From contig CAVRCF010000002.1 of the NCBI GenBank assembly GCA_963719505.1, forward strand, positions 288,001-352,000: a stretch of 64,000 nucleotides of DNA. Reading direction: 5' to 3'. Origin of the DNA: Halobacteriovoraceae bacterium (GTDB lineage Bacteria; Bdellovibrionota; Bacteriovoracia; Bacteriovoracales; Bacteriovoracaceae). Every line of letters begins with the position of its first letter. The stretch's first letter is position 1. Under the pieces are notes generated by a model. The model had not been told where the DNA came from. It ran no database searches and saw nothing but the letters and a program-made list of their open reading frames with translations. The position numbers were made by a program, and so were the translations under genes. Below are positions 1 through 64,000 of this stretch, piece after piece.

Positions 1-1272
1 GCCAGAATTATTATGGAGCGAGCTGGTCTTGATTCTCTAGTGATTCACTCCGGAGAGCTTAAATATTTATTTGAAGATGATATGACCTATCCCTTTAAGG
101 CCAACCCTCTTTTTTTAGAATGGGTTCCCATTGTCGATAACCCAAATTGCTGGATTGTTATCGATAAGGCACAGAAGCCAAAACTTATCTTTTTTCAACC
201 AGTAGATTTTTGGCATTCTGTGCCTGAGGATCCAACTGATTACTGGGTCGATTCATTTGATTTTGTAAAACTGGCCAGTAAAGATGATGTTGATGATCTT
301 CTTCCTGGTGATAAATCAAAGTCGGTTTATTTAGGAGAGTTGACTGAGCTAGCGCAGTCTTTAGGTTTTACAAAAATCAACGACAAGAGTGTTCTCGATT
401 TTCTCTATTTTCACAGAGCTTACAAGACAGACTATCAAATGGACTGTTTACGGGAAGCCAGTCGAATCGGAGTTCTAGGTCACCAAGCGGCGAAAAAGGC
501 TTTTTTAAGTGGTTGTAGTGAATTTGAAATCCACCTCGAGTATCTAAGAGCTGTTGCTCAAACTCAAGAAGAGCTTCCTTACTCCCTTATTATGGGGATG
601 AATAAAAATGCAGCCGTTCTTCATTATCATGGCTTTGATAGAAAAAAATATTCTAAAGAGAATACACATTCATTTCTAATTGATGCAGGAGCTCGTTTTA
701 ATGGTTTTGCCTCTGATATCACAAGAACCTATGCCTTTCGTGATGGAGAGTTTAAAGACTTAATAAAGAGAATGACGACTGATCAAATTGAATTAGTAAA
801 AGCTTTAAAGCTTGGTGAAAGTTATGCTCAAGCCCATTATAAATCTTTAGAAGCGATTGCAAAAGTGTTGATCGATTTTGATTTTGTTCGTGCCTCGCAA
901 GAAGAATTACTAGAGAAAGATTTAGTAAAACCATTTTATCCTCACGGACTTGGTCATCATCTTGGTATTCAAGTCCATGATCTTGGATCAAATCTTCAGG
1001 ACGATAATGGAGTAAATGCTCCCAAGTCTGAAAAGTACCCCACTTTAAGGGCCACAAGAGTTCTCGAGCCTAGAATGGTGCACACAGTTGAGCCAGGACT
1101 TTATTTTATCGATAGTCTCCTTGATGAAGTCAAAAATAGTGATAACTCAAAGCTCTTTAATTGGTCTCGCATAGAAGAATTTAAAAAGTACGGCGGCATA
1201 AGAATTGAGGACGATGTTATTCTTCATTCTGACCGAATTGAGAATATGACAAGAGATCTTGGACTAGAGTAA
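1..1272 (+). CDS. pepQ: Xaa-Pro dipeptidase (prolidase); 5' end probably lies upstream of the window
   Basis: IHSGE...YPFKANP...W, DAGA..G.ASDITRT, PHGLGHHLGIQVHD, TVEPGLYF and GGIRIEDD M24B motifs closely match gammaproteobacterial-type PepQ. The frame is open back to base 1. Confidence 0.93.
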   Translation, partial: ARIIMERAGLDSLVIHSGELKYLFEDDMTYPFKANPLFLEWVPIVDNPNCWIVIDKAQKPKLIFFQPVDFWHSVPEDPTDYWVDSFDFVKLASKDDVDDLLPGDKSKSVYLGELTELAQSLGFTKINDKSVLDFLYFHRAYKTDYQMDCLREASRIGVLGHQAAKKAFLSGCSEFEIHLEYLRAVAQTQEELPYSLIMGMNKNAAVLHYHGFDRKKYSKENTHSFLIDAGARFNGFASDITRTYAFRDGEFKDLIKRMTTDQIELVKALKLGESYAQAHYKSLEAIAKVLIDFDFVRASQEELLEKDLVKPFYPHGLGHHLGIQVHDLGSNLQDDNGVNAPKSEKYPTLRATRVLEPRMVHTVEPGLYFIDSLLDEVKNSDNSKLFNWSRIEEFKKYGGIRIEDDVILHSDRIENMTRDLGLE

Positions 1273-1323
1273 AGGGCCACGATTACTTTTTAAATTTTCA
1301 ATCACTAGTCAAAAGGCTCATCT

Positions 1324-3057
1324 GTGTCGATTAAACAATTCTCAAAGCTTTTTAAACTCAGTAGACAAGAGTGGCCTCTTTTAATAAAAGGACTCATCTT
1401 TTTAGCGATTAGTAGCGCGGCTCTTCTTTTTTATCCATCGACGATTAAAAATATTATCGATCAAGCACTATCTGATAAAAACCAGACTCAGTTAAATCAT
1501 CTGGCCATTTTAGTTCTTGGTATCTTTATTATTCAATCAATTAGTTCCGCTCTCAGATACTACTTCTTCACCCTCGCTGGAGAAAAAACGGTGAAGAGAC
1601 TTAGAGGGACTTTATTTGGTCAAATCTTAGATCAAGAGATGCCTTTTTTTGACAGACAAAAAACAGGGGAATTAATCGGTCGTCTCTCAAGTGATACAGC
1701 AGTTATTCAAAATGCATTGAGCGTAAATATTTCTATGCTGGTGAGAAGTTTCGTTCAAGCCATTGGGGCGCTTGGGATGCTTTTTGTTACCTCAAGTAAG
1801 CTTGCAGCTTTTATTCTTCTTTTGGTTCCACCGATGGCTTTTATAGCTGCTCGCTTTGGAAAAAAAGTAAAGGCCATATCCAAAAAGACTCAAGACCGCC
1901 TGGCCCAATCAACAGCCGTGGCAGAAGAGGGAATTTCTGGAATAAGAACAGTTAAGGCTTTTGCACAAGAAGACTTTGAAAAAAGTCGCTATGAAAGTAA
2001 ACTTGAAGATTCTTTTCTTTTGTCAAAATCAAGAATCGTTGAAGTCGCAAAATTTAGTAATCTCGTCACTCTTTTGGGAATGACAGTTGTGGTTTTTATT
2101 ATTTGGTATGGTGGAACACTCGTTTTAAAAGGTGAACTCAGTGTCGGGACGCTCACTTCGTTTATCCTTTATGTGATGACTTTGTCGATGTCTGTTGGGA
2201 TGCTTGGGAGTTTGTGGACGGATTTTATGGCCGCACTTGGGGCCAGTAGTCGAATATTCGAGCTTCTTGAACTTCCTGTAAGCCCTATCATTAATAAAGA
2301 TGGTCTTGATGTCATAAATGAAGGGAATATTGAATTTAAAGATGTCTTTTTTTCTTATCCAGGAAGAGCGGATATCTCGGTTTTAAAAGGCGTGAGTTTT
2401 TCGGTGAAGGCAAATGAGACGGTAGCAATTGTGGGATCTTCCGGCGGAGGAAAATCTACTATAGCACAGTTAATGATGAATTTTTATGAACTCAGCAGTG
2501 GAGAGATAACTATTGATCACCATCCTATAAAGAACTATAAAACCAAAGCTCTTAGGGAATCTGTTGGTCTGGTTTCTCAAGAGCCGATTCTTATTTCCGA
2601 GTCCATTTACGATAATATCTGCTATTCAAATCCCAAGGCTTCAGAGCAGGAAGTTGAATCAGCTGCCAAGCTGGCTTTTGCCCATGACTTTATCGTAAAC
2701 TTCCCAGAAGGTTATAAGACCTTAGTAGGTGAGAAGGGAATTCAACTCTCTGGTGGGCAAAAACAAAGAATTGCTATTGCTAGGGCCATTTTAAAAGACC
2801 CTAAACTTCTTATTCTCGATGAAGCCACCAGTGCCCTGGATGCTGAAAGTGAATCGATTGTGCAAAAAGCACTGGATAATATTATGAGTCATCGCTCAAC
2901 GGTCGTGATCGCCCATAGGCTCTCAACTGTTAAAAAAGCCCATCGAATCCTTGTTTTAGATCGGGGAGTTATCTCACAAGAAGGCACTCACGAAGAACTC
3001 TTACAAAGTCCTAATGGGTTTTATAAAAAATTAATTGAACATCAGTTTGAAAAATAA
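1324..3057 (+). CDS. ABC exporter, fused TMD-NBD (MsbA/ABCB-like half transporter)
   Basis: Six-TM N-terminal domain, Walker A GSSGGGKST, signature LSGGQKQR, Walker B ILDEATSALD, H-loop AHRLST. GTG start. Confidence 0.92.
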   Translation: MSIKQFSKLFKLSRQEWPLLIKGLIFLAISSAALLFYPSTIKNIIDQALSDKNQTQLNHLAILVLGIFIIQSISSALRYYFFTLAGEKTVKRLRGTLFGQILDQEMPFFDRQKTGELIGRLSSDTAVIQNALSVNISMLVRSFVQAIGALGMLFVTSSKLAAFILLLVPPMAFIAARFGKKVKAISKKTQDRLAQSTAVAEEGISGIRTVKAFAQEDFEKSRYESKLEDSFLLSKSRIVEVAKFSNLVTLLGMTVVVFIIWYGGTLVLKGELSVGTLTSFILYVMTLSMSVGMLGSLWTDFMAALGASSRIFELLELPVSPIINKDGLDVINEGNIEFKDVFFSYPGRADISVLKGVSFSVKANETVAIVGSSGGGKSTIAQLMMNFYELSSGEITIDHHPIKNYKTKALRESVGLVSQEPILISESIYDNICYSNPKASEQEVESAAKLAFAHDFIVNFPEGYKTLVGEKGIQLSGGQKQRIAIARAILKDPKLLILDEATSALDAESESIVQKALDNIMSHRSTVVIAHRLSTVKKAHRILVLDRGVISQEGTHEELLQSPNGFYKKLIEHQFEK

Positions 3058-3067
3058 GGACTACAAA

Positions 3068-3409
3068 ATGCAAAGAAAAGTTTTAGAACATGAAAGTATG
3101 AGTCAGCCGGCTCTTGATAAAATCTACTCTTTTCATTCCGATGTGGTGGAACAAGTTATAGAAGCCGTATTACAGCACAAAGTTGTGGTCGTTGGTATGA
3201 GTGTTAACCCGGTAGTAAAGAAGGCCAAAAACCTTCTCCATCAAAAGGGGATGGAATATAAATATCTTGAGTACGGAAGTTATCTTGTGGGGTGGCATAA
3301 GAGGCTAGCGATAAAATTGTGGTCGGGATGGCCAACTTATCCGCAAATTTTTATAGATGGAAAGCTTATTGGTGGATTTACGGAATTAAAAGACAAGCTC
3401 TCTGAGTAA
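3068..3409 (+). CDS. Glutaredoxin-fold protein lacking any cysteine
   Basis: SGWPTYPQIFIDGKLIGG is the Grx4-like cis-Pro/GG motif. Start moved to ATG 3068 after SD AGGA. No Cys in the translation. Confidence 0.8.
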   Translation: MQRKVLEHESMSQPALDKIYSFHSDVVEQVIEAVLQHKVVVVGMSVNPVVKKAKNLLHQKGMEYKYLEYGSYLVGWHKRLAIKLWSGWPTYPQIFIDGKLIGGFTELKDKLSE

Positions 3410-3414
3410 GAGCT

Positions 3415-3876
3415 TTATCTTTTGACGACTTTCACACCTCGGGCCAAAAAGCTGTATTCAAAAGTAGAACTTGTTACAGCTTCTATCTGGGCTTTTGAGG
3501 CGCCTGCATCCTCAAGGTAGTGGCGAGTATCAGCAATAGAGACTTCTTTACGAGAGATCTCTCCATCTAGCCACACCGTTTTTCCAATAAGGCTTAGGGG
3601 AACAAAAAACTTATAGTCTTTAAACTTTACCCTTAAATCACCCTTGGCTCCTTTGAGTATCATCCAGCATCCTTTGGATGTGCAGACTTTATCGACTTGA
3701 GCTTCCATAACGAGATTTTTATTTTTGTATTTTGAAAATTCTGCAACGACTGACTCAACCTCAATCGCCTTTGGTGCAGTTATCTTCTCGCCGTAAAAAG
3801 GTTTCTCACTCACTGTGTTTTTGGCCACAGCATTAAACGACAAAAGGATTAGAAAAAGGTATTTCATTGTTTTCAT
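3415..3876 (-). CDS. Secreted DUF4920-like protein (OB-fold-like, CxxKGCW motif)
   Basis: Signal peptide, then VCTSKGCWM...RVKFKDY.FFVP...H YLEDAG. Start trimmed to the first ATG after the bfr stop. Confidence 0.75.
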   Translation of the reverse strand: MKTMKYLFLILLSFNAVAKNTVSEKPFYGEKITAPKAIEVESVVAEFSKYKNKNLVMEAQVDKVCTSKGCWMILKGAKGDLRVKFKDYKFFVPLSLIGKTVWLDGEISRKEVSIADTRHYLEDAGASKAQIEAVTSSTFEYSFLARGVKVVKR

Positions 3877-3886
3877 TCTTTTTTTC

Positions 3887-4354
3887 CTACATTTGAGATT
3901 GGTAATAGTTTTGCTCACCAACTTTTTCAATAAGACCAAGCTGGATTTCAATCCACTTGATGTGATCTTCTTCAGTATCTTTTAAAAGAGTGAGAAGAAT
4001 ATTTCTTGTTTCATAATCTTTTTCTGTTTCACATAAACTTATGAGGTCTTTGAGCTGGGCACAGTTTTCAAGTTCATACTTTAAAGACTGCTCAAGCATC
4101 CCTTTGACACTCATGTCGACTTTGAATCCCTCTCTTGAAGCAACATCAGGTTGTCCTTCTAGAAATAAAATTCTTTTAATAACCATATCGGCATGCAGGC
4201 CTTCGTGATCTTTTTCACCATTAATATGAGCATATAGTTTTGTTAAACCCCAGTCTTCATAAATACGAGAATGTAAAAAGTAGATATCCACTGATGTTAA
4301 TTCTTTGGTGAGAAGCTTATTTAAACCATCAATTATTTTTTTATTTCCCTGCAT
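3887..4354 (-). CDS. bfr: Bacterioferritin-family iron storage protein (BfrA/FtnA-like, no heme-ligand Met)
   Basis: EL...YFLHSR.YEDWG, E..HAD..IKRILFLEG.P, DTEEDH..W...QLGLI. Confidence 0.9.
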   Translation of the reverse strand: MQGNKKIIDGLNKLLTKELTSVDIYFLHSRIYEDWGLTKLYAHINGEKDHEGLHADMVIKRILFLEGQPDVASREGFKVDMSVKGMLEQSLKYELENCAQLKDLISLCETEKDYETRNILLTLLKDTEEDHIKWIEIQLGLIEKVGEQNYYQSQM

Positions 4355-4399
4355 TTTGAATCCTTTCTTTTAAGTTTAACATTTTTATTTCAGATGGCA

Positions 4400-7300
4400 T
4401 TAAGCTTTTCGATAACTTTGTATCTTTCTAAGGTATGTCTGCGGTGCATTTAAATAGTAAGCACCTGAATAGACGAGCCACTCATAGATTTTTGTTGGCG
4501 CGATATCAGGTTTTTTATCAATGACATCATAGGCAAAACAATGAAACTTTTGACCATTGTCGTCATAGGCGTCAATTTCAATTCTCTGGTAACCATTGTC
4601 ATCGCACTCAATTTTATCTAAAAAGGCGAGGTCATAGTCGTCGATACTGATCACAAGGCCATAGACTTCATGGCCAGAAGCTTCATACATATCGGCCACG
4701 CCACCGCCTCGGATATCAGAATAGCGAGTATAGCGAATTTCTTTATCGAGCACTTTTGCCTTACAGATAAGTTCTGAACTTGGACAACGATTTTTTATTT
4801 GTGAAAGATCCATGTTTGAGCCAAAACCAAAAACAAGATTTTTTAAAATGGGTTTACTCTTTGCATATCCGCCGCCTCCAGGAGTGCTAATGAAGATAGC
4901 TTCATCCGTCAAAAAGTCCCTTTGAAAACTCTCTGGAAGTTCAATAAGTTTTCCCGCCTCTTCAATTTGATTAAGCCCTCTTTTTGCCATGCCTCCGCCT
5001 TTTATTCCATGAGGAGGAATTTCTCTGGCCTGAGTCAGCATGCTCACTTGCATAGGTTCTAAAAATCGTAGACGTCTGTATATTCCATCGCCACCGTTAA
5101 ATTGTCCTGCACCACCACTTCCATGTCTAATCGCCATCAGCTCCAGTCTAACCGGATAGCGCATCTCTAAAACTTCAGGGTCTGTTAATAGGGAGTTGGT
5201 CATATTGACTTGAACAGCTGAGGCACCATGATTTGTTTGAGAGGCCCCACTTCCTCCGCCAATCGTTTCATAGTACTGATGGTTATCATTTCCAAAAGTT
5301 AAATTATTCATTGTCCCCTGACAGTGGGCTTTTATGTCGAGGACTTCAAAAATGACGTCACATAGGGCTTGAGATGTTTCTACATTCCCCGCCACGATGG
5401 CGCTATCAAGACTGGGGGACAGCAGGCTATCTTTAGGAATAAGAAGCTCCACGGCCTGCATGATTCCATTATTGAGGGGAATATTCTCATTGATCAAGCA
5501 GCGCAGACAAAAAAGTAATGTGGCTTTAACAACCGGTATAGGAGCATTAAAATTATTATCTTGAATAGGAGAGGTCCCATTGAAATCAAAGATAAACTTA
5601 TCCTGTGACTTTTTAATCTCTAAAGTAATTTGTCTTTGGTCGGTGATATGTTTAGTAATTTTTTTGGGTTTAATATCTTTTAGCGCCAATTGAATTTTTT
5701 TAAAAGAGTAGGACAGAATCTCGTTAGACATTGTGTCGAGATAATCACTGCCATAGAGTTTCGCGAGATCTTTAATCTCTTGTGCCCCTTTTAAATTAGC
5801 AGAGAGCTTGGCCTGTATATCGTGCTTATTGAGTTGGTAGTTTCTAACGGGGTACTCAACTTGCGTGAGAATACTTTTTAATTTTTCTTTGTTTAGTTTT
5901 CCAAAATCAGAAATCAAAGTTGGGGCAATCACCACGCCCTCTTCGGAGAGTTTTTTGCTATCTCCTGGCATTGAGCCCGGAGTGGTTCCGCCAATATCAG
6001 CGTGATGTCCTCTTGAAGCCACCCACATAATGAGTTTATTGTTTTCAAAAATAGGGGTTATAATTGTAATATCTGGTAGGTGAGTTCCTCCATAATGGGG
6101 AGAGTTTGTAATAAAACTATCACCTTCTTTGAAAGAGAAATCTTTTATCAGTGACTTTACAGCATCTCCCATGGATCCCAAATGAACAGGGATATGAGGA
6201 GCATTGGCCACAAGTTCTCCCCCAGCAGTGAAAAGAGCGCAAGAGAAGTCCGCCCTCTCTTTTATATTAACGGAACGTGCGAGCTTTTGAAGACTTTGTC
6301 CCATCTGCTCTGCGATAAATTGAAAGCGCTGATAAAAAATTTCAAGCTCAACGGCTTTATCTCTTTTTTGCGCTTTATTTTTTGTTTCAATATTTTGTAT
6401 TTTCCATGAACCGTCACTAAAGTTTTTCGCCTGCCAGCCGCGCTCCACAATAATGGAGGTGTTATTTTCGGCCAAGGAATGAAAACCATTTATTTCCTTT
6501 TCAGGATTGGATGGAAGATTTACAGGTTGAGTTACAGACTTTAAAATCCTGACACTAATTGTTTCGCACTCAACCTGTGTTGGCGCTTCAAGTCCGAAAG
6601 TTCTCTCATATTCTTTTTGAAAAAGAGTTTTTGCAGACTCTAAGTTTTCAGCTTTTATGGGGATTTCGTGATCACTTCCAATGGATTTAAGCATGAAAAT
6701 ATTTTCAAAACTAAATTCAGAAAAAGCAAAGGCGCCCTTCGCTCTCTCTCGAAGGACTTTATGTCCCACCTCAAGCTTATCGCTAAAGACCATTGCATGA
6801 TCGGCCACGCCGATGCCATAAGCTGATAAAACGGCGCTGAAGGGGTGAGTGAAGACTTCTTTTATACTGAGGCTTTCAGCAACTTTTATCGCAAGTTGCC
6901 CACCGGCTCCACCAAAACTGACCAGACAGAAATCTTGGGGATCAAAGCCCGACTCAATAGAGACTTTCCTAATCGCGCGAGACATGGTCTCCACAGCAAC
7001 ATCTAAAAATCCCTGGGCAATATCTTTGGGATCCATTTGGGTGGTTAAAGAAAGCTCTTGGAATTTTTCTTCAACGATTTTTATATCTAATCCTTGATCT
7101 CTTTTTGGTCCAAAGACTTTTGGAAACTTTTCTGGATCAAGACGCTTTAAAAAAAGATTGGCATCAGTGACAGTAAGGGGACCACCATTTCTGTAACAAG
7201 CAGGTCCTGGGTAGGCACCGGCTGAATCAGGTCCCACGATAAAGCGTCCATGATCAATGGATAAAACGGATCCACCACCAGCGGCAACCGTATGAATGTC

Positions 7301-8233
7301 GGCCATCGGGGTGAGAAGTTTATGGCCGTAAAAATTTGGTTCAGAATTAATTTTTAAATCCCCATGATAGAGGGCCACATCAGTTGAGGTACCACCCATA
7401 TCAAAAGTGATAATTTTATCTATTCCCTTATCTTTTGCCGCTTTGATAGCGCCAATTAATCCTCCAGCAGGACCAGACAAAAGAGCGCTGTAGCCTTTTA
7501 AGTCTTCACCTCGACAAAGACTTCCATCCGATTGCATATAGTAGATATTTTCAATTCCTAAAAGGTTAGATAGCTCACTGGTGTATTGCTGTAAAAAGGG
7601 AGTGAGATAACTATCGATCACGGTGGTCTCGGTGCGACTAATATATTTTGCTTTAGGACTAACCTCACAGGAGACACTGACAAAATCAAATCCCATCTCA
7701 GTGGCCAATTCTTTTAGCGCCATTTCATGTTGAGGATTTACTGTTGAGTGCATCAAAGAGATGGCCAGTGATTTTATCCCAAGGTCAAGAATTCTTTGAA
7801 ACTCAAAACGAGCGATATCTAAATCTAGAGGAATAAGCACTTTACCATTAGCATCCATTCTTCCTTGAATATGTGTGACTTCTTTATAGAGAGGTTTTTT
7901 CTTTTTTATATCAATAGCAAAAAGATCATCTCTATTTTGTTGTTTAATCTCTAAAACATCTCGGTGACCTAAAGTGGTGACAAGCGCACAGTCGATCCCT
8001 TTTTTTTCTAAGAAGGCATTTGTTGCGATAGTCGTTCCAAGTCTGAGCTCTTTGATACTGTCTTTGAAGTTATTGTGTCCAAGGATATCTTCAATGCCCT
8101 GAGCGACGACTGATTTGTAGTGGGGGGATTTTGACAGGAGCTTATGCACCTTGTGCGCTCCAGCATTGTTTACCGCAATAATATCGGTGAAGGTTCCTCC
8201 GCAGTCAATCCAGAATGTCCATTGATCTTTCAT
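4400..8233 (-). CDS. ATP-dependent 5-oxoprolinase (hydantoinase A+B fused) with C-terminal gamma-glutamylcyclotransferase domain
   Basis: IDCGGTFTD, SGPAGG, FDMGGTSTD, HTVAAGGGS, NIKERADFSCA, HIPVHLGS, GGTHLPD and TPGGGGY. The final ~145 aa carry FGFGSNM...GGGVAD...VYG...LDKIE...GY.R (GGCT fold). Confidence 0.9.
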   Translation of the reverse strand: MKDQWTFWIDCGGTFTDIIAVNNAGAHKVHKLLSKSPHYKSVVAQGIEDILGHNNFKDSIKELRLGTTIATNAFLEKKGIDCALVTTLGHRDVLEIKQQNRDDLFAIDIKKKKPLYKEVTHIQGRMDANGKVLIPLDLDIARFEFQRILDLGIKSLAISLMHSTVNPQHEMALKELATEMGFDFVSVSCEVSPKAKYISRTETTVIDSYLTPFLQQYTSELSNLLGIENIYYMQSDGSLCRGEDLKGYSALLSGPAGGLIGAIKAAKDKGIDKIITFDMGGTSTDVALYHGDLKINSEPNFYGHKLLTPMADIHTVAAGGGSVLSIDHGRFIVGPDSAGAYPGPACYRNGGPLTVTDANLFLKRLDPEKFPKVFGPKRDQGLDIKIVEEKFQELSLTTQMDPKDIAQGFLDVAVETMSRAIRKVSIESGFDPQDFCLVSFGGAGGQLAIKVAESLSIKEVFTHPFSAVLSAYGIGVADHAMVFSDKLEVGHKVLRERAKGAFAFSEFSFENIFMLKSIGSDHEIPIKAENLESAKTLFQKEYERTFGLEAPTQVECETISVRILKSVTQPVNLPSNPEKEINGFHSLAENNTSIIVERGWQAKNFSDGSWKIQNIETKNKAQKRDKAVELEIFYQRFQFIAEQMGQSLQKLARSVNIKERADFSCALFTAGGELVANAPHIPVHLGSMGDAVKSLIKDFSFKEGDSFITNSPHYGGTHLPDITIITPIFENNKLIMWVASRGHHADIGGTTPGSMPGDSKKLSEEGVVIAPTLISDFGKLNKEKLKSILTQVEYPVRNYQLNKHDIQAKLSANLKGAQEIKDLAKLYGSDYLDTMSNEILSYSFKKIQLALKDIKPKKITKHITDQRQITLEIKKSQDKFIFDFNGTSPIQDNNFNAPIPVVKATLLFCLRCLINENIPLNNGIMQAVELLIPKDSLLSPSLDSAIVAGNVETSQALCDVIFEVLDIKAHCQGTMNNLTFGNDNHQYYETIGGGSGASQTNHGASAVQVNMTNSLLTDPEVLEMRYPVRLELMAIRHGSGGAGQFNGGDGIYRRLRFLEPMQVSMLTQAREIPPHGIKGGGMAKRGLNQIEEAGKLIELPESFQRDFLTDEAIFISTPGGGGYAKSKPILKNLVFGFGSNMDLSQIKNRCPSSELICKAKVLDKEIRYTRYSDIRGGGVADMYEASGHEVYGLVISIDDYDLAFLDKIECDDNGYQRIEIDAYDDNGQKFHCFAYDVIDKKPDIAPTKIYEWLVYSGAYYLNAPQTYLRKIQSYRKA

Positions 8234-8239
8234 GCAACT

Positions 8240-8268
8240 ATCTTAAGGCCCAAAAGAGGGATTGTCTA
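8240..8268 (-). promoter_or_regulatory. Putative sigma70 promoter directly before the oxoprolinase ATG (leaderless)
   Basis: Minus strand TAGACA-N17-TAAGAT-N6-ATG. Confidence 0.5.
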
Positions 8269-8285
8269 AAATTTGGGGGGCTCTT

Positions 8286-9149
8286 TTACTGTGACCAGAT
8301 ATTTAAAAATCTAAAGATCTCGTCATAAACTGTCTGACTTGTTTCATTCATATTCTTTTTATTGATAGCAACAGAGATTGTGTGGAGGCCTAATTTAAAA
8401 CTTGAAAACTCCTCATCTTGCACCATCATCCCTTTGGCCACACTTTGATAGGCCACCTTGGTAGGAATAAGACCCACTCCTAAGCCTGAATTGATAAGAC
8501 TTACGACTGTTTCAAGGTTTTCACAGATATGGTGATGAGGAAAACTTTTTAAGATGCTGGTGGTGTCTTGCTCAATACTTTGGGGAAAAAGAATAAGATG
8601 ATCTTTAAATTGTGGTGCTAGTGACTTACTTCTGTAAAAAGAGAAGTGATCTTCATAGACAACTTTGGAGATGATATTTTTATCCGTTATTGCTCCTACG
8701 TAAACGGCTAAATCAATCTCCATCTTCTTTAACTTTTTTATAATCTGAGCACTTCTGGTGGTGTAGAGGGAGAGTTCAAGGTCAGAACTTAAAGTTTTTA
8801 AATATTTGATGAAGTCAGGGAAAAAGTATCTTGAGATACTATCGTAAGTTCCAACGCTAATTTGTCCTTTGAGGCTCGTTTGTTGTGACTTTAAGGTAAA
8901 TTCAAACTTGTCTGTTTGATTGAGAAAATCCTTACTAAAGTCATAAACTCTCTGGCCTTCAGCGGTCATCTCAATCCCTTTTTGTGATCGAACAATGAGC
9001 TGGGTGCCAAGTATTTCTTCTAACTGTTTGATGACTTTAGTCATTTGAGGTTGGCCTATTTTAGCAGCTCGAGCACCTTGGCTAATGGAACCTTTTTCAA
9101 TAGCTAAAACATAGTAGTTCAGTTTTTCAATATGATCTCTCAGTCTCAC
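8286..9149 (-). CDS. LysR-family transcriptional regulator
   Basis: N-terminal HTH GSISQGAR..IGQPQMTKVIKQLE..LG..L..R, followed by a substrate-binding domain. GTG start. Confidence 0.9.
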   Translation of the reverse strand: MRLRDHIEKLNYYVLAIEKGSISQGARAAKIGQPQMTKVIKQLEEILGTQLIVRSQKGIEMTAEGQRVYDFSKDFLNQTDKFEFTLKSQQTSLKGQISVGTYDSISRYFFPDFIKYLKTLSSDLELSLYTTRSAQIIKKLKKMEIDLAVYVGAITDKNIISKVVYEDHFSFYRSKSLAPQFKDHLILFPQSIEQDTTSILKSFPHHHICENLETVVSLINSGLGVGLIPTKVAYQSVAKGMMVQDEEFSSFKLGLHTISVAINKKNMNETSQTVYDEIFRFLNIWSQ

Positions 9150-9219
9150 ACAAGCCTTCTTTTTTGTATTCGTTAAAAGAATGTACCTGTATCACTTTTA
9201 AAAGAGCATTAGCAATAAT

Positions 9220-9265
9220 AAAAAAAGATCGCTTAAATCTAAAACTTAGAGGCGATCATTTTTTT
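9220..9265 (-). terminator. Intrinsic terminator-like hairpin after the pyridoxamine-oxidase-like gene
   Basis: GATCGC..TCTAA-aac-TTAGA.GCGATC stem flanked by A7 and T7 runs. Confidence 0.55.
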
Positions 9266-9276
9266 ATCATTTAATT

Positions 9277-9747
9277 TTAAAACGTTTCGTGTTCGGTCAC
9301 ATCAGGTGTTTTAGAGCTGTGAATCGATTTTTTCACTTCCTCTTTAAAAGTTTCTTTGTCGACCTTCCTGTCCCAGTGTTCTCCATGATCAACTTTCATC
9401 TCAATAAGAGCAACATTTTCTTCATCTTCATACCAAGCACTGGCGTAATCGTTCCAAAGTTTCGAAGTCAAATTGCTATTGGAAACAAGTTTTGCTTCCC
9501 CAGACATGGAAACAAACGTTCCATCTTTTGGGCAAGAAAATGTAATATTGGCACTTTTATGATCGCTCAAAAGAGCTGCTTGAGATGATTTTTTATTGGT
9601 GAAAAACCAAAGCTTGTTGTCGTAATCATTTTGAATGATCTGCATGGGTCTTGTGTCTAGATGAGTCTTATCTTGAATGGTTAACATCCCCACACCGATT
9701 GGATTAATTAAGTTCCAGATTTTTTCTTTGTGAGCTTTTGTTCCCAT
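9277..9747 (-). CDS. Pyridoxamine 5'-phosphate oxidase-like FMN-binding split-barrel protein (general stress protein 26 type)
   Basis: GMLT...TRPM...LWFFT...FVSMSG.A...LW...AWY...EHWD. SD AAGGAG. Confidence 0.8.
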   Translation of the reverse strand: MGTKAHKEKIWNLINPIGVGMLTIQDKTHLDTRPMQIIQNDYDNKLWFFTNKKSSQAALLSDHKSANITFSCPKDGTFVSMSGEAKLVSNSNLTSKLWNDYASAWYEDEENVALIEMKVDHGEHWDRKVDKETFKEEVKKSIHSSKTPDVTEHETF

Positions 9748-9874
9748 TTTATTCTCCTTGGTTGTTTTAAGTTATTACAACCTTATAAGAGGACTGGGAG
9801 TGATTCAAGCCAACAGGTTAAATGTGTACAAAACTACGAAAGGTCTAAATTAAAGAAATATATCGATAGAGTTT

Positions 9875-10123
9875 TTATTGGGAGTCCAACCTAGGTCTAC
9901 CTTTTTTCGTCGATCTTTTCTGTTGTCTAAGCTTCCACCGTCTAAACCTTGATTCACCTAATTCTTTTAAGAGAAATTTTTCAACCTCTCCTGGAGTAAG
10001 GTCAAAGAGTTTTTTTATCTCAAGAAAAGAGACTTTGTCTTCAATAGACATTTTGACAAGTTTTTCTTTCTCTTTAAGACCGAGGCTGTCGATTTTTAAT
10101 TTTAACTCTTTTGATAAACCCAT
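9875..10123 (-). CDS. Small basic protein, TIGR03643/DUF2805-like
   Basis: KM..EDKVSF..I...F.L...EV......EL....F.RW pattern. Confidence 0.55.
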   Translation of the reverse strand: MGLSKELKLKIDSLGLKEKEKLVKMSIEDKVSFLEIKKLFDLTPGEVEKFLLKELGESRFRRWKLRQQKRSTKKGRPRLDSQ

Positions 10124-10163
10124 CCCTCAAATTAACATAGAGAAAGAGGCTTTGATATGGTGT

Positions 10164-11031
10164 CTAAGTTTTACTCAACAACGCACGGGCAAGTTTGTAG
10201 GAGCTGCAAAAAATAGCCCCTTTGTGATTCATAAAGGTTGAGTCCGCTCTATTTAAGTCTAAAGGTCTAAAATGGTAGTCGCTATTATGTCCGCCTGCTT
10301 CTGATTGGATGATGGAGCTGGCCGCAAAATCCCAAAGACTTCCACCGCCCAAAGTGCTCTTGGGGTGTTTGTAGTAAATTGCCGGTGCAAATTCAATTGT
10401 AGAGATGCCATTCATAACAGCGCCGCCCAGAGGATGGAGTTCTACTTGGTCTAGTCCGAAACTCTTCGCATTTTTTAAAAGCATCTGTCTTTGTTGTTCA
10501 TAATTTGAAAGTTTTAAAAAGCTTTGATCAAATAATAACGTAAGTGTGTGAGACTTCTCTTTTACCCTAAAAGGGGATGAGTTTTTGAAAGCGCCTTGAC
10601 CTTTTATCGCGTGATAAAGAGTCTCAGACCTAGGGTTGTAGACAACACCGATTACGGGCGTTCCATCTTTTGAAACCAAGGCAATAGATGTGCTGTACCC
10701 ATCTTGGTTTTGGCTAAAGGCCAAAGTACCATCGAGGGGATCGATGCACCAAAAATAGTCTTTTGACAATCTTGAGTTATCATCTGTACTTTCTTCAGTT
10801 AAAAGCCCGATGTCATATTTTTTTAAGAGTTGGTGTGAGTCCCTCTAAAATCGTGTTTTGAGCTTTTATATCAGTTTCAGTAACGACACAAGAAGCTAAA
10901 TTTTCACCCCCTTCTTTGGAATGCACTTGTACTTTTTGACCTTGCTTGAGACCTATAATCTTTCCAGCGTTAAGAGCCGCCGTTTTAGCGACTTCGCATA
11001 AAATAGTTAAATCATCATTTGATAAGATCAT
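10164..11031 (-). pseudogene. Inositol monophosphatase/CysQ-family phosphatase split by a +1 frameshift in a T7 run (10818-10824); probably a sequence error
   Basis: N-part has VVTETD; C-part has WCIDPLDGT and LWDFAA. Removing one base gives continuous LKKYDIGLLTEESTDDNSRLSKDYFWCIDPLDGT. Confidence 0.85.
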
Positions 11032-11971
11032 TTAAAACCTTCTCCTTCATTTTTTCAGAATATGCATTTATTTTAGCATGATGAGGTGACCATCCTTTGA
11101 GAAATCGGTAGAAGTCGCACCATGCATAGGGATAGAGTTCTCTCCACTGGTCCTCTAGTTGCTGGCCATCGAGATGGGGATGAAAAAAAGAGAGCGCAGT
11201 TTTTAATTCTTCAAAGTAGACTTTAAGACAATCTTGGTCGCGATCAAAAAGTTCTGTCTCATAGTAAATACTACTAAGGAAATAAGCGAGATCTTTTACA
11301 CCCACTCCGGATCCGACGTATTGAAAATCGACAGCACTTACACTCGTTGATCCAAAGAGGAAGTTTGAAAGCTTTGCATCCCCGTGAACAATGGTCTGGT
11401 GTTTTGAGGATGAAAGTTTTTTATCAATTGAATAGGCGAGATCTTTGAGTTGTAAATCCTCCAGGACTTCTAACTCCTCAGGCCTTGTTTCAAGATGCCA
11501 GTAGGTTCCTGTGCTCCATAGATCATCATACTTTACTCCCATGTATTTTGCGTGAAAAGTGGCCAGCCATTTTAAACATAGCTTTACATCACTCCAGTCA
11601 AGAGAGTCTTTAGGGTGTTGATCACGATCTTTTAAATCTTCTAGGATCAAAAAATGAGAGTCATTAACTTCTCCCTTGCCGATTAACTGAGGGGAGTAGG
11701 CATGCTCAATAATCGTGTTGTGATTGGCGTACCAGTTCATCTCGACTTGGTAGGATTTGACCTTTCTTTGATGAGAGAGATTCGAATTCCAACCACGAGG
11801 ATGATCGAGATGATTGGGAAATTTAATTAATTTTAAAATAACAGACCGATCATCAAGGGTAAGTCTTTGAACAGTGCCGTATCCACTCCAAAGATTTTGT
11901 ATCAACTCTTGCTTTAAAATTTTTTGGCAACCAGTGAGTTTTAAGACCTCCGATTGAATATTTTTTTCCAT
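11015..11971 (-). CDS. APH/choline kinase-like phosphotransferase (EcKL-like)
   Basis: LWSGYG, LILEDL, HGDAKLSNF, VDFQYVG.G.GVKDLAYF. Overlaps the downstream phosphatase start. Confidence 0.82.
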   Translation of the reverse strand: MEKNIQSEVLKLTGCQKILKQELIQNLWSGYGTVQRLTLDDRSVILKLIKFPNHLDHPRGWNSNLSHQRKVKSYQVEMNWYANHNTIIEHAYSPQLIGKGEVNDSHFLILEDLKDRDQHPKDSLDWSDVKLCLKWLATFHAKYMGVKYDDLWSTGTYWHLETRPEELEVLEDLQLKDLAYSIDKKLSSSKHQTIVHGDAKLSNFLFGSTSVSAVDFQYVGSGVGVKDLAYFLSSIYYETELFDRDQDCLKVYFEELKTALSFFHPHLDGQQLEDQWRELYPYAWCDFYRFLKGWSPHHAKINAYSEKMKEKVLNDLIK

Positions 11972-12070
11972 GGCCCAGCTTAATAAACTAAAGAACCAAA
12001 GGCCACAGCAAGGGCATCTTCAACCTTAAGAAAAAAGTGGTTAAAGTCTTTTTCATTTTATGAAATTTTC

Positions 12071-12098
12071 TTAAGAAAACGCCTGTAACTACCGATAA
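12071..12098 (+). promoter_or_regulatory. sigma28 (FliA)-like promoter
   Basis: TTAAG-N15-ACCGATAA versus consensus TAAA-N15-GCCGATAA. Confidence 0.55.
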
Positions 12099-12287
12099 GT
12101 AGGTATATTTAAAGCCAGATTTTAGGCCAAAATGGCCAGTTAACTTGGCACTATGGTGAGGACTTCTTAAGAACGTTACGCCAGCTTTAAATTAAGTTAT
12201 GAATAAAATCAGATACTTATGATCTTTCTTAAGAAGAAAGACAAAAACTTAAGAAAACTAAAGGGAAGGGAGTTAAAATTAATTGAA

Positions 12288-14973
12288 ATGATTAGAACCT
12301 TAATTTTTATCCATTTTCTTATAGCTTTTAGCTCCTGTTCGAGTCCTTCGACTGAAGGGGATGATGGACTTATCACCGGTGGTGATACCAATATGGGAAC
12401 TATTTCTAAAATTGATGGGATCTATCTTTTAGAGCCACTTGTAAGTCCTGGTGCAGATCCAACTCCCTTAATTAATATCACAGGTGTCGCCTCTGGCGAT
12501 ACCGTTTCAGTTTTTAGCGATATTACATGTTCTACTTTGGTAACGTCTGAAATGGCGACGGGGGAGACGGTTGAAGTCTCTATTCCGACATTAACGATTG
12601 GAACGCATAGATTCTATGCCAAAAGAACAAAAGAGTCAGAGAGTAGAAGCTCAGACTGTTCCACTTTATTTTTAGACTACACTTTGGAAGGTATTTCAAT
12701 TACCGGCGTAGAGGATGATCTTACAGCTGCCATGAGCAAAACCTTCACATGGGGTTGTGCAGGAACCGCTTCGTGTGAGTATCGATTTGCTGTGAATACC
12801 AGTGAAACTTTTGAGTTCTCAACTGAAAGCTTTGATGCCACTACAACCACGACATACTCAAGTGGCTCCGGAGATTTTTATATTCATCTTCAAGCCCGCG
12901 ACTCAAGTGACAACACTATTGAAAGTGGAGTTTATAGTTATCAATTTGTTTTGGATAATACCTCTCCAGTCGTTACAGCGAACACTATTGCAGCTGGTAC
13001 TTATGGAGTTACAGATATGGTCGAAGTCAGTGTTAATTTTGACGAGAATATTCTCGTGACAGGAAGCCCTAGAATTCAATTAAATTTTGAAACTGAATCT
13101 GCTTCACCGACCTACGCCGTTTATGCAAGCGGTAGCGGATCACAGACACTTGTTTTTCAATACACTGTCGCTTTAGGTGACGAAGATACAAATAATATTT
13201 CAAGCCAAGCTTCAATTGATGTAAACGATGGGACTCTCACTGACGAATTAGGAAATGAACTCAACTATACTTTAGCGACAACAAGCTACAGTGATGCTTT
13301 TGTCGATGGAATCTCTCCAAGCATAATAAGTATAACAGTTCCGGCCAATACTTACTTCTTTGGGAGAAACGCTACCTATTACTGTGAATTACTCAGAAGC
13401 GGTTGTGGTTACTGGTGAACCAAGAATTGAATTAAACTTTGAATCACAGTCGAGTTCTCCCATTTTTGCCACATACGGGGCAGGCAGCGGAACAAGCTCT
13501 TTAACTTTTAATTATATTATCGCCAGTGGTGACTTTGATGCCAACGGAATTGATCTTGTCTCGACCATAGATTTAAACGGTGGCTCACTGGCTGATTCTG
13601 CTGGAAACAATGCGACGACAACCTTAACATCGACAAATTTCTCAAGTGTTTTAGTCGACTCACAAGCTCCCTACATAACCTCTTTTGTCGAGCCGGCCAA
13701 TGGAACTTACGCCAATGGGGGAGAGCTTTTATTTCAAGTCAACTTCTCTGAAGCCGTCACTATTAGTGGAACTCCAAAAATTGGTATTAACCTTGGCGGA
13801 TCAACTGTCTTTGCCACTTATCAATCGGGTTCAGGCAGTACGGGACTCGAGTTTAGCTATGCCATTGTTGCTGGAGACTCAGACAGTGATGGTATTACAC
13901 TCATAAGCACTAGTGTCGACGTAAGCACAGGTTCAATAACGGCAGTGAGCGATTCTAATCCTTCGGCACTAGACTTTCAAGCTTACCTAAACTCCATGAG
14001 TGGAGTCCTTATTGATACAAGTGGTACTATTACCGCTCCCGATCAGGTTATGGGGGTAACAACAGCTCCGACAACTGATAGTAGTGAGCTGAGGGTTTCT
14101 TGGTTAAAAGCAAATGGAAATGGCTTTGATATTATTAATTATAGTGTTCAATATCGTGAACAGGGAACGAGTACGTGGAATAGTTTAAATCCTAATCCAG
14201 TAAATAACTCGGCGACCATTAGTGGGCTCTCCGCTGGTGTGATTTATCAGATCAGAGTCGCAGCAAATAACGGACTTCTCGGTGCATACTCAGCGATATC
14301 AAATGCTGAGATTTTTGATATTCTTCAACTCAATCCTATCGCCTGGTTAAGTGCTACAGATATAACTAATGGTGGGAGTGAACCTTTAAACGATGAAAAA
14401 ATTGATCAGTGGGAAGACATTACGGGGGCTGCAAGTGCGGCAACAGAGACGAACCCAGCCAATCAGCCAGTTTACAAAACAAATGTTCAAAACGGTCTTC
14501 CAGGAGTTCGCTTTGATAATTTAGCGACGGGACTGCAGGGAACGTTTAATCGAAGTATAGGGACGGATTTAACTTTTGTTATCGTCGGTCAGTTCGATAC
14601 AGGCTCAAATGATAAATGTCTTTTTGAGTTCAGTAACGGTGGAAATGCCAGAGGATTTTTTATCGACAGAAGATATGCTAGTAACAACATGTTTTCTCCG
14701 GCTTTAACTCGAGGTGAATTTAAACTTTGGAGAATTCAAGATACAGGAACCACAGCGAAGGTAACCGAAAATGGAGTTACCGAGCTCTTTTCTGGTGGCA
14801 CAAACTTTAATACCGATTTCACTGGGACGGGTAGCTATACTCTTGGAGATGACCAAACAGGTGGAAATAGAATGAATGGCTTTATTGGAGAGTTTTTAAT
14901 TTTCGACAAAGCTCTTTCAGCTTCAGAGATTTCAAAGCTTGAAACCTACCTAAAAAATAAGTGGGGCCTTTAG
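12288..14973 (+). CDS. Large surface lipoprotein/adhesin (Ig-like repeats, FN3, C-terminal LamG/ConA-like domain); frameshift near 13359-13364
   Basis: Lipobox FSSC after MIRTLIFIHFLIA. Three repeats of V.F.E.V.V.G.P.I.L...A.Y..GSG...L.F.Y....GD.D span both ORFs. FN3 (W....NG..I.NY.VQYR...GL..G..Y..RV.A.N), then WL.A.DI...W.D...G.IGE.LIFD.AL...YL..KWG. Confidence 0.8.
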
Positions 14974-16184
14974 TGGTTGAGTTTAAAATACTGACTTGTC
15001 ATCTCTTGTAGTTGGGGTGTCCACTGAGGTGAGAATCCATTCATAAGAGCTTTTTTTCTTAAGTCTACAATAATCGGTAACAGCTTTGTTTGAAGCTTTC
15101 TGTAGTACTTATTTTTAAACTGATTATTATAAGCAAAAAACTCCTCCATAATTTTACTTTCCCAAAGTTCAAAAAAGATAAGAGGAGACACACTGGTTGG
15201 CAGGTTTGAAAACAAGTGTTGGGTGTGTTCTGGAGAGTTGGAGTTGAGGAGGCTAGAAACCCACAGGGTTAGCTCTTCTCCTAGGCTTCGGGACTCTAAG
15301 TCAATTTTTGCTCTTTCAAATCTATCCGTAAGCTCATCTGTTTGGCCAAGCTTGAGAAGTTCATCAAGGATTAATTTGGCTTTAAGTTGTTTATTAATCT
15401 TAGCTTCTTTTATGAGCTTCAGTCTTGTTGTTTTAATTTCATTTTTTCGCATAAAGATCATGAGGTTTTTATAGTCGAGTCTATTTCGATACAGTCCAAC
15501 GATCTTTAAAGTGTCGTTAAAAATATTACTGGGTTTTACAATATAATTTTCTTCATCCAAAGTGTATGAGATGTCATTACTTCCCTTCTTTAGTTTGAGC
15601 TCTTTTTTTACTTTTCTTTCTGAGTCTTTCCACTTTCTATAAAGGACTTTGTTGTTAAAAAGTCTTTTCATCTTTATTGTTTTTGCGATATTTTTAATAC
15701 CAATGATTATAGCTGGTATTAGTATTCCCGGCTGTAAAACCTCATACAAAACGATGAGGACTGGAGAACCAATACTAACGGCCAAAGCTTTCATCGGAAT
15801 TTCTGTGATCTCTATAGTCATAATAATAATAGAGATGGCCAATCCATTTTTCCGGCTAAGAATTTTAGCTTCTTCTTTTATATGGTGAACCATCTCTTTG
15901 ACTTTTTCCCAGGCTGAGCTTTTTTGGTAATGAGAATTTGATTCTATGTCGGCCATAATTTTTTGGGCCAGGGAGTCGATGATAGCATCGTTATACTTTG
16001 GATCGATACTGTCTTCAATTCCTTTGATACTCTCGTATTGTTTATGAAGAATCTCGTTTTGAAGTTTTATTCTCTCAAGGCTCAAGAGGAGATCGTCATC
16101 AATTGGAGCATGAGAATAACTACCAGCAAAACTAGATGAGATAAGCGATAGGAATAAGGCCAACTTGATAAAAATATTTAACAT
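14970..16184 (-). CDS. Hypothetical protein with signal peptide and internal hydrophobic segments
   Basis: 404-aa ORF, signal peptide ending SFA, hydrophobic stretch at about aa 115-165; no motif recognised. Confidence 0.65.
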   Translation of the reverse strand: MLNIFIKLALFLSLISSSFAGSYSHAPIDDDLLLSLERIKLQNEILHKQYESIKGIEDSIDPKYNDAIIDSLAQKIMADIESNSHYQKSSAWEKVKEMVHHIKEEAKILSRKNGLAISIIIMTIEITEIPMKALAVSIGSPVLIVLYEVLQPGILIPAIIIGIKNIAKTIKMKRLFNNKVLYRKWKDSERKVKKELKLKKGSNDISYTLDEENYIVKPSNIFNDTLKIVGLYRNRLDYKNLMIFMRKNEIKTTRLKLIKEAKINKQLKAKLILDELLKLGQTDELTDRFERAKIDLESRSLGEELTLWVSSLLNSNSPEHTQHLFSNLPTSVSPLIFFELWESKIMEEFFAYNNQFKNKYYRKLQTKLLPIIVDLRKKALMNGFSPQWTPQLQEMTSQYFKLNH

Positions 16185-16327
16185 AAAACAAATCTAATGC
16201 TTTGCGTTAAAATAGAGAAGCTATTTACCCTAGGCGTGTAAAAAGTACTGACTTCTGTTGCCCATTCAATAATGATTTTAAGGGGTTGTGTACATATAAT
16301 AAAAAAATAGAGTATATACTTGGGGTT

Positions 16328-17461
16328 ATGATGATCGAATGTGAAGCTTTTAATTCTAACAGGTGCAAATCTTGTGACCTTATAAAACTCCCCTATGAAA
16401 GTGGGCTCCAATCTAAAATAAAGGACTTGTCCTCGCTTTTTGAAGGTGTAGAGATTCTTGCTCCTATCAAATCCAGTATGCTCAAGGAGTACAGAAATAA
16501 AGCCAAGTTCGTTATTGGTGGAACCTTAGATGAACCTATAATTGGAATTCCAAGTCCCATCAATAAGAAGTCTATCTCAGCCCTTCTAGATTGTCCTTTG
16601 CACTCAAATAAAATGAATGAGATTGCCACTTTTATCAAAGAAAATATTAAAACTTTTGGACTCACTCCTTATGATATCCAACAAAGAGCGGGAGAGTTTA
16701 AGTATCTTTTTATTTCCGAAGGACATAAAACAGGACAGATAAGTTTGAGGTTTGGAATGAGAAGTATGGAGAGTTTTGAGAGAGTGAAAAAACTCTTTCA
16801 CTCTTTGAAGACCAAGTACCCCAAAATTGAAGTATGCTCGTTTGAGATTCAACCTAAGCATGCGGCTCTTTTTGAAGGGGAGCAGAGGCTTCTTACAACT
16901 TCCAAATATATTCAACACGACCTAACACAGATGCAGCTTTCATCTTCAACCACCAATTTTTTCCAGGTTAACGCTCCAGTTGCTCAAAAACTTTATGAAA
17001 CTGTTTTTACAAAATTTAAAGATGAGGGCATTAGTATAGGAGTTGATCTTTTTTGTGGTGTTGGCGGGTTTGCACAGCAAATTTCACGTTTTTGCAAAAA
17101 GGTATATGCTATAGAGATCAACCAAGTGGCCATTGACTGCGCTAGGTTTTCGTTAGAAATAAATAAGATTCAAAATATAGAGTTTATTTGTGACGATGCT
17201 AATAACTTCCAAGATCATATAAAAGATAAAGTTGACCTTCTTGTCGTTAATCCTCCTCGAAGAGGAGTGGGGAAAGACTTGTGCCAAACCATCATTAAAA
17301 TAGATCCTCAATTTATCGTCTACTCTTCTTGTCACGCCAAAAATCTAGCGACAGATATTGAAACACTTAAAAACCATTACCAGATCGAGTCCCTCACTCC
17401 GGTCGATATGTTTCCTTTGACGAAGCATTTAGAGGTTTTATGTATTCTAAAAAGAAGATAA
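16328..17461 (+). CDS. rlmC: 23S rRNA (uracil-747-C5)-methyltransferase
   Basis: N-terminal C......RC.SC Fe-S motif without a TRAM domain, RNKAK, FFQVN, DLFCGVGGF, VNPPRRG, YSSC, DMFP.T.H.E. Confidence 0.85.
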   Translation: MMIECEAFNSNRCKSCDLIKLPYESGLQSKIKDLSSLFEGVEILAPIKSSMLKEYRNKAKFVIGGTLDEPIIGIPSPINKKSISALLDCPLHSNKMNEIATFIKENIKTFGLTPYDIQQRAGEFKYLFISEGHKTGQISLRFGMRSMESFERVKKLFHSLKTKYPKIEVCSFEIQPKHAALFEGEQRLLTTSKYIQHDLTQMQLSSSTTNFFQVNAPVAQKLYETVFTKFKDEGISIGVDLFCGVGGFAQQISRFCKKVYAIEINQVAIDCARFSLEINKIQNIEFICDDANNFQDHIKDKVDLLVVNPPRRGVGKDLCQTIIKIDPQFIVYSSCHAKNLATDIETLKNHYQIESLTPVDMFPLTKHLEVLCILKRR

Positions 17462-17580
17462 ATCTCTCTTTTCGCCTTTAAAAGGCAAAATTTTCCCATC
17501 CTCATCCAAATAGAGTAGTAATTGCCGAATATGAAGAAAACTTAATTTCCAGTATTCTTATAGGGATAGGAAGTTAACAT

Positions 17581-18183
17581 ATGAAAAAAGTCCATTTTTT
17601 ACTATTTTTATTATTTGTCGGATGTGGTCATGGCAAATTGGAATTTCAATCTTTTCCTGAGAAGGCTGATGTCTCTTTCGTAGAACGAGACGGGCAGGTT
17701 AAAAAGCTTGGTCAAACACCCTTAGACCTTAAGATGGAAGACGACTTCTTTAGAGACGGTGCGGTAAAGCTTATCTTTTCTAAAGTTGGTTATAGGGATG
17801 AAGTTGTTTATTTAACCAAGCCAGCTCTTCAGTCTAATGTGAAAATTTCCACAAAGATGCAAGAAGCCGGAAGTGCCAAAGAAATTATTTCAAATCAAAG
17901 GTTGGAGGAACTTTCAAATAAAATAGCTGAAGCTCAAAGATTTAGTTTTGGAAAAAACTATAAAAGAGCTGAGACGATTTTAATAAAAGTTATTGATGAC
18001 TTTCCAGACGTCAGTGTTCCTTATGATCTTTTAGCAAATATTTACTATTTATCTAATCAGACTAATAAAGCTTTGTACTTTTATGAAAAGGCAAAGGGGA
18101 TTGCTCCGGGCAACCCTCAAAGAGACTATTTAATTAATAAGCTGAAACGCGTTGATGGAAGCTTAGAGGACACGCAACTATGA
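17581..18183 (+). CDS. Lipoprotein with PEGA-like domain and C-terminal TPR
   Basis: Lipobox FVGC; S.PE.A.V...LG.TP...K.GY (PEGA-like); YKRAE.IL......P.....YDLLANIYY......AL..YEKA....P.N (TPR). Confidence 0.75.
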   Translation: MKKVHFLLFLLFVGCGHGKLEFQSFPEKADVSFVERDGQVKKLGQTPLDLKMEDDFFRDGAVKLIFSKVGYRDEVVYLTKPALQSNVKISTKMQEAGSAKEIISNQRLEELSNKIAEAQRFSFGKNYKRAETILIKVIDDFPDVSVPYDLLANIYYLSNQTNKALYFYEKAKGIAPGNPQRDYLINKLKRVDGSLEDTQL

Positions 18184-18953
18184 AAATCATTTTAGGTTTT
18201 TTCATTATCTCAACCGGCTTTTATATAGCTTTGGATCACTTAAATCAAAGTATTGGTCAGTTTTGGGACGTCATTGCTTTTGCAATGGTTGTCTTTGGAA
18301 CGGTAGCCGTTAGTGTTATGACGATGCCTTCTTTAAAGATTAGACATACCCTTAATATATTTCTCAAAGGTGTTGGAAATAACCACGGTCTCAGAGAAGA
18401 CTGTATTCAAAACTCTTTAAATCTGATTAAAGGTCATGAGCCAAGTGGTGATATTAAGAGAATAGATCAAAAGATTTTAGTCGATGGTCTTGAACTTTTA
18501 CGTTTGGGATTTTCAACTGAAAAAATTCAAGACATCCTCGTCGAAAGAATTGAAAAGTACACCGATGATAGCGTTACAGTGGCTCAGTGGATTAGAGGTT
18601 TATCAAAGTATCCACCAGCTTTTGGTCTTGCAGGAACGGTCATTGGGCTTATCCACCTTATGCAAGGTTTGAGTGAAGGTGCTGACCCAAAAGAGTCTGG
18701 TATAAGAATGGCCGTTGCGCTGGTCGCAACTTTCTATGGAATTGTCATGGCCAATATTTTGATCAACCCAGTTGGGGACAGAATGATGAGTAATATAAAA
18801 GAGGACCAAAACTTAGCAGAAATTTCTTTAAATGCGATTGTTATGATTAGTCAGAGAACAAACTATGTCGAGGCAATGGAGCAGATGAACAACCATGTAC
18901 CAAACCAGCATAAGAAGCTTAGCTTCAATTATGGTGCACTTGAGGCTTCATAG
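18180..18953 (+). CDS. motA: MotA-like stator subunit (MotA/TolQ/ExbB channel, MotA subtype)
   Basis: Four TMs; AF.MV..GT, DGL.L...G, PAFGLAGTVIGLI, G.RMAVALVATFYG...AN....P. Confidence 0.85.
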   Translation: MKIILGFFIISTGFYIALDHLNQSIGQFWDVIAFAMVVFGTVAVSVMTMPSLKIRHTLNIFLKGVGNNHGLREDCIQNSLNLIKGHEPSGDIKRIDQKILVDGLELLRLGFSTEKIQDILVERIEKYTDDSVTVAQWIRGLSKYPPAFGLAGTVIGLIHLMQGLSEGADPKESGIRMAVALVATFYGIVMANILINPVGDRMMSNIKEDQNLAEISLNAIVMISQRTNYVEAMEQMNNHVPNQHKKLSFNYGALEAS

Positions 18954-18955
18954 AT

Positions 18956-19642
18956 ATGAGAAAAGCTAAGATAAAAAAAATTCAAGCGCACGAAACTGAT
19001 ACTGAGGGATCCTGGGCCATAAGCTATGGGGATATGATTACTCTTCTTCTTAGTTTCTTTGTTATCTTTTTCTCTTTTGACTTCAAAAAAGAAAAGGAAG
19101 ATATCCTTGAAGAAAGTGCGATAAAGAATATTGCTGTGATGGATACATTTAAGGATAAAGAGACTGGTATTCATGAGAAACCATCAGAAACTATTGAAGA
19201 GCTTAACGAAATTACGACGATAGTAAAAAAAGAAAAAGATGGAAAGTTAGTTGTCTTTTTTAAAGGGGCAAACTTTTTTGACAGTGGTGACACTTCAGTT
19301 AATGAGTTTGGGCAAGTCTTGCTGACAAAATTTATTAAAAAATATACTCCTTACGCAGGTAAGTTTAGGGTGAAAATTCAAGCCTTCACTGATAGTCAGC
19401 CAGTTTCAAATCCAAGTCATCGCTATAAAGACAATGTCGAATTAAGTGCCTTGAGATCCATTTCAGTTATGAGATACCTTCAAAACAATGGAGTGCCTCT
19501 AAACCGAGTTGAGATTGGCGGAATGGGAATAATGTCAAAGAGAGCTTTAGCTGTGCTTGGACTTGAATCAAATAATGTTGAAGAAGTACGAAAAATGTCT
19601 AGAACAATAGCTTTAATATTGTTTCGCGAGGATGCATCATGA
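18956..19642 (+). CDS. motB: MotB-like stator subunit with OmpA-like peptidoglycan-binding domain
   Basis: WAISYGDMITLLLSFF retains the catalytic Asp; FDSG, FTD..P...N.ELSALR...V..YL...G. Confidence 0.88.
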   Translation: MRKAKIKKIQAHETDTEGSWAISYGDMITLLLSFFVIFFSFDFKKEKEDILEESAIKNIAVMDTFKDKETGIHEKPSETIEELNEITTIVKKEKDGKLVVFFKGANFFDSGDTSVNEFGQVLLTKFIKKYTPYAGKFRVKIQAFTDSQPVSNPSHRYKDNVELSALRSISVMRYLQNNGVPLNRVEIGGMGIMSKRALAVLGLESNNVEEVRKMSRTIALILFREDAS

Positions 19643-21345
19643 TGAATAAATTTACAACCTTTGCCTTTTTATTACTGGCCACTTTTGGCATGAGTAGTGC
19701 GAAAGCGGATAATGCACGGGTTATTGAAATCCAAGAGAAAATTAAAAGTGATATTTCTAGTTTTCTAGAAAAATTCTCTCCTAACACAAAGTATTCTGTG
19801 CAGGTTAAGGTTAAGCCGTTGAGGCGTCGATTTGATAAGTCTTCGCAAAGTGATAGTCTCCCTTTTATGGAATACCAAGATGATCTGATTTTAGATGAAT
19901 GGGACGACCCTAATACTAATATCTATTCACTTTACAGTCGTATTGCAGAAGCTCGTGTGTCAATCTTAATTGAAGACAAAGTTAAAATAGATAATAGAAG
20001 AAAGTTTAAAGAGGCGATCTTACAAGATGTGAATCTAATTCCAGGTAGAGATACTGTTGAGATTGAAGCCATTTCAACTCCTGTTTTAGAGAGCACTTTT
20101 AATTGGAAAGACCAAACTGAAATACTTCTCCTGGGTGTGATGCTTATTATTGCTGTGGTTTTAGGCGTAGGACTAAATTCCCTTTCAAAGAAGATCGTTC
20201 CCCAACAAGTAAGAAATGCTAGTGATAGTAAAGAATCAGCTCCATCATTTTCTGGAGCTGCTCCCGCTATGGCGTCAGCTCCTCAAAGTTCCGGGCCTAG
20301 TAAAAACAATTCTTTTGGTGAATTGAAAGGTGATCTCAATATTCAAGATCCCTCTAAAATAAATGAAGTCGTCGGAAAAAAGATTAACAAGTTATTAGAG
20401 TCAGAGGTTTTTCCTACGCTTGGAGATATGGTTATTCTTGAAGAGCTTTTAAAGAATGATCCTTCAAGTTTCAGTTACCTCGCTTTTGAATTCCCCCTAG
20501 AAGTTCAAAAGAGCATCTATCAGTTAGGACGAGGGGAGCAATGGTTTAAAGGTTTCTCTGAAGTAGGTTTCCCAAGTAAGGTGGTTTTAATTTCTCTAGA
20601 TAAAATGTTAAGAAATCGAACTGTTCATCAAAGTGAAAACTTTGAAAGCTTGCTTATTCACTCTTGGAGATTAGCAGCAAATTTAACACCATTTATTAAG
20701 ACGATGTCTAAGGAAGATGCATTTTCAATTCTTTATTTTCTTCCTAAAGATATATCAATACCTGTTGCTAGAGATTGCTTTCCTGGTTCGTGGGGAAGTA
20801 TCTTTGAAGAAAGAGCAACAACAACTTTAAAAGATGGACAAAAAATTCAAAAACTTCTAACTGAAGCTCTTAAACTTCAGCCTTACTTAAACTACGATTC
20901 ACTTCAGGTTTTTAAAAATAGAAAAGATCTTCTGTCCTATCTCGATACTGTTGAGCCACAAGATGAAAGAGACATCTATGCGGTCATGGGCGAACAAAAT
21001 GATCTTTCCTCTATTCGACCACCATTTTATACTTTTTTCGAATTAGAAAAAGAAGTCAGACAAAAAGTGTACTCAAAATTCTCTATGCAGGAATGGGCCG
21101 TGGCTTGTTTTAATATTGGGAGGCACGATAAAGATAAACTTACAGATCTGATGGATGAAAAAGAAAAATATCTTTTTAGTCATATTCTGAAAAATATTGA
21201 TCAAAATTCTCATCTTGCAGAAAACAAGGTTGAGATTAGGCATTCGATCGCCCATTTTGTTCATGAGAATCATTCACATAAAATGGTTGTGCCCGTTAAA
21301 GAAGTTGAAGGGATAGTCCAAGATGAACAAAATAATGTTGCCTAG
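19639..21345 (+). CDS. Single-TM protein: FliF ring-motif-like periplasmic domain plus FliG-like cytoplasmic domains (putative fused rotor)
   Basis: Signal peptide. aa ~101-146 RIAEARVSILI...AIL....L.PGRDTVEI resembles FliF I..LSVAV.V...RGD.V.V. TM at aa ~162-179. aa ~352-375 resembles FliG-M and aa ~431-542 resembles FliG-C. Confidence 0.6.
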   Translation: MMNKFTTFAFLLLATFGMSSAKADNARVIEIQEKIKSDISSFLEKFSPNTKYSVQVKVKPLRRRFDKSSQSDSLPFMEYQDDLILDEWDDPNTNIYSLYSRIAEARVSILIEDKVKIDNRRKFKEAILQDVNLIPGRDTVEIEAISTPVLESTFNWKDQTEILLLGVMLIIAVVLGVGLNSLSKKIVPQQVRNASDSKESAPSFSGAAPAMASAPQSSGPSKNNSFGELKGDLNIQDPSKINEVVGKKINKLLESEVFPTLGDMVILEELLKNDPSSFSYLAFEFPLEVQKSIYQLGRGEQWFKGFSEVGFPSKVVLISLDKMLRNRTVHQSENFESLLIHSWRLAANLTPFIKTMSKEDAFSILYFLPKDISIPVARDCFPGSWGSIFEERATTTLKDGQKIQKLLTEALKLQPYLNYDSLQVFKNRKDLLSYLDTVEPQDERDIYAVMGEQNDLSSIRPPFYTFFELEKEVRQKVYSKFSMQEWAVACFNIGRHDKDKLTDLMDEKEKYLFSHILKNIDQNSHLAENKVEIRHSIAHFVHENHSHKMVVPVKEVEGIVQDEQNNVA

Positions 21346-21886
21346 TAAAAAGATCTTTCTTTTAGCCTTAAGTTTTTTAAGCTTAAGTGCGTTTGGTCAA
21401 AAGTTGTCACTTGGTGCTGGGGCTTATTCTTTAAGTGCAAAAGTTGGAGATAACGAAACATCCGTTTCAAATATAGGGGCTTATAGAATACAGTTCCATT
21501 CTAAAATCCAAGAGCAATTTGAATTTCTCCTTGGGTATAATATTCTTATAGAAAATATTTATAGTGGAGATAAAGCTTTCGGTCCATTTGTGGGCTTTAG
21601 CTACTATCCTTTTGGATCAGAGACTTCCTCTCATTCTTCTTTGTCTAATTTATCTATTTCGAGCATTAAACTTTTAAACCCTTATCTCTATACTGGTTTT
21701 AACCAGCGACAGTATCAATCGGTGAAGGCGACTTATTCTGGCTTCTCTTTTGGTGGTGGCGCAGAGATAGGTTTTAACAAAGAGGTGGCGTTCTTTGCAG
21801 ATATGCAGTACGCGATGCTTGATGGGCCAAACGAGGGTGAGGCGACTGAGTTTATGGGGATCGCTGGAATTATGTATCACTACTAG
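21323..21886 (+). CDS. Small outer-membrane beta-barrel protein
   Basis: Signal peptide, alternating aromatic/Gly strands, PYLYTG, C-terminal aromatic (GIMYHY). Confidence 0.72.
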   Translation: MNKIMLPSKKIFLLALSFLSLSAFGQKLSLGAGAYSLSAKVGDNETSVSNIGAYRIQFHSKIQEQFEFLLGYNILIENIYSGDKAFGPFVGFSYYPFGSETSSHSSLSNLSISSIKLLNPYLYTGFNQRQYQSVKATYSGFSFGGGAEIGFNKEVAFFADMQYAMLDGPNEGEATEFMGIAGIMYHY

Positions 21887-21969
21887 TCTTTTAGAAGAGG
21901 CAATTGCCACGATAAAATGGCAATAAAAGAGATGGTTTAGAGGTCTAAACTCTCTAAATTGTTGATAAC

Positions 21970-21997
21970 TTAAGAGAAACTTAATTCTAGCCGAAAG
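21970..21997 (+). promoter_or_regulatory. sigma28 (FliA)-like promoter for the NHL adhesin gene
   Basis: TTAAG-N15-GCCGAAAG, 8 nt before ATG 22006. Confidence 0.55.
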
Positions 21998-22005
21998 GTC
22001 TTATA

Positions 22006-25000
22006 ATGAAAAATATGAAAATAATATCGTTACTCTTTTTTACTCTTTTCCTAACCGCTTCTTGTCAAGAAGGTGGGGATAAAGGGTTCTCAGGTCTTGA
22101 GGATTCTGTTGAAACAGTTGGTGACAGCACACCTACTGAGGTCGCAGTAGAAATTCGTTCGGTTTCACCAACGGTGAATCCCATCGTTCTAGTGGCCAAC
22201 AACACTCAAACTTTTGCCGTTCAAGTCAACAGTGGAGCGGGAGAGGTGACTTATACTTTTAAATTAGATGGATCTCTTTTACAAAACTCTAATTCACCTT
22301 TCTATAATTTAGAAGCTTCTGGACTTACATCTGGTAGCCATACTCTTGAAGTGACAGCAACAAACTCTCTTTCTAGTGATTCTCATACTTTTAACTTGAG
22401 AAAAAATACGGCTCCAGTCATAAGTTTAGATTCAAATACTTCACAAACAATCAGTTGTGTTTCGGATTCATTTCAATTGGATATTACAGCAGCTGATGCT
22501 GATGGGGATAGTTTAAGTTATGACTTTTATCTCAATGGCTCTGCCGGAAGTTCTTATTTAACGACAAGTACGGGGTTGAGTTCGGCGACTTTAGTCTTTA
22601 CTCCAAATTGTACTTTATCTGGCACAAGTAATGTCACTATTCGAGTGACAGACTCCCATGGAGAGTATGACGAATACACTATGGCCGTGACGGTTAGTAA
22701 TCCAAATATCGCGACCGTTGATTCTTATTCTCCAAGTGCAGACCCCGTTCAAGTTTTAAGTTCGGCCAGTCAAACTTTTAGTATCAGTGCTTCAGGAAAA
22801 GCGCCTCTCACTTACCAGTGGGAGCTTGATGGAGTTATCATAGGAACTGCTTTGGGTGCCATTCATACCCTTGCCTCTGGAGATATTACGGCAGGTGCTC
22901 ACACTTTAAAAGTAACGGTTAGTGATTCGGATAGTAGTGACTCCCATACTTTTAATATCGTTAAAAACGTGGCTCCAGTAATTTCTGGAGAGAGCCCCTC
23001 AGAGTCGTCAATAAAACAAAATTACGAAATTATAAAAACATTTTCGGTTGATGCAACTGATGCCAATAGCGATGCTCTAACCTTTACTTGGACCCTCAAT
23101 GGTGGTTCGAGCTCGACAATTGCAACCAGTAGATCAGGCAATACATCGTCCGCGATTTTTACCCCCACGGAATTAATTATCGGGAACCATACTTTAGCCG
23201 TAACAGTTAGTGATGGACTTGAAACAGACACTCATTCTTGGACTATTGCTGTCAATAGGTTTAGTACAGCCTGTAATGAACTTTCTCAAGGTGAGGTTTG
23301 TACAGTGGTTGGGCCAGTTGGTTTTAATAGTGGGGGAAGCACCGAAACAGCAAAAGCTCTAAGAGGTATTCCTCGATACATGACGAAAGACTCATTTGAT
23401 AATATGTATATTGCCGATACAGATAATCATGTCATTTGGTATTACAACTTCTCAATTGTGGACAGAACTGTTCATGGTATTGATGTGCCTGCTTATACAG
23501 CTAAAATTATCCTAGGAAATGGTGTTGCCGGACAAACGGTCGATGGAAGAAAAAATTCTGACTTTAAACTCAATAGCCCAAGAGACCTCGTTTATGATTC
23601 TGAGACTGATTCTCTCTTTGTTGCAGATTATTCAAATAACAGAGTTGTTCAACTTCTTTCGGATGGATCAGCAAGACAAGCCTTGTGTTACGGTGGAACG
23701 GCAAATAACGAAGCTTATAATGAAGATGGACTGGCGCTCACAAGATCTTGTTATGCTCCCATTGGTTTGGCATTAGATACGACTAATAGAAAAATTTATG
23801 TTGCCGTCTATGGCCACCATAATATTAAACAATTCGATATTAGTGATTCAGATTATACAAACTGGACCGGTGGTGTTTTGATTGGTCGAAAAAATGGCAA
23901 TGGCTCTGTTGCAGCTGGATACGATGATAATGGAGTTGCCTTTGGTTATACGGCTGGTGGTGCTCGTACTCAAAATCCTTGGGACCTCGAGTTGAATGCG
24001 GATGGATCGCTCTTATTTTTCACTGAATATGCTGGAGATAGATTAAAGGTTGCCAACCTCTCAAACTCAACAAAAACCCTCATCAATGGGACTCTCAGTA
24101 TTAGTGCTGGGCATATTAAAAAAGTAGTTGGAAATGGAGCCGGTGTTACCGAGGGAAATTATACTTCAGCGAAGATAGATCAGCCTATGGGGATAGCGCT
24201 GTTTGAAGATGCAGGAACTTTAAAAGGTATTTTTGTTGTCTCTTATAATAGACATGTTGTGAATTTCATCAACAACACGGCTTCAACTATCACCATCGGA
24301 GATACCGATGTCGCAGTAGAGCAACTTGGCTGGGTTTTTGGGGATAGAGGTGCCTATTATAATGGAGATGGAAATACTGGACGTCTCACAAGTATTTGGT
24401 CACCTCGCGGACTCGAAGTTATTGGAGACACATTGTATGTTTCAACTCTTTCAACGGCAATGGTGAGATCATTGGATATAAGTGTCAACGATGGAGATGT
24501 GGGGACAAAAGTTCACGCGGATGTTATTGAAGACTTTGTTAGTTCAAACAATCCAAATTCAGTTAGGCTTTTTAATCCAACTTATCTAGCTTCTCACCCA
24601 ACAAATAAAGAAATTTTTTGGGGAGAGGAAGGCAGTGGAAAGATTAGAAAATTTAACACTCAAACCGGCACTGTTAATGAAGTATTAGGACTTGGGCGCT
24701 CTCATCAAGATCAAGATATGCAAACAGCTGATAATATTTATAATCAAGGAATCAAAGGTCTCTCATTTCACAATGGACAACTCCTTTATGTCGATAGAAA
24801 TAATCCAACGGGAGTGGACCGTGCTTGTCGAGTGAGAGCTTTTAATCAATCTGGAAGCACTTCGACTTTCTTCGGTACTCCGATAGGGAATGGTTTAATT
24901 GGTATTGTTGCCGGAGACTGGACTAAAGGGTGTAATAATTGGGAAAATCTTGTTGGTGCCCAAGCGACAAGTGTTGCTATTAAATCACCCGAATCCATCG

Positions 25001-25650
25001 TTTCAGATGGAACAAATTTATATATTTCTAACCCTTATTCACATTGTATATTAAAAGTAGACTCTTCAGGTGTGATCTCTGAATTTTCAGGAGACTGTGA
25101 TTCTGCTGGTGATGTTCCTGGAGCAATAGGATCTACCTCAGTTCGCTACAGTTATCCTTCAGGTCTGTTTATGGATCCTGAATATCCAGGAAACATGTTT
25201 GTCGTAGATAGATCAAATATTTTTAACAGCAGTTATCTTAAATATATAAATCAATCAGGCTCTGACATAACAATCGCGGGAACTACCGTGCCAGCAGGTG
25301 ACGTTGCAACGATTTTTACGACCTCTGGTTTTACATCTACAGTGGCCGCTTACGGAAACTGGATTTGCTATAATTCAACCTATTTTCTAGGATATAACGA
25401 CGCCCGCGCTAACGATAACGTCAATTGTTTTGATAGAACGAATAATTTAGGCGTTGTGGCTTTCAGAATTGGAAATAGCGACAGCGATACAATTAAAGGT
25501 GGAAGGCAGTTGTCGGACGAATACGAAGGGGCCAACTCCTTATCAGTGAGACTTGCTAAACCGCTGGGGCTAGCTTTTGACGCCGACGGAAACCTTTACA
25601 TAACTGAAGTTATTGGAAACACCATCAAGATGGTTAAGCGCTGGTACTAA
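22006..25650 (+). CDS. Giant surface lipoprotein: tandem Ig/PKD-like domains followed by NHL-repeat beta-propellers
   Basis: Lipobox LTASC. Duplicated Ig pairs (..W/F.LDG....HTL.VT....SDSHTFN..KN.APVIS..). NHL motifs such as YIADTDNH, LFVADYSNNRV and P.GLAFDADGNLYITE. Confidence 0.85.
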   Translation: MKNMKIISLLFFTLFLTASCQEGGDKGFSGLEDSVETVGDSTPTEVAVEIRSVSPTVNPIVLVANNTQTFAVQVNSGAGEVTYTFKLDGSLLQNSNSPFYNLEASGLTSGSHTLEVTATNSLSSDSHTFNLRKNTAPVISLDSNTSQTISCVSDSFQLDITAADADGDSLSYDFYLNGSAGSSYLTTSTGLSSATLVFTPNCTLSGTSNVTIRVTDSHGEYDEYTMAVTVSNPNIATVDSYSPSADPVQVLSSASQTFSISASGKAPLTYQWELDGVIIGTALGAIHTLASGDITAGAHTLKVTVSDSDSSDSHTFNIVKNVAPVISGESPSESSIKQNYEIIKTFSVDATDANSDALTFTWTLNGGSSSTIATSRSGNTSSAIFTPTELIIGNHTLAVTVSDGLETDTHSWTIAVNRFSTACNELSQGEVCTVVGPVGFNSGGSTETAKALRGIPRYMTKDSFDNMYIADTDNHVIWYYNFSIVDRTVHGIDVPAYTAKIILGNGVAGQTVDGRKNSDFKLNSPRDLVYDSETDSLFVADYSNNRVVQLLSDGSARQALCYGGTANNEAYNEDGLALTRSCYAPIGLALDTTNRKIYVAVYGHHNIKQFDISDSDYTNWTGGVLIGRKNGNGSVAAGYDDNGVAFGYTAGGARTQNPWDLELNADGSLLFFTEYAGDRLKVANLSNSTKTLINGTLSISAGHIKKVVGNGAGVTEGNYTSAKIDQPMGIALFEDAGTLKGIFVVSYNRHVVNFINNTASTITIGDTDVAVEQLGWVFGDRGAYYNGDGNTGRLTSIWSPRGLEVIGDTLYVSTLSTAMVRSLDISVNDGDVGTKVHADVIEDFVSSNNPNSVRLFNPTYLASHPTNKEIFWGEEGSGKIRKFNTQTGTVNEVLGLGRSHQDQDMQTADNIYNQGIKGLSFHNGQLLYVDRNNPTGVDRACRVRAFNQSGSTSTFFGTPIGNGLIGIVAGDWTKGCNNWENLVGAQATSVAIKSPESIVSDGTNLYISNPYSHCILKVDSSGVISEFSGDCDSAGDVPGAIGSTSVRYSYPSGLFMDPEYPGNMFVVDRSNIFNSSYLKYINQSGSDITIAGTTVPAGDVATIFTTSGFTSTVAAYGNWICYNSTYFLGYNDARANDNVNCFDRTNNLGVVAFRIGNSDSDTIKGGRQLSDEYEGANSLSVRLAKPLGLAFDADGNLYITEVIGNTIKMVKRWY

Positions 25651-25877
25651 GGAGTCTTACTCTTTTGTAATTTAATAAAAAGGTTTTCAACTTTTGTTCT
25701 CGCCCAAGGAGTCTTACGCAAAAAGGTGAGACTTGATTTTATACTGGGGTCAGTTGTAAAACAGCGAATATCGATACGTGCTCCCAGCTGTTCAAAGCCA
25801 TAATTTTCAACAAGCTGTTCGAGTATCATTTTTAACGTGACGCCATCTAAAAAATTATGTCTCTCAGAGTTTTTCAT
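25647..25877 (-). CDS. VF530/DUF2132-family small DNA-binding protein
   Basis: LDGVTL..ILE.LV..YG.E.LG..I.IRCF..DPSIKSSL.FLRKTPWAR.KVE. Confidence 0.88.
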   Translation of the reverse strand: MKNSERHNFLDGVTLKMILEQLVENYGFEQLGARIDIRCFTTDPSIKSSLTFLRKTPWARTKVENLFIKLQKSKTP

Positions 25878-26074
25878 ATCTCTATATAAGCCTTTAAATT
25901 GATTGTTCTGCATGAATTTATCGAATCTCACTAAGTTCTTCAAGTGAATTCTAATAACTCTGGCTCTTCTATAAGTCTCCTTCTTTCATTGCGTTGATCT
26001 GGCTTTTAACACAGAGAACACTTTAAACAATGAGCAGTTTCTTGTATAGTAATCTCAAGCGAAAAGGTGACCGT

Positions 26075-27910
26075 ATGATTGATGAAAAGACAGTAAGTTT
26101 TGTAAAAGAAGTTCTCGAAAATATGCCAGCGGATTGGGTCAATCTGACAACGCATCGATTAGACATCTATAATGAAAAATTGGCCAAAGTGGAATTTCTC
26201 ACTCAGTTTGAAAATTTACTGGGAAGCCAACAAGATGAGCTTAAAGCTCAGTTAGAAGAATTACCAACGGCTTTCGATTATATCAGATTAGGGCATCCAC
26301 TTTCTTGTATTCTTGAATGGGTGATTGCTAAATCTCAAAAAGCGAATATTGAAAGTGTAATCTCCTTCTCTTCTCAAAGTATGCCCATACTGGCCATTTT
26401 AAGAAAAAATTCTTTGGAAAATACAAAAACTCGTATCCTCCATCAAGGTCATCTACCCCATCATTTTGACCATGAGCTTTTACAGAAGGTTTACGATTAT
26501 AAGTTTGAACTGTCGAAAGTAGAGGGGCCACTAACTGAATTTGATGGTTCGACTATTTTGATAAAGAGCTTCGATGATTTAGATCAAACAAATATCCATG
26601 GAGATGTCGATTTCGTCGTGGCCCTTAATGATCAAGGTAGCATAACCATCGTTAACCGAGACAAAAATAAAGAGTATATCTCTGAAATTCAGCACGTAAG
26701 AAGAAGAGAGTCTATTGCGATGACTCCTCATGACTGCTTGTCCTTTCTTGAAAAGATTATAGGACAAAGTACTATGGTTAAAAGTCTTAACCCAGATAGG
26801 GAATCTTTAGTTAAAACCATTCAAAGTATTACGAATACATCCACCATGCCCTCTATTGGGTCATGTGGTTTATCAGTTCAGTATGCAATTATGATGGGTC
26901 TTATTCACCACTGCCTAGACACTCATCCAGGTAAAGCGATTAAGTTTTTAGTCCCACCAAACTGCTACGGAGGAACGAATGATCAAGCCAGACGAGTGGC
27001 CGCGGTTGTTCCGAATGTTGAGATCGTTGATCTTCCGGTTGATAGTGGCAATGACATGGTTCAAAGTCTTGATAGAGTATTAGGAGAAGTTGCCAAAGAA
27101 GATGCTCTGGCTTTTATTATTGCTGAGATTCCAACGAATCCCAGAGTTGAAGTTCCAGATCTTATTCAGCTAAAAGAGGTTTTAACACTCACTCGTAAGA
27201 CTTCGACCGGGGCACAAGCCACTGCTCCCGTTTTTATTTTGGACCAAACCTTTTGTCCTAATGTTAAGTTTTTAGGAGAAGGGGATTTTCTCTCAAGCGT
27301 TGCCACTATTTCTTATGTTAGTGGATCAAAATTCCCAAGTGGTGGCCTTTGTACAGCGGGGTATAGTGTCGCAAACAAAAAAGCTGAGCATCTAGTGAAT
27401 TATGTCGAGAGACATCTTAAGCTTTGTGATAACGTTGCGACAGATTTTCAGATCGATGTCTTATCAAAACAGATGCCATCGATGAATAAAAGAATAGAAG
27501 ACGCTTACAAAAACACCAGAGAGTTTGTGGATTATATTCAATCAACTCTTCCTACGGCCAAGATTAATTTTGTTTCACGGCAGTTAGCTCAAGATGGTTT
27601 TACACCATCAGTTTTCTCTCTCGATCTTCCAACTATTGGTGATTCTCATGCGGAGCGAGAATTACATAAAAGAGATTTAAATTTAAAGCTTATTAAATTA
27701 ATGATTAAGGAGATACCAACTGAGAGTAAATTCTGTGTGAGTTATGGTCAACTTCAAGGATGCTACTGGACTATACCTGCAACATCTACTCAGGGAACAA
27801 CAAAAGAAGGAGATAAGGACTATATTGTCAGGGTCTCTCTTTCTCCAAAGCTAGATGTTAATAGGCACAAGGAAGTATTTTCACTTTTTTGTCGTCAATA
27901 TATTAATTAA
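26075..27910 (+). CDS. PLP-dependent Cys/Met-metabolism enzyme (cystathionine gamma-synthase/beta-lyase fold) with long N-terminal extension
   Basis: CYGGT, AEIPTNP, LDQTF, SGSKFPSGG (Schiff-base Lys), VSYG, VRVS. SD AAGG before ATG 26075. Confidence 0.78.
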   Translation: MIDEKTVSFVKEVLENMPADWVNLTTHRLDIYNEKLAKVEFLTQFENLLGSQQDELKAQLEELPTAFDYIRLGHPLSCILEWVIAKSQKANIESVISFSSQSMPILAILRKNSLENTKTRILHQGHLPHHFDHELLQKVYDYKFELSKVEGPLTEFDGSTILIKSFDDLDQTNIHGDVDFVVALNDQGSITIVNRDKNKEYISEIQHVRRRESIAMTPHDCLSFLEKIIGQSTMVKSLNPDRESLVKTIQSITNTSTMPSIGSCGLSVQYAIMMGLIHHCLDTHPGKAIKFLVPPNCYGGTNDQARRVAAVVPNVEIVDLPVDSGNDMVQSLDRVLGEVAKEDALAFIIAEIPTNPRVEVPDLIQLKEVLTLTRKTSTGAQATAPVFILDQTFCPNVKFLGEGDFLSSVATISYVSGSKFPSGGLCTAGYSVANKKAEHLVNYVERHLKLCDNVATDFQIDVLSKQMPSMNKRIEDAYKNTREFVDYIQSTLPTAKINFVSRQLAQDGFTPSVFSLDLPTIGDSHAERELHKRDLNLKLIKLMIKEIPTESKFCVSYGQLQGCYWTIPATSTQGTTKEGDKDYIVRVSLSPKLDVNRHKEVFSLFCRQYIN

Positions 27911-27922
27911 GGCTATTTAGAA

Positions 27923-29002
27923 ATGAATATCATTTTTTTTATCTGTAGCTTTTTAATACTATGTACTTTGGTCTTTCCTCTTATAAGATCAACATTTTGG
28001 TTTATTAGAGCTTTTGACTTTCCACGATTTCAAATCGTGCTTTTGGTTCTGCTCTATCTTTTAACCACACCCTTTTATATTGAAAATAAAATTTATATAA
28101 GTATTGCAGTTGTCTTGAGTCTTTTAAGTCTTGTTCTTGATATTTACCGTGTTGGTCCGTATATTTCTCTATGGAAAATTGAATCGAAAATTAGTGGGAA
28201 AACACAAAAGCCTCAGATCAAAATTCTATCCGCCAACGTCTTTGTGAATAATACTAACTACGAAAGTCTTCTAAAAGCTGTCGAAAAGTCAGATCCAGAT
28301 ATCGTCCTGCTTCTTGAACCCGATAAAGAGTGGGAAAATGGTGTCAAAAAATTAGAGCAAACGTTTGAGCATGTGAAACTGGTACCTAAAGATAATACTT
28401 ATGGAATGCTATTGTATTCAAAGTTTGAGCTAATTGATACCGAAGTAAAATACCTTATTGATGAAAAAGTTCCTTCAATATTTACCAAAGTGAAATTGGA
28501 TAATGGGCAAAAGGTAGAACTCATTTGTGTTCATCCAAGACCGCCACGTCCAAGCGAGTCTTCAAGTTTACAAAGAGATGCAGAGCTTATCACCGTCGCG
28601 AATTATGTTAAAGAGAAAGAAGGTACGCCTATACTTATTTTGGGTGATCTTAATGATGTCGCCTGGTCCCATACGACAAGACTTTTCAAAAGAGTAAGTG
28701 GAACTCTTGATCCAAGAATCGGTCGTGGTTTTTACAATACATTTCCAGTTAAATGGCCTTTTTTACGGGTTCCACTTGATCATATCTTTCATACCCCAGT
28801 TCTAAGTATGAGAGAAATCAAAGTGCTCAAATCCATTGGCTCTGATCATTTCCCCATTACTGTCTCTTTTGATCTTAATAATAAAGACAGTGGAAAAGCT
28901 AATCCAGAAGATGAAAGTGATAGGGAAGAGTCTAAAGAAGTTTTAAATAAGGGCAAAAAGTATAAAGGACCCGACGAGGAAGTAAAGAAAGAGAATGAGT
29001 AG
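27923..29002 (+). CDS. Membrane-anchored endonuclease/exonuclease/phosphatase-family protein
   Basis: Three N-terminal TMs; ANV, PDIVLLLE, HPRPP, GDLNDVAWS, LDHIF, GSDHFP. Confidence 0.88.
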   Translation: MNIIFFICSFLILCTLVFPLIRSTFWFIRAFDFPRFQIVLLVLLYLLTTPFYIENKIYISIAVVLSLLSLVLDIYRVGPYISLWKIESKISGKTQKPQIKILSANVFVNNTNYESLLKAVEKSDPDIVLLLEPDKEWENGVKKLEQTFEHVKLVPKDNTYGMLLYSKFELIDTEVKYLIDEKVPSIFTKVKLDNGQKVELICVHPRPPRPSESSSLQRDAELITVANYVKEKEGTPILILGDLNDVAWSHTTRLFKRVSGTLDPRIGRGFYNTFPVKWPFLRVPLDHIFHTPVLSMREIKVLKSIGSDHFPITVSFDLNNKDSGKANPEDESDREESKEVLNKGKKYKGPDEEVKKENE

Positions 29003-29172
29003 TCACGATTGCTAATATATCTAGTGTCCCTTCAACATGTATAGGCGTATCGACTCCTTTAAAATCCAAAGAGTGTTTAAAGACGAAAAGAGAGGAAGGA
29101 GCAGAAAGGTTCCTCTCTCATTATTTAAAAGGTGAGCAGTTACAGTCATTTAGAGATAAAAGAGCATTTATA

Positions 29173-29200
29173 TTAATGGTTGTTGCTATTAACCCGATAA
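29173..29200 (+). promoter_or_regulatory. sigma28-like promoter upstream of the RRM gene
   Basis: TTAAT-N15-CCCGATAA. Confidence 0.4.
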
Positions 29201-29390
29201 GTATGTACAGTAGTTATAGTTAAAGTATTTATTTTCGGTTTCAGTATCTTATCAAGTAATTAAAATCCAAAACAAATTCATCTTTATAACAAAAAATCTC
29301 GGGCTAGAACGATCTAGCAGGGAAGACAAAGCACTCGTTTCGCTTGGAGCGAATGGGGCTTTAGCACTCACTATATTCAAGGAGAATCAA

Positions 29391-29660
29391 ATGAGTAATA
29401 AAATATATGTAGGTAATTTATCTTTTAATGTCTTAGACGAAGTTCTATCAGAGATGTTTGCAAAATTTGGAACTGTTTCATCGTGTAAAATTATTACCGA
29501 TAGAGACAGCGGAAGAAGCAAAGGTTTTGGTTTTGTTGAGATGGCTACAGCTGCCGAAGCTCAAGAAGCTATTTCAAATCTTGATGGAAATGGTTTAGAT
29601 GGAAGAAACCTAAAAGTGAATGAAGCTAAACCACAAGAAAAAAGAGAGAGTAACTGGTAG
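29391..29660 (+). CDS. RRM (RNP-1) RNA-binding protein
   Basis: RNP2 IYVGNL, RNP1 KGFGFVEM; SD AAGGAG. Confidence 0.95.
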   Translation: MSNKIYVGNLSFNVLDEVLSEMFAKFGTVSSCKIITDRDSGRSKGFGFVEMATAAEAQEAISNLDGNGLDGRNLKVNEAKPQEKRESNW

Positions 29661-29692
29661 TCAATAGACTTTTCAGGTTACTGAGAGGAAAT

Positions 29693-29758
29693 GTCTCTTG
29701 AGTCTTTTACCGTGATCGGGAATAGATGATCCTTGAGAGAAAGAGAGACTTTTTTTTT
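29693..29758 (+). terminator. Terminator/attenuator-like structure between the RRM and csp genes
   Basis: GTCTCT...AGAGAC outer stem followed by a long T run. Confidence 0.45.
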
Positions 29759-29841
29759 AACAAAAACAAATAAACTAAAAATATATCTCGCTCGTTTTAG
29801 TGAGATTCAAGTTGCCTTAAGAAAAGGCCAAAGGAATAAAT

Positions 29842-30036
29842 ATGCAAAATGGAACAGTTAAGTTTTTTAATGATGAGAAAGGATTTGGATTTATTACACC
29901 TGATAACGGAGGAGCTGATCTTTTTGTTCACGTTTCTGCGATTTCAAGAGGAACACTAAGTAGTGATGATAAAGTTTCTTTTGAAACAAGTGAAGGTCAA
30001 AAAGGACCTTGTGCTACAGACGTTCAAGTTCTTTAG
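29842..30036 (+). CDS. cspA: Cold-shock protein
   Basis: GTVKFFN..KGFGFI.P..G..DLFVH.SAI. Confidence 0.95.
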
Positions 30037-30048
30037 TCCAATCCACTA

Positions 30049-30100
30049 AATTTCAAGGTAGATATTATAGGAATAACTATTAATGGCTACCTTTGAAATT
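30049..30100. terminator. Long inverted repeat between convergent genes
   Basis: AATTTCAAGGTAG ... CTACCTTTGAAATT (13-bp stem, one bulge). Confidence 0.55.
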
Positions 30101-30153
30101 TCACTTCTTTTGTGTTTCCGGAGTGAGACTCAAATGAACAAAACTACAATTTC

Positions 30154-30486
30154 TTAAATATCTCTACAAGCCTCACCATTTTTCCATTCAACAACATAGT
30201 CCGGTGTCGTGCAACTTGAAATAAAGTATAGACCTTGACTATCTTTTTGCATTTCTATTGTTGCGTAGTAATGATCAGATGCATCTGTGTAAGAGATACT
30301 GGCAACTTGAATTATGTCATTGATAGCACTTTTGAAATGCACTTGGACATGTTGTGAGTCAACATTAATAGCTTGATTGTCACTTGAGAAGACCACCGAG
30401 CCAAAGTCTTTGGCCATATCTATTAAACCAGTATTAGCAAATGATGATAGCGAGCAAAGCATAAAAATAAGTGCAATTGTTTTCAT
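30154..30486 (-). CDS. Small secreted hypothetical protein
   Basis: Signal peptide ending SFA, SD GGAG, two C-terminal Cys. Confidence 0.65.
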   Translation of the reverse strand: MKTIALIFMLCSLSSFANTGLIDMAKDFGSVVFSSDNQAINVDSQHVQVHFKSAINDIIQVASISYTDASDHYYATIEMQKDSQGLYFISSCTTPDYVVEWKNGEACRDI

Positions 30487-30615
30487 AAAAAAATCTCCAG
30501 TGCTGAAATATTAATGGATATCTAAAAATTCTGATAGGAGCGTTGAAACTTTTACCTGTTTGGATAGTTTAAGTTTTTGAAATAAATAGGCTTTTCAATA
30601 AAATGAGAGCTTAAA

Positions 30616-30644
30616 TTGCTAATAATACGAAATTAAGGTAGATT
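30616..30644 (+). promoter_or_regulatory. sigma70 promoter of the czc operon
   Basis: TTGCTA-N17-TAGATT, 8 nt before ATG 30653. Confidence 0.5.
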
Positions 30645-30652
30645 TTAAGTAT

Positions 30653-30970
30653 ATGAAAATCGTTGTTACCGTTTTGCTCATATTTACAATCTTTAGTGAT
30701 TTCACTTCATCTTCTTTTTTTGAGGAAGATTTAGGGCTTTGCGAGTCGAAATGTATAGGTTCAGATTCCCACACACAAAATGATGAGCACGGTCACTCTG
30801 AAGGCGATGAACACCATTGTCATCAAGGTCACACCCACACTTCCATTTTTGAGAAGGCACTTATAGTGACCTTCCATTATAAAAACGAATTCACCCTCTC
30901 ATTTCTGGCTTTTCAAGTTGGAAACCCAAATAAATACCTCCACGATATTGTTCGACCTCCTATTGCTTAA
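30653..30970 (+). CDS. His/Cys-rich leader protein ending in RPP (CzcI/DUF2946-like)
   Basis: N-terminal hydrophobic segment, CESKC, HGHSEGDEHHCHQGHTH, C-terminal IVRPPIA; first gene of the metal efflux operon. Confidence 0.7.
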   Translation: MKIVVTVLLIFTIFSDFTSSSFFEEDLGLCESKCIGSDSHTQNDEHGHSEGDEHHCHQGHTHTSIFEKALIVTFHYKNEFTLSFLAFQVGNPNKYLHDIVRPPIA

Positions 30971-31017
30971 TTAACTGAGTTTTCTAAAGTTTAATTAAAA
31001 AATATTGAGGATCAAAT

Positions 31018-32238
31018 ATGAACAGCAAACTAGTGATAGTTCTGTTTCTTATTAGCTTTTTGAGTATGGCTCAAGAAGACTGTGAGATTAGTACCATCAA
31101 AAATTTTTACCATAGGGTCAAAGCCAAAGGGCCTCTACTGACCCAAGCTTATAAAAGAAAAGAGCAGATCTCTTCTGCGGTAGATTTGGCAAAACAGAGA
31201 CCAAATCCAGAAATGGATATTCAGTATCTCCGAGGTGAACAATTTGGCCAAAACATAAATACTTACTCCCTTACGGCAAAGCATGTTATTGAACTTGGAT
31301 CTAAAAGAGACAAAAGAATCGAGAAGGCTAAAAGTTATAAAAAATTGAAAGATTCTGAAATTGACCTTTCTCTTTTTGAGTCAAACCTTAAAGCCACAAT
31401 TGGATATCAAAGAGTCGCTCAGCTAAATCAGACCATTTATACTGTCAAAGAGGCAATTCAAACCTTTGATAATATAATAAAAAAATTAACATCTCGAAAA
31501 CGACTGAATCCCGAAGAAACTGTCTCTCTGTCGACTTTGAAACTTGCATCTAATCATTACAGTGCTCAACTTAACGATTTAGAAAATGAGAGAACTATTC
31601 TGCTTGGTAAGATTTCTTTTTTATCTCACTGCAAAGGACTTGATGTTAATTATGAATATATTAATTATAACAAGATTCAATTTCAGAAAAATAGTTTAAA
31701 AAATGTTGGATTAAAAAAACTTGAGGATCTCAAGGTTGATGTTGAAAGGGGCGAACTCGCTATTCAAGATTCAATTGGATATTCGAATCTTTCCATCGGC
31801 CCATCTTTTCAATACCAAGGACAAGATGGAGATGCATCCCTTGCAGCTGGTGTTGCATTGTCTTTCTCTCTCCCTCTCTTTCAAACAAACGATGGTGGGA
31901 AACTCAGTGCTTTGAAAGGGCTTGCTTCTCAGAAAACAGAAACTAGAAATAGAAAAGAGTTGCTCGAAATAGAAAGAGGGAACCTCATAGAGAAATTCAA
32001 TAGGTCCTTAGGAATTCTTTCGAAAATGCCAAACTTAGCTAGTTTAGAAAGAGATCATAAGAAGGTCGAAAAACTTTTTGCCAGAGGCGTTGTTTCAATA
32101 TCAATGACAATTGAATCCCATAGACAGCAGATTGAGTTTTTAAAATCAAGGTTTGAAACTGAGAATGATGTTTTGGATACTTATGGAAAAATAATATTAA
32201 TAGATGGAAACATATCCGCTTTTGAGCAGTTGTTGTAA
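31018..32238 (+). CDS. czcC: TolC-family outer-membrane factor (CzcC-like)
   Basis: AKQRPNP, IELGSKR..RI, SLPLF..N.G; operon context. Confidence 0.8.
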   Translation: MNSKLVIVLFLISFLSMAQEDCEISTIKNFYHRVKAKGPLLTQAYKRKEQISSAVDLAKQRPNPEMDIQYLRGEQFGQNINTYSLTAKHVIELGSKRDKRIEKAKSYKKLKDSEIDLSLFESNLKATIGYQRVAQLNQTIYTVKEAIQTFDNIIKKLTSRKRLNPEETVSLSTLKLASNHYSAQLNDLENERTILLGKISFLSHCKGLDVNYEYINYNKIQFQKNSLKNVGLKKLEDLKVDVERGELAIQDSIGYSNLSIGPSFQYQGQDGDASLAAGVALSFSLPLFQTNDGGKLSALKGLASQKTETRNRKELLEIERGNLIEKFNRSLGILSKMPNLASLERDHKKVEKLFARGVVSISMTIESHRQQIEFLKSRFETENDVLDTYGKIILIDGNISAFEQLL

Positions 32239-32249
32239 AAGGAATAAAA

Positions 32250-32738
32250 ATGAAACTAATCTGTAGCTTTTTAGTTTGTCTGTTTTATTCAAACTTTATT
32301 TATGCAAAAGAAAATAAGCATATGAATTCGAATAATATTGAAAAACACGATGACCACGGAAAACACGATGATCATGGCGGTGGAAAGTCCATCGGAAAGG
32401 GAAAAGCAATTGAGGCTGTTGATGAAGTTCTTGGATTTCGACTCTCAAAAGAAGCAATTGCAACTCTTGATATCAAACTAGAGGCAATTTCAGCTAAAGA
32501 TCTCTCTATTCATAAAGAGACGCTTGTCACATTTAAATCAGTTAAAGGGATTTATCGGTTTAGGGATGGATATTTCAAGTTCTTGCAAGTAGCCCTTGTT
32601 AAGAAAACTGGAGGGCGATTTCTGATAAGTATTCCAGATTTCGAATTTGGAGATCAAATTGTTACAAGTGGTGTTGATCTTTTAAGAATCTCAGACGTCT
32701 ATTCAACAGATGAAACTGAATACGGACACTCTCATTAG
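32250..32738 (+). CDS. Truncated CzcB-like periplasmic adaptor, His-rich
   Basis: Signal peptide, (KHDDHG)x2, C-terminal GDQIVTSGV.LL like MFP C-termini, ends GHSH; lies between czcC and czcA. Confidence 0.65.
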   Translation: MKLICSFLVCLFYSNFIYAKENKHMNSNNIEKHDDHGKHDDHGGGKSIGKGKAIEAVDEVLGFRLSKEAIATLDIKLEAISAKDLSIHKETLVTFKSVKGIYRFRDGYFKFLQVALVKKTGGRFLISIPDFEFGDQIVTSGVDLLRISDVYSTDETEYGHSH

Positions 32739-32747
32739 GATTTTAAA

Positions 32748-35700
32748 ATGATAAATAAAGTAATAGAATTCTCAGTTAAAAGTAGGATGTTTGTTTTTAT
32801 AATGACACTGCTACTTATTGTTTTAGGATATCAATCTTTTCAAACACTCTCTATTGATGCGGTACCTGATATCACAAACACTCAGGTACAGATCAATACC
32901 CCAGTCAAAGGACTTGTTCCAGAAGAGATAGAGCGAATGGTGACATTCCCTATCGAATACTCAATGAATGGTATTCCTGGTGTTTTAACGATTCGGTCTA
33001 TTTCAAGGTTTGGTATTTCTCAAGTGACGATTATTTTTAAAGAGGATATTGCAATCCTTACTGCTCGCCAGCTTGTCAGTGAAAAACTGCAAAACCTCGA
33101 ACTTCCTCGGGGTGTGACTCCTGAGATGGGACCTATTAGCACTGGACTTGGCGAGATTTTTCATTACTCAATTTCAGCAAAAAAGGTAGAAGTCGATCCC
33201 GATAAACGATTAGTTCAGTTGATGGAGCTTAGGTCCTTACAAGACTGGTTTATAAAGCCAAGACTTCTTACGGTGAAAGGTGTAACAGAAGTCAACACTA
33301 TCGGTGGCTACGAAAAACAGTTCTTTATTCAACCAAATATTAAAAAAATGACTAATTTGGGGGTTCATTTCGATGACATAGAAAATGCTATAGAACAAAC
33401 TAATTTGAATGTTGGAGGCGGATATATACAGCAAACCGGTGAGCAACTCCTCATTCGAGGGGTAGGGCTATTAAAGAACTTTAGTGATATTGAAAATGTC
33501 GTTGTCAAAAGGCTTTCGGATTATAAAGTTATAAAAATCAAAGATATCGCTAAGGTAAAATTCGATAAGCAAATAAGAACTGGAGCCGCAACTGTAAATG
33601 GCGAGGAAAGTATTATAGGTACAGCCTTTATGCTTTTGGGTGAAAATAGTCGTACCGTTTCAAATGACGTTAACGAAAAACTAAAAGAGATTGGAAAGGA
33701 CTTGCCCTCTTGGGTTGAACTTAATGTTCTTTATAATCGATCTGATATGGTTGATGCTACTTTAGGAACAGTTCAACACAATCTTTTTATGGGAGCAGGT
33801 CTGGTTATTCTATTTCTACTCTTACTTGTTGGAAATCTTAGGGCTGCCATCATAACGTCGATTATAATACCAATTTCACTTCTGATAACATTCATTTTGA
33901 TGAAGTGGCAAAACGTATCAGGTAACCTTATGAGTCTAGGCGCTTTGGACTTTGGGATCATTGTTGATGGAGCTGTTATTGTTATTGAGAACTGTGTTCA
34001 TAAACTACAAAAAGAAGGCAAGCGAGCGGGAAGAGAATTAACAAGGCATGAGGTTAAAAAATATGTTACTGAAGCGGCAATTGAGATTCGATCTGCTGCA
34101 GGCTTTGGTGAACTTATTGTTATTATCGTTTTTGTTCCCCTCTTCGCTCTCACAGGTGTAGAAGGGAAAATGTTCGGACCTATGGCCCAGACATTTATTA
34201 TGGCTTTATGTTCAGCTCTTATCCTTTCTTTTACTCTCGTACCTGCTTTAGCTGCTACTTTTTTGAGTGGGAAGACAAGAGATAAAAAACCATATTTTAT
34301 GAATTTAGCACAGAAAGTCTTTTCTCCAGTTTTGGCAAAAGCCTTGGCCTTCAAAAGGGTTGTTTTAGGAATTGGCGTTGCTTCTATCATTGGTGGAGTC
34401 GTTCTTTTTTGTCAAATGGGATCTGAGTTTATTCCGCAATTAGATGAAGGAGATTTTGCCCTTCAATTCATAAGACCAGCTAATGTGAGCACTGAAAATT
34501 CTGTTAAGCTACAAAAGCTCTCGGAGAAAATTATCAGAGAATTTCCTCAAGTAAAAAATGTGTTTGCCAGAACTGGTGCCGCAGAGGTCGCAACAGATCC
34601 CATGGGAGTTAATATTTCAGACTCTTATGTTATGTTGTTCCCAAAAAAGAATTGGCCGGTTGATGAAAGAATCAAAACAAAAAAAGACTTAATAAAAGCT
34701 ATAAAAGAACGGATAGAGCTTCATGTTCCAGCACAAGTGCTTATGGTATCCCAACCTGTAGAACTTCGATTTAACGAACTTTTAGAGGGGACACGTGCCG
34801 ATGTATCCGTAAAAATATTTGGAGATGATCTGGATCAAATAATAGCCTACTCTAAACAAGTTGCAAATATTGTCGCTCAGATAGATGGAGCTGGAGAAGT
34901 TGAGTCAGAGTCTAAAGGTAAGTCTCCATTGCTTCAGTATACTCCAAAAATTGAAGAACTAGCTCAACTTGGTGTTACCGCAAGACCTGTCTTGGATGCT
35001 ATTAGTACGGCTATTGGGGGAAAAGAGATAGGGCATGTTTATGATGGTGTAAGAAGTTTTCCTATTGTCACAAGGCTATCTGAAGAAGAGAGAAAAGATG
35101 TCTTTACTATTAGTAAACTGCCAGTCGGAATTTCAAATGGATACACTGTTCCTATTGAACAAGTTGCTGACATAAGCTTTGTTGAAACCTTCACTGCGGT
35201 TGCTAGAGAAAATTCACAAAGACGAGTTGCCGTTTTAATAAATCCTGAAACAAGAGATATTGAGTCATTCGTCAACAAAGCAAAAGAGAAAGTTGAAAGC
35301 ACAATTAAGTTTCCTGAAGGTTATTATATTGAGTGGGGTGGAAGTTTTAAAAATCTTCAAAGTGCAAAAGAGAGATTATTTATCCTTGTGCCACTTGCTA
35401 TGCTTGTGATCATTGGGATGCTTTATGCTGCTTTCAAAAACTTTGCACAAGTCTTACTTATTTTTGCTTGTGCTCCTATGGCATTAATTGGAGGCGTCGT
35501 CTCTTTAAATCTTTTTGATATGCCATTTAGTATTTCTGCTGGAGTTGGGTTTATTGCTCTTTCCGGTATTAGTATTTTAAATGGGGTCGTACTCGTGACC
35601 TATTTTAACAGACTGATTGGAGATGGTAAGTCTCCAGATGATGTTGTTAAGGAGGGCGCCATGTCAAGATTAAGACCAGTTCTTATGACAGCACTCACGG

Positions 35701-35885
35701 ATATATTTGGTTTTCTTCCCATGATGTTTTCTTCAGGACTTGGTGCTGAGGTTCAAAAGCCTCTGGCAACGGTAGTTGTTGGTGGTATCTTTACCGCAAC
35801 AATTCTGACTTTAATTGTTATACCTAGTTTATATCGATTATTTATAAAATATATGCAACCTGATCTTGAGGAGATTAAAGAATGA
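32748..35885 (+). CDS. czcA: CzcA/CusA heavy-metal RND permease
   Basis: IDAVPDITNTQVQI, GPISTGLGEI, NLMSLGALDFGIIVDGAVIVIEN, RLRPVLMTA, GAEVQKPLATVV. Confidence 0.95.
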   Translation: MINKVIEFSVKSRMFVFIMTLLLIVLGYQSFQTLSIDAVPDITNTQVQINTPVKGLVPEEIERMVTFPIEYSMNGIPGVLTIRSISRFGISQVTIIFKEDIAILTARQLVSEKLQNLELPRGVTPEMGPISTGLGEIFHYSISAKKVEVDPDKRLVQLMELRSLQDWFIKPRLLTVKGVTEVNTIGGYEKQFFIQPNIKKMTNLGVHFDDIENAIEQTNLNVGGGYIQQTGEQLLIRGVGLLKNFSDIENVVVKRLSDYKVIKIKDIAKVKFDKQIRTGAATVNGEESIIGTAFMLLGENSRTVSNDVNEKLKEIGKDLPSWVELNVLYNRSDMVDATLGTVQHNLFMGAGLVILFLLLLVGNLRAAIITSIIIPISLLITFILMKWQNVSGNLMSLGALDFGIIVDGAVIVIENCVHKLQKEGKRAGRELTRHEVKKYVTEAAIEIRSAAGFGELIVIIVFVPLFALTGVEGKMFGPMAQTFIMALCSALILSFTLVPALAATFLSGKTRDKKPYFMNLAQKVFSPVLAKALAFKRVVLGIGVASIIGGVVLFCQMGSEFIPQLDEGDFALQFIRPANVSTENSVKLQKLSEKIIREFPQVKNVFARTGAAEVATDPMGVNISDSYVMLFPKKNWPVDERIKTKKDLIKAIKERIELHVPAQVLMVSQPVELRFNELLEGTRADVSVKIFGDDLDQIIAYSKQVANIVAQIDGAGEVESESKGKSPLLQYTPKIEELAQLGVTARPVLDAISTAIGGKEIGHVYDGVRSFPIVTRLSEEERKDVFTISKLPVGISNGYTVPIEQVADISFVETFTAVARENSQRRVAVLINPETRDIESFVNKAKEKVESTIKFPEGYYIEWGGSFKNLQSAKERLFILVPLAMLVIIGMLYAAFKNFAQVLLIFACAPMALIGGVVSLNLFDMPFSISAGVGFIALSGISILNGVVLVTYFNRLIGDGKSPDDVVKEGAMSRLRPVLMTALTDIFGFLPMMFSSGLGAEVQKPLATVVVGGIFTATILTLIVIPSLYRLFIKYMQPDLEEIKE

Positions 35886-36211
35886 AAAACTTAGTATTAT
35901 TAATAGTTGGTATAATCTTAGGTGTCTCCTGCGCTCATCACCATAAAGAAGGAGCGCATCATCACCACAAGGCTTGCAAAGAAAGTTGTAAAGTGAACCA
36001 TGCAAAGGTTGATATGTTTAGTCGGTATTGCGCCCAGTCTATTTTAGAGGGGAAGTTGCACGTCAAAGGTGAGGAAGAGCTAAGTCTTAAACACGGAGGG
36101 CAAATCTATTATTTTTCAACTGAAGAAAAACGAGATAAATTTAAGGAAAACTTAGAATTGAATGCTATAAATGCTACAAAAATTTGGCATGAGGGCTCAG
36201 CGAGAAGGTAA
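35882..36211 (+). CDS. His-rich lipoprotein with YHS-like domain
   Basis: Lipobox GVSC, HHHKEGAHHHH, HGGQIYYFS.E..RDKF..N. Confidence 0.65.
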   Translation: MKNLVLLIVGIILGVSCAHHHKEGAHHHHKACKESCKVNHAKVDMFSRYCAQSILEGKLHVKGEEELSLKHGGQIYYFSTEEKRDKFKENLELNAINATKIWHEGSARR

Positions 36212-36214
36212 AAA

Positions 36215-37090
36215 ATGGGACATGACCATTCACATCATCATCATCAAGATTCAAAAAATATACTGGTGGCTTTTGCTTTAAATGCCACATTTTCAATTAT
36301 TGAATTGATTGGTGGATATTTAACCAATAGTGTCGCGATATATTCTGACGCTCTTCATGATTTTGGAGACAGTCTCTCTCTTTTGTTCGCATACTTTGCT
36401 GAAAAAATGAGTCATAAAAAGCCTGATGACAAATACACTTTCGGATATAGAAGGTTCTCTATTCTTTCAGCGCTTATTAATGGGATCATTTTGTTGGGTG
36501 GAAGTATCTTTGTCATTGTGGAAGCCGTTCAAAGAGTGATGAGTCCGGAGGTTGTGAAACCAGAAGGAATGCTCTGGTTGGCCATTCTTGGTATTGCCGT
36601 CAATGCCATTGCTGCTTATAGAATGTCAAAAAATACAGGGCTTAATACCAGAATGGTAATGTTACATCTTCTTGAAGACCTTTATGGATGGGTCGCGGTA
36701 CTTGGAGTTAGTATTGTTATCATGTATAAGCCATGGTATTTTTTAGACTCTCTTTTATCCATTTTTATCTCAGTTTTTATACTTCGTGGAGTCTATAAAA
36801 ATTTGATAAAGGTTGGAACAATTCTTTTGCAAAGATTCCCTGATGAAATAAAACTTGAATCTATTTTAGAGGAGATCTCACAATTTGAACTTGTTAATGA
36901 TATCCACGCCGTCAAGGGCTGGTCATTAGACAATGAAACGTTCTACCTACGATTTCATGTAAAGGTTCCAGACGATACTGTTATCGGTGTTCTCGATGAT
37001 CTAAAATTGAAAATCAAAAAGGTTTTAGTCTTTCATAGCGTGACGTTTTCAACAATTGAATTTGAAGCCGAGCACTGTGATCTGAAGTAG
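36215..37090 (+). CDS. czcD: Cation diffusion facilitator (CzcD/ZitB-like)
   Basis: His-rich N-terminus, SDALHD, YTFGY.R, HLLED. Confidence 0.9.
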   Translation: MGHDHSHHHHQDSKNILVAFALNATFSIIELIGGYLTNSVAIYSDALHDFGDSLSLLFAYFAEKMSHKKPDDKYTFGYRRFSILSALINGIILLGGSIFVIVEAVQRVMSPEVVKPEGMLWLAILGIAVNAIAAYRMSKNTGLNTRMVMLHLLEDLYGWVAVLGVSIVIMYKPWYFLDSLLSIFISVFILRGVYKNLIKVGTILLQRFPDEIKLESILEEISQFELVNDIHAVKGWSLDNETFYLRFHVKVPDDTVIGVLDDLKLKIKKVLVFHSVTFSTIEFEAEHCDLK

Positions 37091-37177
37091 AAGGCTTATC
37101 CCTATTTACGAAATTTAGATTTTTAATCTCTTCATAAATTGTTCCTTCTGGGATAAAGTTTAAAGCTAGGAGCAAAC

Positions 37178-37714
37178 ATGAAAAGACTAACACTTATCAA
37201 GATCCATCTTTATTTTTCAGGCATAACTCTTATTTTTTTAGCACTAATGGCTCTTTCAGGTTCTCTGCATTTACTAACTGGTGATGAGTCTGAGGCGGTA
37301 AAGTGGATTAAGACGACCAAAGTTTCATCTCCTTTTGATAAGGAGGCTTTAACCAAATTATTTGAGTCCGAGTTAAAAAATATTGATTCTGAGTATCGCT
37401 ATGATTATATTAAGGGGTCTAGTTCTTCCCAAACGAGTCGTCCGACAACCAGAAAGTATTACACAATAGATTTAAAAGACTCTACCGCAATTATCAAAGA
37501 GCATAGTCCTTCTCTAAATAAACGTTTAATGGAACTTCATAAAGGCCATGGACCACGCTCCTCTAGGAATGTCCTTGGTGTTTTGGGAATCTTTGTCATC
37601 GGTGCAGTTCTAAGTGGACTTTGGTTAGGTCTAAGTTCAAAGGCTTTTAGGAAAGTAACCTTGGCGACGATGTTAAGTGGGGCATTCGTTTACCTTTTGT
37701 TGTTTTATCTCTGA
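37178..37714 (+). CDS. PepSY-associated TM-helix membrane protein
   Basis: KIHLY....ALSG and LMELHKG...LSGLWL motifs. Confidence 0.7.
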   Translation: MKRLTLIKIHLYFSGITLIFLALMALSGSLHLLTGDESEAVKWIKTTKVSSPFDKEALTKLFESELKNIDSEYRYDYIKGSSSSQTSRPTTRKYYTIDLKDSTAIIKEHSPSLNKRLMELHKGHGPRSSRNVLGVLGIFVIGAVLSGLWLGLSSKAFRKVTLATMLSGAFVYLLLFYL

Positions 37715-38121
37715 TGAGTATGATTGTTTATAAAAACGAGCTTTCTAAAACTGATCTCATTGATGGTTTTTTCGTCGGGTGGCCTAATCCTCCGTCTGTG
37801 GAGATCTTCCAAAAAATTTTAGCCGGTAGTTATCACTATATTTTGGCGCTTGATGAAGATCGGGTCGTGGGGTTTATCACAGCTGTCTCTGATGGTGTTC
37901 TAAGTGCTTATATTCCACTTTTAGAGGTGCTCCCAGCATATCAATCCCAAGGAATAGGCAGAGAACTTTTCAGGAGAATGAAAGTACAGCTTGATCATCT
38001 CTATATGATCGATCTTCTTTGCGATCCAGATCTTATTTCATATTATGAGAAATTAGGAATGACAAAAGCCTTCGGTGTCATGGTGAGAAACTATGATCGA
38101 CAAAATGGAGAGGCATATTGA
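37714..38121 (+). CDS. GNAT acetyltransferase
   Basis: LEVLPAYQSQGIG.EL, YYEKLG. Confidence 0.88.
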   Translation: MSMIVYKNELSKTDLIDGFFVGWPNPPSVEIFQKILAGSYHYILALDEDRVVGFITAVSDGVLSAYIPLLEVLPAYQSQGIGRELFRRMKVQLDHLYMIDLLCDPDLISYYEKLGMTKAFGVMVRNYDRQNGEAY

Positions 38122-38277
38122 GAATATATATCACTGGAGCTAGAGAAGACGCAACACCAGCTCTTAGTCTATCACTTTGCAAAAAATGAAATAATTTTTT
38201 CACTTGTCGTAACAAAAGATTGAAAAATTGAAAAGCCCCTCGGTAGAGAAGCTACTCACAAAGATATTTTAATGTTT

Positions 38278-38715
38278 TTAAAGCTGTAAGTCTTCAGTTG
38301 ACCACTGGTTCTCTTTAAACTTAATATACGACAGTCTTAGCTTTAAAGATTTTTGAACCGTTGTAAGAAGAGTGATTCCACTTTTTAGAACATCAGTGAT
38401 TTTCTGATTGTGTTTATATTTTTTCATACTGTGAGAGATGTACTCAATCGTTCTATGAGTATTTAAGTAAACCAGTTCTATATTCTTTTTGCTTTTGTTT
38501 AGATTTTTAAGCAAGTTTTTTCTCTTTTTTCTATCAGCATCACCCAGTTTGAAACCTTTTGTTGTATTTTCTTTAATCATATCTTTAAAAAGGACTTTCG
38601 TTCTAACCATTTTTGCTATTTCAGACATAAATTTAACATCTGAAGTTGCAGTCGTATCTTTTGCATACGAGTAATTACATAAAAGTGTGAAAAGAAGTAA
38701 AAAAGTGAATTTCAT
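38278..38715 (-). CDS. Basic secreted hypothetical protein
   Basis: Signal peptide ending SYA; helical, Lys-rich. Confidence 0.6.
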   Translation of the reverse strand: MKFTFLLLFTLLCNYSYAKDTTATSDVKFMSEIAKMVRTKVLFKDMIKENTTKGFKLGDADRKKRKNLLKNLNKSKKNIELVYLNTHRTIEYISHSMKKYKHNQKITDVLKSGITLLTTVQKSLKLRLSYIKFKENQWSTEDLQL

Positions 38716-38813
38716 TGAGAATCCTTTACAGTGTCTAATCTTTCAACATTTTTATTGTTTAAAGTGCTGAAAATTCATTATGTTTTTGTTAGAGGTCTTG
38801 TCAGGGTGTGTTC

Positions 38814-39731
38814 TTAAAATCTCCAAGCAAGTATATGACTTATCTTTTGCCCATGGTTCATCTCAATTGTTCGGATCTCTACTTTTTCTTGATATTCAAG
38901 TTCTTTATAAAGAGCTTTTAAGTGAGCTTTATTTGAAACAAGACAGGTGAACCAATTACATTGTTCTTTGAATCTCTCACTTTCTTTAATCATTTTTTTG
39001 ATTAAAGCGAGCTCACCGCCTTGGCACCATAGTTCGTCTTTGACTCCACCAAAGTTTGACAATTTCTTTTGATCCTCAGCATGTCCCTTTTTCTTTTTAT
39101 TGATATTAAGGTTTTTAATCTTGCGGGCCGAGTTTCTTTTCGCTTCCTCTAGGGAGGAGTAAAAGGGAGGGTTGCAAATTGTAAAATCAAAGTATTCTTC
39201 AAACTTGATGATACCTTGAAAAAAATGATGATCAGAGTCCTGAAATCTGAGTTTGATATTTTTTTTATGAGTCGGATTAGAATCTAGAATTTTGTTGGCA
39301 TGGTTGATTGAATGTGAGTTTATATCGCTTCCAACAAATTTCCATCCATAGATACTTTTTCCTAATATCGGATAAATACAGCTGGCTCCAGCTCCTATAT
39401 CGAGCCCTTTTACTTTGGGTCCCACAGGAATATCTCCATCGTGTTCCTCTGATAAAAGGTCAGCAATATAGTGAATATAATCTGCTCTTCCCGGTACTGG
39501 AGGACAAAGGTTTCCGTTTGGTATACTCCAGTCTTTTATAGCGTACTGATGGATCAAAAGAGCTTGATTTAAACACAGTACAGCTTTAGGGTCGGAGTAG
39601 TCTATACTTTGAGTTTGATACTGGTTTTCTTTAACAAAGGTTGAGAGCTTAGGGTGTGAGGCCATAAGTTCTTTAAAGTCATAGTCTTCTTTATAAATAT
39701 TTCTTGGGTGAAACCCCTTATCTTTTTCCAT
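38814..39731 (-). CDS. rlmF: 23S rRNA m6A1618 methyltransferase
   Basis: HPRN, LCPPVPGRADYIH, LDIGAGASCIYP, CNPPF, NFGG..ELWC.GGE, M.HGQK.S...AW. Confidence 0.95.
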   Translation of the reverse strand: MEKDKGFHPRNIYKEDYDFKELMASHPKLSTFVKENQYQTQSIDYSDPKAVLCLNQALLIHQYAIKDWSIPNGNLCPPVPGRADYIHYIADLLSEEHDGDIPVGPKVKGLDIGAGASCIYPILGKSIYGWKFVGSDINSHSINHANKILDSNPTHKKNIKLRFQDSDHHFFQGIIKFEEYFDFTICNPPFYSSLEEAKRNSARKIKNLNINKKKKGHAEDQKKLSNFGGVKDELWCQGGELALIKKMIKESERFKEQCNWFTCLVSNKAHLKALYKELEYQEKVEIRTIEMNHGQKISHILAWRF

Positions 39732-39817
39732 AATATTCTTCTTACCTCAGTTCACTTCAGAAGATAAGCTTTTTAGATTTTTAAATTGGAAAGAAGATTA
39801 AAAAGGGTTAATCTTTA

Positions 39818-40660
39818 ATGAAGATGGCAGATTCAAATATTAAAATTCATGTGAAAAATAGTAAACAACCCTTTGCGCGTGATGTTTAATTCTTTTTAAT
39901 GTCAAAGAGTTGGACAAAGGTCTTTTTGATCATCTATTTTGCTTTCATTTTGATAAATGTTTTATTTGGCTCAATTTACTTTCTCTTACCAAATTCCTTA
40001 ACACTAGAAAACCCAAGTTGGTGGGATTGTTTCTTTTTCAGTATTCAAACTCTTTCAACTATAGGTTACGGGACGATCTCTCCGCTGAGTTTTGATGCCA
40101 ACCTGGTAGTGAGTATTGAGTCGGGACTAGGTCTCATCTTTACCGCACTTGTTACGGGAATTGTTTTTTCAAAGTTTTCAAGGCCATCTGCAAAGATAAC
40201 ATTTTCAAAGCCAGTTCTTATCAATAATCATGATGGAAAGAGAGTGCTAACCTTTAGAGTGGGCAATATTCGAGGAAATGATATCGTTGATGCCTCTATC
40301 AAGGTTTCAGCTCTGATAGAAGAAAAGAGCGCCGAGGGCACAAAGCTTAGAAGAATAAGAGAGCTAAAACTAGAGAGATCTCATTCTCCATTTTTTTCGC
40401 TCTCTTGGGTTCTTTTTCATCCGATAGATGAACATTCACCTATTTTTGATCTCGTCGGTTCTGACTCCATTGATCCTAAACTCTTTTCTATCGCCTGCCT
40501 TTTGACGGGACACGATGGAAATTATTCCCAAACTATATATGCAAGACATTCATATTACGGTGAAGACTTTGTGTTTGATCGCTATTTTGCTGACGTTTTA
40601 ACAAACCTACCTGATAGAGTCATTGAAATCGACTTTATGCATTTTGATGATCTTCGATAA
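39818..40660 (+). CDS. KirBac-type inward-rectifier K+ channel; in-frame TAA at 39887-39889 interrupts the N-terminus
   Basis: FFFSIQTLSTIGYG filter, KFSRP, FRVGNIR, LSWVLFHPIDE.SP. The upstream frame reads MKMADSNIKIHVKNSKQPFARDV*FFLMSKSW. Confidence 0.88.
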
Positions 40661-40665
40661 TTTGA

Positions 40666-42009
40666 TTACCTTTTATTTGCATAGAGCTTAGATCGCTTTA
40701 GAATATTGTAGTAATTTCTGATTCGATTTACATAGAGGACAGGTTCAAGGCCTCTGGCATAGCCGTGGGGCAGTCTTTTATAAATTTTTCTAGAAGAGAG
40801 CAAAGGCAGAACCTTTTTTACTCCAGACCAACTGTTTGGATTTTTATTCTTCCAAGCCGCGACACCTCTTGCATCTCTGAGATGAGCAAAACCTACATTG
40901 TATGCTGCCAGTGTCATCCATTTTCGATTGGTGCCAGTGATATAACTAGGTATTCTTTTTTCAAGATGGTTTAGATATTTAGCCCCTCCCCAAATACTCT
41001 GTACTGGATCAAGTCGATTTTTGACACCCATATATTTTGCTGTGCTAAGAGTTAGCATCATAAAGCCCCTGACTCCTGTTGGGCTTATCGACTTAGGATC
41101 CCAGTGAGATTCTTGATAGGCAATGGCCGCTAAGAGCGTCCAGCTCCATCCAAACTGTGCTGCCGCTTTTTTAAGATGAACTTCGTATGCGGGAAGGCGA
41201 GTTTTAATTCTTTTTCTAAACTTCTTTAAATCATAGGAATCAAAATCTTTCACAAATGAGAAATAGTTTTCTTTTAGAGAAGGAAGTTTATTTTTTCTAA
41301 TTGTTTTAAACCACGTCTGCATTTTCTCTTTGAGTTGGGTGGCTTCACTTGGCAATGCCCAGGCTATAGACTCTTCGCTTCCCAGTTTCATTGGAACATT
41401 GATATCCGGAAAGTAGCGCCTGTAAATTTGAACAATTTCCTCGTCGGCAACTGTACATTGATATTCGCCTTTCGCTACCGCTTGAATAAGCTCAGGGCCA
41501 GTTTTGCTTTGAACTTCCTCCCAACTAAGACCCTGATATTCTTCTTGTAGTTTTTTAAGTCTTTGAGCGTAGCTTGTCTGGGCCCCCACAACAATTTCAT
41601 ATTTTTGTAGTTCATTGAGGTTCTTTGGATTTATTGTTGGTCCACAAACTAAGTTTTGTTGCGTTTTGTGATATTCAGGTCCAAATAGAAAAACTTCCTC
41701 TCTCGACTTTGTGATAGAAATCCCAGCGGCGACGAAATCTCCTTTACCTAGTTTGAGATCATCCAAGGCTTGAGAGACAGAGTTTCTGACAATATATTTT
41801 ACCTTGAGGTTTTCATGCTCGGCAAAGGATTGAACAAGATCATGTTCAAAACCTTTTATCGTTCCATCTCGATCCTCATAGCGAGTCGTTTCTGAATTGA
41901 TAGTAATAACTTTTAAAGTTTTAGATTTTTTAATCTTCTCGAAGGAGCGCATTCCTGAGTCACAGCTAGTAATAAAAATAAAAAGAGTAATATAGATAAA
42001 ATTTTTCAT
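40666..42009 (-). CDS. mltF: Membrane-bound lytic murein transglycosylase F
   Basis: SBP-like N-terminal domain plus SLT motifs AYQESHW, SPTGVRGFMMLT, AAYNVG, GYARG.EP..YV; lipobox FITSC. Confidence 0.92.
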   Translation of the reverse strand: MKNFIYITLFIFITSCDSGMRSFEKIKKSKTLKVITINSETTRYEDRDGTIKGFEHDLVQSFAEHENLKVKYIVRNSVSQALDDLKLGKGDFVAAGISITKSREEVFLFGPEYHKTQQNLVCGPTINPKNLNELQKYEIVVGAQTSYAQRLKKLQEEYQGLSWEEVQSKTGPELIQAVAKGEYQCTVADEEIVQIYRRYFPDINVPMKLGSEESIAWALPSEATQLKEKMQTWFKTIRKNKLPSLKENYFSFVKDFDSYDLKKFRKRIKTRLPAYEVHLKKAAAQFGWSWTLLAAIAYQESHWDPKSISPTGVRGFMMLTLSTAKYMGVKNRLDPVQSIWGGAKYLNHLEKRIPSYITGTNRKWMTLAAYNVGFAHLRDARGVAAWKNKNPNSWSGVKKVLPLLSSRKIYKRLPHGYARGLEPVLYVNRIRNYYNILKRSKLYANKR

Positions 42010-42081
42010 ACTTGACCCTAGCAAATGTAGAGCCATAGTTAAAGCTCACTCTCTATACAATTTCTGAGCAAATAGGGGCAC

Positions 42082-43062
42082 TTATAGATCCAGCTGCGAT
42101 AGAGCTTTTAATGATTCGATCTTCTTTGCATTGTCAAAGATCGAAGTCACAACCATTAATTCATCTGCTTGAGTTTCATGAATAAACTCTTTTAACTCGC
42201 TTTCCACTTTTTCTTTAGTTCCGATAAAAGAGTATTTTAGCATATGCTCGGCCATCATTTTTTCACTTGGGTCCCAGTAACTATCGATATCTTTAAGAGG
42301 TGGCTGGAATTTCTTTTTCACACCTCTTCTTAAATTTGCAAAACTTTGTTTCTGACTGGTGGAAAGAAATTCAGCTTCTTCATTTGTTTTGGCTATGATG
42401 ACATTAACACCGAGAGTGACATAAGGCTTTTTTTGTTGGAAAGAAGGCTTGAAGTTATTTCTATAAAGTTCAATGGCATCAAAAATCGAGTCAGGGGCAA
42501 AGTGTGACGCAAAGGCATACGGAAGGCCGTAAAAGGCTGCAAGTTGCGCTCCAAAGGTACTCGAGCCTAAAATCCAAAGGGGGACTTCTAGACCTGAACC
42601 GGGATGAGCTTGGATAGAAGAATCCTTATTCTCTTTTGAAAAATAATGTTGTAGCTCTTTCACGTCTTCTGGAAATCTATTTGAACTATCGATATCTGTT
42701 CTTAGGGCTTGTAGGGTTTTTCTATCGGTCCCTGGTGCTCTTCCAAGGCCCAAATCAATTCTTCCCGGATAAAGAGATTCTAGAGTTCCAAATTGTTCTG
42801 CAATGACAAGGGGCGAATGATTTGGCAACATGATGCCTCCAGCTCCAAGTCTTATTTTTTTTGTTCCCGCTGCGAGAAAACCAATAACGACACTGGTCGC
42901 AGCGCTAGCAATAGCTTGCATATTATGGTGTTCAGCGACCCATATTCTATTATAACCATACTCTTCAGCTTTAATCGCAGTCTTTAGACTATTATTTAAA
43001 GCATCAGTGGCGGTTTGACCTTCATTGACGAAGACAAGATCTAGAATGGATAGCTTTGTCAT
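42082..43062 (-). CDS. LLM-class flavin-dependent monooxygenase (YhbW-like)
   Basis: [45 protein letters not shown]. Confidence 0.92.
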
Positions 43063-43244
43063 ATATATAACCTTAAAGTTGATCTTCCTTTAATAATACA
43101 GCTTAGCTTAAAAGTATGTCTTTTGTCCAAATGCCAGGAATGTCTTTAATTTGTCACATAAACTAGTTTTTTCCTTGAAGAATAAAAACAAATACCAATC
43201 TTTTTTCTCCATGCACTTACGTTTTTTAAGTGCTATCTTTAGGA

Positions 43245-44063
43245 ATGTTTCAAAGTCCAGTTACCCAGTGGGAAAAAATATTAAATAAGCCTCTAAAGAA
43301 CCAGATAAAGTTTTTAAACAAGGTTTGTAGTGTTAATAAAAGAGATGATCTTATCATTAGAGAAGCTTTTTTTAATAATCTTAGCTTTGAGTTAATCAAA
43401 AGAATTTTCAGACTTGTTGAAGATGTTGTTCAAGCCGATGGTATTGACTATAGCTTTCAAGATATCATCTACGATAGACTTTTAAGGGTCACTGGAATCG
43501 CTCATCTTTATCCTGAAGATAAAGAAGCTGAAGATAATATTATTGAAGGTGAGGGCTATCATGTCTACTCTGCTGGATATCATGATCTCGATCTTCTTGT
43601 CGATTTTGTTCATCAGCATAAAGATATTCATTCTCTTTGTGACTTAGGCTCTGGCTCTGGCCGCGCTCTTTTATACCTTGCTCTTGAGATAGAAAGAGAC
43701 ATGAAGTATTTGGGTCTTGAGCTTGTCGATGAAAGAGTGGACTTTACAAACTCTATTGCCGACTATTTTTCACTAGAAAATGTCAGGTTTAAAGCGAGTG
43801 ACTTTTTAGATACCCCTGAAGATTTTCTTGGTTATGATGCCTATTATCTTTACGATCCCGTGGGCACAGATGATGTTGATCTACTGGCTTCTTACTTCCA
43901 AAAAATGATTGATGATGGTGCAAAATTTTATATTTTGTTTATCTCTGGATGGGATGATTTAATGGTCAATGCCCTTGGCAAAATCAAAGGCCTTAAAATA
44001 CTCAGCTCAGTAAAAAGTCATAAACAGCAGGGAAGAGTTGTCAATTTCTATAAAGCGACTTAA
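43245..44063 (+). CDS. Class I SAM-dependent methyltransferase
   Basis: CDLGSGSGR, GLELV, DF, YLYDP. Confidence 0.8.
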   Translation: MFQSPVTQWEKILNKPLKNQIKFLNKVCSVNKRDDLIIREAFFNNLSFELIKRIFRLVEDVVQADGIDYSFQDIIYDRLLRVTGIAHLYPEDKEAEDNIIEGEGYHVYSAGYHDLDLLVDFVHQHKDIHSLCDLGSGSGRALLYLALEIERDMKYLGLELVDERVDFTNSIADYFSLENVRFKASDFLDTPEDFLGYDAYYLYDPVGTDDVDLLASYFQKMIDDGAKFYILFISGWDDLMVNALGKIKGLKILSSVKSHKQQGRVVNFYKAT

Positions 44064-44175
44064 ATTTATTTTATTTTGAGGAAGGTCTCGTCCAAGCTTT
44101 GGTGCTGCGTGAAAAGCTCTTAGCATAGTTAACTAAACTCACTTACTGCAAAAAATACGAGATGATGAGAAACAT

Positions 44176-45891
44176 CTAATTAATAAAATATTTCCTATAA
44201 TCATTATAGTTTTTTATTCGATTACCATAAGCTTTTTGAAAAGCATCATCAAAGTCTCCATCTTCTATTATTGTTAAACAAGAAGATGTTTCGGGAAGGA
44301 GTTCCTTTTTTAAGGAAGCCTTGATCTCTTCAGATGTTTTTATATACTTGTGTCGCAGTGTGGATCTATCTGAAACACCAATGTCTTCATTGATCTCCGT
44401 TGCATAAGGAAAGACTTTTCCGTGAGATCTAAACATCATAATATTCACATACTCTTTCATTCTCTCTTTTATACAGCTCTTTGCTGCGTCGTTTGAGTAA
44501 CCAGCTTCTTCTGGTGTTGTCAGTTGAATCTTTTTTGAAAGATTATTTCTATCCAAAAAGTTCTCATAAGGCTTAATATATTTCGACTCCAAAGAGTTAG
44601 AGGTTGTTCTAAGATCTCTCTCATTTATGAATTGAGTAAGTTCATTCACAGGGAGACTATCAAAGTACTGACCGATATGGTCAAACTGAGATATATAGTA
44701 TGGTTTTTCTCCATCGTAAAACTTCATAATATTTCTCGGAAGAGAGGTCTCTATTTCACCGTTACTGATAGTGTATTTGTAAACGGGATATTTTATCATT
44801 TTAAATCCCTCGTCAGAGACAAAGGAGTATACAATTTCATTTTCACCGTGGTTGTCTATGTCCCAGCGCTGCTTGGCAAAGTTCGTCTTGCCGCCAACTT
44901 GATGAAAGTAATGACCACGGGCTTCTTTGGGAAGATCTTTGTGATAGTAGAGCTCGTTAATGCACTTCATGTAAAGACTTGCCTCAAGATTTTGCGCTAT
45001 ATCTTGAATTTGCTCTATATTGCGTTCAGTTTCACTTTGAACCTCGGGTGGAGAACAGCTGCGAGATGAATCAGTTAGGAGTACTTGAGATGATACGATT
45101 GAGACTGTCTGTGGTTCCTTCTCTTTTACTTTTGTGTCGTGTTTAACAATAGCGTCTTCGACTTCTTCTTTGGGTTTAACAGTCGTTAAAATTTCAAGCT
45201 GGGCTTGGCAGCTCTTAAGATCTAAAGCTAAAGACTTTGATTTTCTTGACGACTGAATGGCGCCACAAAGTTTTGATGTGTAGTCTTTAGATTTTTCCAT
45301 TGTTAGAGGATCTTTAAAAAGTCCAGTGAAGCTCTTATTGAAGTTTTCATCCTCAATCGCTTCAAGAACACTGCTGAAATTGAAATTTTGAGGATTTGTT
45401 TGAGAAACTTCTCGAAGGGCTTTTTTTGTTTTTTCGGAGAAGTTTTGCATTTTTTCTGGCGTAGCTAAACTCACGACCGACTGGTATGAACAGTGCTTTT
45501 ATAGTTCAGATCCAAGGGCCGCAGAAACGCAAAAAGGTTTTGAGTCTGTGCTTCCAAAAACTTGGGGATTACAGGCGTATTTTCCCTTAGAACAGCTTCC
45601 TCTATATTCTTTCGCCCCATCGGCCAAAGACAGTCGACACATACCATTTTTGTACGTGCTTTGAAAGCCTAAGATTAAGCAGGGATCACCCTCTTTATAG
45701 GCATAGGCTTTTGAGAAGAGATTAAAAATTTCAGCGCTTTTATAGCTCCATTCCAAGTTGTACGGATAAAGAGTCTCAACATGAGTCACATAAGACATGA
45801 GAGACAATCTTTTTAAAGTGTTCTCTTTGTCTTTTGCATGAACAGTATGAAGGCATGCGGAAAATACTAGAAATAGGATTAGAGTTCTCAT
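44176..45891 (-). pseudogene. Secreted protein with Cys-rich N-terminal domain, interrupted by in-frame TAA at 45499-45501
   Basis: The two ORFs are in the same frame and read through as ALGSEL*KHCSYQSVVSLATP. Signal peptide and C..G...C...C..G...CNP..FG...CV motif. Confidence 0.7.
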
Positions 45892-45897
45892 GCATTC

Positions 45898-45924
45898 TTA
45901 TCGGATATTTCTTGAAATAATTAA
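45898..45924 (-). promoter_or_regulatory. sigma28-like promoter, 6 nt before ATG 45891
   Basis: Minus strand TTAA-N15-TCCGATAA. Confidence 0.45.
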
Positions 45925-46032
45925 GCCTTAACTTATAGTGTTCAGTCTAACTAATATTGAGGTGACCTTGTTGACATCTATCAACACTTTGCTCACTATA
46001 TAGCCTAGTTATGTATATTCAGGATAATATAA

Positions 46033-46476
46033 ATGAAAGAAGAGAAGCTTGCACAGGAAATGTTTGAGCGAATTCCTCCACTAATGAGCATGATGAGATC
46101 TGAAGTTCGAGCCTGTGCTCAGGGAAGTATTACGGTGCCACAATTTCGGGTGTTGGCCAATGTTCAAAGAGGTTTAAATCATGTTGTGGACATCGCCCAG
46201 CACCACGGTGTTAGTCAGCCATCGATGACAAAGCTTGTAAATAACCTGGTTTCTCGAGGCTTAATACGAAGAGAGCCGAGTGAATCTGACGGAAGAGTGA
46301 TGAATCTCTTTTTAACACAAGAAGGCGACGACCTTTTTAAATGTATAAAGAAGCAAGCGTTTAAGAGTTTGGCTAAAAAACTTAAACTCTTAGAACCAAA
46401 ACAAGTAGACGAGCTTCAATCGTTTATTTCATCGGTAGAAATATTTGTTAAGCATTTTTCGGTAGGTACAAAATGA
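46033..46476 (+). CDS. MarR-family regulator
   Basis: TVPQFRVL, VSQPSMTKLV..LV..GLI.R...DGR...L.LT..G. Confidence 0.92.
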   Translation: MKEEKLAQEMFERIPPLMSMMRSEVRACAQGSITVPQFRVLANVQRGLNHVVDIAQHHGVSQPSMTKLVNNLVSRGLIRREPSESDGRVMNLFLTQEGDDLFKCIKKQAFKSLAKKLKLLEPKQVDELQSFISSVEIFVKHFSVGTK

Positions 46477-49400
46477 AAGGTCTTATTAATTACTTCATAG
46501 GAAGGCCAGTTGTTGTTAACGCCCTTATGTTTGGACTTCTCTTTTCCTCCATCTTTCTTTGGCAAAAAATTGGAAAAGAAGAGATGCCAGAGTTTGAAAT
46601 GGAGTCTGTTAGAATCACTGTTCGATACCCGGGGGCTTCTGCCGCTGATATTGAATCTTTCATTGCCAAACCAATTGAAGAAAAACTCAAAGGGATCACT
46701 TCTTTGGATGAAGTGACTGTTAGCTCGTCTTACGGAACATGTTCTATCAGAGTAAATTTTGAGCCTAATACAGGGAATCTTTCAGAAAAAATTCAAGAAG
46801 TTAAAGACGCGGTTGATTCAGTTCCTCTTCCAAAAGAGGTAGAAGACCCCGTTTATAGGCAGTACAAAAGTTCAGAGAAAGCTATTATCGATATAGGTAT
46901 TTATTTAAAAGACGTCGAAATCTTATCTGTTTCAGATAGACAAATTCTTCAAAAGTATGCTCTTGGATTTAAGGATAAATTATTGTCCATTCCCGAAATC
47001 AGCGGCGTTGATATTTCCGGCTATTTACGACCGGAGTTGCAGGTAAAAGTTGATTCAGAAAGTCTTGAGAAGTTTGAAATCTCTATGAGTCAGGTTAAAA
47101 ATCAAATCATAAGCCAAAATGTAAGAAAGCCCATCGGATCCATGAAGGATAAACGAGAGACTGAGCTTAGCATCGTCTCTGAACTCGATAGTATAGAGTC
47201 TCTTAAGGGAGTTATCGTTACTTCTGGTTATCAGGGTCAAAGACTTAAGCTAGATAAAATTGCAAAAATTGTGGAAGGCTTTGAAGAGTCGACTTCAATT
47301 AGCAAGGTTCAAGGGCGAGAGGGGATTATATTTAATATCCAAAAGAGTGCTTCGACAGATATTTTGACAGCTCAAAAAACGATTGTTGATTTTGTAAATA
47401 GTTTTAAAAAGAACAATAAAGATTCTCCTGTGGACTTCGTTCTTATTGACGATGAATCTTACGATGTAAAAAATAGATTGGAACTTATCGGTTCTAACGG
47501 AGTGATAGGTTTTGTTCTAATTGTCATCATTCTCTTTTTCTTTCTCGACTTTCGCTCGGGAATGTGGGTGGGAATGGGAATCCCATTTTCTTTGGCCTTT
47601 ACGTTATTAGGCTCATACCTATTGGGCTACACCATCAACAATATGACCTTAGCTGCAATCATTATTGTCCTGGGAATTGTTGTCGATGATGCCATTATCG
47701 TTGCTGAAAATATTTCGAGAAATGCAAAAACTGGCGAAGTCGACAAAGCTATAAGTTCAGTTGCTGACGTCGGAGCGCCTGTTTTAGCGAGCGTTCTTAC
47801 AACCTGCGCCGCTTTTGTTCCTCTTTATTTTTTTAGTGGGCGATTTGGACTTTTTGTAAAGTATATCCCGGCTGTTATTTTTCTCATGCTTTTGGCCAGT
47901 ATCATTGAATCTTTCTTTTTTCTTCCTTCTCACATGATTCATGAGACAAAGTTTGAAAAATTTATGAAAGGGTTCTTTAAAAAGAGTAAGCTTCCAAAAA
48001 CGAGAGAGAAGTTCGTATCCATGTTGGAGAGTAAGTATACATCTGTCTTGACGAAAATTTTAAAATTGAGAGTTCCTTTTCTTTGTGGGTTTGTCGGATT
48101 GCTTTTATTTTCAGGCTATCTTTTTCAAAATCACCTAAGCTATGTCATGTTTCCCAGAGAAGAGTCTCGGGACTTTAGGTTGAAGGTCGTTACACCCGAT
48201 GGTTCAACAAGGCTAGAGACGGCAAAAATGGTAAGAGAGGTAGAGGATATCTTCTTAAATGATAGTCGTGGCATTGTGACATCTGTAAGAACGAGTGTTG
48301 GACAAAATAGAAGAGGTGGAGAAGTGAGGGAGAATGAAGCTTCGATGAGAGTTGAGATTGTTGCGCCTTCAGAAAGGAGTATCTCTTTGAATAAGTTGAT
48401 TGAACAGTGGAGTGAGAAAATAGATAAAATTGATAAATTCCAAGAAGTTAAATTTCAAAAAAGTCGCTTCGGCTCAGATAGCGGCAGTCCCATTGCTATC
48501 GAAATTCAAGAAAACAATGATGCTACTCGTGGTCAGCTTGTTCAAGAATTAAGGACTGAACTTCAAGGGCTGGATTTCCTAACGAATGTAGAAGAGGAAA
48601 AACCGGTCACCAAGTATGAATACCGCTTGGAAATTAATAAAAGCGAAGCGAGTCGCCTTGGAGTCCAGTTCGATGAGCTTGGTAATACGCTACGAGCTTA
48701 TATAGAAGGTGATATTCTTTATACCTTAAATAATGGAGAAGAAGAGGTTGATGTTCGTTTTACAAGTAATGACGACAGCAAAAAAGACGTTCAAAAACTT
48801 CTTGGACTCTTAGTCGCAAACTCAGACAATTACCTTGTACCAATAAATTCTTTAGTGACTTTAACCGAGCGTAAAAAGCCCTCTACAATTCAAAGAGTTA
48901 ATTATAAAAGAGCAACAATGCTCTATGCCGATCTTGTGAAAGGAGCAAAGATAACCCCTCTAGAGATTGCAGAACTGGTTGAGAGGGAAGTCTTTCCGAA
49001 AGTTTTAAATGGAAAACCATCTGCAAATATTCATTTTAGAGGAGAGGTAGAGGATTCAAGAGAATCTCAATCCGATTTTGCTCTTTCTATCTTTTTAGTT
49101 TTAGGTATCATTTATCTTTTGCTTATTATTTTATTTGACTCATTTTTAACACCCCTTTTAATCGGAGCGATCATACCCTTTGGCGTTATTGGAACTGTAA
49201 TAGCTTTTTGGGCCCATGGAATGGAGCAGTATGGATTCTTTGCTGTCATTGGAACCCTGGGAATGATAGGGGTTGTTATTAATGATTCAATTGTTCTCAT
49301 TGATAGGCTAGGCAGCCAACTCGTTAGCACTGATAACCTCTTTTCTAATATTGCACAGATTGCATCGACGAGGCTTAGGGCAATCATCATCACGACAATT

Positions 49401-49595
49401 ACCACCGTTGCTGGGCTTTTTCCGACGGCTTATGGTCTGGGTGGTTTTGATTCTATGCTTTCAGAAATGATGCTGGCGATGGGGTGGGGGTTATTAATTG
49501 GAATGTTTGTGACACTATTATTAGTTCCATGCATTTATTCTTTTTATGCGCAAATAAAATTAAAGAACAAGTCAAGTCTTGGAGAAGAGAAATGA
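46473..49595 (+). CDS. RND efflux permease (AcrB/MdtB-like)
   Basis: YPGASA..IE, LGIVVDDAIIVAEN, GVVINDSIVL, RLRAI..TT.TT. Confidence 0.92.
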   Translation: MKGLINYFIGRPVVVNALMFGLLFSSIFLWQKIGKEEMPEFEMESVRITVRYPGASAADIESFIAKPIEEKLKGITSLDEVTVSSSYGTCSIRVNFEPNTGNLSEKIQEVKDAVDSVPLPKEVEDPVYRQYKSSEKAIIDIGIYLKDVEILSVSDRQILQKYALGFKDKLLSIPEISGVDISGYLRPELQVKVDSESLEKFEISMSQVKNQIISQNVRKPIGSMKDKRETELSIVSELDSIESLKGVIVTSGYQGQRLKLDKIAKIVEGFEESTSISKVQGREGIIFNIQKSASTDILTAQKTIVDFVNSFKKNNKDSPVDFVLIDDESYDVKNRLELIGSNGVIGFVLIVIILFFFLDFRSGMWVGMGIPFSLAFTLLGSYLLGYTINNMTLAAIIIVLGIVVDDAIIVAENISRNAKTGEVDKAISSVADVGAPVLASVLTTCAAFVPLYFFSGRFGLFVKYIPAVIFLMLLASIIESFFFLPSHMIHETKFEKFMKGFFKKSKLPKTREKFVSMLESKYTSVLTKILKLRVPFLCGFVGLLLFSGYLFQNHLSYVMFPREESRDFRLKVVTPDGSTRLETAKMVREVEDIFLNDSRGIVTSVRTSVGQNRRGGEVRENEASMRVEIVAPSERSISLNKLIEQWSEKIDKIDKFQEVKFQKSRFGSDSGSPIAIEIQENNDATRGQLVQELRTELQGLDFLTNVEEEKPVTKYEYRLEINKSEASRLGVQFDELGNTLRAYIEGDILYTLNNGEEEVDVRFTSNDDSKKDVQKLLGLLVANSDNYLVPINSLVTLTERKKPSTIQRVNYKRATMLYADLVKGAKITPLEIAELVEREVFPKVLNGKPSANIHFRGEVEDSRESQSDFALSIFLVLGIIYLLLIILFDSFLTPLLIGAIIPFGVIGTVIAFWAHGMEQYGFFAVIGTLGMIGVVINDSIVLIDRLGSQLVSTDNLFSNIAQIASTRLRAIIITTITTVAGLFPTAYGLGGFDSMLSEMMLAMGWGLLIGMFVTLLLVPCIYSFYAQIKLKNKSSLGEEK

Positions 49596-50962
49596 AAGTT
49601 ATTTTTGCCAACTCAATCCTTTTTATAAGTCTTTTTAAAAACGTCTATTCTTCTGAATTAAATCTAAAAAAACATATGACCTTATCGTTTAAAAATAATC
49701 CAACCTATATCGATATTTTGGCGGAAAGAAGGAAGTTAAAGTTTGTTGTTGATCAAGGTCTACCTTCAAGGCAGCTGTTGTTAAGCGTAGCAAGTGAAAA
49801 TGGTTATAGTTCGGATAGTGATCAAAATACAAGTGTGACCAGTGGTGAATTATCCAAAGAAATAATTGAAACGGGAACAGATTTATCAGTTTCAAAGACC
49901 AAGACAGTCAGACCTGATCGAAATGAGGACGTTACGCAAATAAGAGTGGGACAATCTCTTTATAAAAATATGTTCGGACGTGATGTGAGGCTTATGAAAG
50001 AGTCACTTCAAGAGCAAAAGAGCTTAAGAGAGCTTGAAATAGAGGAATTAGAAGAGAACTTTTTGGCCACAACATTAAAGAACTATCTGGAATTAAGCAA
50101 ATCGTATAGGGACTACACACTGTCAAAGCAGATTCATAGCGAAAGCTTGAGGCTTAAAAAGAATGTAGAATCAAAGTTTAAATCTAAAATCGCATCAGGC
50201 ACAGACTTAAATCGAACAAAGCTTTTAGTTCTTATCCAACAAGAAGGTATCTTGGATAATAAAAATGTTTATGAATCTTTAAAAAAACAAATTGAAAAAA
50301 CTATTTTGTATGAGTTTGAAAAGTTCGAAGAAAGTGACTCAACCAAACTTATAAGTTCCTTAGAGAAGATAAACCGAGAACTTTTAAATCCCGCATTTGA
50401 AAATACGCGAATGGCAAGAATAGCAGTCTATAGGGAAGCCTTTACGAAAAAAGATGTTGTCCTCCAAGATCGAGTCGATAGTCCCGATTTAAGCTTCGTT
50501 GTCGGTTATAATAAAGACGACTCTTCACGATTTTCAACTGTTATTAAAAGAGATGAAACAGTTTTTGGTCTTAAACTAGATATTCCCTTTGGAGATACAA
50601 AAGCTAAAGCGAACTATCAATTGGCAAATATTGAGCTGATCAAGTCTCAAAATCAAAGAATACAAGACGCATTAACTTTTAAAAATCAAAAAACACAAAT
50701 TGAAAACCGACTAGTCCAAGCTAAAAATCAGATGTTGATTGATGATCAAAAAGTTAACCTCACCAAAATGATTATTAAAGACGAGGAGAAGAGGTTCTCT
50801 ATAGGAAGAATTGACCTGGAGACACTTATTGAATTAAAGAGTGATTATGCTTCCTATCGCTCGCGTCAGAGTCAATCACGTCTAAGCTATGGAATGGCAT
50901 TGATAGATTGGTTGGCATTAAATGACCGACTGGACAGGGAGCTGATCGCTCAGAAATTGTAA
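49592..50962 (+). CDS. TolC-family outer-membrane factor
   Basis: QSLYKN.FG, LDIPFG, E..RF..GR; ATG 49592 overlaps the RND stop. Confidence 0.78.
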   Translation: MKVIFANSILFISLFKNVYSSELNLKKHMTLSFKNNPTYIDILAERRKLKFVVDQGLPSRQLLLSVASENGYSSDSDQNTSVTSGELSKEIIETGTDLSVSKTKTVRPDRNEDVTQIRVGQSLYKNMFGRDVRLMKESLQEQKSLRELEIEELEENFLATTLKNYLELSKSYRDYTLSKQIHSESLRLKKNVESKFKSKIASGTDLNRTKLLVLIQQEGILDNKNVYESLKKQIEKTILYEFEKFEESDSTKLISSLEKINRELLNPAFENTRMARIAVYREAFTKKDVVLQDRVDSPDLSFVVGYNKDDSSRFSTVIKRDETVFGLKLDIPFGDTKAKANYQLANIELIKSQNQRIQDALTFKNQKTQIENRLVQAKNQMLIDDQKVNLTKMIIKDEEKRFSIGRIDLETLIELKSDYASYRSRQSQSRLSYGMALIDWLALNDRLDRELIAQKL

Positions 50963-50970
50963 TTTTTTAG

Positions 50971-51408
50971 TTAGTTCGTCTCGAGGTCTGAATTTACTTT
51001 ATCTAAAAGATTCATCAGTGATTTGATCTCACTTGAAGACAGTGAAGTAATTTTACAGCTCATGGCACTGGGAATTTCTAAAGATTTTTCTTTAAGATTT
51101 TTTCCTTTTCTTGTTAGAACTATGCTTTTCATTCTTTTGTCTTGTTCCGAGTGTTCAATCTTTATGATCTTTTTTGACATCAATTTATTGAGGATTTGAG
51201 TCAGGGATCCGCCATCGATTTTAGTTCTACTCGTCACGTTATTAACAGGCACGTTATCTTTTTCCCATAAGGCCATGAGCACAACATACTGGGGATATGT
51301 TATATCTAATGCTTCAAGTAATGGTCTGTAAGCCCTGGTTATAGCATTGGCTGCAACGTAAAATCTGTGACAAAGCTGATTCTCTAATTTTAAATTATCA
51401 TTTTTCAT
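50971..51408 (-). CDS. ohrR: OhrR-type organic hydroperoxide-sensing MarR regulator
   Basis: L.NQLC..FY......RAYRPLL..LDITYPQY.VL..LW with the sensing Cys. Confidence 0.85.
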   Translation of the reverse strand: MKNDNLKLENQLCHRFYVAANAITRAYRPLLEALDITYPQYVVLMALWEKDNVPVNNVTSRTKIDGGSLTQILNKLMSKKIIKIEHSEQDKRMKSIVLTRKGKNLKEKSLEIPSAMSCKITSLSSSEIKSLMNLLDKVNSDLETN

Positions 51409-51425
51409 AAAGTCCTCATGCTTAT

Positions 51426-51491
51426 ATTACTTTGTGTGCAAAGTAATTGCAAGAATCATTCTTTTCTGTTATAGTTTGCGTGCAAAGTAAT
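51426..51491. promoter_or_regulatory. Two palindromic operator sites in the ohrR/gpx divergent promoter
   Basis: Perfect ATTACTTTG-tgtg-CAAAGTAAT (51426-51447) and a near copy TTTG-cgtg-CAAAGTAAT (51475-51491). Confidence 0.75.
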
Positions 51492-51518
51492 TAAACCAAC
51501 TAATATCAGGAGAACACA

Positions 51519-52061
51519 ATGAGTATTGCAAACATCGAATTTCAAAATGCTAAGGGCGAGTCTAAGACAATTAAGGACTTTGGGGCAAAAGCTTATCTCA
51601 TTGTCAATACAGCATCAAAATGTGGACTGACACCACAGTACGATGGTCTTCAAGAGCTCTATAAAGAATATAAAGATCAAGGTCTTGAAATTCTAGGCTT
51701 TCCTGCAAATGAATTCCTCGCTCAAGAACCAGGTTCAGATGAAGAAATTCAAAGCTTTTGTAAGGTTAATTTTGGTGTTTCATTTCCCATCAATAAAAAA
51801 ATTGTGGTTAAAGGTGAAGGCCAGCATCCTTTATATAAGGCTTTAACTGAAGGTAAAAAAAGTGCTGTTAAAAATGAAGATGGTGGTTTTGAGAAAAAAC
51901 TCACGGATAAAGGACTTATCACTGGAGCTGATCACGATATTCATTGGAATTTTGAAAAATTTCTCGTTGATGCTCAAGGGAATATTGTTGAACGTTTTTT
52001 TCCTGATGTGACTCCTAAAGATAAAAAGATTGTTGATGAGATTGAAAAGATTTTAAAATAA
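51519..52061 (+). CDS. gpx: Glutathione peroxidase-family protein (Cys-type)
   Basis: VNTASKCGLTPQY, GFPANEF..QEPG, WNFEKFL. Confidence 0.93.
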   Translation: MSIANIEFQNAKGESKTIKDFGAKAYLIVNTASKCGLTPQYDGLQELYKEYKDQGLEILGFPANEFLAQEPGSDEEIQSFCKVNFGVSFPINKKIVVKGEGQHPLYKALTEGKKSAVKNEDGGFEKKLTDKGLITGADHDIHWNFEKFLVDAQGNIVERFFPDVTPKDKKIVDEIEKILK

Positions 52062-52073
52062 AGGAAAGTTATT

Positions 52074-53114
52074 ATGAATCAGACGGCAGATATAAATAGA
52101 CAGATCACCTTAGTCTCAAGACCTAAGGGGGCTCCAGATGAGTCTAATTTTAAAACTGAAAAGAATCCTATTCCTAATCCAAGTGAAGGTGAGATGCTTT
52201 TGAGAACAGTTTTTCTGTCAATTGATCCCTACATGCGAGGAAGAATGAGTGATGCAGAGTCATATGCTGATCCCGTTGAACTTGGACAGGTGATGATTGG
52301 TGGTAGCGTCTGTCGTGTTGAAAAATCTCGTCACTCAGATTTTAAAGAGGGTGAGCTTGTTGTCGCTTTTGGTGGATGGCAAGACTACAGCATCTCAAAT
52401 GGAGAGGGACTTTTAAAAGTAGATAAAGATTTGGATCATCCCTCTTATGCGCTTGGGATAATGGGGATGCCCGGACTGACGGCTTATATGGGACTTCTTG
52501 ATATCGGTGAGCCAAAAGAGGGTGAGACTGTTGTCGTTGCTGGAGCGACCGGAGCTGTTGGTAGTATTGTGGCCCAGATTGCAAAGATCAAAGGGTGTAA
52601 AGTCGTTGGAGTTGCCGGTGGTGACGAGAAGTGTAAATACGCTGTTGAAACTTTAGGTCTTGATCATTGTATCGATCATAAAAGTGAAAACTTTGAAAAA
52701 GAATTAAAGGCTGCTTGTAGAGATGGAATAGATGTCTATTATGAAAATGTTGGTGGAAAGGTTTTTGATGCAGTGATGCCACTTCTAAACACCTGTGCAA
52801 GAATACCACTTTGTGGACTAATTTCTCAATATAACGCTACTGAACTACCCAGTGGTCCAGATCGCTTGTCTCAGCTTATGGGTTTAATTCTTAGAAAAAG
52901 AATGAAGGTTAAGGGATTTATAGTCTTTGATGACTACGGCCATAGATACGGTGAGTTCTCAAAGCAGATGGGAACTTGGCTAAAAGAGGGAAAAATTTCG
53001 TACAAGGAAGATATTGTCGAGGGGTTAGAGAATGCTGTCGAAGCGTTTAAAGGTCAACTCGTCGGTAAAAATTTTGGAAAGCTTGTCGTGCAAGTTGGTC
53101 CAATTGAAAGATAA
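52074..53114 (+). CDS. curA: NADPH-dependent alkenal/curcumin reductase (CurA/PTGR1 family)
   Basis: LS.DPYMRGRM, GMPGLTAY.GL, GATGAVGS, ENVGG, CGLISQYN, GKNFGKLVV. Confidence 0.88.
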   Translation: MNQTADINRQITLVSRPKGAPDESNFKTEKNPIPNPSEGEMLLRTVFLSIDPYMRGRMSDAESYADPVELGQVMIGGSVCRVEKSRHSDFKEGELVVAFGGWQDYSISNGEGLLKVDKDLDHPSYALGIMGMPGLTAYMGLLDIGEPKEGETVVVAGATGAVGSIVAQIAKIKGCKVVGVAGGDEKCKYAVETLGLDHCIDHKSENFEKELKAACRDGIDVYYENVGGKVFDAVMPLLNTCARIPLCGLISQYNATELPSGPDRLSQLMGLILRKRMKVKGFIVFDDYGHRYGEFSKQMGTWLKEGKISYKEDIVEGLENAVEAFKGQLVGKNFGKLVVQVGPIER

Positions 53115-53291
53115 AATATAGTCTTGGTTTTAGGTTCATTCTATCTCTGGGAATTATCACCCTTTCTTTTTTGTCTTGAAATTCAGGATATAGGTGATTC
53201 AACATCTTACATTTAAGAAATATTACGATTCATTATTGATGAATATAGAGTTTTTGTGAGAGACTATTCCTAACTTAAATAAAAGGAATAT

Positions 53292-54524
53292 ATGAGTATT
53301 TTTGGGCTGGTCTCTCTTATCTTAGTGCTCGTTGCACTGTTTTCTTATATCAATTTGAAAGTCTTCAAGTTACCAACAACGATTGGTGTTATGGTGATGG
53401 CACTTCTTTTCTCAACGAGTTTAATCGTTTTACATAATTTTGGTTTTAACTATGATGTTATGGCAAAAGAGATATTATCAAAAATAGACTTTCATCAAAC
53501 ACTGATGAACGGGATGCTAAGTTTCTTACTTTTTGCAGGAGCTTTGCATGTCAATTTAAGTGATTTAAGAAAACAACTTGCTCCTATTTCACTGTTGGCA
53601 ACAGTAGGGGTGTTACTTTCGACTTTTCTAATCGGCTACCTGACTTATCTTATTATTACTCCTTTGAATCCAGGTATCGAATTTATTCACTGTCTTCTTT
53701 TTGGAGCTTTGATTTCGCCTACCGATCCAATAGCCGTTATTTCTCTTCTAAAAGAGGCAAATGCACCAAAAAGTTTAGAGACAAAAATTGCTGGAGAGTC
53801 CTTGTTTAATGACGGAGTCGGCGTTGTCATCTTTATTGTGATTCTTCAGCTTATAACCTCTAATGCTGAACTCTCAATTATCAATATCTCAACTTTGTTT
53901 TTTCAAGAAGCCGTTGGAGGGGCATTTTTTGGTCTTGCCATCGGAATGATTGGGTTTGTCGCTTTAAAGTCGATAGATCATTATAAAGTTGAAGTTATTA
54001 TTACTCTCGCATTGGTGACAGGCGGTTATAGTTTGGCCCATTACTTTCATTTCTCAGGGCCAATCGCTATGGTTATCGCAGGTCTTCTCATCGGAAATCA
54101 AGGGCGAAAACATGCTATGAGCAAAACGACAGAAGAATACCTCGGTCTCTTTTGGGAACTTGTCGATGAGGTGTTAAATTTAAGTCTTTTTGTGTTGGTT
54201 GGACTTGAGATTATCGTTATCTCTTATAATCTTGAAATCTTTTACTACAGTTTGGCCATTATTCCTGCTGTGCTGTTTGGAAGATTTTTAGGCGTGTTGT
54301 TTCCTATTACCATCATAAAAAGATTTCGAACATTCATGAAGGGCGTCGTTCCGGTCATGACCTGGGGGGGCTTAAGAGGAGGGATCTCAATTGCCCTTGC
54401 TTTATCCATGCCAGATATTCCCGGGCGTAATATCTTTATTGGAATAACCTACTCCGTTGTCGTTTTTTCTGTTGTGGTCCAAGGACTAAGTTTTAAAAGA
54501 GTTTTAAAGTATTATATAAAATAA
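53292..54524 (+). CDS. nhaP: CPA1 Na+/H+ antiporter (NhaP-like)
   Basis: FGALISPTDPIAV, GESLFNDGVG, WGGLRGGIS.ALAL. Confidence 0.9.
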   Translation: MSIFGLVSLILVLVALFSYINLKVFKLPTTIGVMVMALLFSTSLIVLHNFGFNYDVMAKEILSKIDFHQTLMNGMLSFLLFAGALHVNLSDLRKQLAPISLLATVGVLLSTFLIGYLTYLIITPLNPGIEFIHCLLFGALISPTDPIAVISLLKEANAPKSLETKIAGESLFNDGVGVVIFIVILQLITSNAELSIINISTLFFQEAVGGAFFGLAIGMIGFVALKSIDHYKVEVIITLALVTGGYSLAHYFHFSGPIAMVIAGLLIGNQGRKHAMSKTTEEYLGLFWELVDEVLNLSLFVLVGLEIIVISYNLEIFYYSLAIIPAVLFGRFLGVLFPITIIKRFRTFMKGVVPVMTWGGLRGGISIALALSMPDIPGRNIFIGITYSVVVFSVVVQGLSFKRVLKYYIK

Positions 54525-54537
54525 AAAGGAAAGCCAA

Positions 54538-54807
54538 ATGGATTGGTCAATTTTTAGTGCAACTTTTATCACTATTTTCATTGCAGAAATTGGAGATAAA
54601 ACCCAGTTTGCGGCAATGGCCGCTGCCTCTCAAACAAAGTCTACCATGTCAGTTCTTGTGGCGACTGTTCTGGCTTTGGCCATCGCTGGTGCCCTGGGGG
54701 TCGCTGCGGGGACTGTTCTTAGTCGATTTATAGACCCTGAAAAAATGAAGTACTTCTCTGGAAGTGCTTTTGTCTTAATGGGAATTTGGATTTTAGTAAA
54801 AAAATAG
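54538..54807 (+). CDS. Half-size TMEM165/GDT1 (UPF0016) transporter
   Basis: Single AEIGDKTQ motif, three TMs. Confidence 0.85.
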   Translation: MDWSIFSATFITIFIAEIGDKTQFAAMAAASQTKSTMSVLVATVLALAIAGALGVAAGTVLSRFIDPEKMKYFSGSAFVLMGIWILVKK

Positions 54808-54959
54808 GATTCCCCATGCTTCAAAGATTGCTTAAAATTGGGTGCTGATATATAAGAAGGTATCGAAGCTTCTTTATTAAAGAATCCTAGACAAAATGTT
54901 AGGGGTATCTTTTGAAAATTAAAAATACAGTTTCTTCTGTTGGAATCAATAAAAAAGAG

Positions 54960-55568
54960 ATGAATCTCGACTTGATGAATCTTTCTTTAGAGCAACAAAG
55001 CTGGTTTTTTCAAGATGGATTTCTCGATGCTGATCTATGTGATCGCATTTGTAGAACCTATATTGATGCGTTAAATCCTGAATGTTTTATCGAAGCTGAA
55101 GTCGGTAAAGGGCTTAGGAAAACGCAGAACAAAAAGATTAGAAAAAGCTCAATTCGTTGGATTACGGATTGGGAAGAAAATAGCTCTTTAAATGAACTCA
55201 ATGATATTTTTTCCCAAATCTTAAAAAGCACGAAAGAATACTTTCGAATTCCCTTAAAGCGATTTGAGTCCCAAGTCGCCGTCTATAATAAAGGGGGATT
55301 CTATAGAACTCATCTTGATCAGCATCCTAAGACGAGACATAGGCAACTAAGTTGTTGTTTGTACCTCAATGATTGTGAAGCTGGAGGCGAGCTTGTTCTG
55401 TTCAAAAAAGGATCAAAAACTGAAGTTGAACAAATCGTGCGTCCCAAGAAAGGGACGATTGCTTTGTTTCTGTCAGCAGATATTTTTCATGAGGTTAGAA
55501 TGGTTAATCAACCTAGATATTCTGTAACTACTTGGTTTCGTGATGATGAAATCGAACCCTTTATATAG
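54960..55568 (+). CDS. 2OG-Fe(II) oxygenase (prolyl-hydroxylase-like)
   Basis: IR...I.W, Y..GGFY..HLD, YLN, GGEL, HEV...RYS.T.W. Confidence 0.88.
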   Translation: MNLDLMNLSLEQQSWFFQDGFLDADLCDRICRTYIDALNPECFIEAEVGKGLRKTQNKKIRKSSIRWITDWEENSSLNELNDIFSQILKSTKEYFRIPLKRFESQVAVYNKGGFYRTHLDQHPKTRHRQLSCCLYLNDCEAGGELVLFKKGSKTEVEQIVRPKKGTIALFLSADIFHEVRMVNQPRYSVTTWFRDDEIEPFI

Positions 55569-55639
55569 AGACCTTGTAAAAACAACAAAATGCCCCCTTT
55601 TTGCTTACCTAAATTAATCCTTTTGGATAGTTAAAGGCC

Positions 55640-56593
55640 ATGAAAATATCTATCTCTATAATACTTCTAATCTTAAGTTTCTCCTCTTTTGCGTACTCAG
55701 TTGATCGTGCCTTTAAAGATTTCTTTAATGACTCCGTTATAAGTTCGCGTCACTGCGGGAAAAACATCTATCACTTTCTCAATTATCTAGATGATAGAGG
55801 GATAAAGTATAAAGAAGGTTACGTCGTCTCCCTTCATGATCAAGTCGGCGCTCTTAATCACTTTGATGCTAGATGGGGGAGTCGAGAGTCCTACCAAGAG
55901 GGTGGAAACTACTATCGTTCAAATTGGTATTTTCATGTTTTTGCCATCATTGATGGAAAAGCTTACGACTTTTCGCAAAGAGATAGCAAGACATCTTCTA
56001 TTAAAACATATCTTGAGCAGGCCTATCTCCCAGCTGGAACAACTGAAAGTATTATTTTTTTAGGTCGTCTCAACAAAGATAAAGCTTTGAAACACTACAT
56101 GAAAATGTCGATGAAAATATACGATCTTAAGGACTATGCCAACAATTATGGACCTGTTCTATACGAAGGAAGTTTTGTAGAACTATTTAACTATCTAGAC
56201 AATAGACCTTCCTTGTCTTATGGACCGAGGTTCTCGCAGGTAAAAGTTAATTTTGATTCTCAAAGAATGACTGAATACGGTACAACGTTTAGAAACCCTA
56301 AAGTCCAAAAAGATGGTGTTCTCTATCCTGTAAAGGCTGAACCTTTTCAGATATGTCGATCTTTGGGCTTCATGGGGGCTGTGAATTCCCTTTTGGAGTA
56401 TGAGGTTAGTGATCAGGTTAAAATGTTAAGCCTCGGGTCTTATTTTTCCAAAGACACCAGTCGATTCATTTCAAGTAAAGACATCAAGGTGTCCTCAAGT
56501 TTCACAGAAACTGTTGGTGACATACCCAATCAGCCTTTAGTTCACTTTGCCACCTCAGTGACGTGCTCTGACTTTAATAGTTTTGGCTTTTAA
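55640..56593 (+). CDS. Secreted protein with putative NTAQ1/transglutaminase-like Cys-His-Asp domain
   Basis: Signal peptide; HCGKNIY (C39), NWYFHVF (H99), AYDF (D110). Confidence 0.55.
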   Translation: MKISISIILLILSFSSFAYSVDRAFKDFFNDSVISSRHCGKNIYHFLNYLDDRGIKYKEGYVVSLHDQVGALNHFDARWGSRESYQEGGNYYRSNWYFHVFAIIDGKAYDFSQRDSKTSSIKTYLEQAYLPAGTTESIIFLGRLNKDKALKHYMKMSMKIYDLKDYANNYGPVLYEGSFVELFNYLDNRPSLSYGPRFSQVKVNFDSQRMTEYGTTFRNPKVQKDGVLYPVKAEPFQICRSLGFMGAVNSLLEYEVSDQVKMLSLGSYFSKDTSRFISSKDIKVSSSFTETVGDIPNQPLVHFATSVTCSDFNSFGF

Positions 56594-56646
56594 AAGAGCG
56601 AAAAATACTATTTGAAGGCTTTTCCTTATAGTGTTAGATTTATAAG

Positions 56647-57600
56647 ATGGATAAATATCTAACACTTCTTTTTCTTATCTCTACAAGTATATACGCAAAT
56701 GAATCAGCTATTGTTTCCGGTGAGGTGTCGAGGTTTTATACCACGGATGATTTAAGTATTGAGAAGAAGAGTCTGAGAATTATGAATAACAGACGTAATC
56801 TTTTTTGGAATTACGAAGAGTCAGAAAAAAAGGCTTATGATATTGGAGCTGATGCGAGCACCTATAGTGGAGAGTACATTGGCGATAAATTTAACTCCTC
56901 AGCCGCACAAGTCATTCTTGGAAGAAAGTGGAATAGAAAAAACTACACCTCCTTCTCTTTTGGTGGCCACAATCTGAATTTTGAAGACGAATCTTTTTCA
57001 ATTGGTACATACGAGCTTAAACACTCAATGATCTTTGGTAATATTAGAACAAGTCTCAGTCTTTCAAAAGATTTCCAGTTCATTCAACAACAAATTCCAG
57101 CTCCACTTTTCGATGGTTTGGTAAGAGATGAATTGGCACTCTATTGGGAATACTCACTTGGCGATCATTGGCGTTTGCCTATTAATATGAGCAAAATTTT
57201 TATCAGTGATGGGAATAATGCTGTTCAATACGATGTTGCCGCTTATTATGGGCGGGTGTATCCAACATGGTGGTGGGTTGGTTATGGGGTTAGCGGTTTT
57301 GATCATGAAACAAAAAAAGTAGGTTATTGGTCTCCAGAGAAGTTTACCTCTCATGGACCAAGAGCAGAAGTAGCTTATTCCTTTGATGATTATTGGCAAG
57401 CAATGGCCGGTTATAATTATAGCTTTATTAAAGAAGATGACTTTGAGGCAGGAACTTCTACCTACTCAAGTGTTGGAATCCAATACGGAAAAAGAGATGA
57501 AGGGTTAATCTCTTTGTCTTGGATTGAGATTCTCTCTGAGCAGCAGGCCAGTAGCTGGAACAGTAAAGGTTATTCTCTTCTGTTTGAAAAATCATTTTAA
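56647..57600 (+). CDS. Outer-membrane beta-barrel, PgaA/BcsC C-terminal porin-like
   Basis: Signal peptide, amphipathic aromatic strands, SDGN, GYWSP, terminal Phe; adjacent to polysaccharide genes. Confidence 0.62.
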   Translation: MDKYLTLLFLISTSIYANESAIVSGEVSRFYTTDDLSIEKKSLRIMNNRRNLFWNYEESEKKAYDIGADASTYSGEYIGDKFNSSAAQVILGRKWNRKNYTSFSFGGHNLNFEDESFSIGTYELKHSMIFGNIRTSLSLSKDFQFIQQQIPAPLFDGLVRDELALYWEYSLGDHWRLPINMSKIFISDGNNAVQYDVAAYYGRVYPTWWWVGYGVSGFDHETKKVGYWSPEKFTSHGPRAEVAYSFDDYWQAMAGYNYSFIKEDDFEAGTSTYSSVGIQYGKRDEGLISLSWIEILSEQQASSWNSKGYSLLFEKSF

Positions 57601-58740
57601 ATACTTTCTATAAACTTCATCTATTGTCATGACATCAATTTTTGACTCCTTCAGATATTTACAAAAGATATCAAAGTTTTTTGGAGTGTACTGCAATTGC
57701 GTTTCAGGTTTATCTTTAAGATAGTGAAACATTAAGATCAGCCACTGATTTCCTTTTTTTGCTTTTTCAATCTCTTCTTTAATCTGTTCAGGTGTTGTTG
57801 AATCGAGAACATTATAAGTTCTCAATCGGTAAAGGTCAGCAGGAGGAAGAGTCTCAGTTCCGCCGCCGGCAAGTCTCGCTGTTTGAAAATGACTCTGCGT
57901 TTGTGCTACAACGGTATCGTTATGACGTCCTAGGGGGTAAGCCAAGTGTTGCGTCTGACTTTTTAAGTTTTGTTTGTTGAGGTACTCCAGACCGAAATCA
58001 AATTCTTTTTTTAGTTGATCTTCTTTTATTGTTGTAAGAGGGACGGCGTGATGAGATTGAATATCCCAGCCATAACTTTTTAAAAGAGTAATCTCTTTCG
58101 TCGTCATGAGTCCCGCTTCTCCTATATTTCGAGGCATAATATAAGCTGTGCCTTTTAAGTCGTATTTTTTTAAGCTTTCACCTGCCAGAAGCTGAGACTT
58201 ATAGCCGTCATCAAAGGTAATGCTCACCACTCCAGAGCTTTTTTTCTCTTTCTTATCTATTTCTTTTAAGGAAAATTTCATGGGTTTATTTTTTGTAAAT
58301 AAAAAGAAGCTTACATATTTAATCGTTTCAGCTGGTTTTTGTACTGAGATTAAGTTCGCCATTGAGATTCCATAACTTAACCATTTACCCTCTTTGTAAG
58401 TATTGAAATCGCCATCTGAAAAATAGGGTAGTGTGTAAGAGTAGTATGAATCTGAATTTTTTTTCGAAGAGAATCTAATTTCTAATCCGTGAAAATTTTC
58501 AATTTGGTCTATTTTAAAGTCAAAGTAAAAATTATCCTCACTTAAATCCAGATCCATCTCTTTAACATCTGCTATGATAAAATAGTTGTCGTCTGTAGAT
58601 GTTTCAATCTGAACAGCACCAGAGACTTGATTTAATTTACCGTTTCCCCAGTACAGAGAGATATCATCTAAGTCGAGGCCGGACCAAACAGTGGAGACAT
58701 AAAAGAGACTAGTAAGAGCTAAAAAAATTTTGAATTTCAT
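57592..58740 (-). CDS. Secreted polysaccharide deacetylase (CE4/NodB) with N-terminal beta-rich domain
   Basis: ITFDDG, GWDIQSH, AYPLG, ILMFH; start at MKFKIFLAL signal peptide. Confidence 0.85.
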   Translation of the reverse strand: MKFKIFLALTSLFYVSTVWSGLDLDDISLYWGNGKLNQVSGAVQIETSTDDNYFIIADVKEMDLDLSEDNFYFDFKIDQIENFHGLEIRFSSKKNSDSYYSYTLPYFSDGDFNTYKEGKWLSYGISMANLISVQKPAETIKYVSFFLFTKNKPMKFSLKEIDKKEKKSSGVVSITFDDGYKSQLLAGESLKKYDLKGTAYIMPRNIGEAGLMTTKEITLLKSYGWDIQSHHAVPLTTIKEDQLKKEFDFGLEYLNKQNLKSQTQHLAYPLGRHNDTVVAQTQSHFQTARLAGGGTETLPPADLYRLRTYNVLDSTTPEQIKEEIEKAKKGNQWLILMFHYLKDKPETQLQYTPKNFDIFCKYLKESKIDVMTIDEVYRKYLK

Positions 58741-59773
58741 ACCACGCCTTTCTGTGATAGAGCTCGTAGCCAAGAGCATTTTTTTGATAAGTAAGCATCT
58801 TCTCTGGAGTTTCTGAGGTTTTTCTCCAAATATAGACACCGGAAAATTCTTTCAAATCTTTCAGTGCTGTGAGAGTTGCTTTGTAATTCATTGCTTGCCT
58901 TAATTCATTTGATTGACCTTTAAGTCTCCATTCAAATGGTTCTAAATGTCCTTTAGAGTGCCCAGTGAACCCAAGTTCTGTTAACATAATGGGTTTTCCT
59001 AGTGAACGTCCCAACCTTTGATAATGAAAAAAGTTCTTTTTTTGAAACTGTACAAGCTCTTTTTCTTTATAGGAATCAGGCAAAGGTTGATAGTGATCTA
59101 TACCGATAAAGTCGAGATCTCTCCAAAAACCTACCTCTTTCCATTCATAAACACCTTCAACCTTGCCCCAGTTGGCTCCATAAGTGATATCTCCTTTAAA
59201 GTGTTTGCGCACTTCTGAGATTATATTTTTCCAAAAGGGTGTATATTTTTTTCTCGTCAAAGAGCAATACTCAGCTCCCAAATTGAAAAGCTCAAGTTTA
59301 TGTTGCTCTGAAAATTTCGAAAAATAGATCAGAGTTTTTTTTAATTGCTTGAAGGTTTCAGCTTTATTTTTGGGGCTCCAATAACAGCGCCACTGATTAT
59401 CTAAAAGATCAACGTAGACCCTTAGGCTGACAATAAAATTTCTTTCTCGCGCAAGCTTGATCGCTTCACTTAAACGATCTTTTCTGGGAGAGTCAAAAGA
59501 GTCGCAATCGATTTCACTATCATTTTTATCACTAACATGACAGGTATACAGAAATGAAGCCGTATTAGCACCAAGGGCTTCCAGCTCATTTAAATAAGTC
59601 TCGACAGAAGTTCTCGTGTAGCTATCACTTCCATACCCAGTCAGAACTAAAGAAGTAAGTTTTCTGTCCTTTATTAATTTTCTTGGAGTAACGGAAGTTG
59701 ATGAACATGATTGAAGGACCAAGAGGATGATCAAAGACGTTAGTAAGGAAAAATTCGCCTCATATACTTTCAT
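58709..59773 (-). CDS. GH113-like TIM-barrel glycoside hydrolase lipoprotein
   Basis: Lipobox LQSC; GAEY, ITYGANW, FW..LDFIGID.Y.PL, MLTELGF (two catalytic Glu). Confidence 0.78.
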   Translation of the reverse strand: MKVYEANFSLLTSLIILLVLQSCSSTSVTPRKLIKDRKLTSLVLTGYGSDSYTRTSVETYLNELEALGANTASFLYTCHVSDKNDSEIDCDSFDSPRKDRLSEAIKLARERNFIVSLRVYVDLLDNQWRCYWSPKNKAETFKQLKKTLIYFSKFSEQHKLELFNLGAEYCSLTRKKYTPFWKNIISEVRKHFKGDITYGANWGKVEGVYEWKEVGFWRDLDFIGIDHYQPLPDSYKEKELVQFQKKNFFHYQRLGRSLGKPIMLTELGFTGHSKGHLEPFEWRLKGQSNELRQAMNYKATLTALKDLKEFSGVYIWRKTSETPEKMLTYQKNALGYELYHRKAWYEIQNFFSSY

Positions 59774-59840
59774 TAGGTAATCCTCCGATGGACATATTAT
59801 AATTTGCTAAAAGATAAGTAAATAAACTTTAGGAGTAACC

Positions 59841-60728
59841 GTGGTAAATGCTTCGTTAAAAAAACTTCTCATTGTCGATAGCGATCTTGACTCTAAAGAC
59901 TTAATGCTTGAAACCCTACAGAAGACGTACGAAGTCGTAGTGATAGATAACGCAGCGGACGCTATGGATTACAGCGAAAACTTTGTTCCCGACCTTATTT
60001 TACTCGATCTCGATATGCCGCAAATTGATGGGTTTGAGCTTCTCAATCGTTTAGATGAGCATCCCACTTTGTGTGATGTACCAGTTATAGCTATGAGTGA
60101 TAGCAAAGATGAGCAATTTAGTCGGCGAGCTCATGACGAGGGTGCAAGTGGAATTATTTATAAACCCTTTAACATTGCTAATTTAACTCGAGACATTGAA
60201 GGTATTTTAAAACATACATCTAGTACTATTATTTCGACCAATGAGAGAATTACATACAATATAGAGTTTAGCGAAAAGACTAAGATAAAAAAAATAAAAG
60301 AAATTATAAACAATCAAGATTTTGAATCTGAACCTCTTATTCTCCTTAGCTGGAGTCGAGGAGAGGACCTCATAACCGATGTTGATGATATCGACTCAAA
60401 GATCAATAACGACAGCCTTATTTATCTCGAAATGAAGCCCTCACTTGTTAGTAAGTTTCCCTATCTGCAAGACGTAACTCCCGTCGTATTGGAAATTAAA
60501 AATTTTCTCAAAACAAATAGTCGTAAATATCATCTAGTTATTGAAGAGCCTGGACATCTGTTTAATATTAATCAACGAGAAAGAAGTATCTCGCAGGCCT
60601 ACAATATAGCTCAACTCCTCCACAGTGACTTCAATAGAATCACCTACGTTAACTCTAGACCTCAGTCATCTGAGTCAGTTAAGTTTATCTCAAAAATTGG
60701 AAATATTCTCACAGGTGTTCGAAACTAG
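59841..60728 (+). CDS. Response regulator: REC domain plus unrecognised alpha/beta C-terminal domain
   Basis: LIVD, PDLILLDLDMP..DG, PVIAMS, GA..IIYKPF. Confidence 0.85.
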   Translation: MVNASLKKLLIVDSDLDSKDLMLETLQKTYEVVVIDNAADAMDYSENFVPDLILLDLDMPQIDGFELLNRLDEHPTLCDVPVIAMSDSKDEQFSRRAHDEGASGIIYKPFNIANLTRDIEGILKHTSSTIISTNERITYNIEFSEKTKIKKIKEIINNQDFESEPLILLSWSRGEDLITDVDDIDSKINNDSLIYLEMKPSLVSKFPYLQDVTPVVLEIKNFLKTNSRKYHLVIEEPGHLFNINQRERSISQAYNIAQLLHSDFNRITYVNSRPQSSESVKFISKIGNILTGVRN

Positions 60729-60730
60729 AG

Positions 60731-62032
60731 ATGGAAAGTTTCGTGAGAAAAACATTTACCGTTTTCTTTCTTTTGCTTGTGATGGCGGGGCTTACAGTGA
60801 CCTTTTATCTTTATTTTCCTGGCCACTGGCAAAAAGGAAACTCATGGGTTGAGTTCGCCACTACTGTTATGCTTTATTATCTTCTCTTTATTTTTGCTCG
60901 AACTATTTTTTTACTTTCACTCTCTTTTATAGAAAGCTTTTTTAGCAGAAAAATAAAACCCGTTGAAACATTCCCTTTAGTCTCAATTATTATCCCTTGT
61001 TTTAACGAAGAAGTTGGAATAAAAAAAGCGATTGAGTCGATTAAAGGAATTAACTATCCCAATATTGAAATTCTTGTTGTTGATGACGGATCAACAGATA
61101 AAACGTTCGAAATAGTAAAGGCCCTAGAGTCGGAATATTTGGTCAGGCTTGTTCATCAAAGCAATGCTGGAAAATCTCATGCTCTCAACAATGGTATTCA
61201 GCAAGCTCTTGGGGACTATTTTGTTTGTATGGATGCAGACAGTGTTCTTAGTGAAAACCTTTTGACCGATTCAATTCCCTACTTTGAGGCGGATCACAAT
61301 CTAGCCGCTGTTGCTGGAGCTGTGGAGGTTGGGAACGACTCATCAATCATCACACGATTTCAAAAACTTGAGTATATAGTAGGACTAAATTTTCACAAAA
61401 TGGCACAGAGTTGTCTCAATCTAGTTACGATCGTACCGGGGCCAATTGGTGTTTTTAAAAAGGACTTGGTTTTGTCAGTGGGAGGGTATCATACAGATAC
61501 CTTTGCAGAGGACTGCGACTTAAGCATGCGTCTGTTAATGGCGGGGTACAATATAAAATATACGGGAAAAATCAAAGCCCGAACAGAGGCTCCCGATGGT
61601 TTTCAGGCTTTGATAACACAAAGATATCGTTGGTCCAGAGGAATGATTCAGGCCATCGTCAAATCCGTTCAAGATCTAACGAAAAGCTTTACCTTCAGAA
61701 GAGCATTTGTTGTCTTGTATATGTTTGTTGAAACAATTATGATTCCGCTCATCAATTTTACTTTTGTGATTATTACACTAGAATTTGCGCTGACCTACTC
61801 GACAGCGGAGCTAATGGGGCCCTTTTTCATCGGTCTCACCTTGCTCGATTTGACGCTTATTTTATACTCGATTATTATTGAACGAGAACTAGGAAGCCTC
61901 TTTTTCCTAGGAATTTTTAATAGATTAACTTACGGACTCTCTTTGGAGGTGGTTAGATTCTTCTCGATATTTGACGAGATATTTAGACTCCCTATGAAAT
62001 GGGGACGATTGAAAAGAAAAGGTATGGATTAG
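60731..62032 (+). CDS. Processive GT2 glycosyltransferase (PgaC/IcaA-like)
   Basis: PCFNEE, DDGSTD, N.GKS.ALN, DAD, AED, QRYRWSRG; TMs at both ends. Confidence 0.88.
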   Translation: MESFVRKTFTVFFLLLVMAGLTVTFYLYFPGHWQKGNSWVEFATTVMLYYLLFIFARTIFLLSLSFIESFFSRKIKPVETFPLVSIIIPCFNEEVGIKKAIESIKGINYPNIEILVVDDGSTDKTFEIVKALESEYLVRLVHQSNAGKSHALNNGIQQALGDYFVCMDADSVLSENLLTDSIPYFEADHNLAAVAGAVEVGNDSSIITRFQKLEYIVGLNFHKMAQSCLNLVTIVPGPIGVFKKDLVLSVGGYHTDTFAEDCDLSMRLLMAGYNIKYTGKIKARTEAPDGFQALITQRYRWSRGMIQAIVKSVQDLTKSFTFRRAFVVLYMFVETIMIPLINFTFVIITLEFALTYSTAELMGPFFIGLTLLDLTLILYSIIIERELGSLFFLGIFNRLTYGLSLEVVRFFSIFDEIFRLPMKWGRLKRKGMD

Positions 62033-62034
62033 AA

Positions 62035-62403
62035 ATGGATGTTAAAAATGTTTTCAATATTATTCTTCTTGCGCTCTCTCTTACCACAATATTTATTACA
62101 TTAATCAGCTATATTGTTTTTAAATTGAGACAAGCCTCAAGTATGGAGAGCTCTAATGATTTTCATAAATTAGAAGGAAGTTACTTTCGAAGATATGCTC
62201 CGCAGCTTGAAAAAATAAATGAGGAGAAAAGGGCCATCATTTTAGCAAAAGAAAAAAATCCTAAAAAATTCTACTTAAAAATTGCCTCGATGTTTGCTTT
62301 TGTTTTCCTTATAATCTTCACCGTTTTTTTGGTTGATGACTATTACCAAAGAAGGCTGAGTAATGATCCTTCAACTCCCCAAGTAGAGACGACTTTTGAT
62401 TGA
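62035..62403 (+). CDS. Small two-TM membrane protein (possible PgaD/IcaD-like partner)
   Basis: Two hydrophobic segments; starts 2 nt after the GT2 stop. Confidence 0.55.
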   Translation: MDVKNVFNIILLALSLTTIFITLISYIVFKLRQASSMESSNDFHKLEGSYFRRYAPQLEKINEEKRAIILAKEKNPKKFYLKIASMFAFVFLIIFTVFLVDDYYQRRLSNDPSTPQVETTFD

Positions 62404-62536
62404 AAACTGAGTCGTTTTGTCGACTTCTGTTAATACTCCTTGAGATTGAAAAAAGTGATTTTATGAGAAGGTTTACTTTAACTTACAGAAATCGTTATGT
62501 TATTTTAAAAGAACAACATAAACTTGAGGACAAAAA

Positions 62537-63508
62537 TTGAAAAAATTTTTTAAATACCGTGAGAATCCAAGCTTACCCAAAATGATTGTTTCTTTTATTC
62601 TTCTGTTGGGATTGATCTATCTCTTTGGCTTTACTGATAGCCTTGATCAATTAAAAGGGTATTATGGTCAACACGAATTTAGCTTTAAAGCCGGAAAGTA
62701 CAAGTTAAGTTTACACGATATCGTCAAAGGAATTATCTTCACCGTCATCGTCTTTTGGGTGACATCTCTTACGTCAAAGTTTATAGAAAAAAGAATCTTC
62801 AAAATGACGCATTTGCGAGCGGGGACTAGGGACCTTGTGATTAAGCTTGTGCATATTGGGCTTTACTTTGTTGCCTTTCTTGTCGTCTTAAATTCCCTGG
62901 GAATTGATCTCACCGCTCTTACTGTTTTTAGTGGAGCAGCTGGTATCGGGTTGGGTTTTGGATTACAAAAAACGGCGTCAAATTTTATCAGTGGTATTAT
63001 TCTGCTCTTTGAAAAAACGATAGAGCCAGGTAATCTTATTGAGCTCAATGATGGAACATTGGGCTTTGTAAAAAAGACAAAAGCTCGCTACACCCTTATT
63101 GAAACATTCGACACACGTGAAATTATTGTTCCAAATGAAGACTTGATGACGAATAAGGTGACCAACCTTACCATGACAAATTCGTCGGGAAGAATTGATA
63201 TTGAAGTTGGTATCTCGTATAAGTCAGATGTCCATCTTGCGAAGAAAATAATTCTAGAAGCAGCTACAGAGCATCGCTTCTGCCTTAAAAAGCCCGAGCC
63301 CAACTGCTACCTTGTGAAATTTGGTGATAGCTCTGTTGAATTTCTATTACATTTTTGGATTGGAGACGTTGCTCCCGGACGATTCCTTCCAAAAAGTGAA
63401 GTCATGCTCTCCATTTGGGATAAGTTTAAAGAAAATAATATTGAGATTCCATTCCCTCAAAGAGACTTGCATATAAAGAGCTCTGAGATAGGTAAATTGA
63501 ACGTTTGA
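62537..63508 (+). CDS. mscS: Small-conductance mechanosensitive channel
   Basis: GAAGIGLGFGLQ..ASNFISG.ILL, IVPNE, VGISY.SD, FGDSS, IEIPFPQRDLH. Confidence 0.92.
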   Translation: MKKFFKYRENPSLPKMIVSFILLLGLIYLFGFTDSLDQLKGYYGQHEFSFKAGKYKLSLHDIVKGIIFTVIVFWVTSLTSKFIEKRIFKMTHLRAGTRDLVIKLVHIGLYFVAFLVVLNSLGIDLTALTVFSGAAGIGLGFGLQKTASNFISGIILLFEKTIEPGNLIELNDGTLGFVKKTKARYTLIETFDTREIIVPNEDLMTNKVTNLTMTNSSGRIDIEVGISYKSDVHLAKKIILEAATEHRFCLKKPEPNCYLVKFGDSSVEFLLHFWIGDVAPGRFLPKSEVMLSIWDKFKENNIEIPFPQRDLHIKSSEIGKLNV

Positions 63509-63572
63509 AATTACCTTCTCGACGATACAGGTATTTAAACTTATAATTGCTTCTTAATACCAAGGCGGTCAA

Positions 63573-64000
63573 ATGAGAAAAGTAGAAATAATAAAACCCG
63601 ATAGTTTTGAACAAGAGGATCACTTTTATCCCAAAGCCCTTAATTCTCAACTCCATGCTATGGTAGGGCATTTTTTCAATCTCGATCATGACAGAATTGT
63701 AAAAAGATATAGCCATCTCAACCCACAGGTTAATAGCGAAAATTTAAAATCAATTCTCAAGTATCAGTCAAACCATTTCTTTTGGGGGGAGCTGACCTTT
63801 TCTATGTTGCAACAGAGCAAGGAAATAGAAAGATGGTGGTTCTCGAGACAAACTCTTGTCCTTCAGGTCAAAAGTCAATGCCTCCTCGTGGTGACTCAGA
63901 TGAATTTCGAGGTTATAGATATTTAATTGAAAATTCTTTTATTCCTCAACTCAAAAAGAAAGACCTTCCCCCTGGTGCTCTCGCTGTTATTTATGACAAA
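63573..64000 (+). CDS. Conserved protein (possibly ATP-grasp-like); frameshift in G6 run 63784-63789; runs off the window end
   Basis: Adding one G gives [36 protein letters not shown]...GALAVIYDK, open to the end of the window. Confidence 0.6.

Follow-up and report, generated by a model that had tools for sequence, protein, structure and literature searches.

A candidate 5-oxoprolinase carrying a gamma-glutamylcyclotransferase-type domain in a Halobacteriovoraceae bacterium and related Bdellovibrionota

RESULTS

A single frame joins a HyuA-HyuB module to a C-terminal tail

Positions 4400..8233 (-) of the analyzed 64,000-nucleotide stretch of DNA, hereafter the window, appear in its ORF listing as one open reading frame with an ATG start, encoding a protein of 1277 aa (P0001) plus stop codon; translation and Pfam annotation support the same gene. 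The gene lies 52 bp downstream of a gene for a LysR-family regulator (8286..9149, -) and 45 bp upstream of a gene for a ferritin-like, bacterioferritin-type protein (3887..4354, -), both on the same strand. The regulator gene is not conserved in relatives, and across seven other loci with the fused gene no conserved neighbor was seen except a homologue of the ferritin-like gene, which sits beside it in one of the seven.

Pfam assigns the larger part of the protein to three domains on a single chain in A-B order, namely Hydant_A_N (residues 7-180; 7694..8215, -; E 9.5e-48), Hydantoinase_A (residues 200-479; 6797..7636, -; E 5.7e-90) and the Hydantoinase_B/oxoprolinase domain (residues 627-1124; 4862..6355, -; E 1.3e-165). 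The first contains a DxGGTxxD motif, DCGGTFTD (residues 10-17), and the second contains FDMGGTSTD (residues 277-285); we take both to be actin-like (ASKHA-type) ATP-binding motifs, and both are invariant across 16 fused proteins. Tail-less relatives and outgroups end 0 to 10 residues past the GGGG[YFW] signature. Here, the corresponding TPGGGGY marks the end of Hydantoinase_B, and translation of 4400..8233 reveals neither a stop nor a frame change at the junction with what follows.

What follows is a tail of residues 1125-1277, encoded at 4403-4861. By translation of the coordinates, its start overlaps a nine-residue linker, AKSKPILKN (residues 1124-1132; 4838..4864, -), whose sequence varies within the fused clade while its length is nearly fixed. 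Behind the linker, residues 1133-1273 (4415..4837, -) form a predicted GGCT-fold domain, delimited by Pfam, phmmer and a structure model. Pfam matches in the tail are to GGACT (PF06094; residues 1134-1237; E 1.3e-8; 35.9 bits, cut-off 22.8) and AIG2_2 (PF13772; residues 1189-1270; E 1.3e-7; 32.4 bits, cut-off 27). An earlier note on this DNA had proposed just such a combination of 5-oxoprolinase and GGCT-type domain in one frame, and the single ORF with its HyuA/HyuB and GGACT/AIG2_2 matches bears this out. The motifs that it named are all present in the translation (ISTPGGGGY, LVFGFGSNMD, RGGGVADMY, EVYGLV, LDKIEC, NGYQRIE and APTKIYEW). It had also placed the tail correctly, at approximately 4400-4840, while making it slightly too short.

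The tail resembles human GGCT in sequence and predicted fold

When the tail alone was compared with all PDB sequences using phmmer, it matched human GGCT at an E value of 1.9e-9 (tail positions 9-149 against GGCT residues 18-162), a similarity in sequence that is well beyond chance. Human GGCT (C7orf24; PDB 2pn7, 2i5t, 2rbh, 3cry) is also the best match by fold among solved structures (TMq 0.85, rmsd 1.9 A), although identity is only about 25% and the human protein is a stand-alone enzyme of 188 aa rather than the C-terminus of one of 1277 aa. Relative to its human counterpart, the tail lacks 17 residues at the N-terminus and ~25 at the C-terminus. An AF2 model of the tail (pLDDT 95.1, pTM 0.89) retrieved human GGCT chains at all of the first six Foldseek ranks in the PDB (TMq 0.84-0.85, rmsd 1.8-2.0 A), followed by lower matches to YkqA, ChaC2 (TMq 0.68), AIG2-like proteins and GGACT (TMq about 0.52). 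Judged by this model, the tail has the GGCT fold; the earlier note had left room for some other fold.

The similarity extends to the presumed active site. The FGFGSN motif (residues 1135-1140; 4814..4831, -) is the counterpart of FAYGSN at human residues 20-25, the longer FGFGSNM aligning with FAYGSNL, and its G, S and N are invariant. The N-terminal YGS[NL] motif presumably serves in substrate binding in GGCT. The window protein and most Halobacteriovoraceae members have Phe where GGCT has this Tyr, and across the clade the position holds either Tyr or Phe. The residue that the earlier note had singled out as catalytic, the Glu of LDKIE, is Glu1209 (codon 4607..4609, -; coordinates confirmed by translation), which aligns with human Glu98, a column occupied by E in wild-type chains (2pn7) and by Q in 3cry. 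Likewise, Tyr1215, Tyr1235 and Tyr1250 align with human Tyr105, Tyr125 and Tyr139. The three Tyr columns and that of Glu1209 are invariant in an alignment of 61 fused tails and stand-alone relatives, and Glu1209 is also invariant in the set of 16 fused proteins.

These patterns bear on whether the tail is an enzyme at all. It might instead be a noncatalytic ligand-binding or structural appendage that modulates the oxoprolinase, for example, by sensing 5-oxoproline or gamma-glutamyl compounds or through oligomerization. Such a role would fit the GGCT-like C-terminal domains of Kluyveromyces (K.) lactis allophanate hydrolase and of urea amidolyase (fold ranks 26 and 32; TMq 0.46-0.47), the Phe in place of the motif Tyr, and the two or three apparent losses of the tail from lineages that kept the HyuAB gene (see below). 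However, the catalytic Glu and the three pocket Tyr columns are invariant in fused and stand-alone proteins alike, the whole domain is kept, including the GSN backbone motif, and conservation of the tail is no weaker than that of the enzyme part. We therefore consider a noncatalytic tail very unlikely.

Less easily set aside, though still unlikely in our view, is a cyclotransferase that acts on a substrate other than gamma-glutamyl-amino acids and still hands 5-oxoproline to the oxoprolinase. Candidates would be glutathione (ChaC-like), gamma-glutamylamines or epsilon-(gamma-glutamyl)lysine (GGACT-like), poly-gamma-glutamate fragments, or gamma-D-Glu-meso-DAP derived from peptidoglycan. Going by entry titles and otherwise by recall, the GGCT-fold enzymes among the fold matches (GGCT, ChaC2, GGACT, yeast ChaC) all release 5-oxoproline. 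A search of the genome found no gene of the ChaC family, which leaves a direct glutathione-degrading role vacant, and relatives of the tail are fused to a poly-gamma-glutamate hydrolase domain (PF05908) in 5 of 45 longer proteins (P0287, P0289-P0291, P0293), which indicates that the domain serves other gamma-glutamyl substrates. The pocket, too, may be somewhat different, as hinted by the Cys of RCPS (tail position 26), which is nearly invariant in bacterial relatives and corresponds to the Asn of RNPS in human GGCT. Yet ChaC/ChaC2 and GGACT, although sharing fold superfamily and product with the tail, are clearly farther from it than human GGCT is, and no ChaC domain (PF04752) was detected on the fused protein by Pfam at E <= 0.1. 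Against the gamma-D-Glu option in particular, ATP-dependent 5-oxoprolinase is not known to act on D-5-oxoproline, which would arise from D-Glu substrates. The GGCT-type family to which the tail belongs comprises about 2000 representative clusters at E <= 1e-3, and we know of no bacterial member that has been studied.

The HyuA-HyuB module is the only 5-oxoprolinase candidate seen in the genome

Judged by its domains, the HyuA-HyuB module is of the eukaryotic type represented by OPLAH and yeast OXP1, with the same three Pfam domains, A before B, on one chain. The known enzymes of that type end at HyuB (about 1250-1288 aa), none having been described with a cyclotransferase domain, and the module here is shorter, at 1124 aa. 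PMC8453981 describes the confirmed eukaryotic 5-oxoprolinases as polypeptides of about 1250 aa in which A and B are fused. Among prokaryotes, only a minority have homologues of the eukaryotic type, the introduction of PMC13274462 quoting 115 of 984 genomes.

The fused protein provides the sole Hydantoinase_B match in its genome, and LamB_YcsF, the domain of PxpA, was found neither in that genome (83.5% complete) nor on the fused protein; the module is thus the only 5-oxoprolinase candidate seen there. PxpABC, the widespread prokaryotic 5-oxoprolinase, would share with the fused enzyme the presumed ATP-dependent opening of 5-oxoproline, but its proteins are unrelated.

Does the module act on 5-oxoproline? 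Conceivably, it is a lactamase or hydantoinase that also depends on ATP but has a different substrate, with the GGCT association following some other logic. The family is functionally diverse, also containing N-methylhydantoinases, caprolactamase and carboxylases, and the label "oxoprolinase" is often wrong, as stated in PMC8453981. The best solved relative by sequence (7hk5, E 3e-106) is labelled an N-methylhydantoinase. Relatives of 1190-1230 aa exceed the fused clade in length by about 80 aa, and many of them match PF19278, which the fused clade does not. None of the NCBIfam equivalog models reaches its cut-off on the module. This includes those for caprolactamase (295.8 against 1000) and acetophenone carboxylase (145.9 against 1500), whose scores fall far short and so speak against these activities. 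The genome offers no other 5-oxoprolinase candidate that we found, and GGCT-fold cyclotransferases have no known product other than 5-oxoproline, such that the fusion itself favors this substrate. A different substrate thus appears highly improbable, and we assign 5-oxoproline to the module as its candidate substrate.

The fusion is natural, conserved where present, and rare

A GGACT and/or AIG2_2 tail is present in 29 of the 34 closest HyuAB clusters and in none of the next 86 listed. In all 29 tail-bearing clusters, one polypeptide of 1272-1299 aa comprises both module and tail, and a search with the tail alone found 16 fused clusters. The fusion occurs in many assemblies from Halobacteriovoraceae, Bacteriovoracaceae, Pseudobacteriovorax and one Silvanigrellales MAG. 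With Pseudobacteriovorax and Silvanigrellales, it extends to Oligoflexia, and we do not know either of these groups as classical obligate periplasmic predators.

A sequencing or assembly error that deleted a stop codon between two genes could, in principle, mimic such a protein. However, the junction is identical in frame and linker length in 28 further clusters from NCBI, ENA, JGI and Logan assemblies, and HyuB and tail share one frame in all seven loci from species-representative genomes (five full-length, two cut by contig ends). The fusion is likewise present in five of the genomes searched (G054, G074, G093, G307 and G417; the G307 copy is intact at 1291 aa). No relative showed the separating stop codon that the earlier note had considered. 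Since the same junction recurs in independent assemblies of relatives, comparison of these sequences confirms the fusion as natural, and the chance of an artifact is negligible.

Where the tail exists, it is under constraint. Of 15 fused relatives, 13 share a higher identity with the window protein in the tail than in the HyuAB part, one an equal and one a lower identity, so that by this measure conservation of the tail matches or exceeds that of the oxoprolinase part. At the same time, the fusion is rare and dispensable. Of the genomes sampled, 4 of 101 from the family and 4 of 401 from the phylum carry it, and it was missing from both of the other searched genomes of the bacterium's own genus (87% and 90% complete). 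On the sequence tree, its history looks like one gain followed by two or three losses of the tail. GGCT and HyuAB functions are not generally coupled in the family: none of six family genomes with an unfused HyuAB contained a match to the tail, and none of nine genomes with only a stand-alone GGCT-like match contained HyuB.

Other genes of a possible gamma-glutamyl cycle

Besides the fused gene, the genome encodes a glutamate-cysteine ligase (gshA), GSH-S_ATP proteins, of which glutathione synthetase is the likely identity, and one GGT. By sequence, these would supply the remaining steps of a gamma-glutamyl cycle. Within the family, gshA occurs in 7 of 10 genomes with HyuB versus 26 of 91 without, a comparison among related genomes that do not represent independent observations; it was not found in one genome with the fusion (G054, 92% complete). 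Prey glutathione is one of several options for the origin of the substrate. Because the genome itself encodes a glutamate-cysteine ligase, a likely glutathione synthetase and GGT, a gamma-glutamyl cycle endogenous to the bacterium is no less plausible.

DISCUSSION

We propose, with a probability of roughly two in three, that the fused protein of this marine, predatory-type bacterium is a bifunctional enzyme that converts gamma-glutamyl-X via 5-oxoproline to glutamate; both activities and the shared intermediate are inferred. In the C-terminal GGCT-type domain, Glu1209 would act as general acid/base while the free alpha-amino group of the gamma-glutamyl compound attacks its own gamma-amide, releasing an amino acid and 5-oxo-L-proline. 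Substrates would most likely be gamma-glutamyl-L-amino acids, with the nature of X a matter of prediction. Next, the eukaryotic-type HyuA-HyuB module at the N-terminus would use ATP to phosphorylate the lactam and hydrolyze the product to L-glutamate, for a net reaction of gamma-Glu-X + ATP + 2 H2O -> Glu + X + ADP + Pi. Fusion ensures 1:1 expression and leaves no more than a nine-residue linker between the presumed site of 5-oxoproline formation and the enzyme that would remove this product. There is a weak in silico hint of channelling, with an ipSAE of 0.38 compared to 0.00 for the best control.

A more ambitious version of this proposal, which we regard as distinctly doubtful, is a two-site salvage machine in which 5-oxoproline passes from the GGCT pocket to the HyuA/HyuB sites of a dimer without equilibrating with the cytoplasm, and ATP hydrolysis makes the breakdown of imported gamma-glutamyl peptides irreversible. 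Prey glutathione would supply these peptides by way of the predator's GGT, or they would be gamma-glutamyl dipeptides derived from prey peptidoglycan. Together with gshA, gshB and GGT, the machine would constitute a complete Meister-type cycle in these Bdellovibrionota.

Our literature searches found no published description of an oxoprolinase-GGCT fusion, in agreement with the earlier note, which knew of no characterized example. There are precedents for a GGCT-type fold attached to the C-terminus of, or beside, an enzyme of the same pathway. Allophanate hydrolase and urea amidolyase carry a GGCT-like C-domain, and GGCT-type domains are found joined to poly-gamma-glutamate hydrolase, but these fusions differ in partner and chemistry, and none includes a hydantoinase or oxoprolinase. 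Fusions of consecutive enzymes are common. Given that the present example is rare and dispensable, with no sign of new chemistry, we see it as a variant of known enzymes and a matter of moderate weight.

Nonetheless, the fusion provides a natural "Rosetta stone" link between the bacterial GGCT-type family and 5-oxoproline disposal. It also constitutes independent evidence that this bacterial HyuA-HyuB clade is a 5-oxoprolinase, in a family whose annotation is otherwise unreliable. Removal of 5-oxoproline costs ATP, and the protein offers a compact, one-polypeptide system for probing 5-oxoproline channelling. The Meister-type gamma-glutamyl cycle is usually taken as a eukaryotic feature; if the enzyme works as we infer, a few marine Bdellovibrionota would hold all of its steps.

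A GGCT-type domain in frame with an oxoprolinase

As had been proposed from sequence for an oxoprolinase-GGCT fusion, the fused protein P0001 is encoded by a single open reading frame; it has 1277 aa, spans window positions 4400-8233 on the minus strand and contains five Pfam families. The HyuAB part (residues 1-1124) comprises Hydant_A_N (residues 7-180), Hydantoinase_A (residues 200-479) and Hydantoinase_B (residues 627-1124, E 1.3e-165). After the oxoprolinase end TPGGGGY, the frame continues into a tail of 153 aa (window 4403-4861) that scores over the curated cut-offs of both GGACT (residues 1134-1237, E 1.3e-8) and AIG2_2 (residues 1189-1270, E 1.3e-7). Each motif quoted in the earlier note was found in the translation, and the positions of AKSKPILKN (the linker), FGFGSN and LDKIEC were confirmed.

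Sequence and predicted structure agree on the nature of the tail. It matches human gamma-glutamylcyclotransferase with an E value of 1.9e-9 (tail 9-149 versus GGCT 18-162). We assembled an alignment of 61 rows, namely six fused-clade tails (the window's own, four from other proteins and the fragment P0019) together with 55 stand-alone relatives, each about 140-195 aa long, drawn from the best 150 of 2011 representative matches. The AlphaFold2 model obtained from this alignment (pLDDT 95.1, pTM 0.89) was compared with the PDB using Foldseek, and the top six matches were human GGCT chains (TMq 0.84-0.85, rmsd 1.8-2.0 A), followed at lower TMq by B. subtilis YkqA (0.78), ChaC2 (0.68) and GGACT (~0.52). 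The proposed GGCT fold of the tail is thereby borne out.

Five tail columns are invariant in all 61 rows: Gly68, Glu85, Tyr91, Tyr111 and Tyr126. By pairwise alignment with human GGCT, the last four correspond to Glu98, Tyr105, Tyr125 and Tyr139. Glu1209, which had been picked out within LDKIE as the catalytic glutamate, indeed falls on the position 98 column, occupied by Glu in the wild-type structure 2pn7 and by Gln in the 3cry chain. Whereas human GGCT has a Tyr in its YGSN motif, the window protein has a Phe, and across the clade either Phe or Tyr is found at this position.

A further feature lies between the oxoprolinase domains. Residues 480-626 (window 6356-6796) form an inter-domain region that we regard as shortened or diverged throughout the clade, in fused and tail-less members alike, because their HyuAB part measures ~1120-1160 aa and has no PF19278 (Hydant_A_C) match, compared to ~1190-1230 aa in relatives at 40-45% identity, many of which carry PF19278. 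Separately, the 1438-aa HyuA-HyuB protein P0187 has an added GntR-type HTH domain (PF00392) and would, by its domain content, be an enzyme joined to a transcription-factor domain.

The fusion recurs in relatives

Searching with the tail alone, restricted to proteins of 702-2235 aa, returned 16 clusters (15 plus the window's own), all of 1272-1291 aa, all containing the five Pfam families and with tail identities of 54-84%. The reciprocal search with the HyuAB part alone, in which the best 120 of 8000 scored candidates were listed, placed GGACT and/or AIG2_2 in 29 of the 34 top listed matches (at least 48% identity); the other five listed, of 1121-1157 aa, are tail-less. None of the 86 remaining listed matches (at most 45% identity, about 1150-1440 aa) carries the tail domain. 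In public records, the only names given to these proteins are '5-oxoprolinase' and 'hydantoinase B/oxoprolinase family protein'.

Fused proteins come from sources that include NCBI, ENA, JGI and Logan assemblies. The named carriers are Halobacteriovoraceae and Bacteriovoracaceae MAGs, Halobacteriovorax sp. and Pseudobacteriovorax antillogorgiicola, and a scan of species-representative genomes gave seven loci, from Bacteriovorax/Halobacteriovoraceae MAGs and one Silvanigrellales MAG (46% tail identity); by NCBI taxonomy, carriers span two classes of Bdellovibrionota. That a stop codon might separate two genes in relatives had been raised in the earlier note; HyuB and tail share one frame in all seven of these loci. 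An internal TAA suspected in the fused gene of G307, a genome of the phylum sample, proved to be the gene's own stop codon, and its ORF of 1291 aa is intact. With the fused frame present in many independent assemblies, an assembly artefact appears excluded.

At the junction, tail-less relatives and outgroups end 0-10 residues past GGGG[YFW], while the fused forms run via a linker of near-constant length into [FY]G[SN]. Relative to the window protein, identity is higher in the tail than in the HyuAB part for 13 of the 15 relatives, and the constraint on the tail is therefore at least equal.

Distribution and history

Tail matches were found in 13 of the 101 genomes sampled from the window's family, and in only four of these (the window's own genome G000, plus G054, G074 and G093) does the tail lie inside a frame of 1275-1280 aa. 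The other matches are stand-alone genes with open frames of 153-243 aa and 24-31% identity. Ten of the 101 genomes have a Hydantoinase_B, fused in four and unfused in six, and none of those six has a tail match. Unfused oxoprolinase and stand-alone GGCT-like genes never occurred in the same genome of this sample. The other two sampled genomes of the window's genus, 87% and 90% complete, lack both a tail match and Hydantoinase_B. Across the phylum sample, 4 of 401 genomes have the fused-type tail (E <= 1e-20), all within the window's family, and in none of the 300 sampled from other families.

To place the tail-less forms, we built a quick maximum-likelihood tree (LG+G4, SH-aLRT) on HyuAB columns only, using 29 fused and five tail-less proteins together with 10 outgroups hand-picked from the 86 lower matches, the other 76 being omitted. 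The 34 fused and tail-less rows form one clade with support of 100. Tail-less forms occupy three positions: P0181 in a basal polytomy, P0170 with P0173, and P0172 with P0176, the last pair being sister to three fused proteins. The fused/tail-less label changes four times on the drawn tree, three of these changes being forced by starred branches. Fused tails are 45-84% identical among themselves, compared to at most 38-39% full-domain identity for the stand-alone relatives among the matches listed, where two shorter partial matches reach 44%. Because of these label changes, and because fused tails are closer to each other than to stand-alone relatives, the simplest history would be one gain followed by two or three losses, on a root that depends on the chosen outgroup.

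Of 45 longer proteins retrieved by a profile search, 20 contain PF02538; every one of these falls in the same clade (at least 55% tail identity), and no independent HyuAB-GGCT fusion in another lineage was among the 45, a blank that from such a search is weak evidence.

The tail-less gene of genome G061 (locus L014, contig C10, 2796-6269; 1157 aa) was considered as a possible split version of the fusion, since a second ORF (6266-6739) overlaps its stop codon by four bases. We rejected this reading because the overlapping ORF encodes a GNAT acetyltransferase and no tail match exists anywhere in G061. The GNAT gene sits in the place taken by the GGCT tail in fused forms.

Genomic neighborhood

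The fused gene is flanked by an upstream LysR-family gene on the same strand and by a ferritin-like gene. We set every ORF of 90 aa or more from seven other loci (L004-L010) against window 1-16000 and found no conserved neighbor, except for a ferritin-like gene adjoining the fused gene in L007. A glutaredoxin-domain ORF (window 3035-3409, plus strand, 124 aa, domain E 2.5e-8) lies ~1 kb from the fused gene, beside an ABC exporter (window 1324-3057) and a PepQ-type Xaa-Pro dipeptidase (window 13-1272). Together these three could indicate a thematic tie to thiol or peptide metabolism, one not conserved in the other loci. Operon context was set aside as functional evidence, the LysR gene and the glutaredoxin-like ORF not being common to the other loci; since its neighbors are not conserved, the neighborhood is silent on function. 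Scanning window 3300-9900 gave 14 promoter-like sites versus 14.4 expected by shuffling, a count that carries no information, and no terminator-like site between the fused and ferritin-like genes.

Farther along, two adjacent overlapping ORFs of 399 and 537 aa (window 12219-14973, plus strand), with a high Thr, Ser and Gly content and repeated 'VNFSEAV...TG.P.I.LN' units, appear to be parts of one large secreted repeat protein, perhaps with an interruption or frameshift at 13360-13418.

A candidate bifunctional enzyme

Alongside the architecture, fold, residues and conservation established here for the fused protein, its activities and substrate are what we infer, and a bifunctional enzyme is the best-supported reading. 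The GGCT domain would cyclize a gamma-glutamyl compound, using Glu1209 as catalytic base, and the HyuA/HyuB module would then open the resulting 5-oxoproline lactam with ATP. The specificity of this module as a 5-oxoprolinase is putative: the family is diverse, also including other lactamases and carboxylases according to PMC8453981, its closest solved relative is labelled N-methylhydantoinase, and none of the equivalog models fits. The rarity and repeated loss of the fusion, and the lack of co-occurrence between unfused oxoprolinase and stand-alone GGCT-like genes in the family, also count against the bifunctional reading or limit it.

Complex prediction of HyuB (residues 620-1124) and the tail (residues 1125-1277), run on paired alignments of 16 rows and with three controls, gave a median ipSAE of 0.38 versus 0.00 for the best control, classed as 'weak support'. 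Among solved complexes 116 of 157 pass this mark, and among mismatches 2 of 215, but at scores of up to 0.60 it is passed by only 18 of those solved complexes and by both passing mismatches. Runs share at least 86% of contacts, with partner pLDDT of at least 83. A defined HyuB-tail interface is thus weakly suggested by a score that carries no channelling geometry.

G000 (83.5% complete) encodes one HyuB and one GGT, as well as an E. coli-type Glu-Cys ligase and GSH-S_ATP proteins; LamB_YcsF/PxpA and ChaC gave no match in this assembly. The organism is apparently able to make its own glutathione, and for this reason the suggestion that the enzyme recycles prey glutathione finds no specific support. 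In the family sample, gshA occurs in 7 of 10 HyuB-positive and 26 of 91 HyuB-negative genomes, which are related to each other, so that no statistics are claimed. It is found in three of the four fused genomes (not in G054), and GGT in 74 of 101 genomes, including all four fused ones.

G000 also has a second GGCT-like gene (213 aa; L002, G000:C2:184514-187831, at 1417-2058; AIG2_2 E 4.3e-11, GGACT E 1.2e-9), ~25% identical to the tail and ~106 kb upstream of the window. It shares four bases with the end of an ORF of 414 aa that resembles a histidine kinase (H-box by eye).

Other GGCT-type fusions

GGCT-type relatives are also fused to TIR, HEPN_AbiV, Eco57I-type restriction/methylase, AAA/SMC-like ATPase and DNA methyltransferase domains (P0129, P0094, P0288, P0292 and P0297); judged by their partners, these look like anti-phage defence rather than metabolism. 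Five proteins of ~350 aa (P0287, P0289, P0290, P0291 and P0293), two of which carry Mycolicibacterium names, combine a GGCT-type domain with a poly-gamma-glutamate hydrolase-like domain (PF05908), possibly a second fusion of two consecutive steps in gamma-glutamyl metabolism.

Searches of full texts, drawn mostly from outside the subscription journals, turned up no description of an oxoprolinase-GGCT fusion, in line with the earlier note's awareness of no characterized example. The fusion is real, conserved and clade-restricted, rare and repeatedly lost, and it joins known enzymes for two consecutive steps; as a finding it has moderate weight and is readily testable.

Follow-up and report, generated by a model that had tools for sequence, protein, structure and literature searches.

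A conserved gene cluster of Bdellovibrionota encodes a MotAB-type stator together with a membrane-anchored FliF/FliG-like protein: a candidate rotor–stator module

The stretch of DNA analysed here (the window) comprises 64,000 nucleotides from a Halobacteriovoraceae bacterium. Open reading frame calls place six co-directional genes on its + strand, at positions 17581-25650. The first five are coupled, by overlaps between stop and start codons or by a 2-base gap, and the gene of a 1214-aa lipoprotein follows in the same direction; the junctions measure, in order, -4, +2, -4, -23, and +119 bases. The initial annotation, made from the letters of the DNA, had described the same arrangement, and our coordinates and junctions agree with it. 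The genes, and the regions distinguished within the fourth product, are as follows:

17581..18183, + strand, PEGA-TPR lipoprotein, 200 aa (lipobox FVGC, Cys15; TPR_2/PEGA in orthologues)
18180..18953, + strand, MotA-like stator A subunit, 257 aa (PF01618, 1.3e-19)
18956..19642, + strand, MotB-like stator B subunit, 228 aa (plug, TM helix with Asp26, OmpA-like peptidoglycan-binding domain)
19639..21345, + strand, FliF/FliG-like protein, 568 aa, candidate rotor subunit (AF2 model, fold searches)
19714..20079, + strand, FliF RBM3-like periplasmic domain of the 568-aa protein, residues ~26-147 (fold match)
20107..20199, + strand, single TM helix of the 568-aa protein, residues 157-187 (hydropathy, AF2 helix)
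20344..21285, + strand, FliG-like all-helical cytoplasmic region of the 568-aa protein, residues ~236-549 (fold match)
21016-21285, + strand, match to the FliG torque-generating domain in the 568-aa protein, residues 460-549 (fold match)
21323..21886, + strand, small outer-membrane beta-barrel, 187 aa, with signal peptide (AF2, Foldseek)
22006..25650, + strand, PKD/NHL lipoprotein, 1214 aa, candidate cargo or surface partner (Pfam NHL, PKD)

The core order TPR-MotA-MotB-568aa-barrel, with its overlapping stops and starts, is found in 21/21 loci, down to 20-25% identity, and is far from a chance arrangement because the five genes keep one order in all 20 other loci. Synteny had been proposed as a check of the initial annotation, and it holds: the core is invariant, and in 20/21 loci the stretch examined around it also contains the NHL gene, in four different arrangements. 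No other gene family is common to at least four of the 21 loci. The module is carried by 57 of 401 genomes of the phylum and by 16 of 100 genomes of the same family, a patchy occurrence from which it follows that it is dispensable for the life style. Such patchiness, together with very weak FliG/FliF sequence signals, could suggest that a second flagellar system has decayed here to a remnant without present function. However, all six frames are intact and their lengths are conserved across the 21 loci at 20-79% identity, MotB Asp26, the MotA prolines, and 21 columns of the 568-aa family are invariant, and this family counts 242 representative clusters in public data (48 close homologues of the 568-aa protein itself), which makes decay very improbable.

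The best-defined part of the cluster is its stator pair. Pfam assigns the 257-aa protein to MotA_ExbB (PF01618, 1.3e-19), and its sequence matches in the PDB are flagellar MotA or PomA in ten cases out of ten, with 8ucs_C as the best one (5e-19). It falls short of every NCBIfam equivalog cut-off (best 89 bits vs 237). The motif KYPPAFGLxGTV and the TM4 pair N192...P197 are invariant in 20 sequences of the cluster MotA, and the prolines in them, which belong to the channel (TM3 and TM4), are presumably the equivalents of E. coli P173 and P222. The 228-aa protein contains MotB_plug (2.1e-10) and OmpA (2.9e-10) and matches MotB and MotS in the PDB; its channel aspartate, described as intact in the initial annotation, is Asp26 within WAISYGDM(I/V)TLLL and is retained in 21/21 orthologues. 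Judged by family membership and by the conserved channel residues, the MotA/MotB pair is a flagellar-type stator anchored to the peptidoglycan. A 5:2 rotary mechanism is established for the MotA/MotB family, and the driving ion of the module is best read as proton or sodium.

The MotA tree separates the MotA-type and ExbB/TolQ groups at SH-aLRT 93 to 99. The cluster MotA forms its own clade (SH-aLRT 99) within the MotA-type group, beside flagellar-type stators, and no nesting inside the flagellar-type stators of the same genomes is seen in this tree. The phylogeny thus upholds the expected distinction between the cluster MotA and the flagellar stators of its host genomes. The position of MotA outside the ExbB/TolQ branch and the OmpA domain of MotB set the pair apart from motors of the ExbBD/TolQR/AglRQS type; the ExbB/TolQ-type paralogues of this genome are located elsewhere. 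The features of Zorya are not found either: PADLOC gives generic ZorB matches for MotB, with no ZorA, ZorC, or ZorD, and no match for MotA and the neighbouring genes. The cytoplasmic stretch of the cluster MotA differs from that of flagellar stators, whose rotor-contacting charges are R90/E98 in E. coli, according to PMC12505986. Where flagellar stators hold these charges, no 60% consensus exists among 21 cluster sequences, whereas five flagellar-type MotAs in the same alignment retain A-R-K-E...L-E.

The other products of the cluster include two lipoproteins and an outer-membrane barrel. The 200-aa lipoprotein leads the core in 21/21 loci. TPR models match its own sequence weakly; among the orthologues, TPR_2 is recognised in 21/21 and PEGA in 6/21. 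The consensus motif is SxPxGAxV...GxTPL...KxGY, and at least 90% of the 21 sequences retain Cys15. Lipoboxes were read from the sequence in this protein (FVGC) and in the 1214-aa protein (TASC). The 187-aa product, whose gene directly follows the 568-aa gene in 21/21 loci, is modelled by AF2 as an all-beta barrel with pLDDT 90. Foldseek relates the model to Ail, NspA, OmpX, the OmpA transmembrane domain, and OmpW (E 5e-6 to 6e-5), and all 23 matches at E <=1e-3 are outer-membrane barrels; the Pfam OMP_b-brl score stays under the cut-off (17.6 bits). In the 1214-aa protein, encoded by a gene that is single-copy in its own genome, PKD/Ig-like domains are followed by a region of NHL-repeat propeller (Pfam: NHL 9.5e-12, PKD 1.5e-8, Big_9, and Cadherin_5). 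The outer-membrane barrel and the Ig/NHL lipoprotein named in the initial annotation are both recovered by these analyses.

The structural argument for a rotor is based on the 568-aa protein. Hydropathy gives it a signal-peptide-like N-terminus and one TM segment at residues 157-187, in accordance with the single-TM topology proposed before, and in the AF2 model (pLDDT 78) the TM helix spans residues 156-184 and is followed by a disordered linker at about 188-235 (pLDDT <50 at residues 184-235). The periplasmic domain is alpha-beta-beta-alpha-beta, with a conserved insert (invariant residues L74 P75 D86 W88). It resembles RBM3 of FliF: 8z5v_A is matched with Z 10.6 (rmsd 3.8, 98 aligned residues), 7cg7_A with Z 10.2, and 6scn_A with Z 10.1 (rmsd 3.0-3.8, 97-99 aligned across the three); among other folds, whether ring-building or generic alpha/beta, Z stays at <=7.8. 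A profile comparison (hhalign) of the 568-aa family with FliF gives P 5.6e-4 over 32 columns. The helical cytoplasmic part matches FliG_C of the MotAB complex (8ucs_H; Z 12.3, rmsd 2.8, 85/88 residues), the FliG chain 1qc7_B (Z 11.9, rmsd 2.8, 88 aligned), and the FliG middle and C-terminal domains together (1lkv, Z 12.2; 3hjl, Z ~12), although the search tool warns that for helical folds a Z of ~12 can come from common helical arrangements. In 8vib_G, FliG residues 5-322 pair with model residues 273-551 (Z 10.5). The best non-FliG match of the helical part, the MgtE cytoplasmic domain, has a Z of 5.6. An unbiased search of 48,161 solved chains returned Z >=8 in seven only, four FliG and three FliF.

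On the level of sequence the relationship is more distant. Pfam FliG_N, FliG_M, FliG_C, and YscJ_FliF give no match in the 568-aa protein of the window; FliG_C is found weakly in 6/38 family members (E 2e-4 to 1e-2), and direct profile comparison of the family with FliG is not significant (P 0.08-0.18). The family does, in hhalign comparisons, align with a second group of proteins, referred to below as type II (Prob 96.1, E 3.2e-9, 458 columns), and this group aligns with canonical FliG (Prob 97.5, E 7.6e-12); sequence homology to FliG is apparent through such intermediates only. Among language-model clusters, the nearest ones contain FliG_C, FliG_M, and YscJ_FliF_C. The FliF/FliG-like fold predicted in the initial annotation is thus supported by the RBM3 matches at Z ~10, the FliG matches at Z ~12, and the stepwise profile homology. 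Judged from the model, in which both folds are evident, the 568-aa chain naturally unites the C-terminal half of FliF with FliG. The charges of the E. coli FliG torque helix, which we take to be K264, R281, D288, D289, and R297, are mostly not retained: in alignments of low confidence, only Lys508 (37/38 sequences) falls on the position of R281, and the acidic pair has no counterpart.

Two sister types of the module, type II and type III, occur in other Bdellovibrionota. They consist of a TPR lipoprotein, a membrane FliG, MotA, and MotB, and their FliG-like proteins pass the Pfam cut-offs for FliG_M and FliG_C. Of 15 listed long ORFs bearing FliG_C, 12 were examined, and each of the 12 is flanked by the gene of a TPR lipoprotein on one side and a MotA-MotB pair on the other. 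As in the 568-aa type, the FliG-like protein has a signal peptide, a periplasmic domain, one TM helix, and a cytoplasmic FliG region, type II aligning end to end, and the neighbours are again a TPR lipoprotein, belonging to the same HMM family as the 200-aa protein and heading the module, MotA, and MotB. The gene order differs, the FliG-like gene preceding motAB, and both types lack the barrel and NHL genes present in the 568-aa type. In type III, the periplasmic part is longer, and a cyclic-nucleotide-binding protein is encoded between the FliG-like gene and motA. The MotAs of each module type form separate clades (SH-aLRT 99) outside ExbB/TolQ and the flagellar-type stators. No name for the type II or type III modules was found in the literature searched. 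Language-model neighbours with FliG_C plus YscJ_FliF_C are also seen in Pseudomonadota, Elusimicrobiota, Cloacimonadota, and Myxococcota, as a lead only.

The relation of the cluster to the flagellum has to be considered. The likeness to the flagellar core is clear: the stator lies on the MotA-type branch and has the plug, the channel Asp, and the OmpA-like domain, and the 568-aa protein combines the RBM3-like fold with those of the FliG middle and C-terminal domains and is homologous to FliG via intermediates. There are also differences. Canonical FliG is soluble and bound to the FliF C-terminus and FliM, whereas here the FliF-like and FliG-like parts are fused; where FliF has two TM helices, RBM1, and RBM2, the 568-aa protein has a signal peptide with a single TM helix and lacks both of these domains. 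Most charges of the torque interface are not conserved, and the cluster instead encodes an outer-membrane barrel along with the PEGA-TPR and NHL lipoproteins. The Pfam scan of the 56 ORFs of the window found no flagellar rod, hook, flagellin, export, or chemotaxis families, as had been claimed for this stretch. Genes of the export gate, rod, hook, and filament are absent from the window and none is common to the 21 loci, and FliM/FliN families are absent from the window and from the cluster in the 21 loci. The same genome carries fliF-fliG-fliH on another contig and a canonical motAB elsewhere.

These data bear on a reading of the cluster as an accessory of the ordinary flagellar motor, in which the TPR lipoprotein and the barrel form a periplasmic scaffold for an additional set of stators, and the FliG-like protein, tethered to the membrane, serves these as a docking site, reservoir, or clutch near the flagellar base. 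Stator scaffolds of Vibrio and Campylobacter are built of TPR proteins and small outer-membrane proteins or lipoproteins, which counts for this reading, as does the place of the cluster MotA in the MotA-type clade, nearest to flagellar-type stators. Canonical FliG was detected in 54/54 carrier genomes tested, compared with 38/61 in an even sample of the phylum, and its presence in all 54 leaves room for a role at the flagellum; however, the carrier families are flagellated throughout, so this co-occurrence does not discriminate. In further support, the single flagellum of B. bacteriovorus is reportedly served by three motAB pairs (PMC13689555). Against this stand the absence of flagellar genes adjoining the cluster in any of the 21 loci and the distinct MotA clade, co-inherited with the 568-aa gene. 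An own RBM3-like ring domain, an anchor, and a complete FliG-like array resemble a rotor more than a scaffold, and three paralogous module types, some of them in one genome region, are hard to place on one flagellum. We therefore regard an accessory role as quite unlikely.

Ion-driven motors of the 5:2 type with a non-flagellar output are described for GldLM/type IX secretion, ExbBD-TonB, TolQR-TolA, and Zorya ZorAB in PMC12505986 and PMC13104615; in none of them is the partner a FliG or FliF homologue. By analogy, the cluster might be a Ton/Tol-like energiser with no turning ring, in which the stator acts on single 568-aa molecules or small oligomers and a conformational change or lateral movement powers an outer-membrane process, e.g., one by which the PKD/NHL lipoprotein is exported to the surface, anchored, or released via or beside the barrel. 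Other members of the MotA/ExbB superfamily do energise outer-membrane processes via a single-pass partner (PMC12505986), the cluster encodes two lipoproteins and a barrel, and the canonical charges of the torque interface are not kept. However, contact with the partner, if any, would be made via the cytoplasmic FliG-like domain and not via a TM helix as in TonB/TolA, and the periplasmic part is a 120-residue RBM3-like globule, by itself unable to reach the outer membrane. RBM3 is a ring-building fold and the domain finds its best matches in FliF rings, and the type II and type III modules keep the TPR protein, the FliG-like protein, and MotAB, yet have no barrel or NHL gene. Such an energiser is, in our opinion, rather unlikely.

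The gliding machinery Agl-Glt, known from Myxococcus and with homologues in Bdellovibrio, is comparable: present in the same group of predators, it too spans the envelope and joins an ion-driven motor of the MotA/TolQ superfamily to TPR proteins, an adhesin, and outer-membrane barrels or lipoproteins. The Agl motors are described as TolQR-like and as travelling along tracks (PMC13104615 and PMC13689555). The cluster differs in its MotA-type motor, its peptidoglycan-binding MotB, and its FliF/FliG-like partner. Also comparable are laboratory FliF-FliG fusions of Salmonella and Vibrio, whose covalent chain still builds rings (PMC6079021, PMC10941966, and PMC11481574), so the fused architecture is compatible with ring formation. 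Those fusions are engineered or mutant, full-length, and placed inside a real flagellum, whereas the 568-aa protein is natural and very divergent, contains only the C-terminal half of FliF, and has its own stator away from flagellar genes. The initial annotation knew of no system of the same composition, and no description of one was found in the literature searched.

We favor the explanation that the cluster is a rotor–stator module driven by ion-motive force, which borrows the core of the flagellar motor and is not a flagellum, and give it a probability of about 60%. Counting against it are the poorly kept charges of the torque interface in MotA and in the FliG-like region, the non-significant direct comparison with FliG, the caution that applies to Z scores of helical folds, the canonical FliG of all 54 carrier genomes tested, and the patchy occurrence. 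After removal of the signal peptide, the RBM3-like domain of the 568-aa protein would be periplasmic, one helix would cross the membrane, and the FliG-like N/M/C array would face the cytoplasm. Through their RBM3-like domains, copies of the protein may come together as a ring in the membrane; FliF itself builds rings of about 33-34 subunits. MotA, with its cytoplasmic face, would contact the FliG-like region and push its FliG_C-like domain, turning the ring relative to the cell wall. In the periplasm, the movement could be handed on to the PEGA-TPR lipoprotein, a component common to all three module types, and in the type present here it might also reach the 8-strand-type barrel and the large PKD/NHL lipoprotein, which could thereby be set in motion, kept in place, or exposed on the cell surface.

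To our knowledge, FliG and FliF have been known solely as flagellar parts, and the non-flagellar relatives of MotAB that we know of (Ton, Tol, Agl, Gld, and Zorya) all act on unrelated partners. The composition of the cluster suggests a motor of an undescribed kind in predatory Bdellovibrio-like bacteria. If the proposed module is confirmed, it would offer a minimal, genetically compact rotor–stator system for structural and biophysical study, and it would bear on the origin of the flagellar motor, namely on whether the torque-generating core did, or can, stand alone. More tentatively, the modules could be autonomous rotary engines of the envelope, in which a ring of ~30 fused FliF/FliG-like subunits is spun by its own MotAB, without an axle or secretion gate, and drives lipoproteins of the outer membrane, in this case the PKD/NHL protein, along the cell surface or around it. 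They might then have descended from the flagellar motor by reduction, or be a living cousin of a rotor–stator core older than its union with type III export; given at least three types in Bdellovibrionota and the language-model neighbours in other phyla, they could represent a widespread, unrecognised class of motor. For predatory bacteria, the proposed module would point to an unexplored function of the envelope. A role in gliding or prey attachment is a matter of speculation; the gliding motor, adhesins, and prey-entry forces of predators are listed among the open problems in a 2026 review (PMC13104615).

The six open reading frames of the cluster lie on the + strand exactly at the positions assigned to them by the initial annotation (window 17581–25650), and the junctions between them measure, in order, -4, +2, -4, -23, and +119 bases. 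The identities proposed for the individual genes were also recovered. The first protein, described as a PEGA-TPR lipoprotein, carries a lipobox, and TPR_2 was found in 21 of 21 orthologues, PEGA in six of them. The MotA-like and MotB-like proteins match Pfam MotA_ExbB (1.3e-19) and MotB_plug and OmpA (2e-10 each), respectively. The fifth protein, annotated as an outer-membrane β-barrel, forms a β-barrel in the structure model (pLDDT 90), and all 23 of its Foldseek matches with E ≤1e-3 are outer-membrane barrels, with Ail, NspA, OmpX, and the OmpA transmembrane domain at the top. PKD, Big_9, Cadherin_5, and NHL domains were assigned by Pfam to the sixth protein, a lipoprotein of 1214 aa (encoded by the NHL gene). 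The flagellar rod, hook, filament, export, and chemotaxis families, claimed to be missing from the window, are indeed represented by none of its 56 ORFs. The numbers of predicted promoters (19 vs. 22.3 in shuffled sequence) and terminators (8 vs. 5.7) are within expectation. The surroundings consist of housekeeping, metabolic, and efflux genes, which are not common to related loci. Some of these neighbors are listed here for the window:

13360–16184, 5' of the cluster beyond an rRNA methyltransferase gene: a 537-aa fn3/LamG-like secreted protein (+) and a 404-aa protein (-) without a family match; the adjacency of these genes to the cluster is not kept in other genomes
26030–27910: a 626-aa protein with a Cys/Met-metabolism PLP-enzyme domain confined to residues ~250–514 and 250 N-terminal residues without a family match
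31018–37090 and 46033–50962: two RND-type efflux sets, whose AcrB-family pumps have 1045 and 1040 aa, respectively; the first set is followed by a cation-efflux gene, and the second comes with an outer-membrane factor and a MarR regulator

The distribution of the cluster was followed through the 568-aa protein (window 19639–21345), the candidate rotor subunit. A single-protein search for related loci returned one locus, with 69% identity, in an uncultured Bacteriovoracaceae bacterium. The family profile has full or partial matches in 57 of 401 sampled genomes of the phylum, a count that takes in the window’s own genome and two weak partial matches, and in 16 of 100 genomes of the window’s own family; among 1.84 billion representatives, 242 representative clusters belong to the family at E ≤1e-3. 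The synteny was analyzed in 13-kb stretches from 20 carriers, selected for a spread of families and E-values, not randomly, and all ORFs were clustered. The five-gene core, initially seen in the window only, occurs in identical order at 21 of 21 loci, window included, with junctions that are mostly 1- or 4-base overlaps, while identity to the window proteins falls to about 20–25%. Such conservation contradicts the view that the cluster is a decaying remnant, which we consider hardly credible. The NHL gene, present in one copy in the window’s genome, was found inside the examined stretch at 20 of 21 loci. Its placement takes four forms: downstream of the core it is either codirectional or convergent, and upstream either codirectional or divergent. 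A linkage that outlasts rearrangement argues for a functional tie to the core. No further gene family is common to four or more of the 21 loci.

The main question concerns the nature of the 568-aa protein, for which a FliF/FliG-like fold had been suggested. The fold evidence comes from one AlphaFold2 model (pLDDT 78 overall, ~90 across the cytoplasmic part), in which the following elements are arranged from the N-terminus:

N-terminus: signal-peptide helix
residues 26–147: periplasmic domain, alpha-beta-beta-alpha-beta
residues 156–187: transmembrane helix
between the transmembrane helix and the helical region: disordered linker
residues 238–548: all-helical region

FliG and FliF lead the Foldseek matches of this model, with weak E-values. 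In a second search, independent of Foldseek, the whole model was aligned to 48,161 representative chains, and only seven of them reached Z ≥8, four being FliG and three FliF, which bears out the suggested fold. The C-terminal 90 residues superpose on FliG_C with an rmsd of 2.8 over 85–88 residues (Z 11.9–12.3), and the matched FliG_C chains include one solved in complex with MotAB. Residues ~330–549 track the middle and C-terminal domains of FliG, and one alignment starts already at residue 273, against FliG 5–322. Outside FliG, the helical part is matched best by the cytoplasmic domain of MgtE (Z 5.6). The periplasmic domain resembles FliF RBM3 (Z 10.1–10.6), whereas the other modules that build rings (EscJ, PrgK, SpoIIIAG/AF) and generic alpha/beta folds do not exceed Z 7.8. 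Between strands one and two of the RBM3-like domain lies a poorly modeled insert (residues 60–102, window 19816–19944, pLDDT 53–70), placed where FliF has its beta-collar. L74, P75, D86, and W88 are invariant or nearly so in it, within the motif LPF...DEWDDP, and a periplasmic partner may make contact here.

At the sequence level, the relationship is faint. The 568-aa protein has no match in Pfam, NCBIfam, or PDB sequences (phmmer for the last), and the profile of its family (48 homologues gathered, 38 of them aligned) retrieves from PDB sequences FliG_C 1qc7 alone, at E 0.48. Direct hhalign comparison of the family with 30 canonical FliG sequences from the phylum was not significant (P 0.08–0.18); the comparison with the FliF profile gave a modest P of 5.6e-4 over 32 columns. 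A Pfam FliG_C scan of 121 phylum genomes revealed long ORFs of 554–594 aa and 754–811 aa that score above the FliG_M and FliG_C cut-offs of Pfam and share the layout of the 568-aa protein: behind a signal peptide comes a periplasmic domain, then a single transmembrane helix, then cytoplasmic FliG. The shorter of these (type II) align with the 568-aa family over 458 columns (Prob 96.1, E 3.2e-9) and with canonical FliG at E 7.6e-12; hhalign of the 568-aa family against the longer ones (type III) was not significant (P 0.11). Weak FliG_C matches in six of 38 members of the 568-aa family are consistent with a bridge to FliG through type II, and the nearest language-model clusters of the 568-aa protein bear FliG_C, FliG_M, FliG_N, and YscJ_FliF_C. 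This comparison also points to proteins of about 480–620 aa outside the phylum that pair FliG_C with YscJ_FliF_C. Because of the fold matches, the type II bridge, the weak FliG_C matches, and the language-model neighbors, the 568-aa protein is treated as a natural, very divergent single chain composed of the C-terminal half of FliF plus FliG.

The genes around the long FliG_C ORFs form modules that can be set beside that of the window (type I). The 12 loci examined, out of at least 15 long FliG_C ORFs listed, are located in other Bdellovibrionota genomes (L128–L139), where the membrane-anchored protein bears FliG_M/FliG_C. The gene orders are:

type II: TPR, FliG-like (554–594 aa), MotA, MotB
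type III: ~385-aa protein, TPR, FliG-like (754–802 aa), ~165-aa cyclic-nucleotide-binding protein, MotA, MotB

At all 12 loci, the long FliG_C ORF directly follows the TPR lipoprotein gene and precedes the MotA-MotB pair; thus, the modules have in common a TPR lipoprotein, MotAB, and a FliF/FliG-like membrane protein. Only the window’s module type adds the barrel and the NHL lipoprotein. The cyclic-nucleotide-binding protein encoded between the FliG-like gene and motA suggests second-messenger control of type III. At one locus (L135), a type III module adjoins a type-I-like set comprising a barrel, a 578-aa protein without an HMM match, and MotB.

The stator proteins of the cluster resemble those of the flagellum in their channel residues. 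The PDB sequence matches of the cluster MotA are flagellar MotA or PomA in 10 of 10 cases, and those of the cluster MotB are MotB or MotS. The channel aspartate, described as intact in the window, is MotB Asp26, invariant together with its flanking motif in 21 of 21 orthologues, and the TM3 and TM4 motifs of MotA, prolines included, are invariant as well. The window’s genome contains ten MotA/ExbB-superfamily genes; judged by their neighbors, seven are ExbBD- or TolQR-like, one belongs to a canonical MotAB pair (253 + 268 aa), one to the cluster, and one to an odd pair. In a tree of 60 rows (21 cluster MotAs and 39 paralogues from the window’s genome and five carrier genomes, the latter represented by the best 30 of 55 matches), cluster MotAs fall within the MotA-type group (SH-aLRT 93), apart from ExbB/TolQ. 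The second tree, of 46 rows, includes MotAs of types II and III and seven ExbB/TolQ rows as outgroup, and omits the remaining ExbB/TolQ-type rows and two long-branch rows. Here the MotAs of each module type group together as a single clade (SH-aLRT 99), and these clades lie outside the rows called flagellar-type, a label given by size and clade, and for the copy of the window’s genome also by the MotB neighbor, not by experiment. The cluster MotA is a lineage separate from the flagellar-type stators of its own genome, in agreement with the non-flagellar motor initially proposed. The MotA trees also rule out ExbBD, TolQR, and Agl as the system to which the cluster belongs. A Ton/Tol-like energiser, in which no ring would turn, is considered unlikely. 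The charge stretch by which flagellar MotA contacts FliG has no consensus in the cluster MotA family, which keeps a dG.EL..LGf motif instead (residues 102–111), and in the 568-aa protein Lys508 alone aligns with a torque-helix charge. As judged from these sequences, the interface of the two proteins, if they touch, would be altered on both sides. A complex prediction for three MotA with residues 455–552 of the 568-aa protein scored 0.02 (mark 0.32) and, being run without controls, speaks neither for nor against binding.

The cluster is classed as a flagellar stator-rotor pair within a non-flagellar envelope module. In MotA5B2, MotB is anchored to peptidoglycan and ion flow makes MotA rotate around it; stator units push on FliG_C, and the MS-ring is built by the RBM3 domains of FliF. 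It is proposed that the 568-aa protein would assemble into a ring, with its FliG_C-like domain driven by the cluster’s own MotA. Motion would be handed on from the periplasmic face to the PEGA-TPR lipoprotein and, in the window’s type, might also reach the barrel and the NHL lipoprotein. We estimate the probability that the cluster is a rotor-stator machine as such at about 0.6; that its output is a moved surface adhesin is possible but doubtful. The cluster might otherwise be an accessory of a genuine flagellum, as canonical FliG is present in 54 of 54 carrier genomes tested. However, canonical FliG is also general in the carriers’ families and, because these families are flagellated anyway, the co-occurrence is uninformative on independence from the flagellum; this role appears rather improbable.

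The known system nearest to such a rotor-stator module is the flagellar rotor-stator core, and among known molecules the laboratory FliF-FliG fusion comes closest; it is reported to retain ring formation (PMC6079021, PMC10941966, PMC11481574). The cluster itself was rejected as a flagellum, as it lacks an export gate, rod, hook, filament, and switch, and was also rejected as a Zorya system. In the full-text literature, with subscription journals and bioRxiv supplements outside the scope, no description of a natural non-flagellar FliF/FliG-MotAB module was found. The consulted passages of a 2025 overview of MotAB and its relatives outside the flagellum (PMC12505986) contain no such module, nor do those of 2026 reviews on gliding (PMC13104615) and on Bdellovibrio (PMC13689555).

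Look-alikes of the module components were also noticed in the window’s own genome:

L127, 4782–7207 and 8056–12997, on the window’s own contig about 275 kb upstream: a MotAB-like pair (240 aa + 198 aa) preceded by two small secreted proteins with weak matches to the barrel and TPR HMMs; nearby, a 1101-aa TIG/Ig protein and a 512-aa protein built like the 568-aa protein, from a signal peptide through a periplasmic domain and one transmembrane helix to a helical region in the cytoplasm
L063, 1426–1848 (+), and L064, 1498–1923 (-), contig C1: lone proteins of 140–141 aa, barely more than FliG_C (58 and 43 bits, respectively)

Comparison of the 512-aa protein with the 568-aa family was no more than suggestive (P 0.0044), and the L127 set possibly represents a fourth module of this class, one that has diverged even further. 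Many genomes across the phylum carry similar FliG_C ORFs of ~140–170 aa, and the stand-alone FliG_C proteins could be regulators of stator or rotor.
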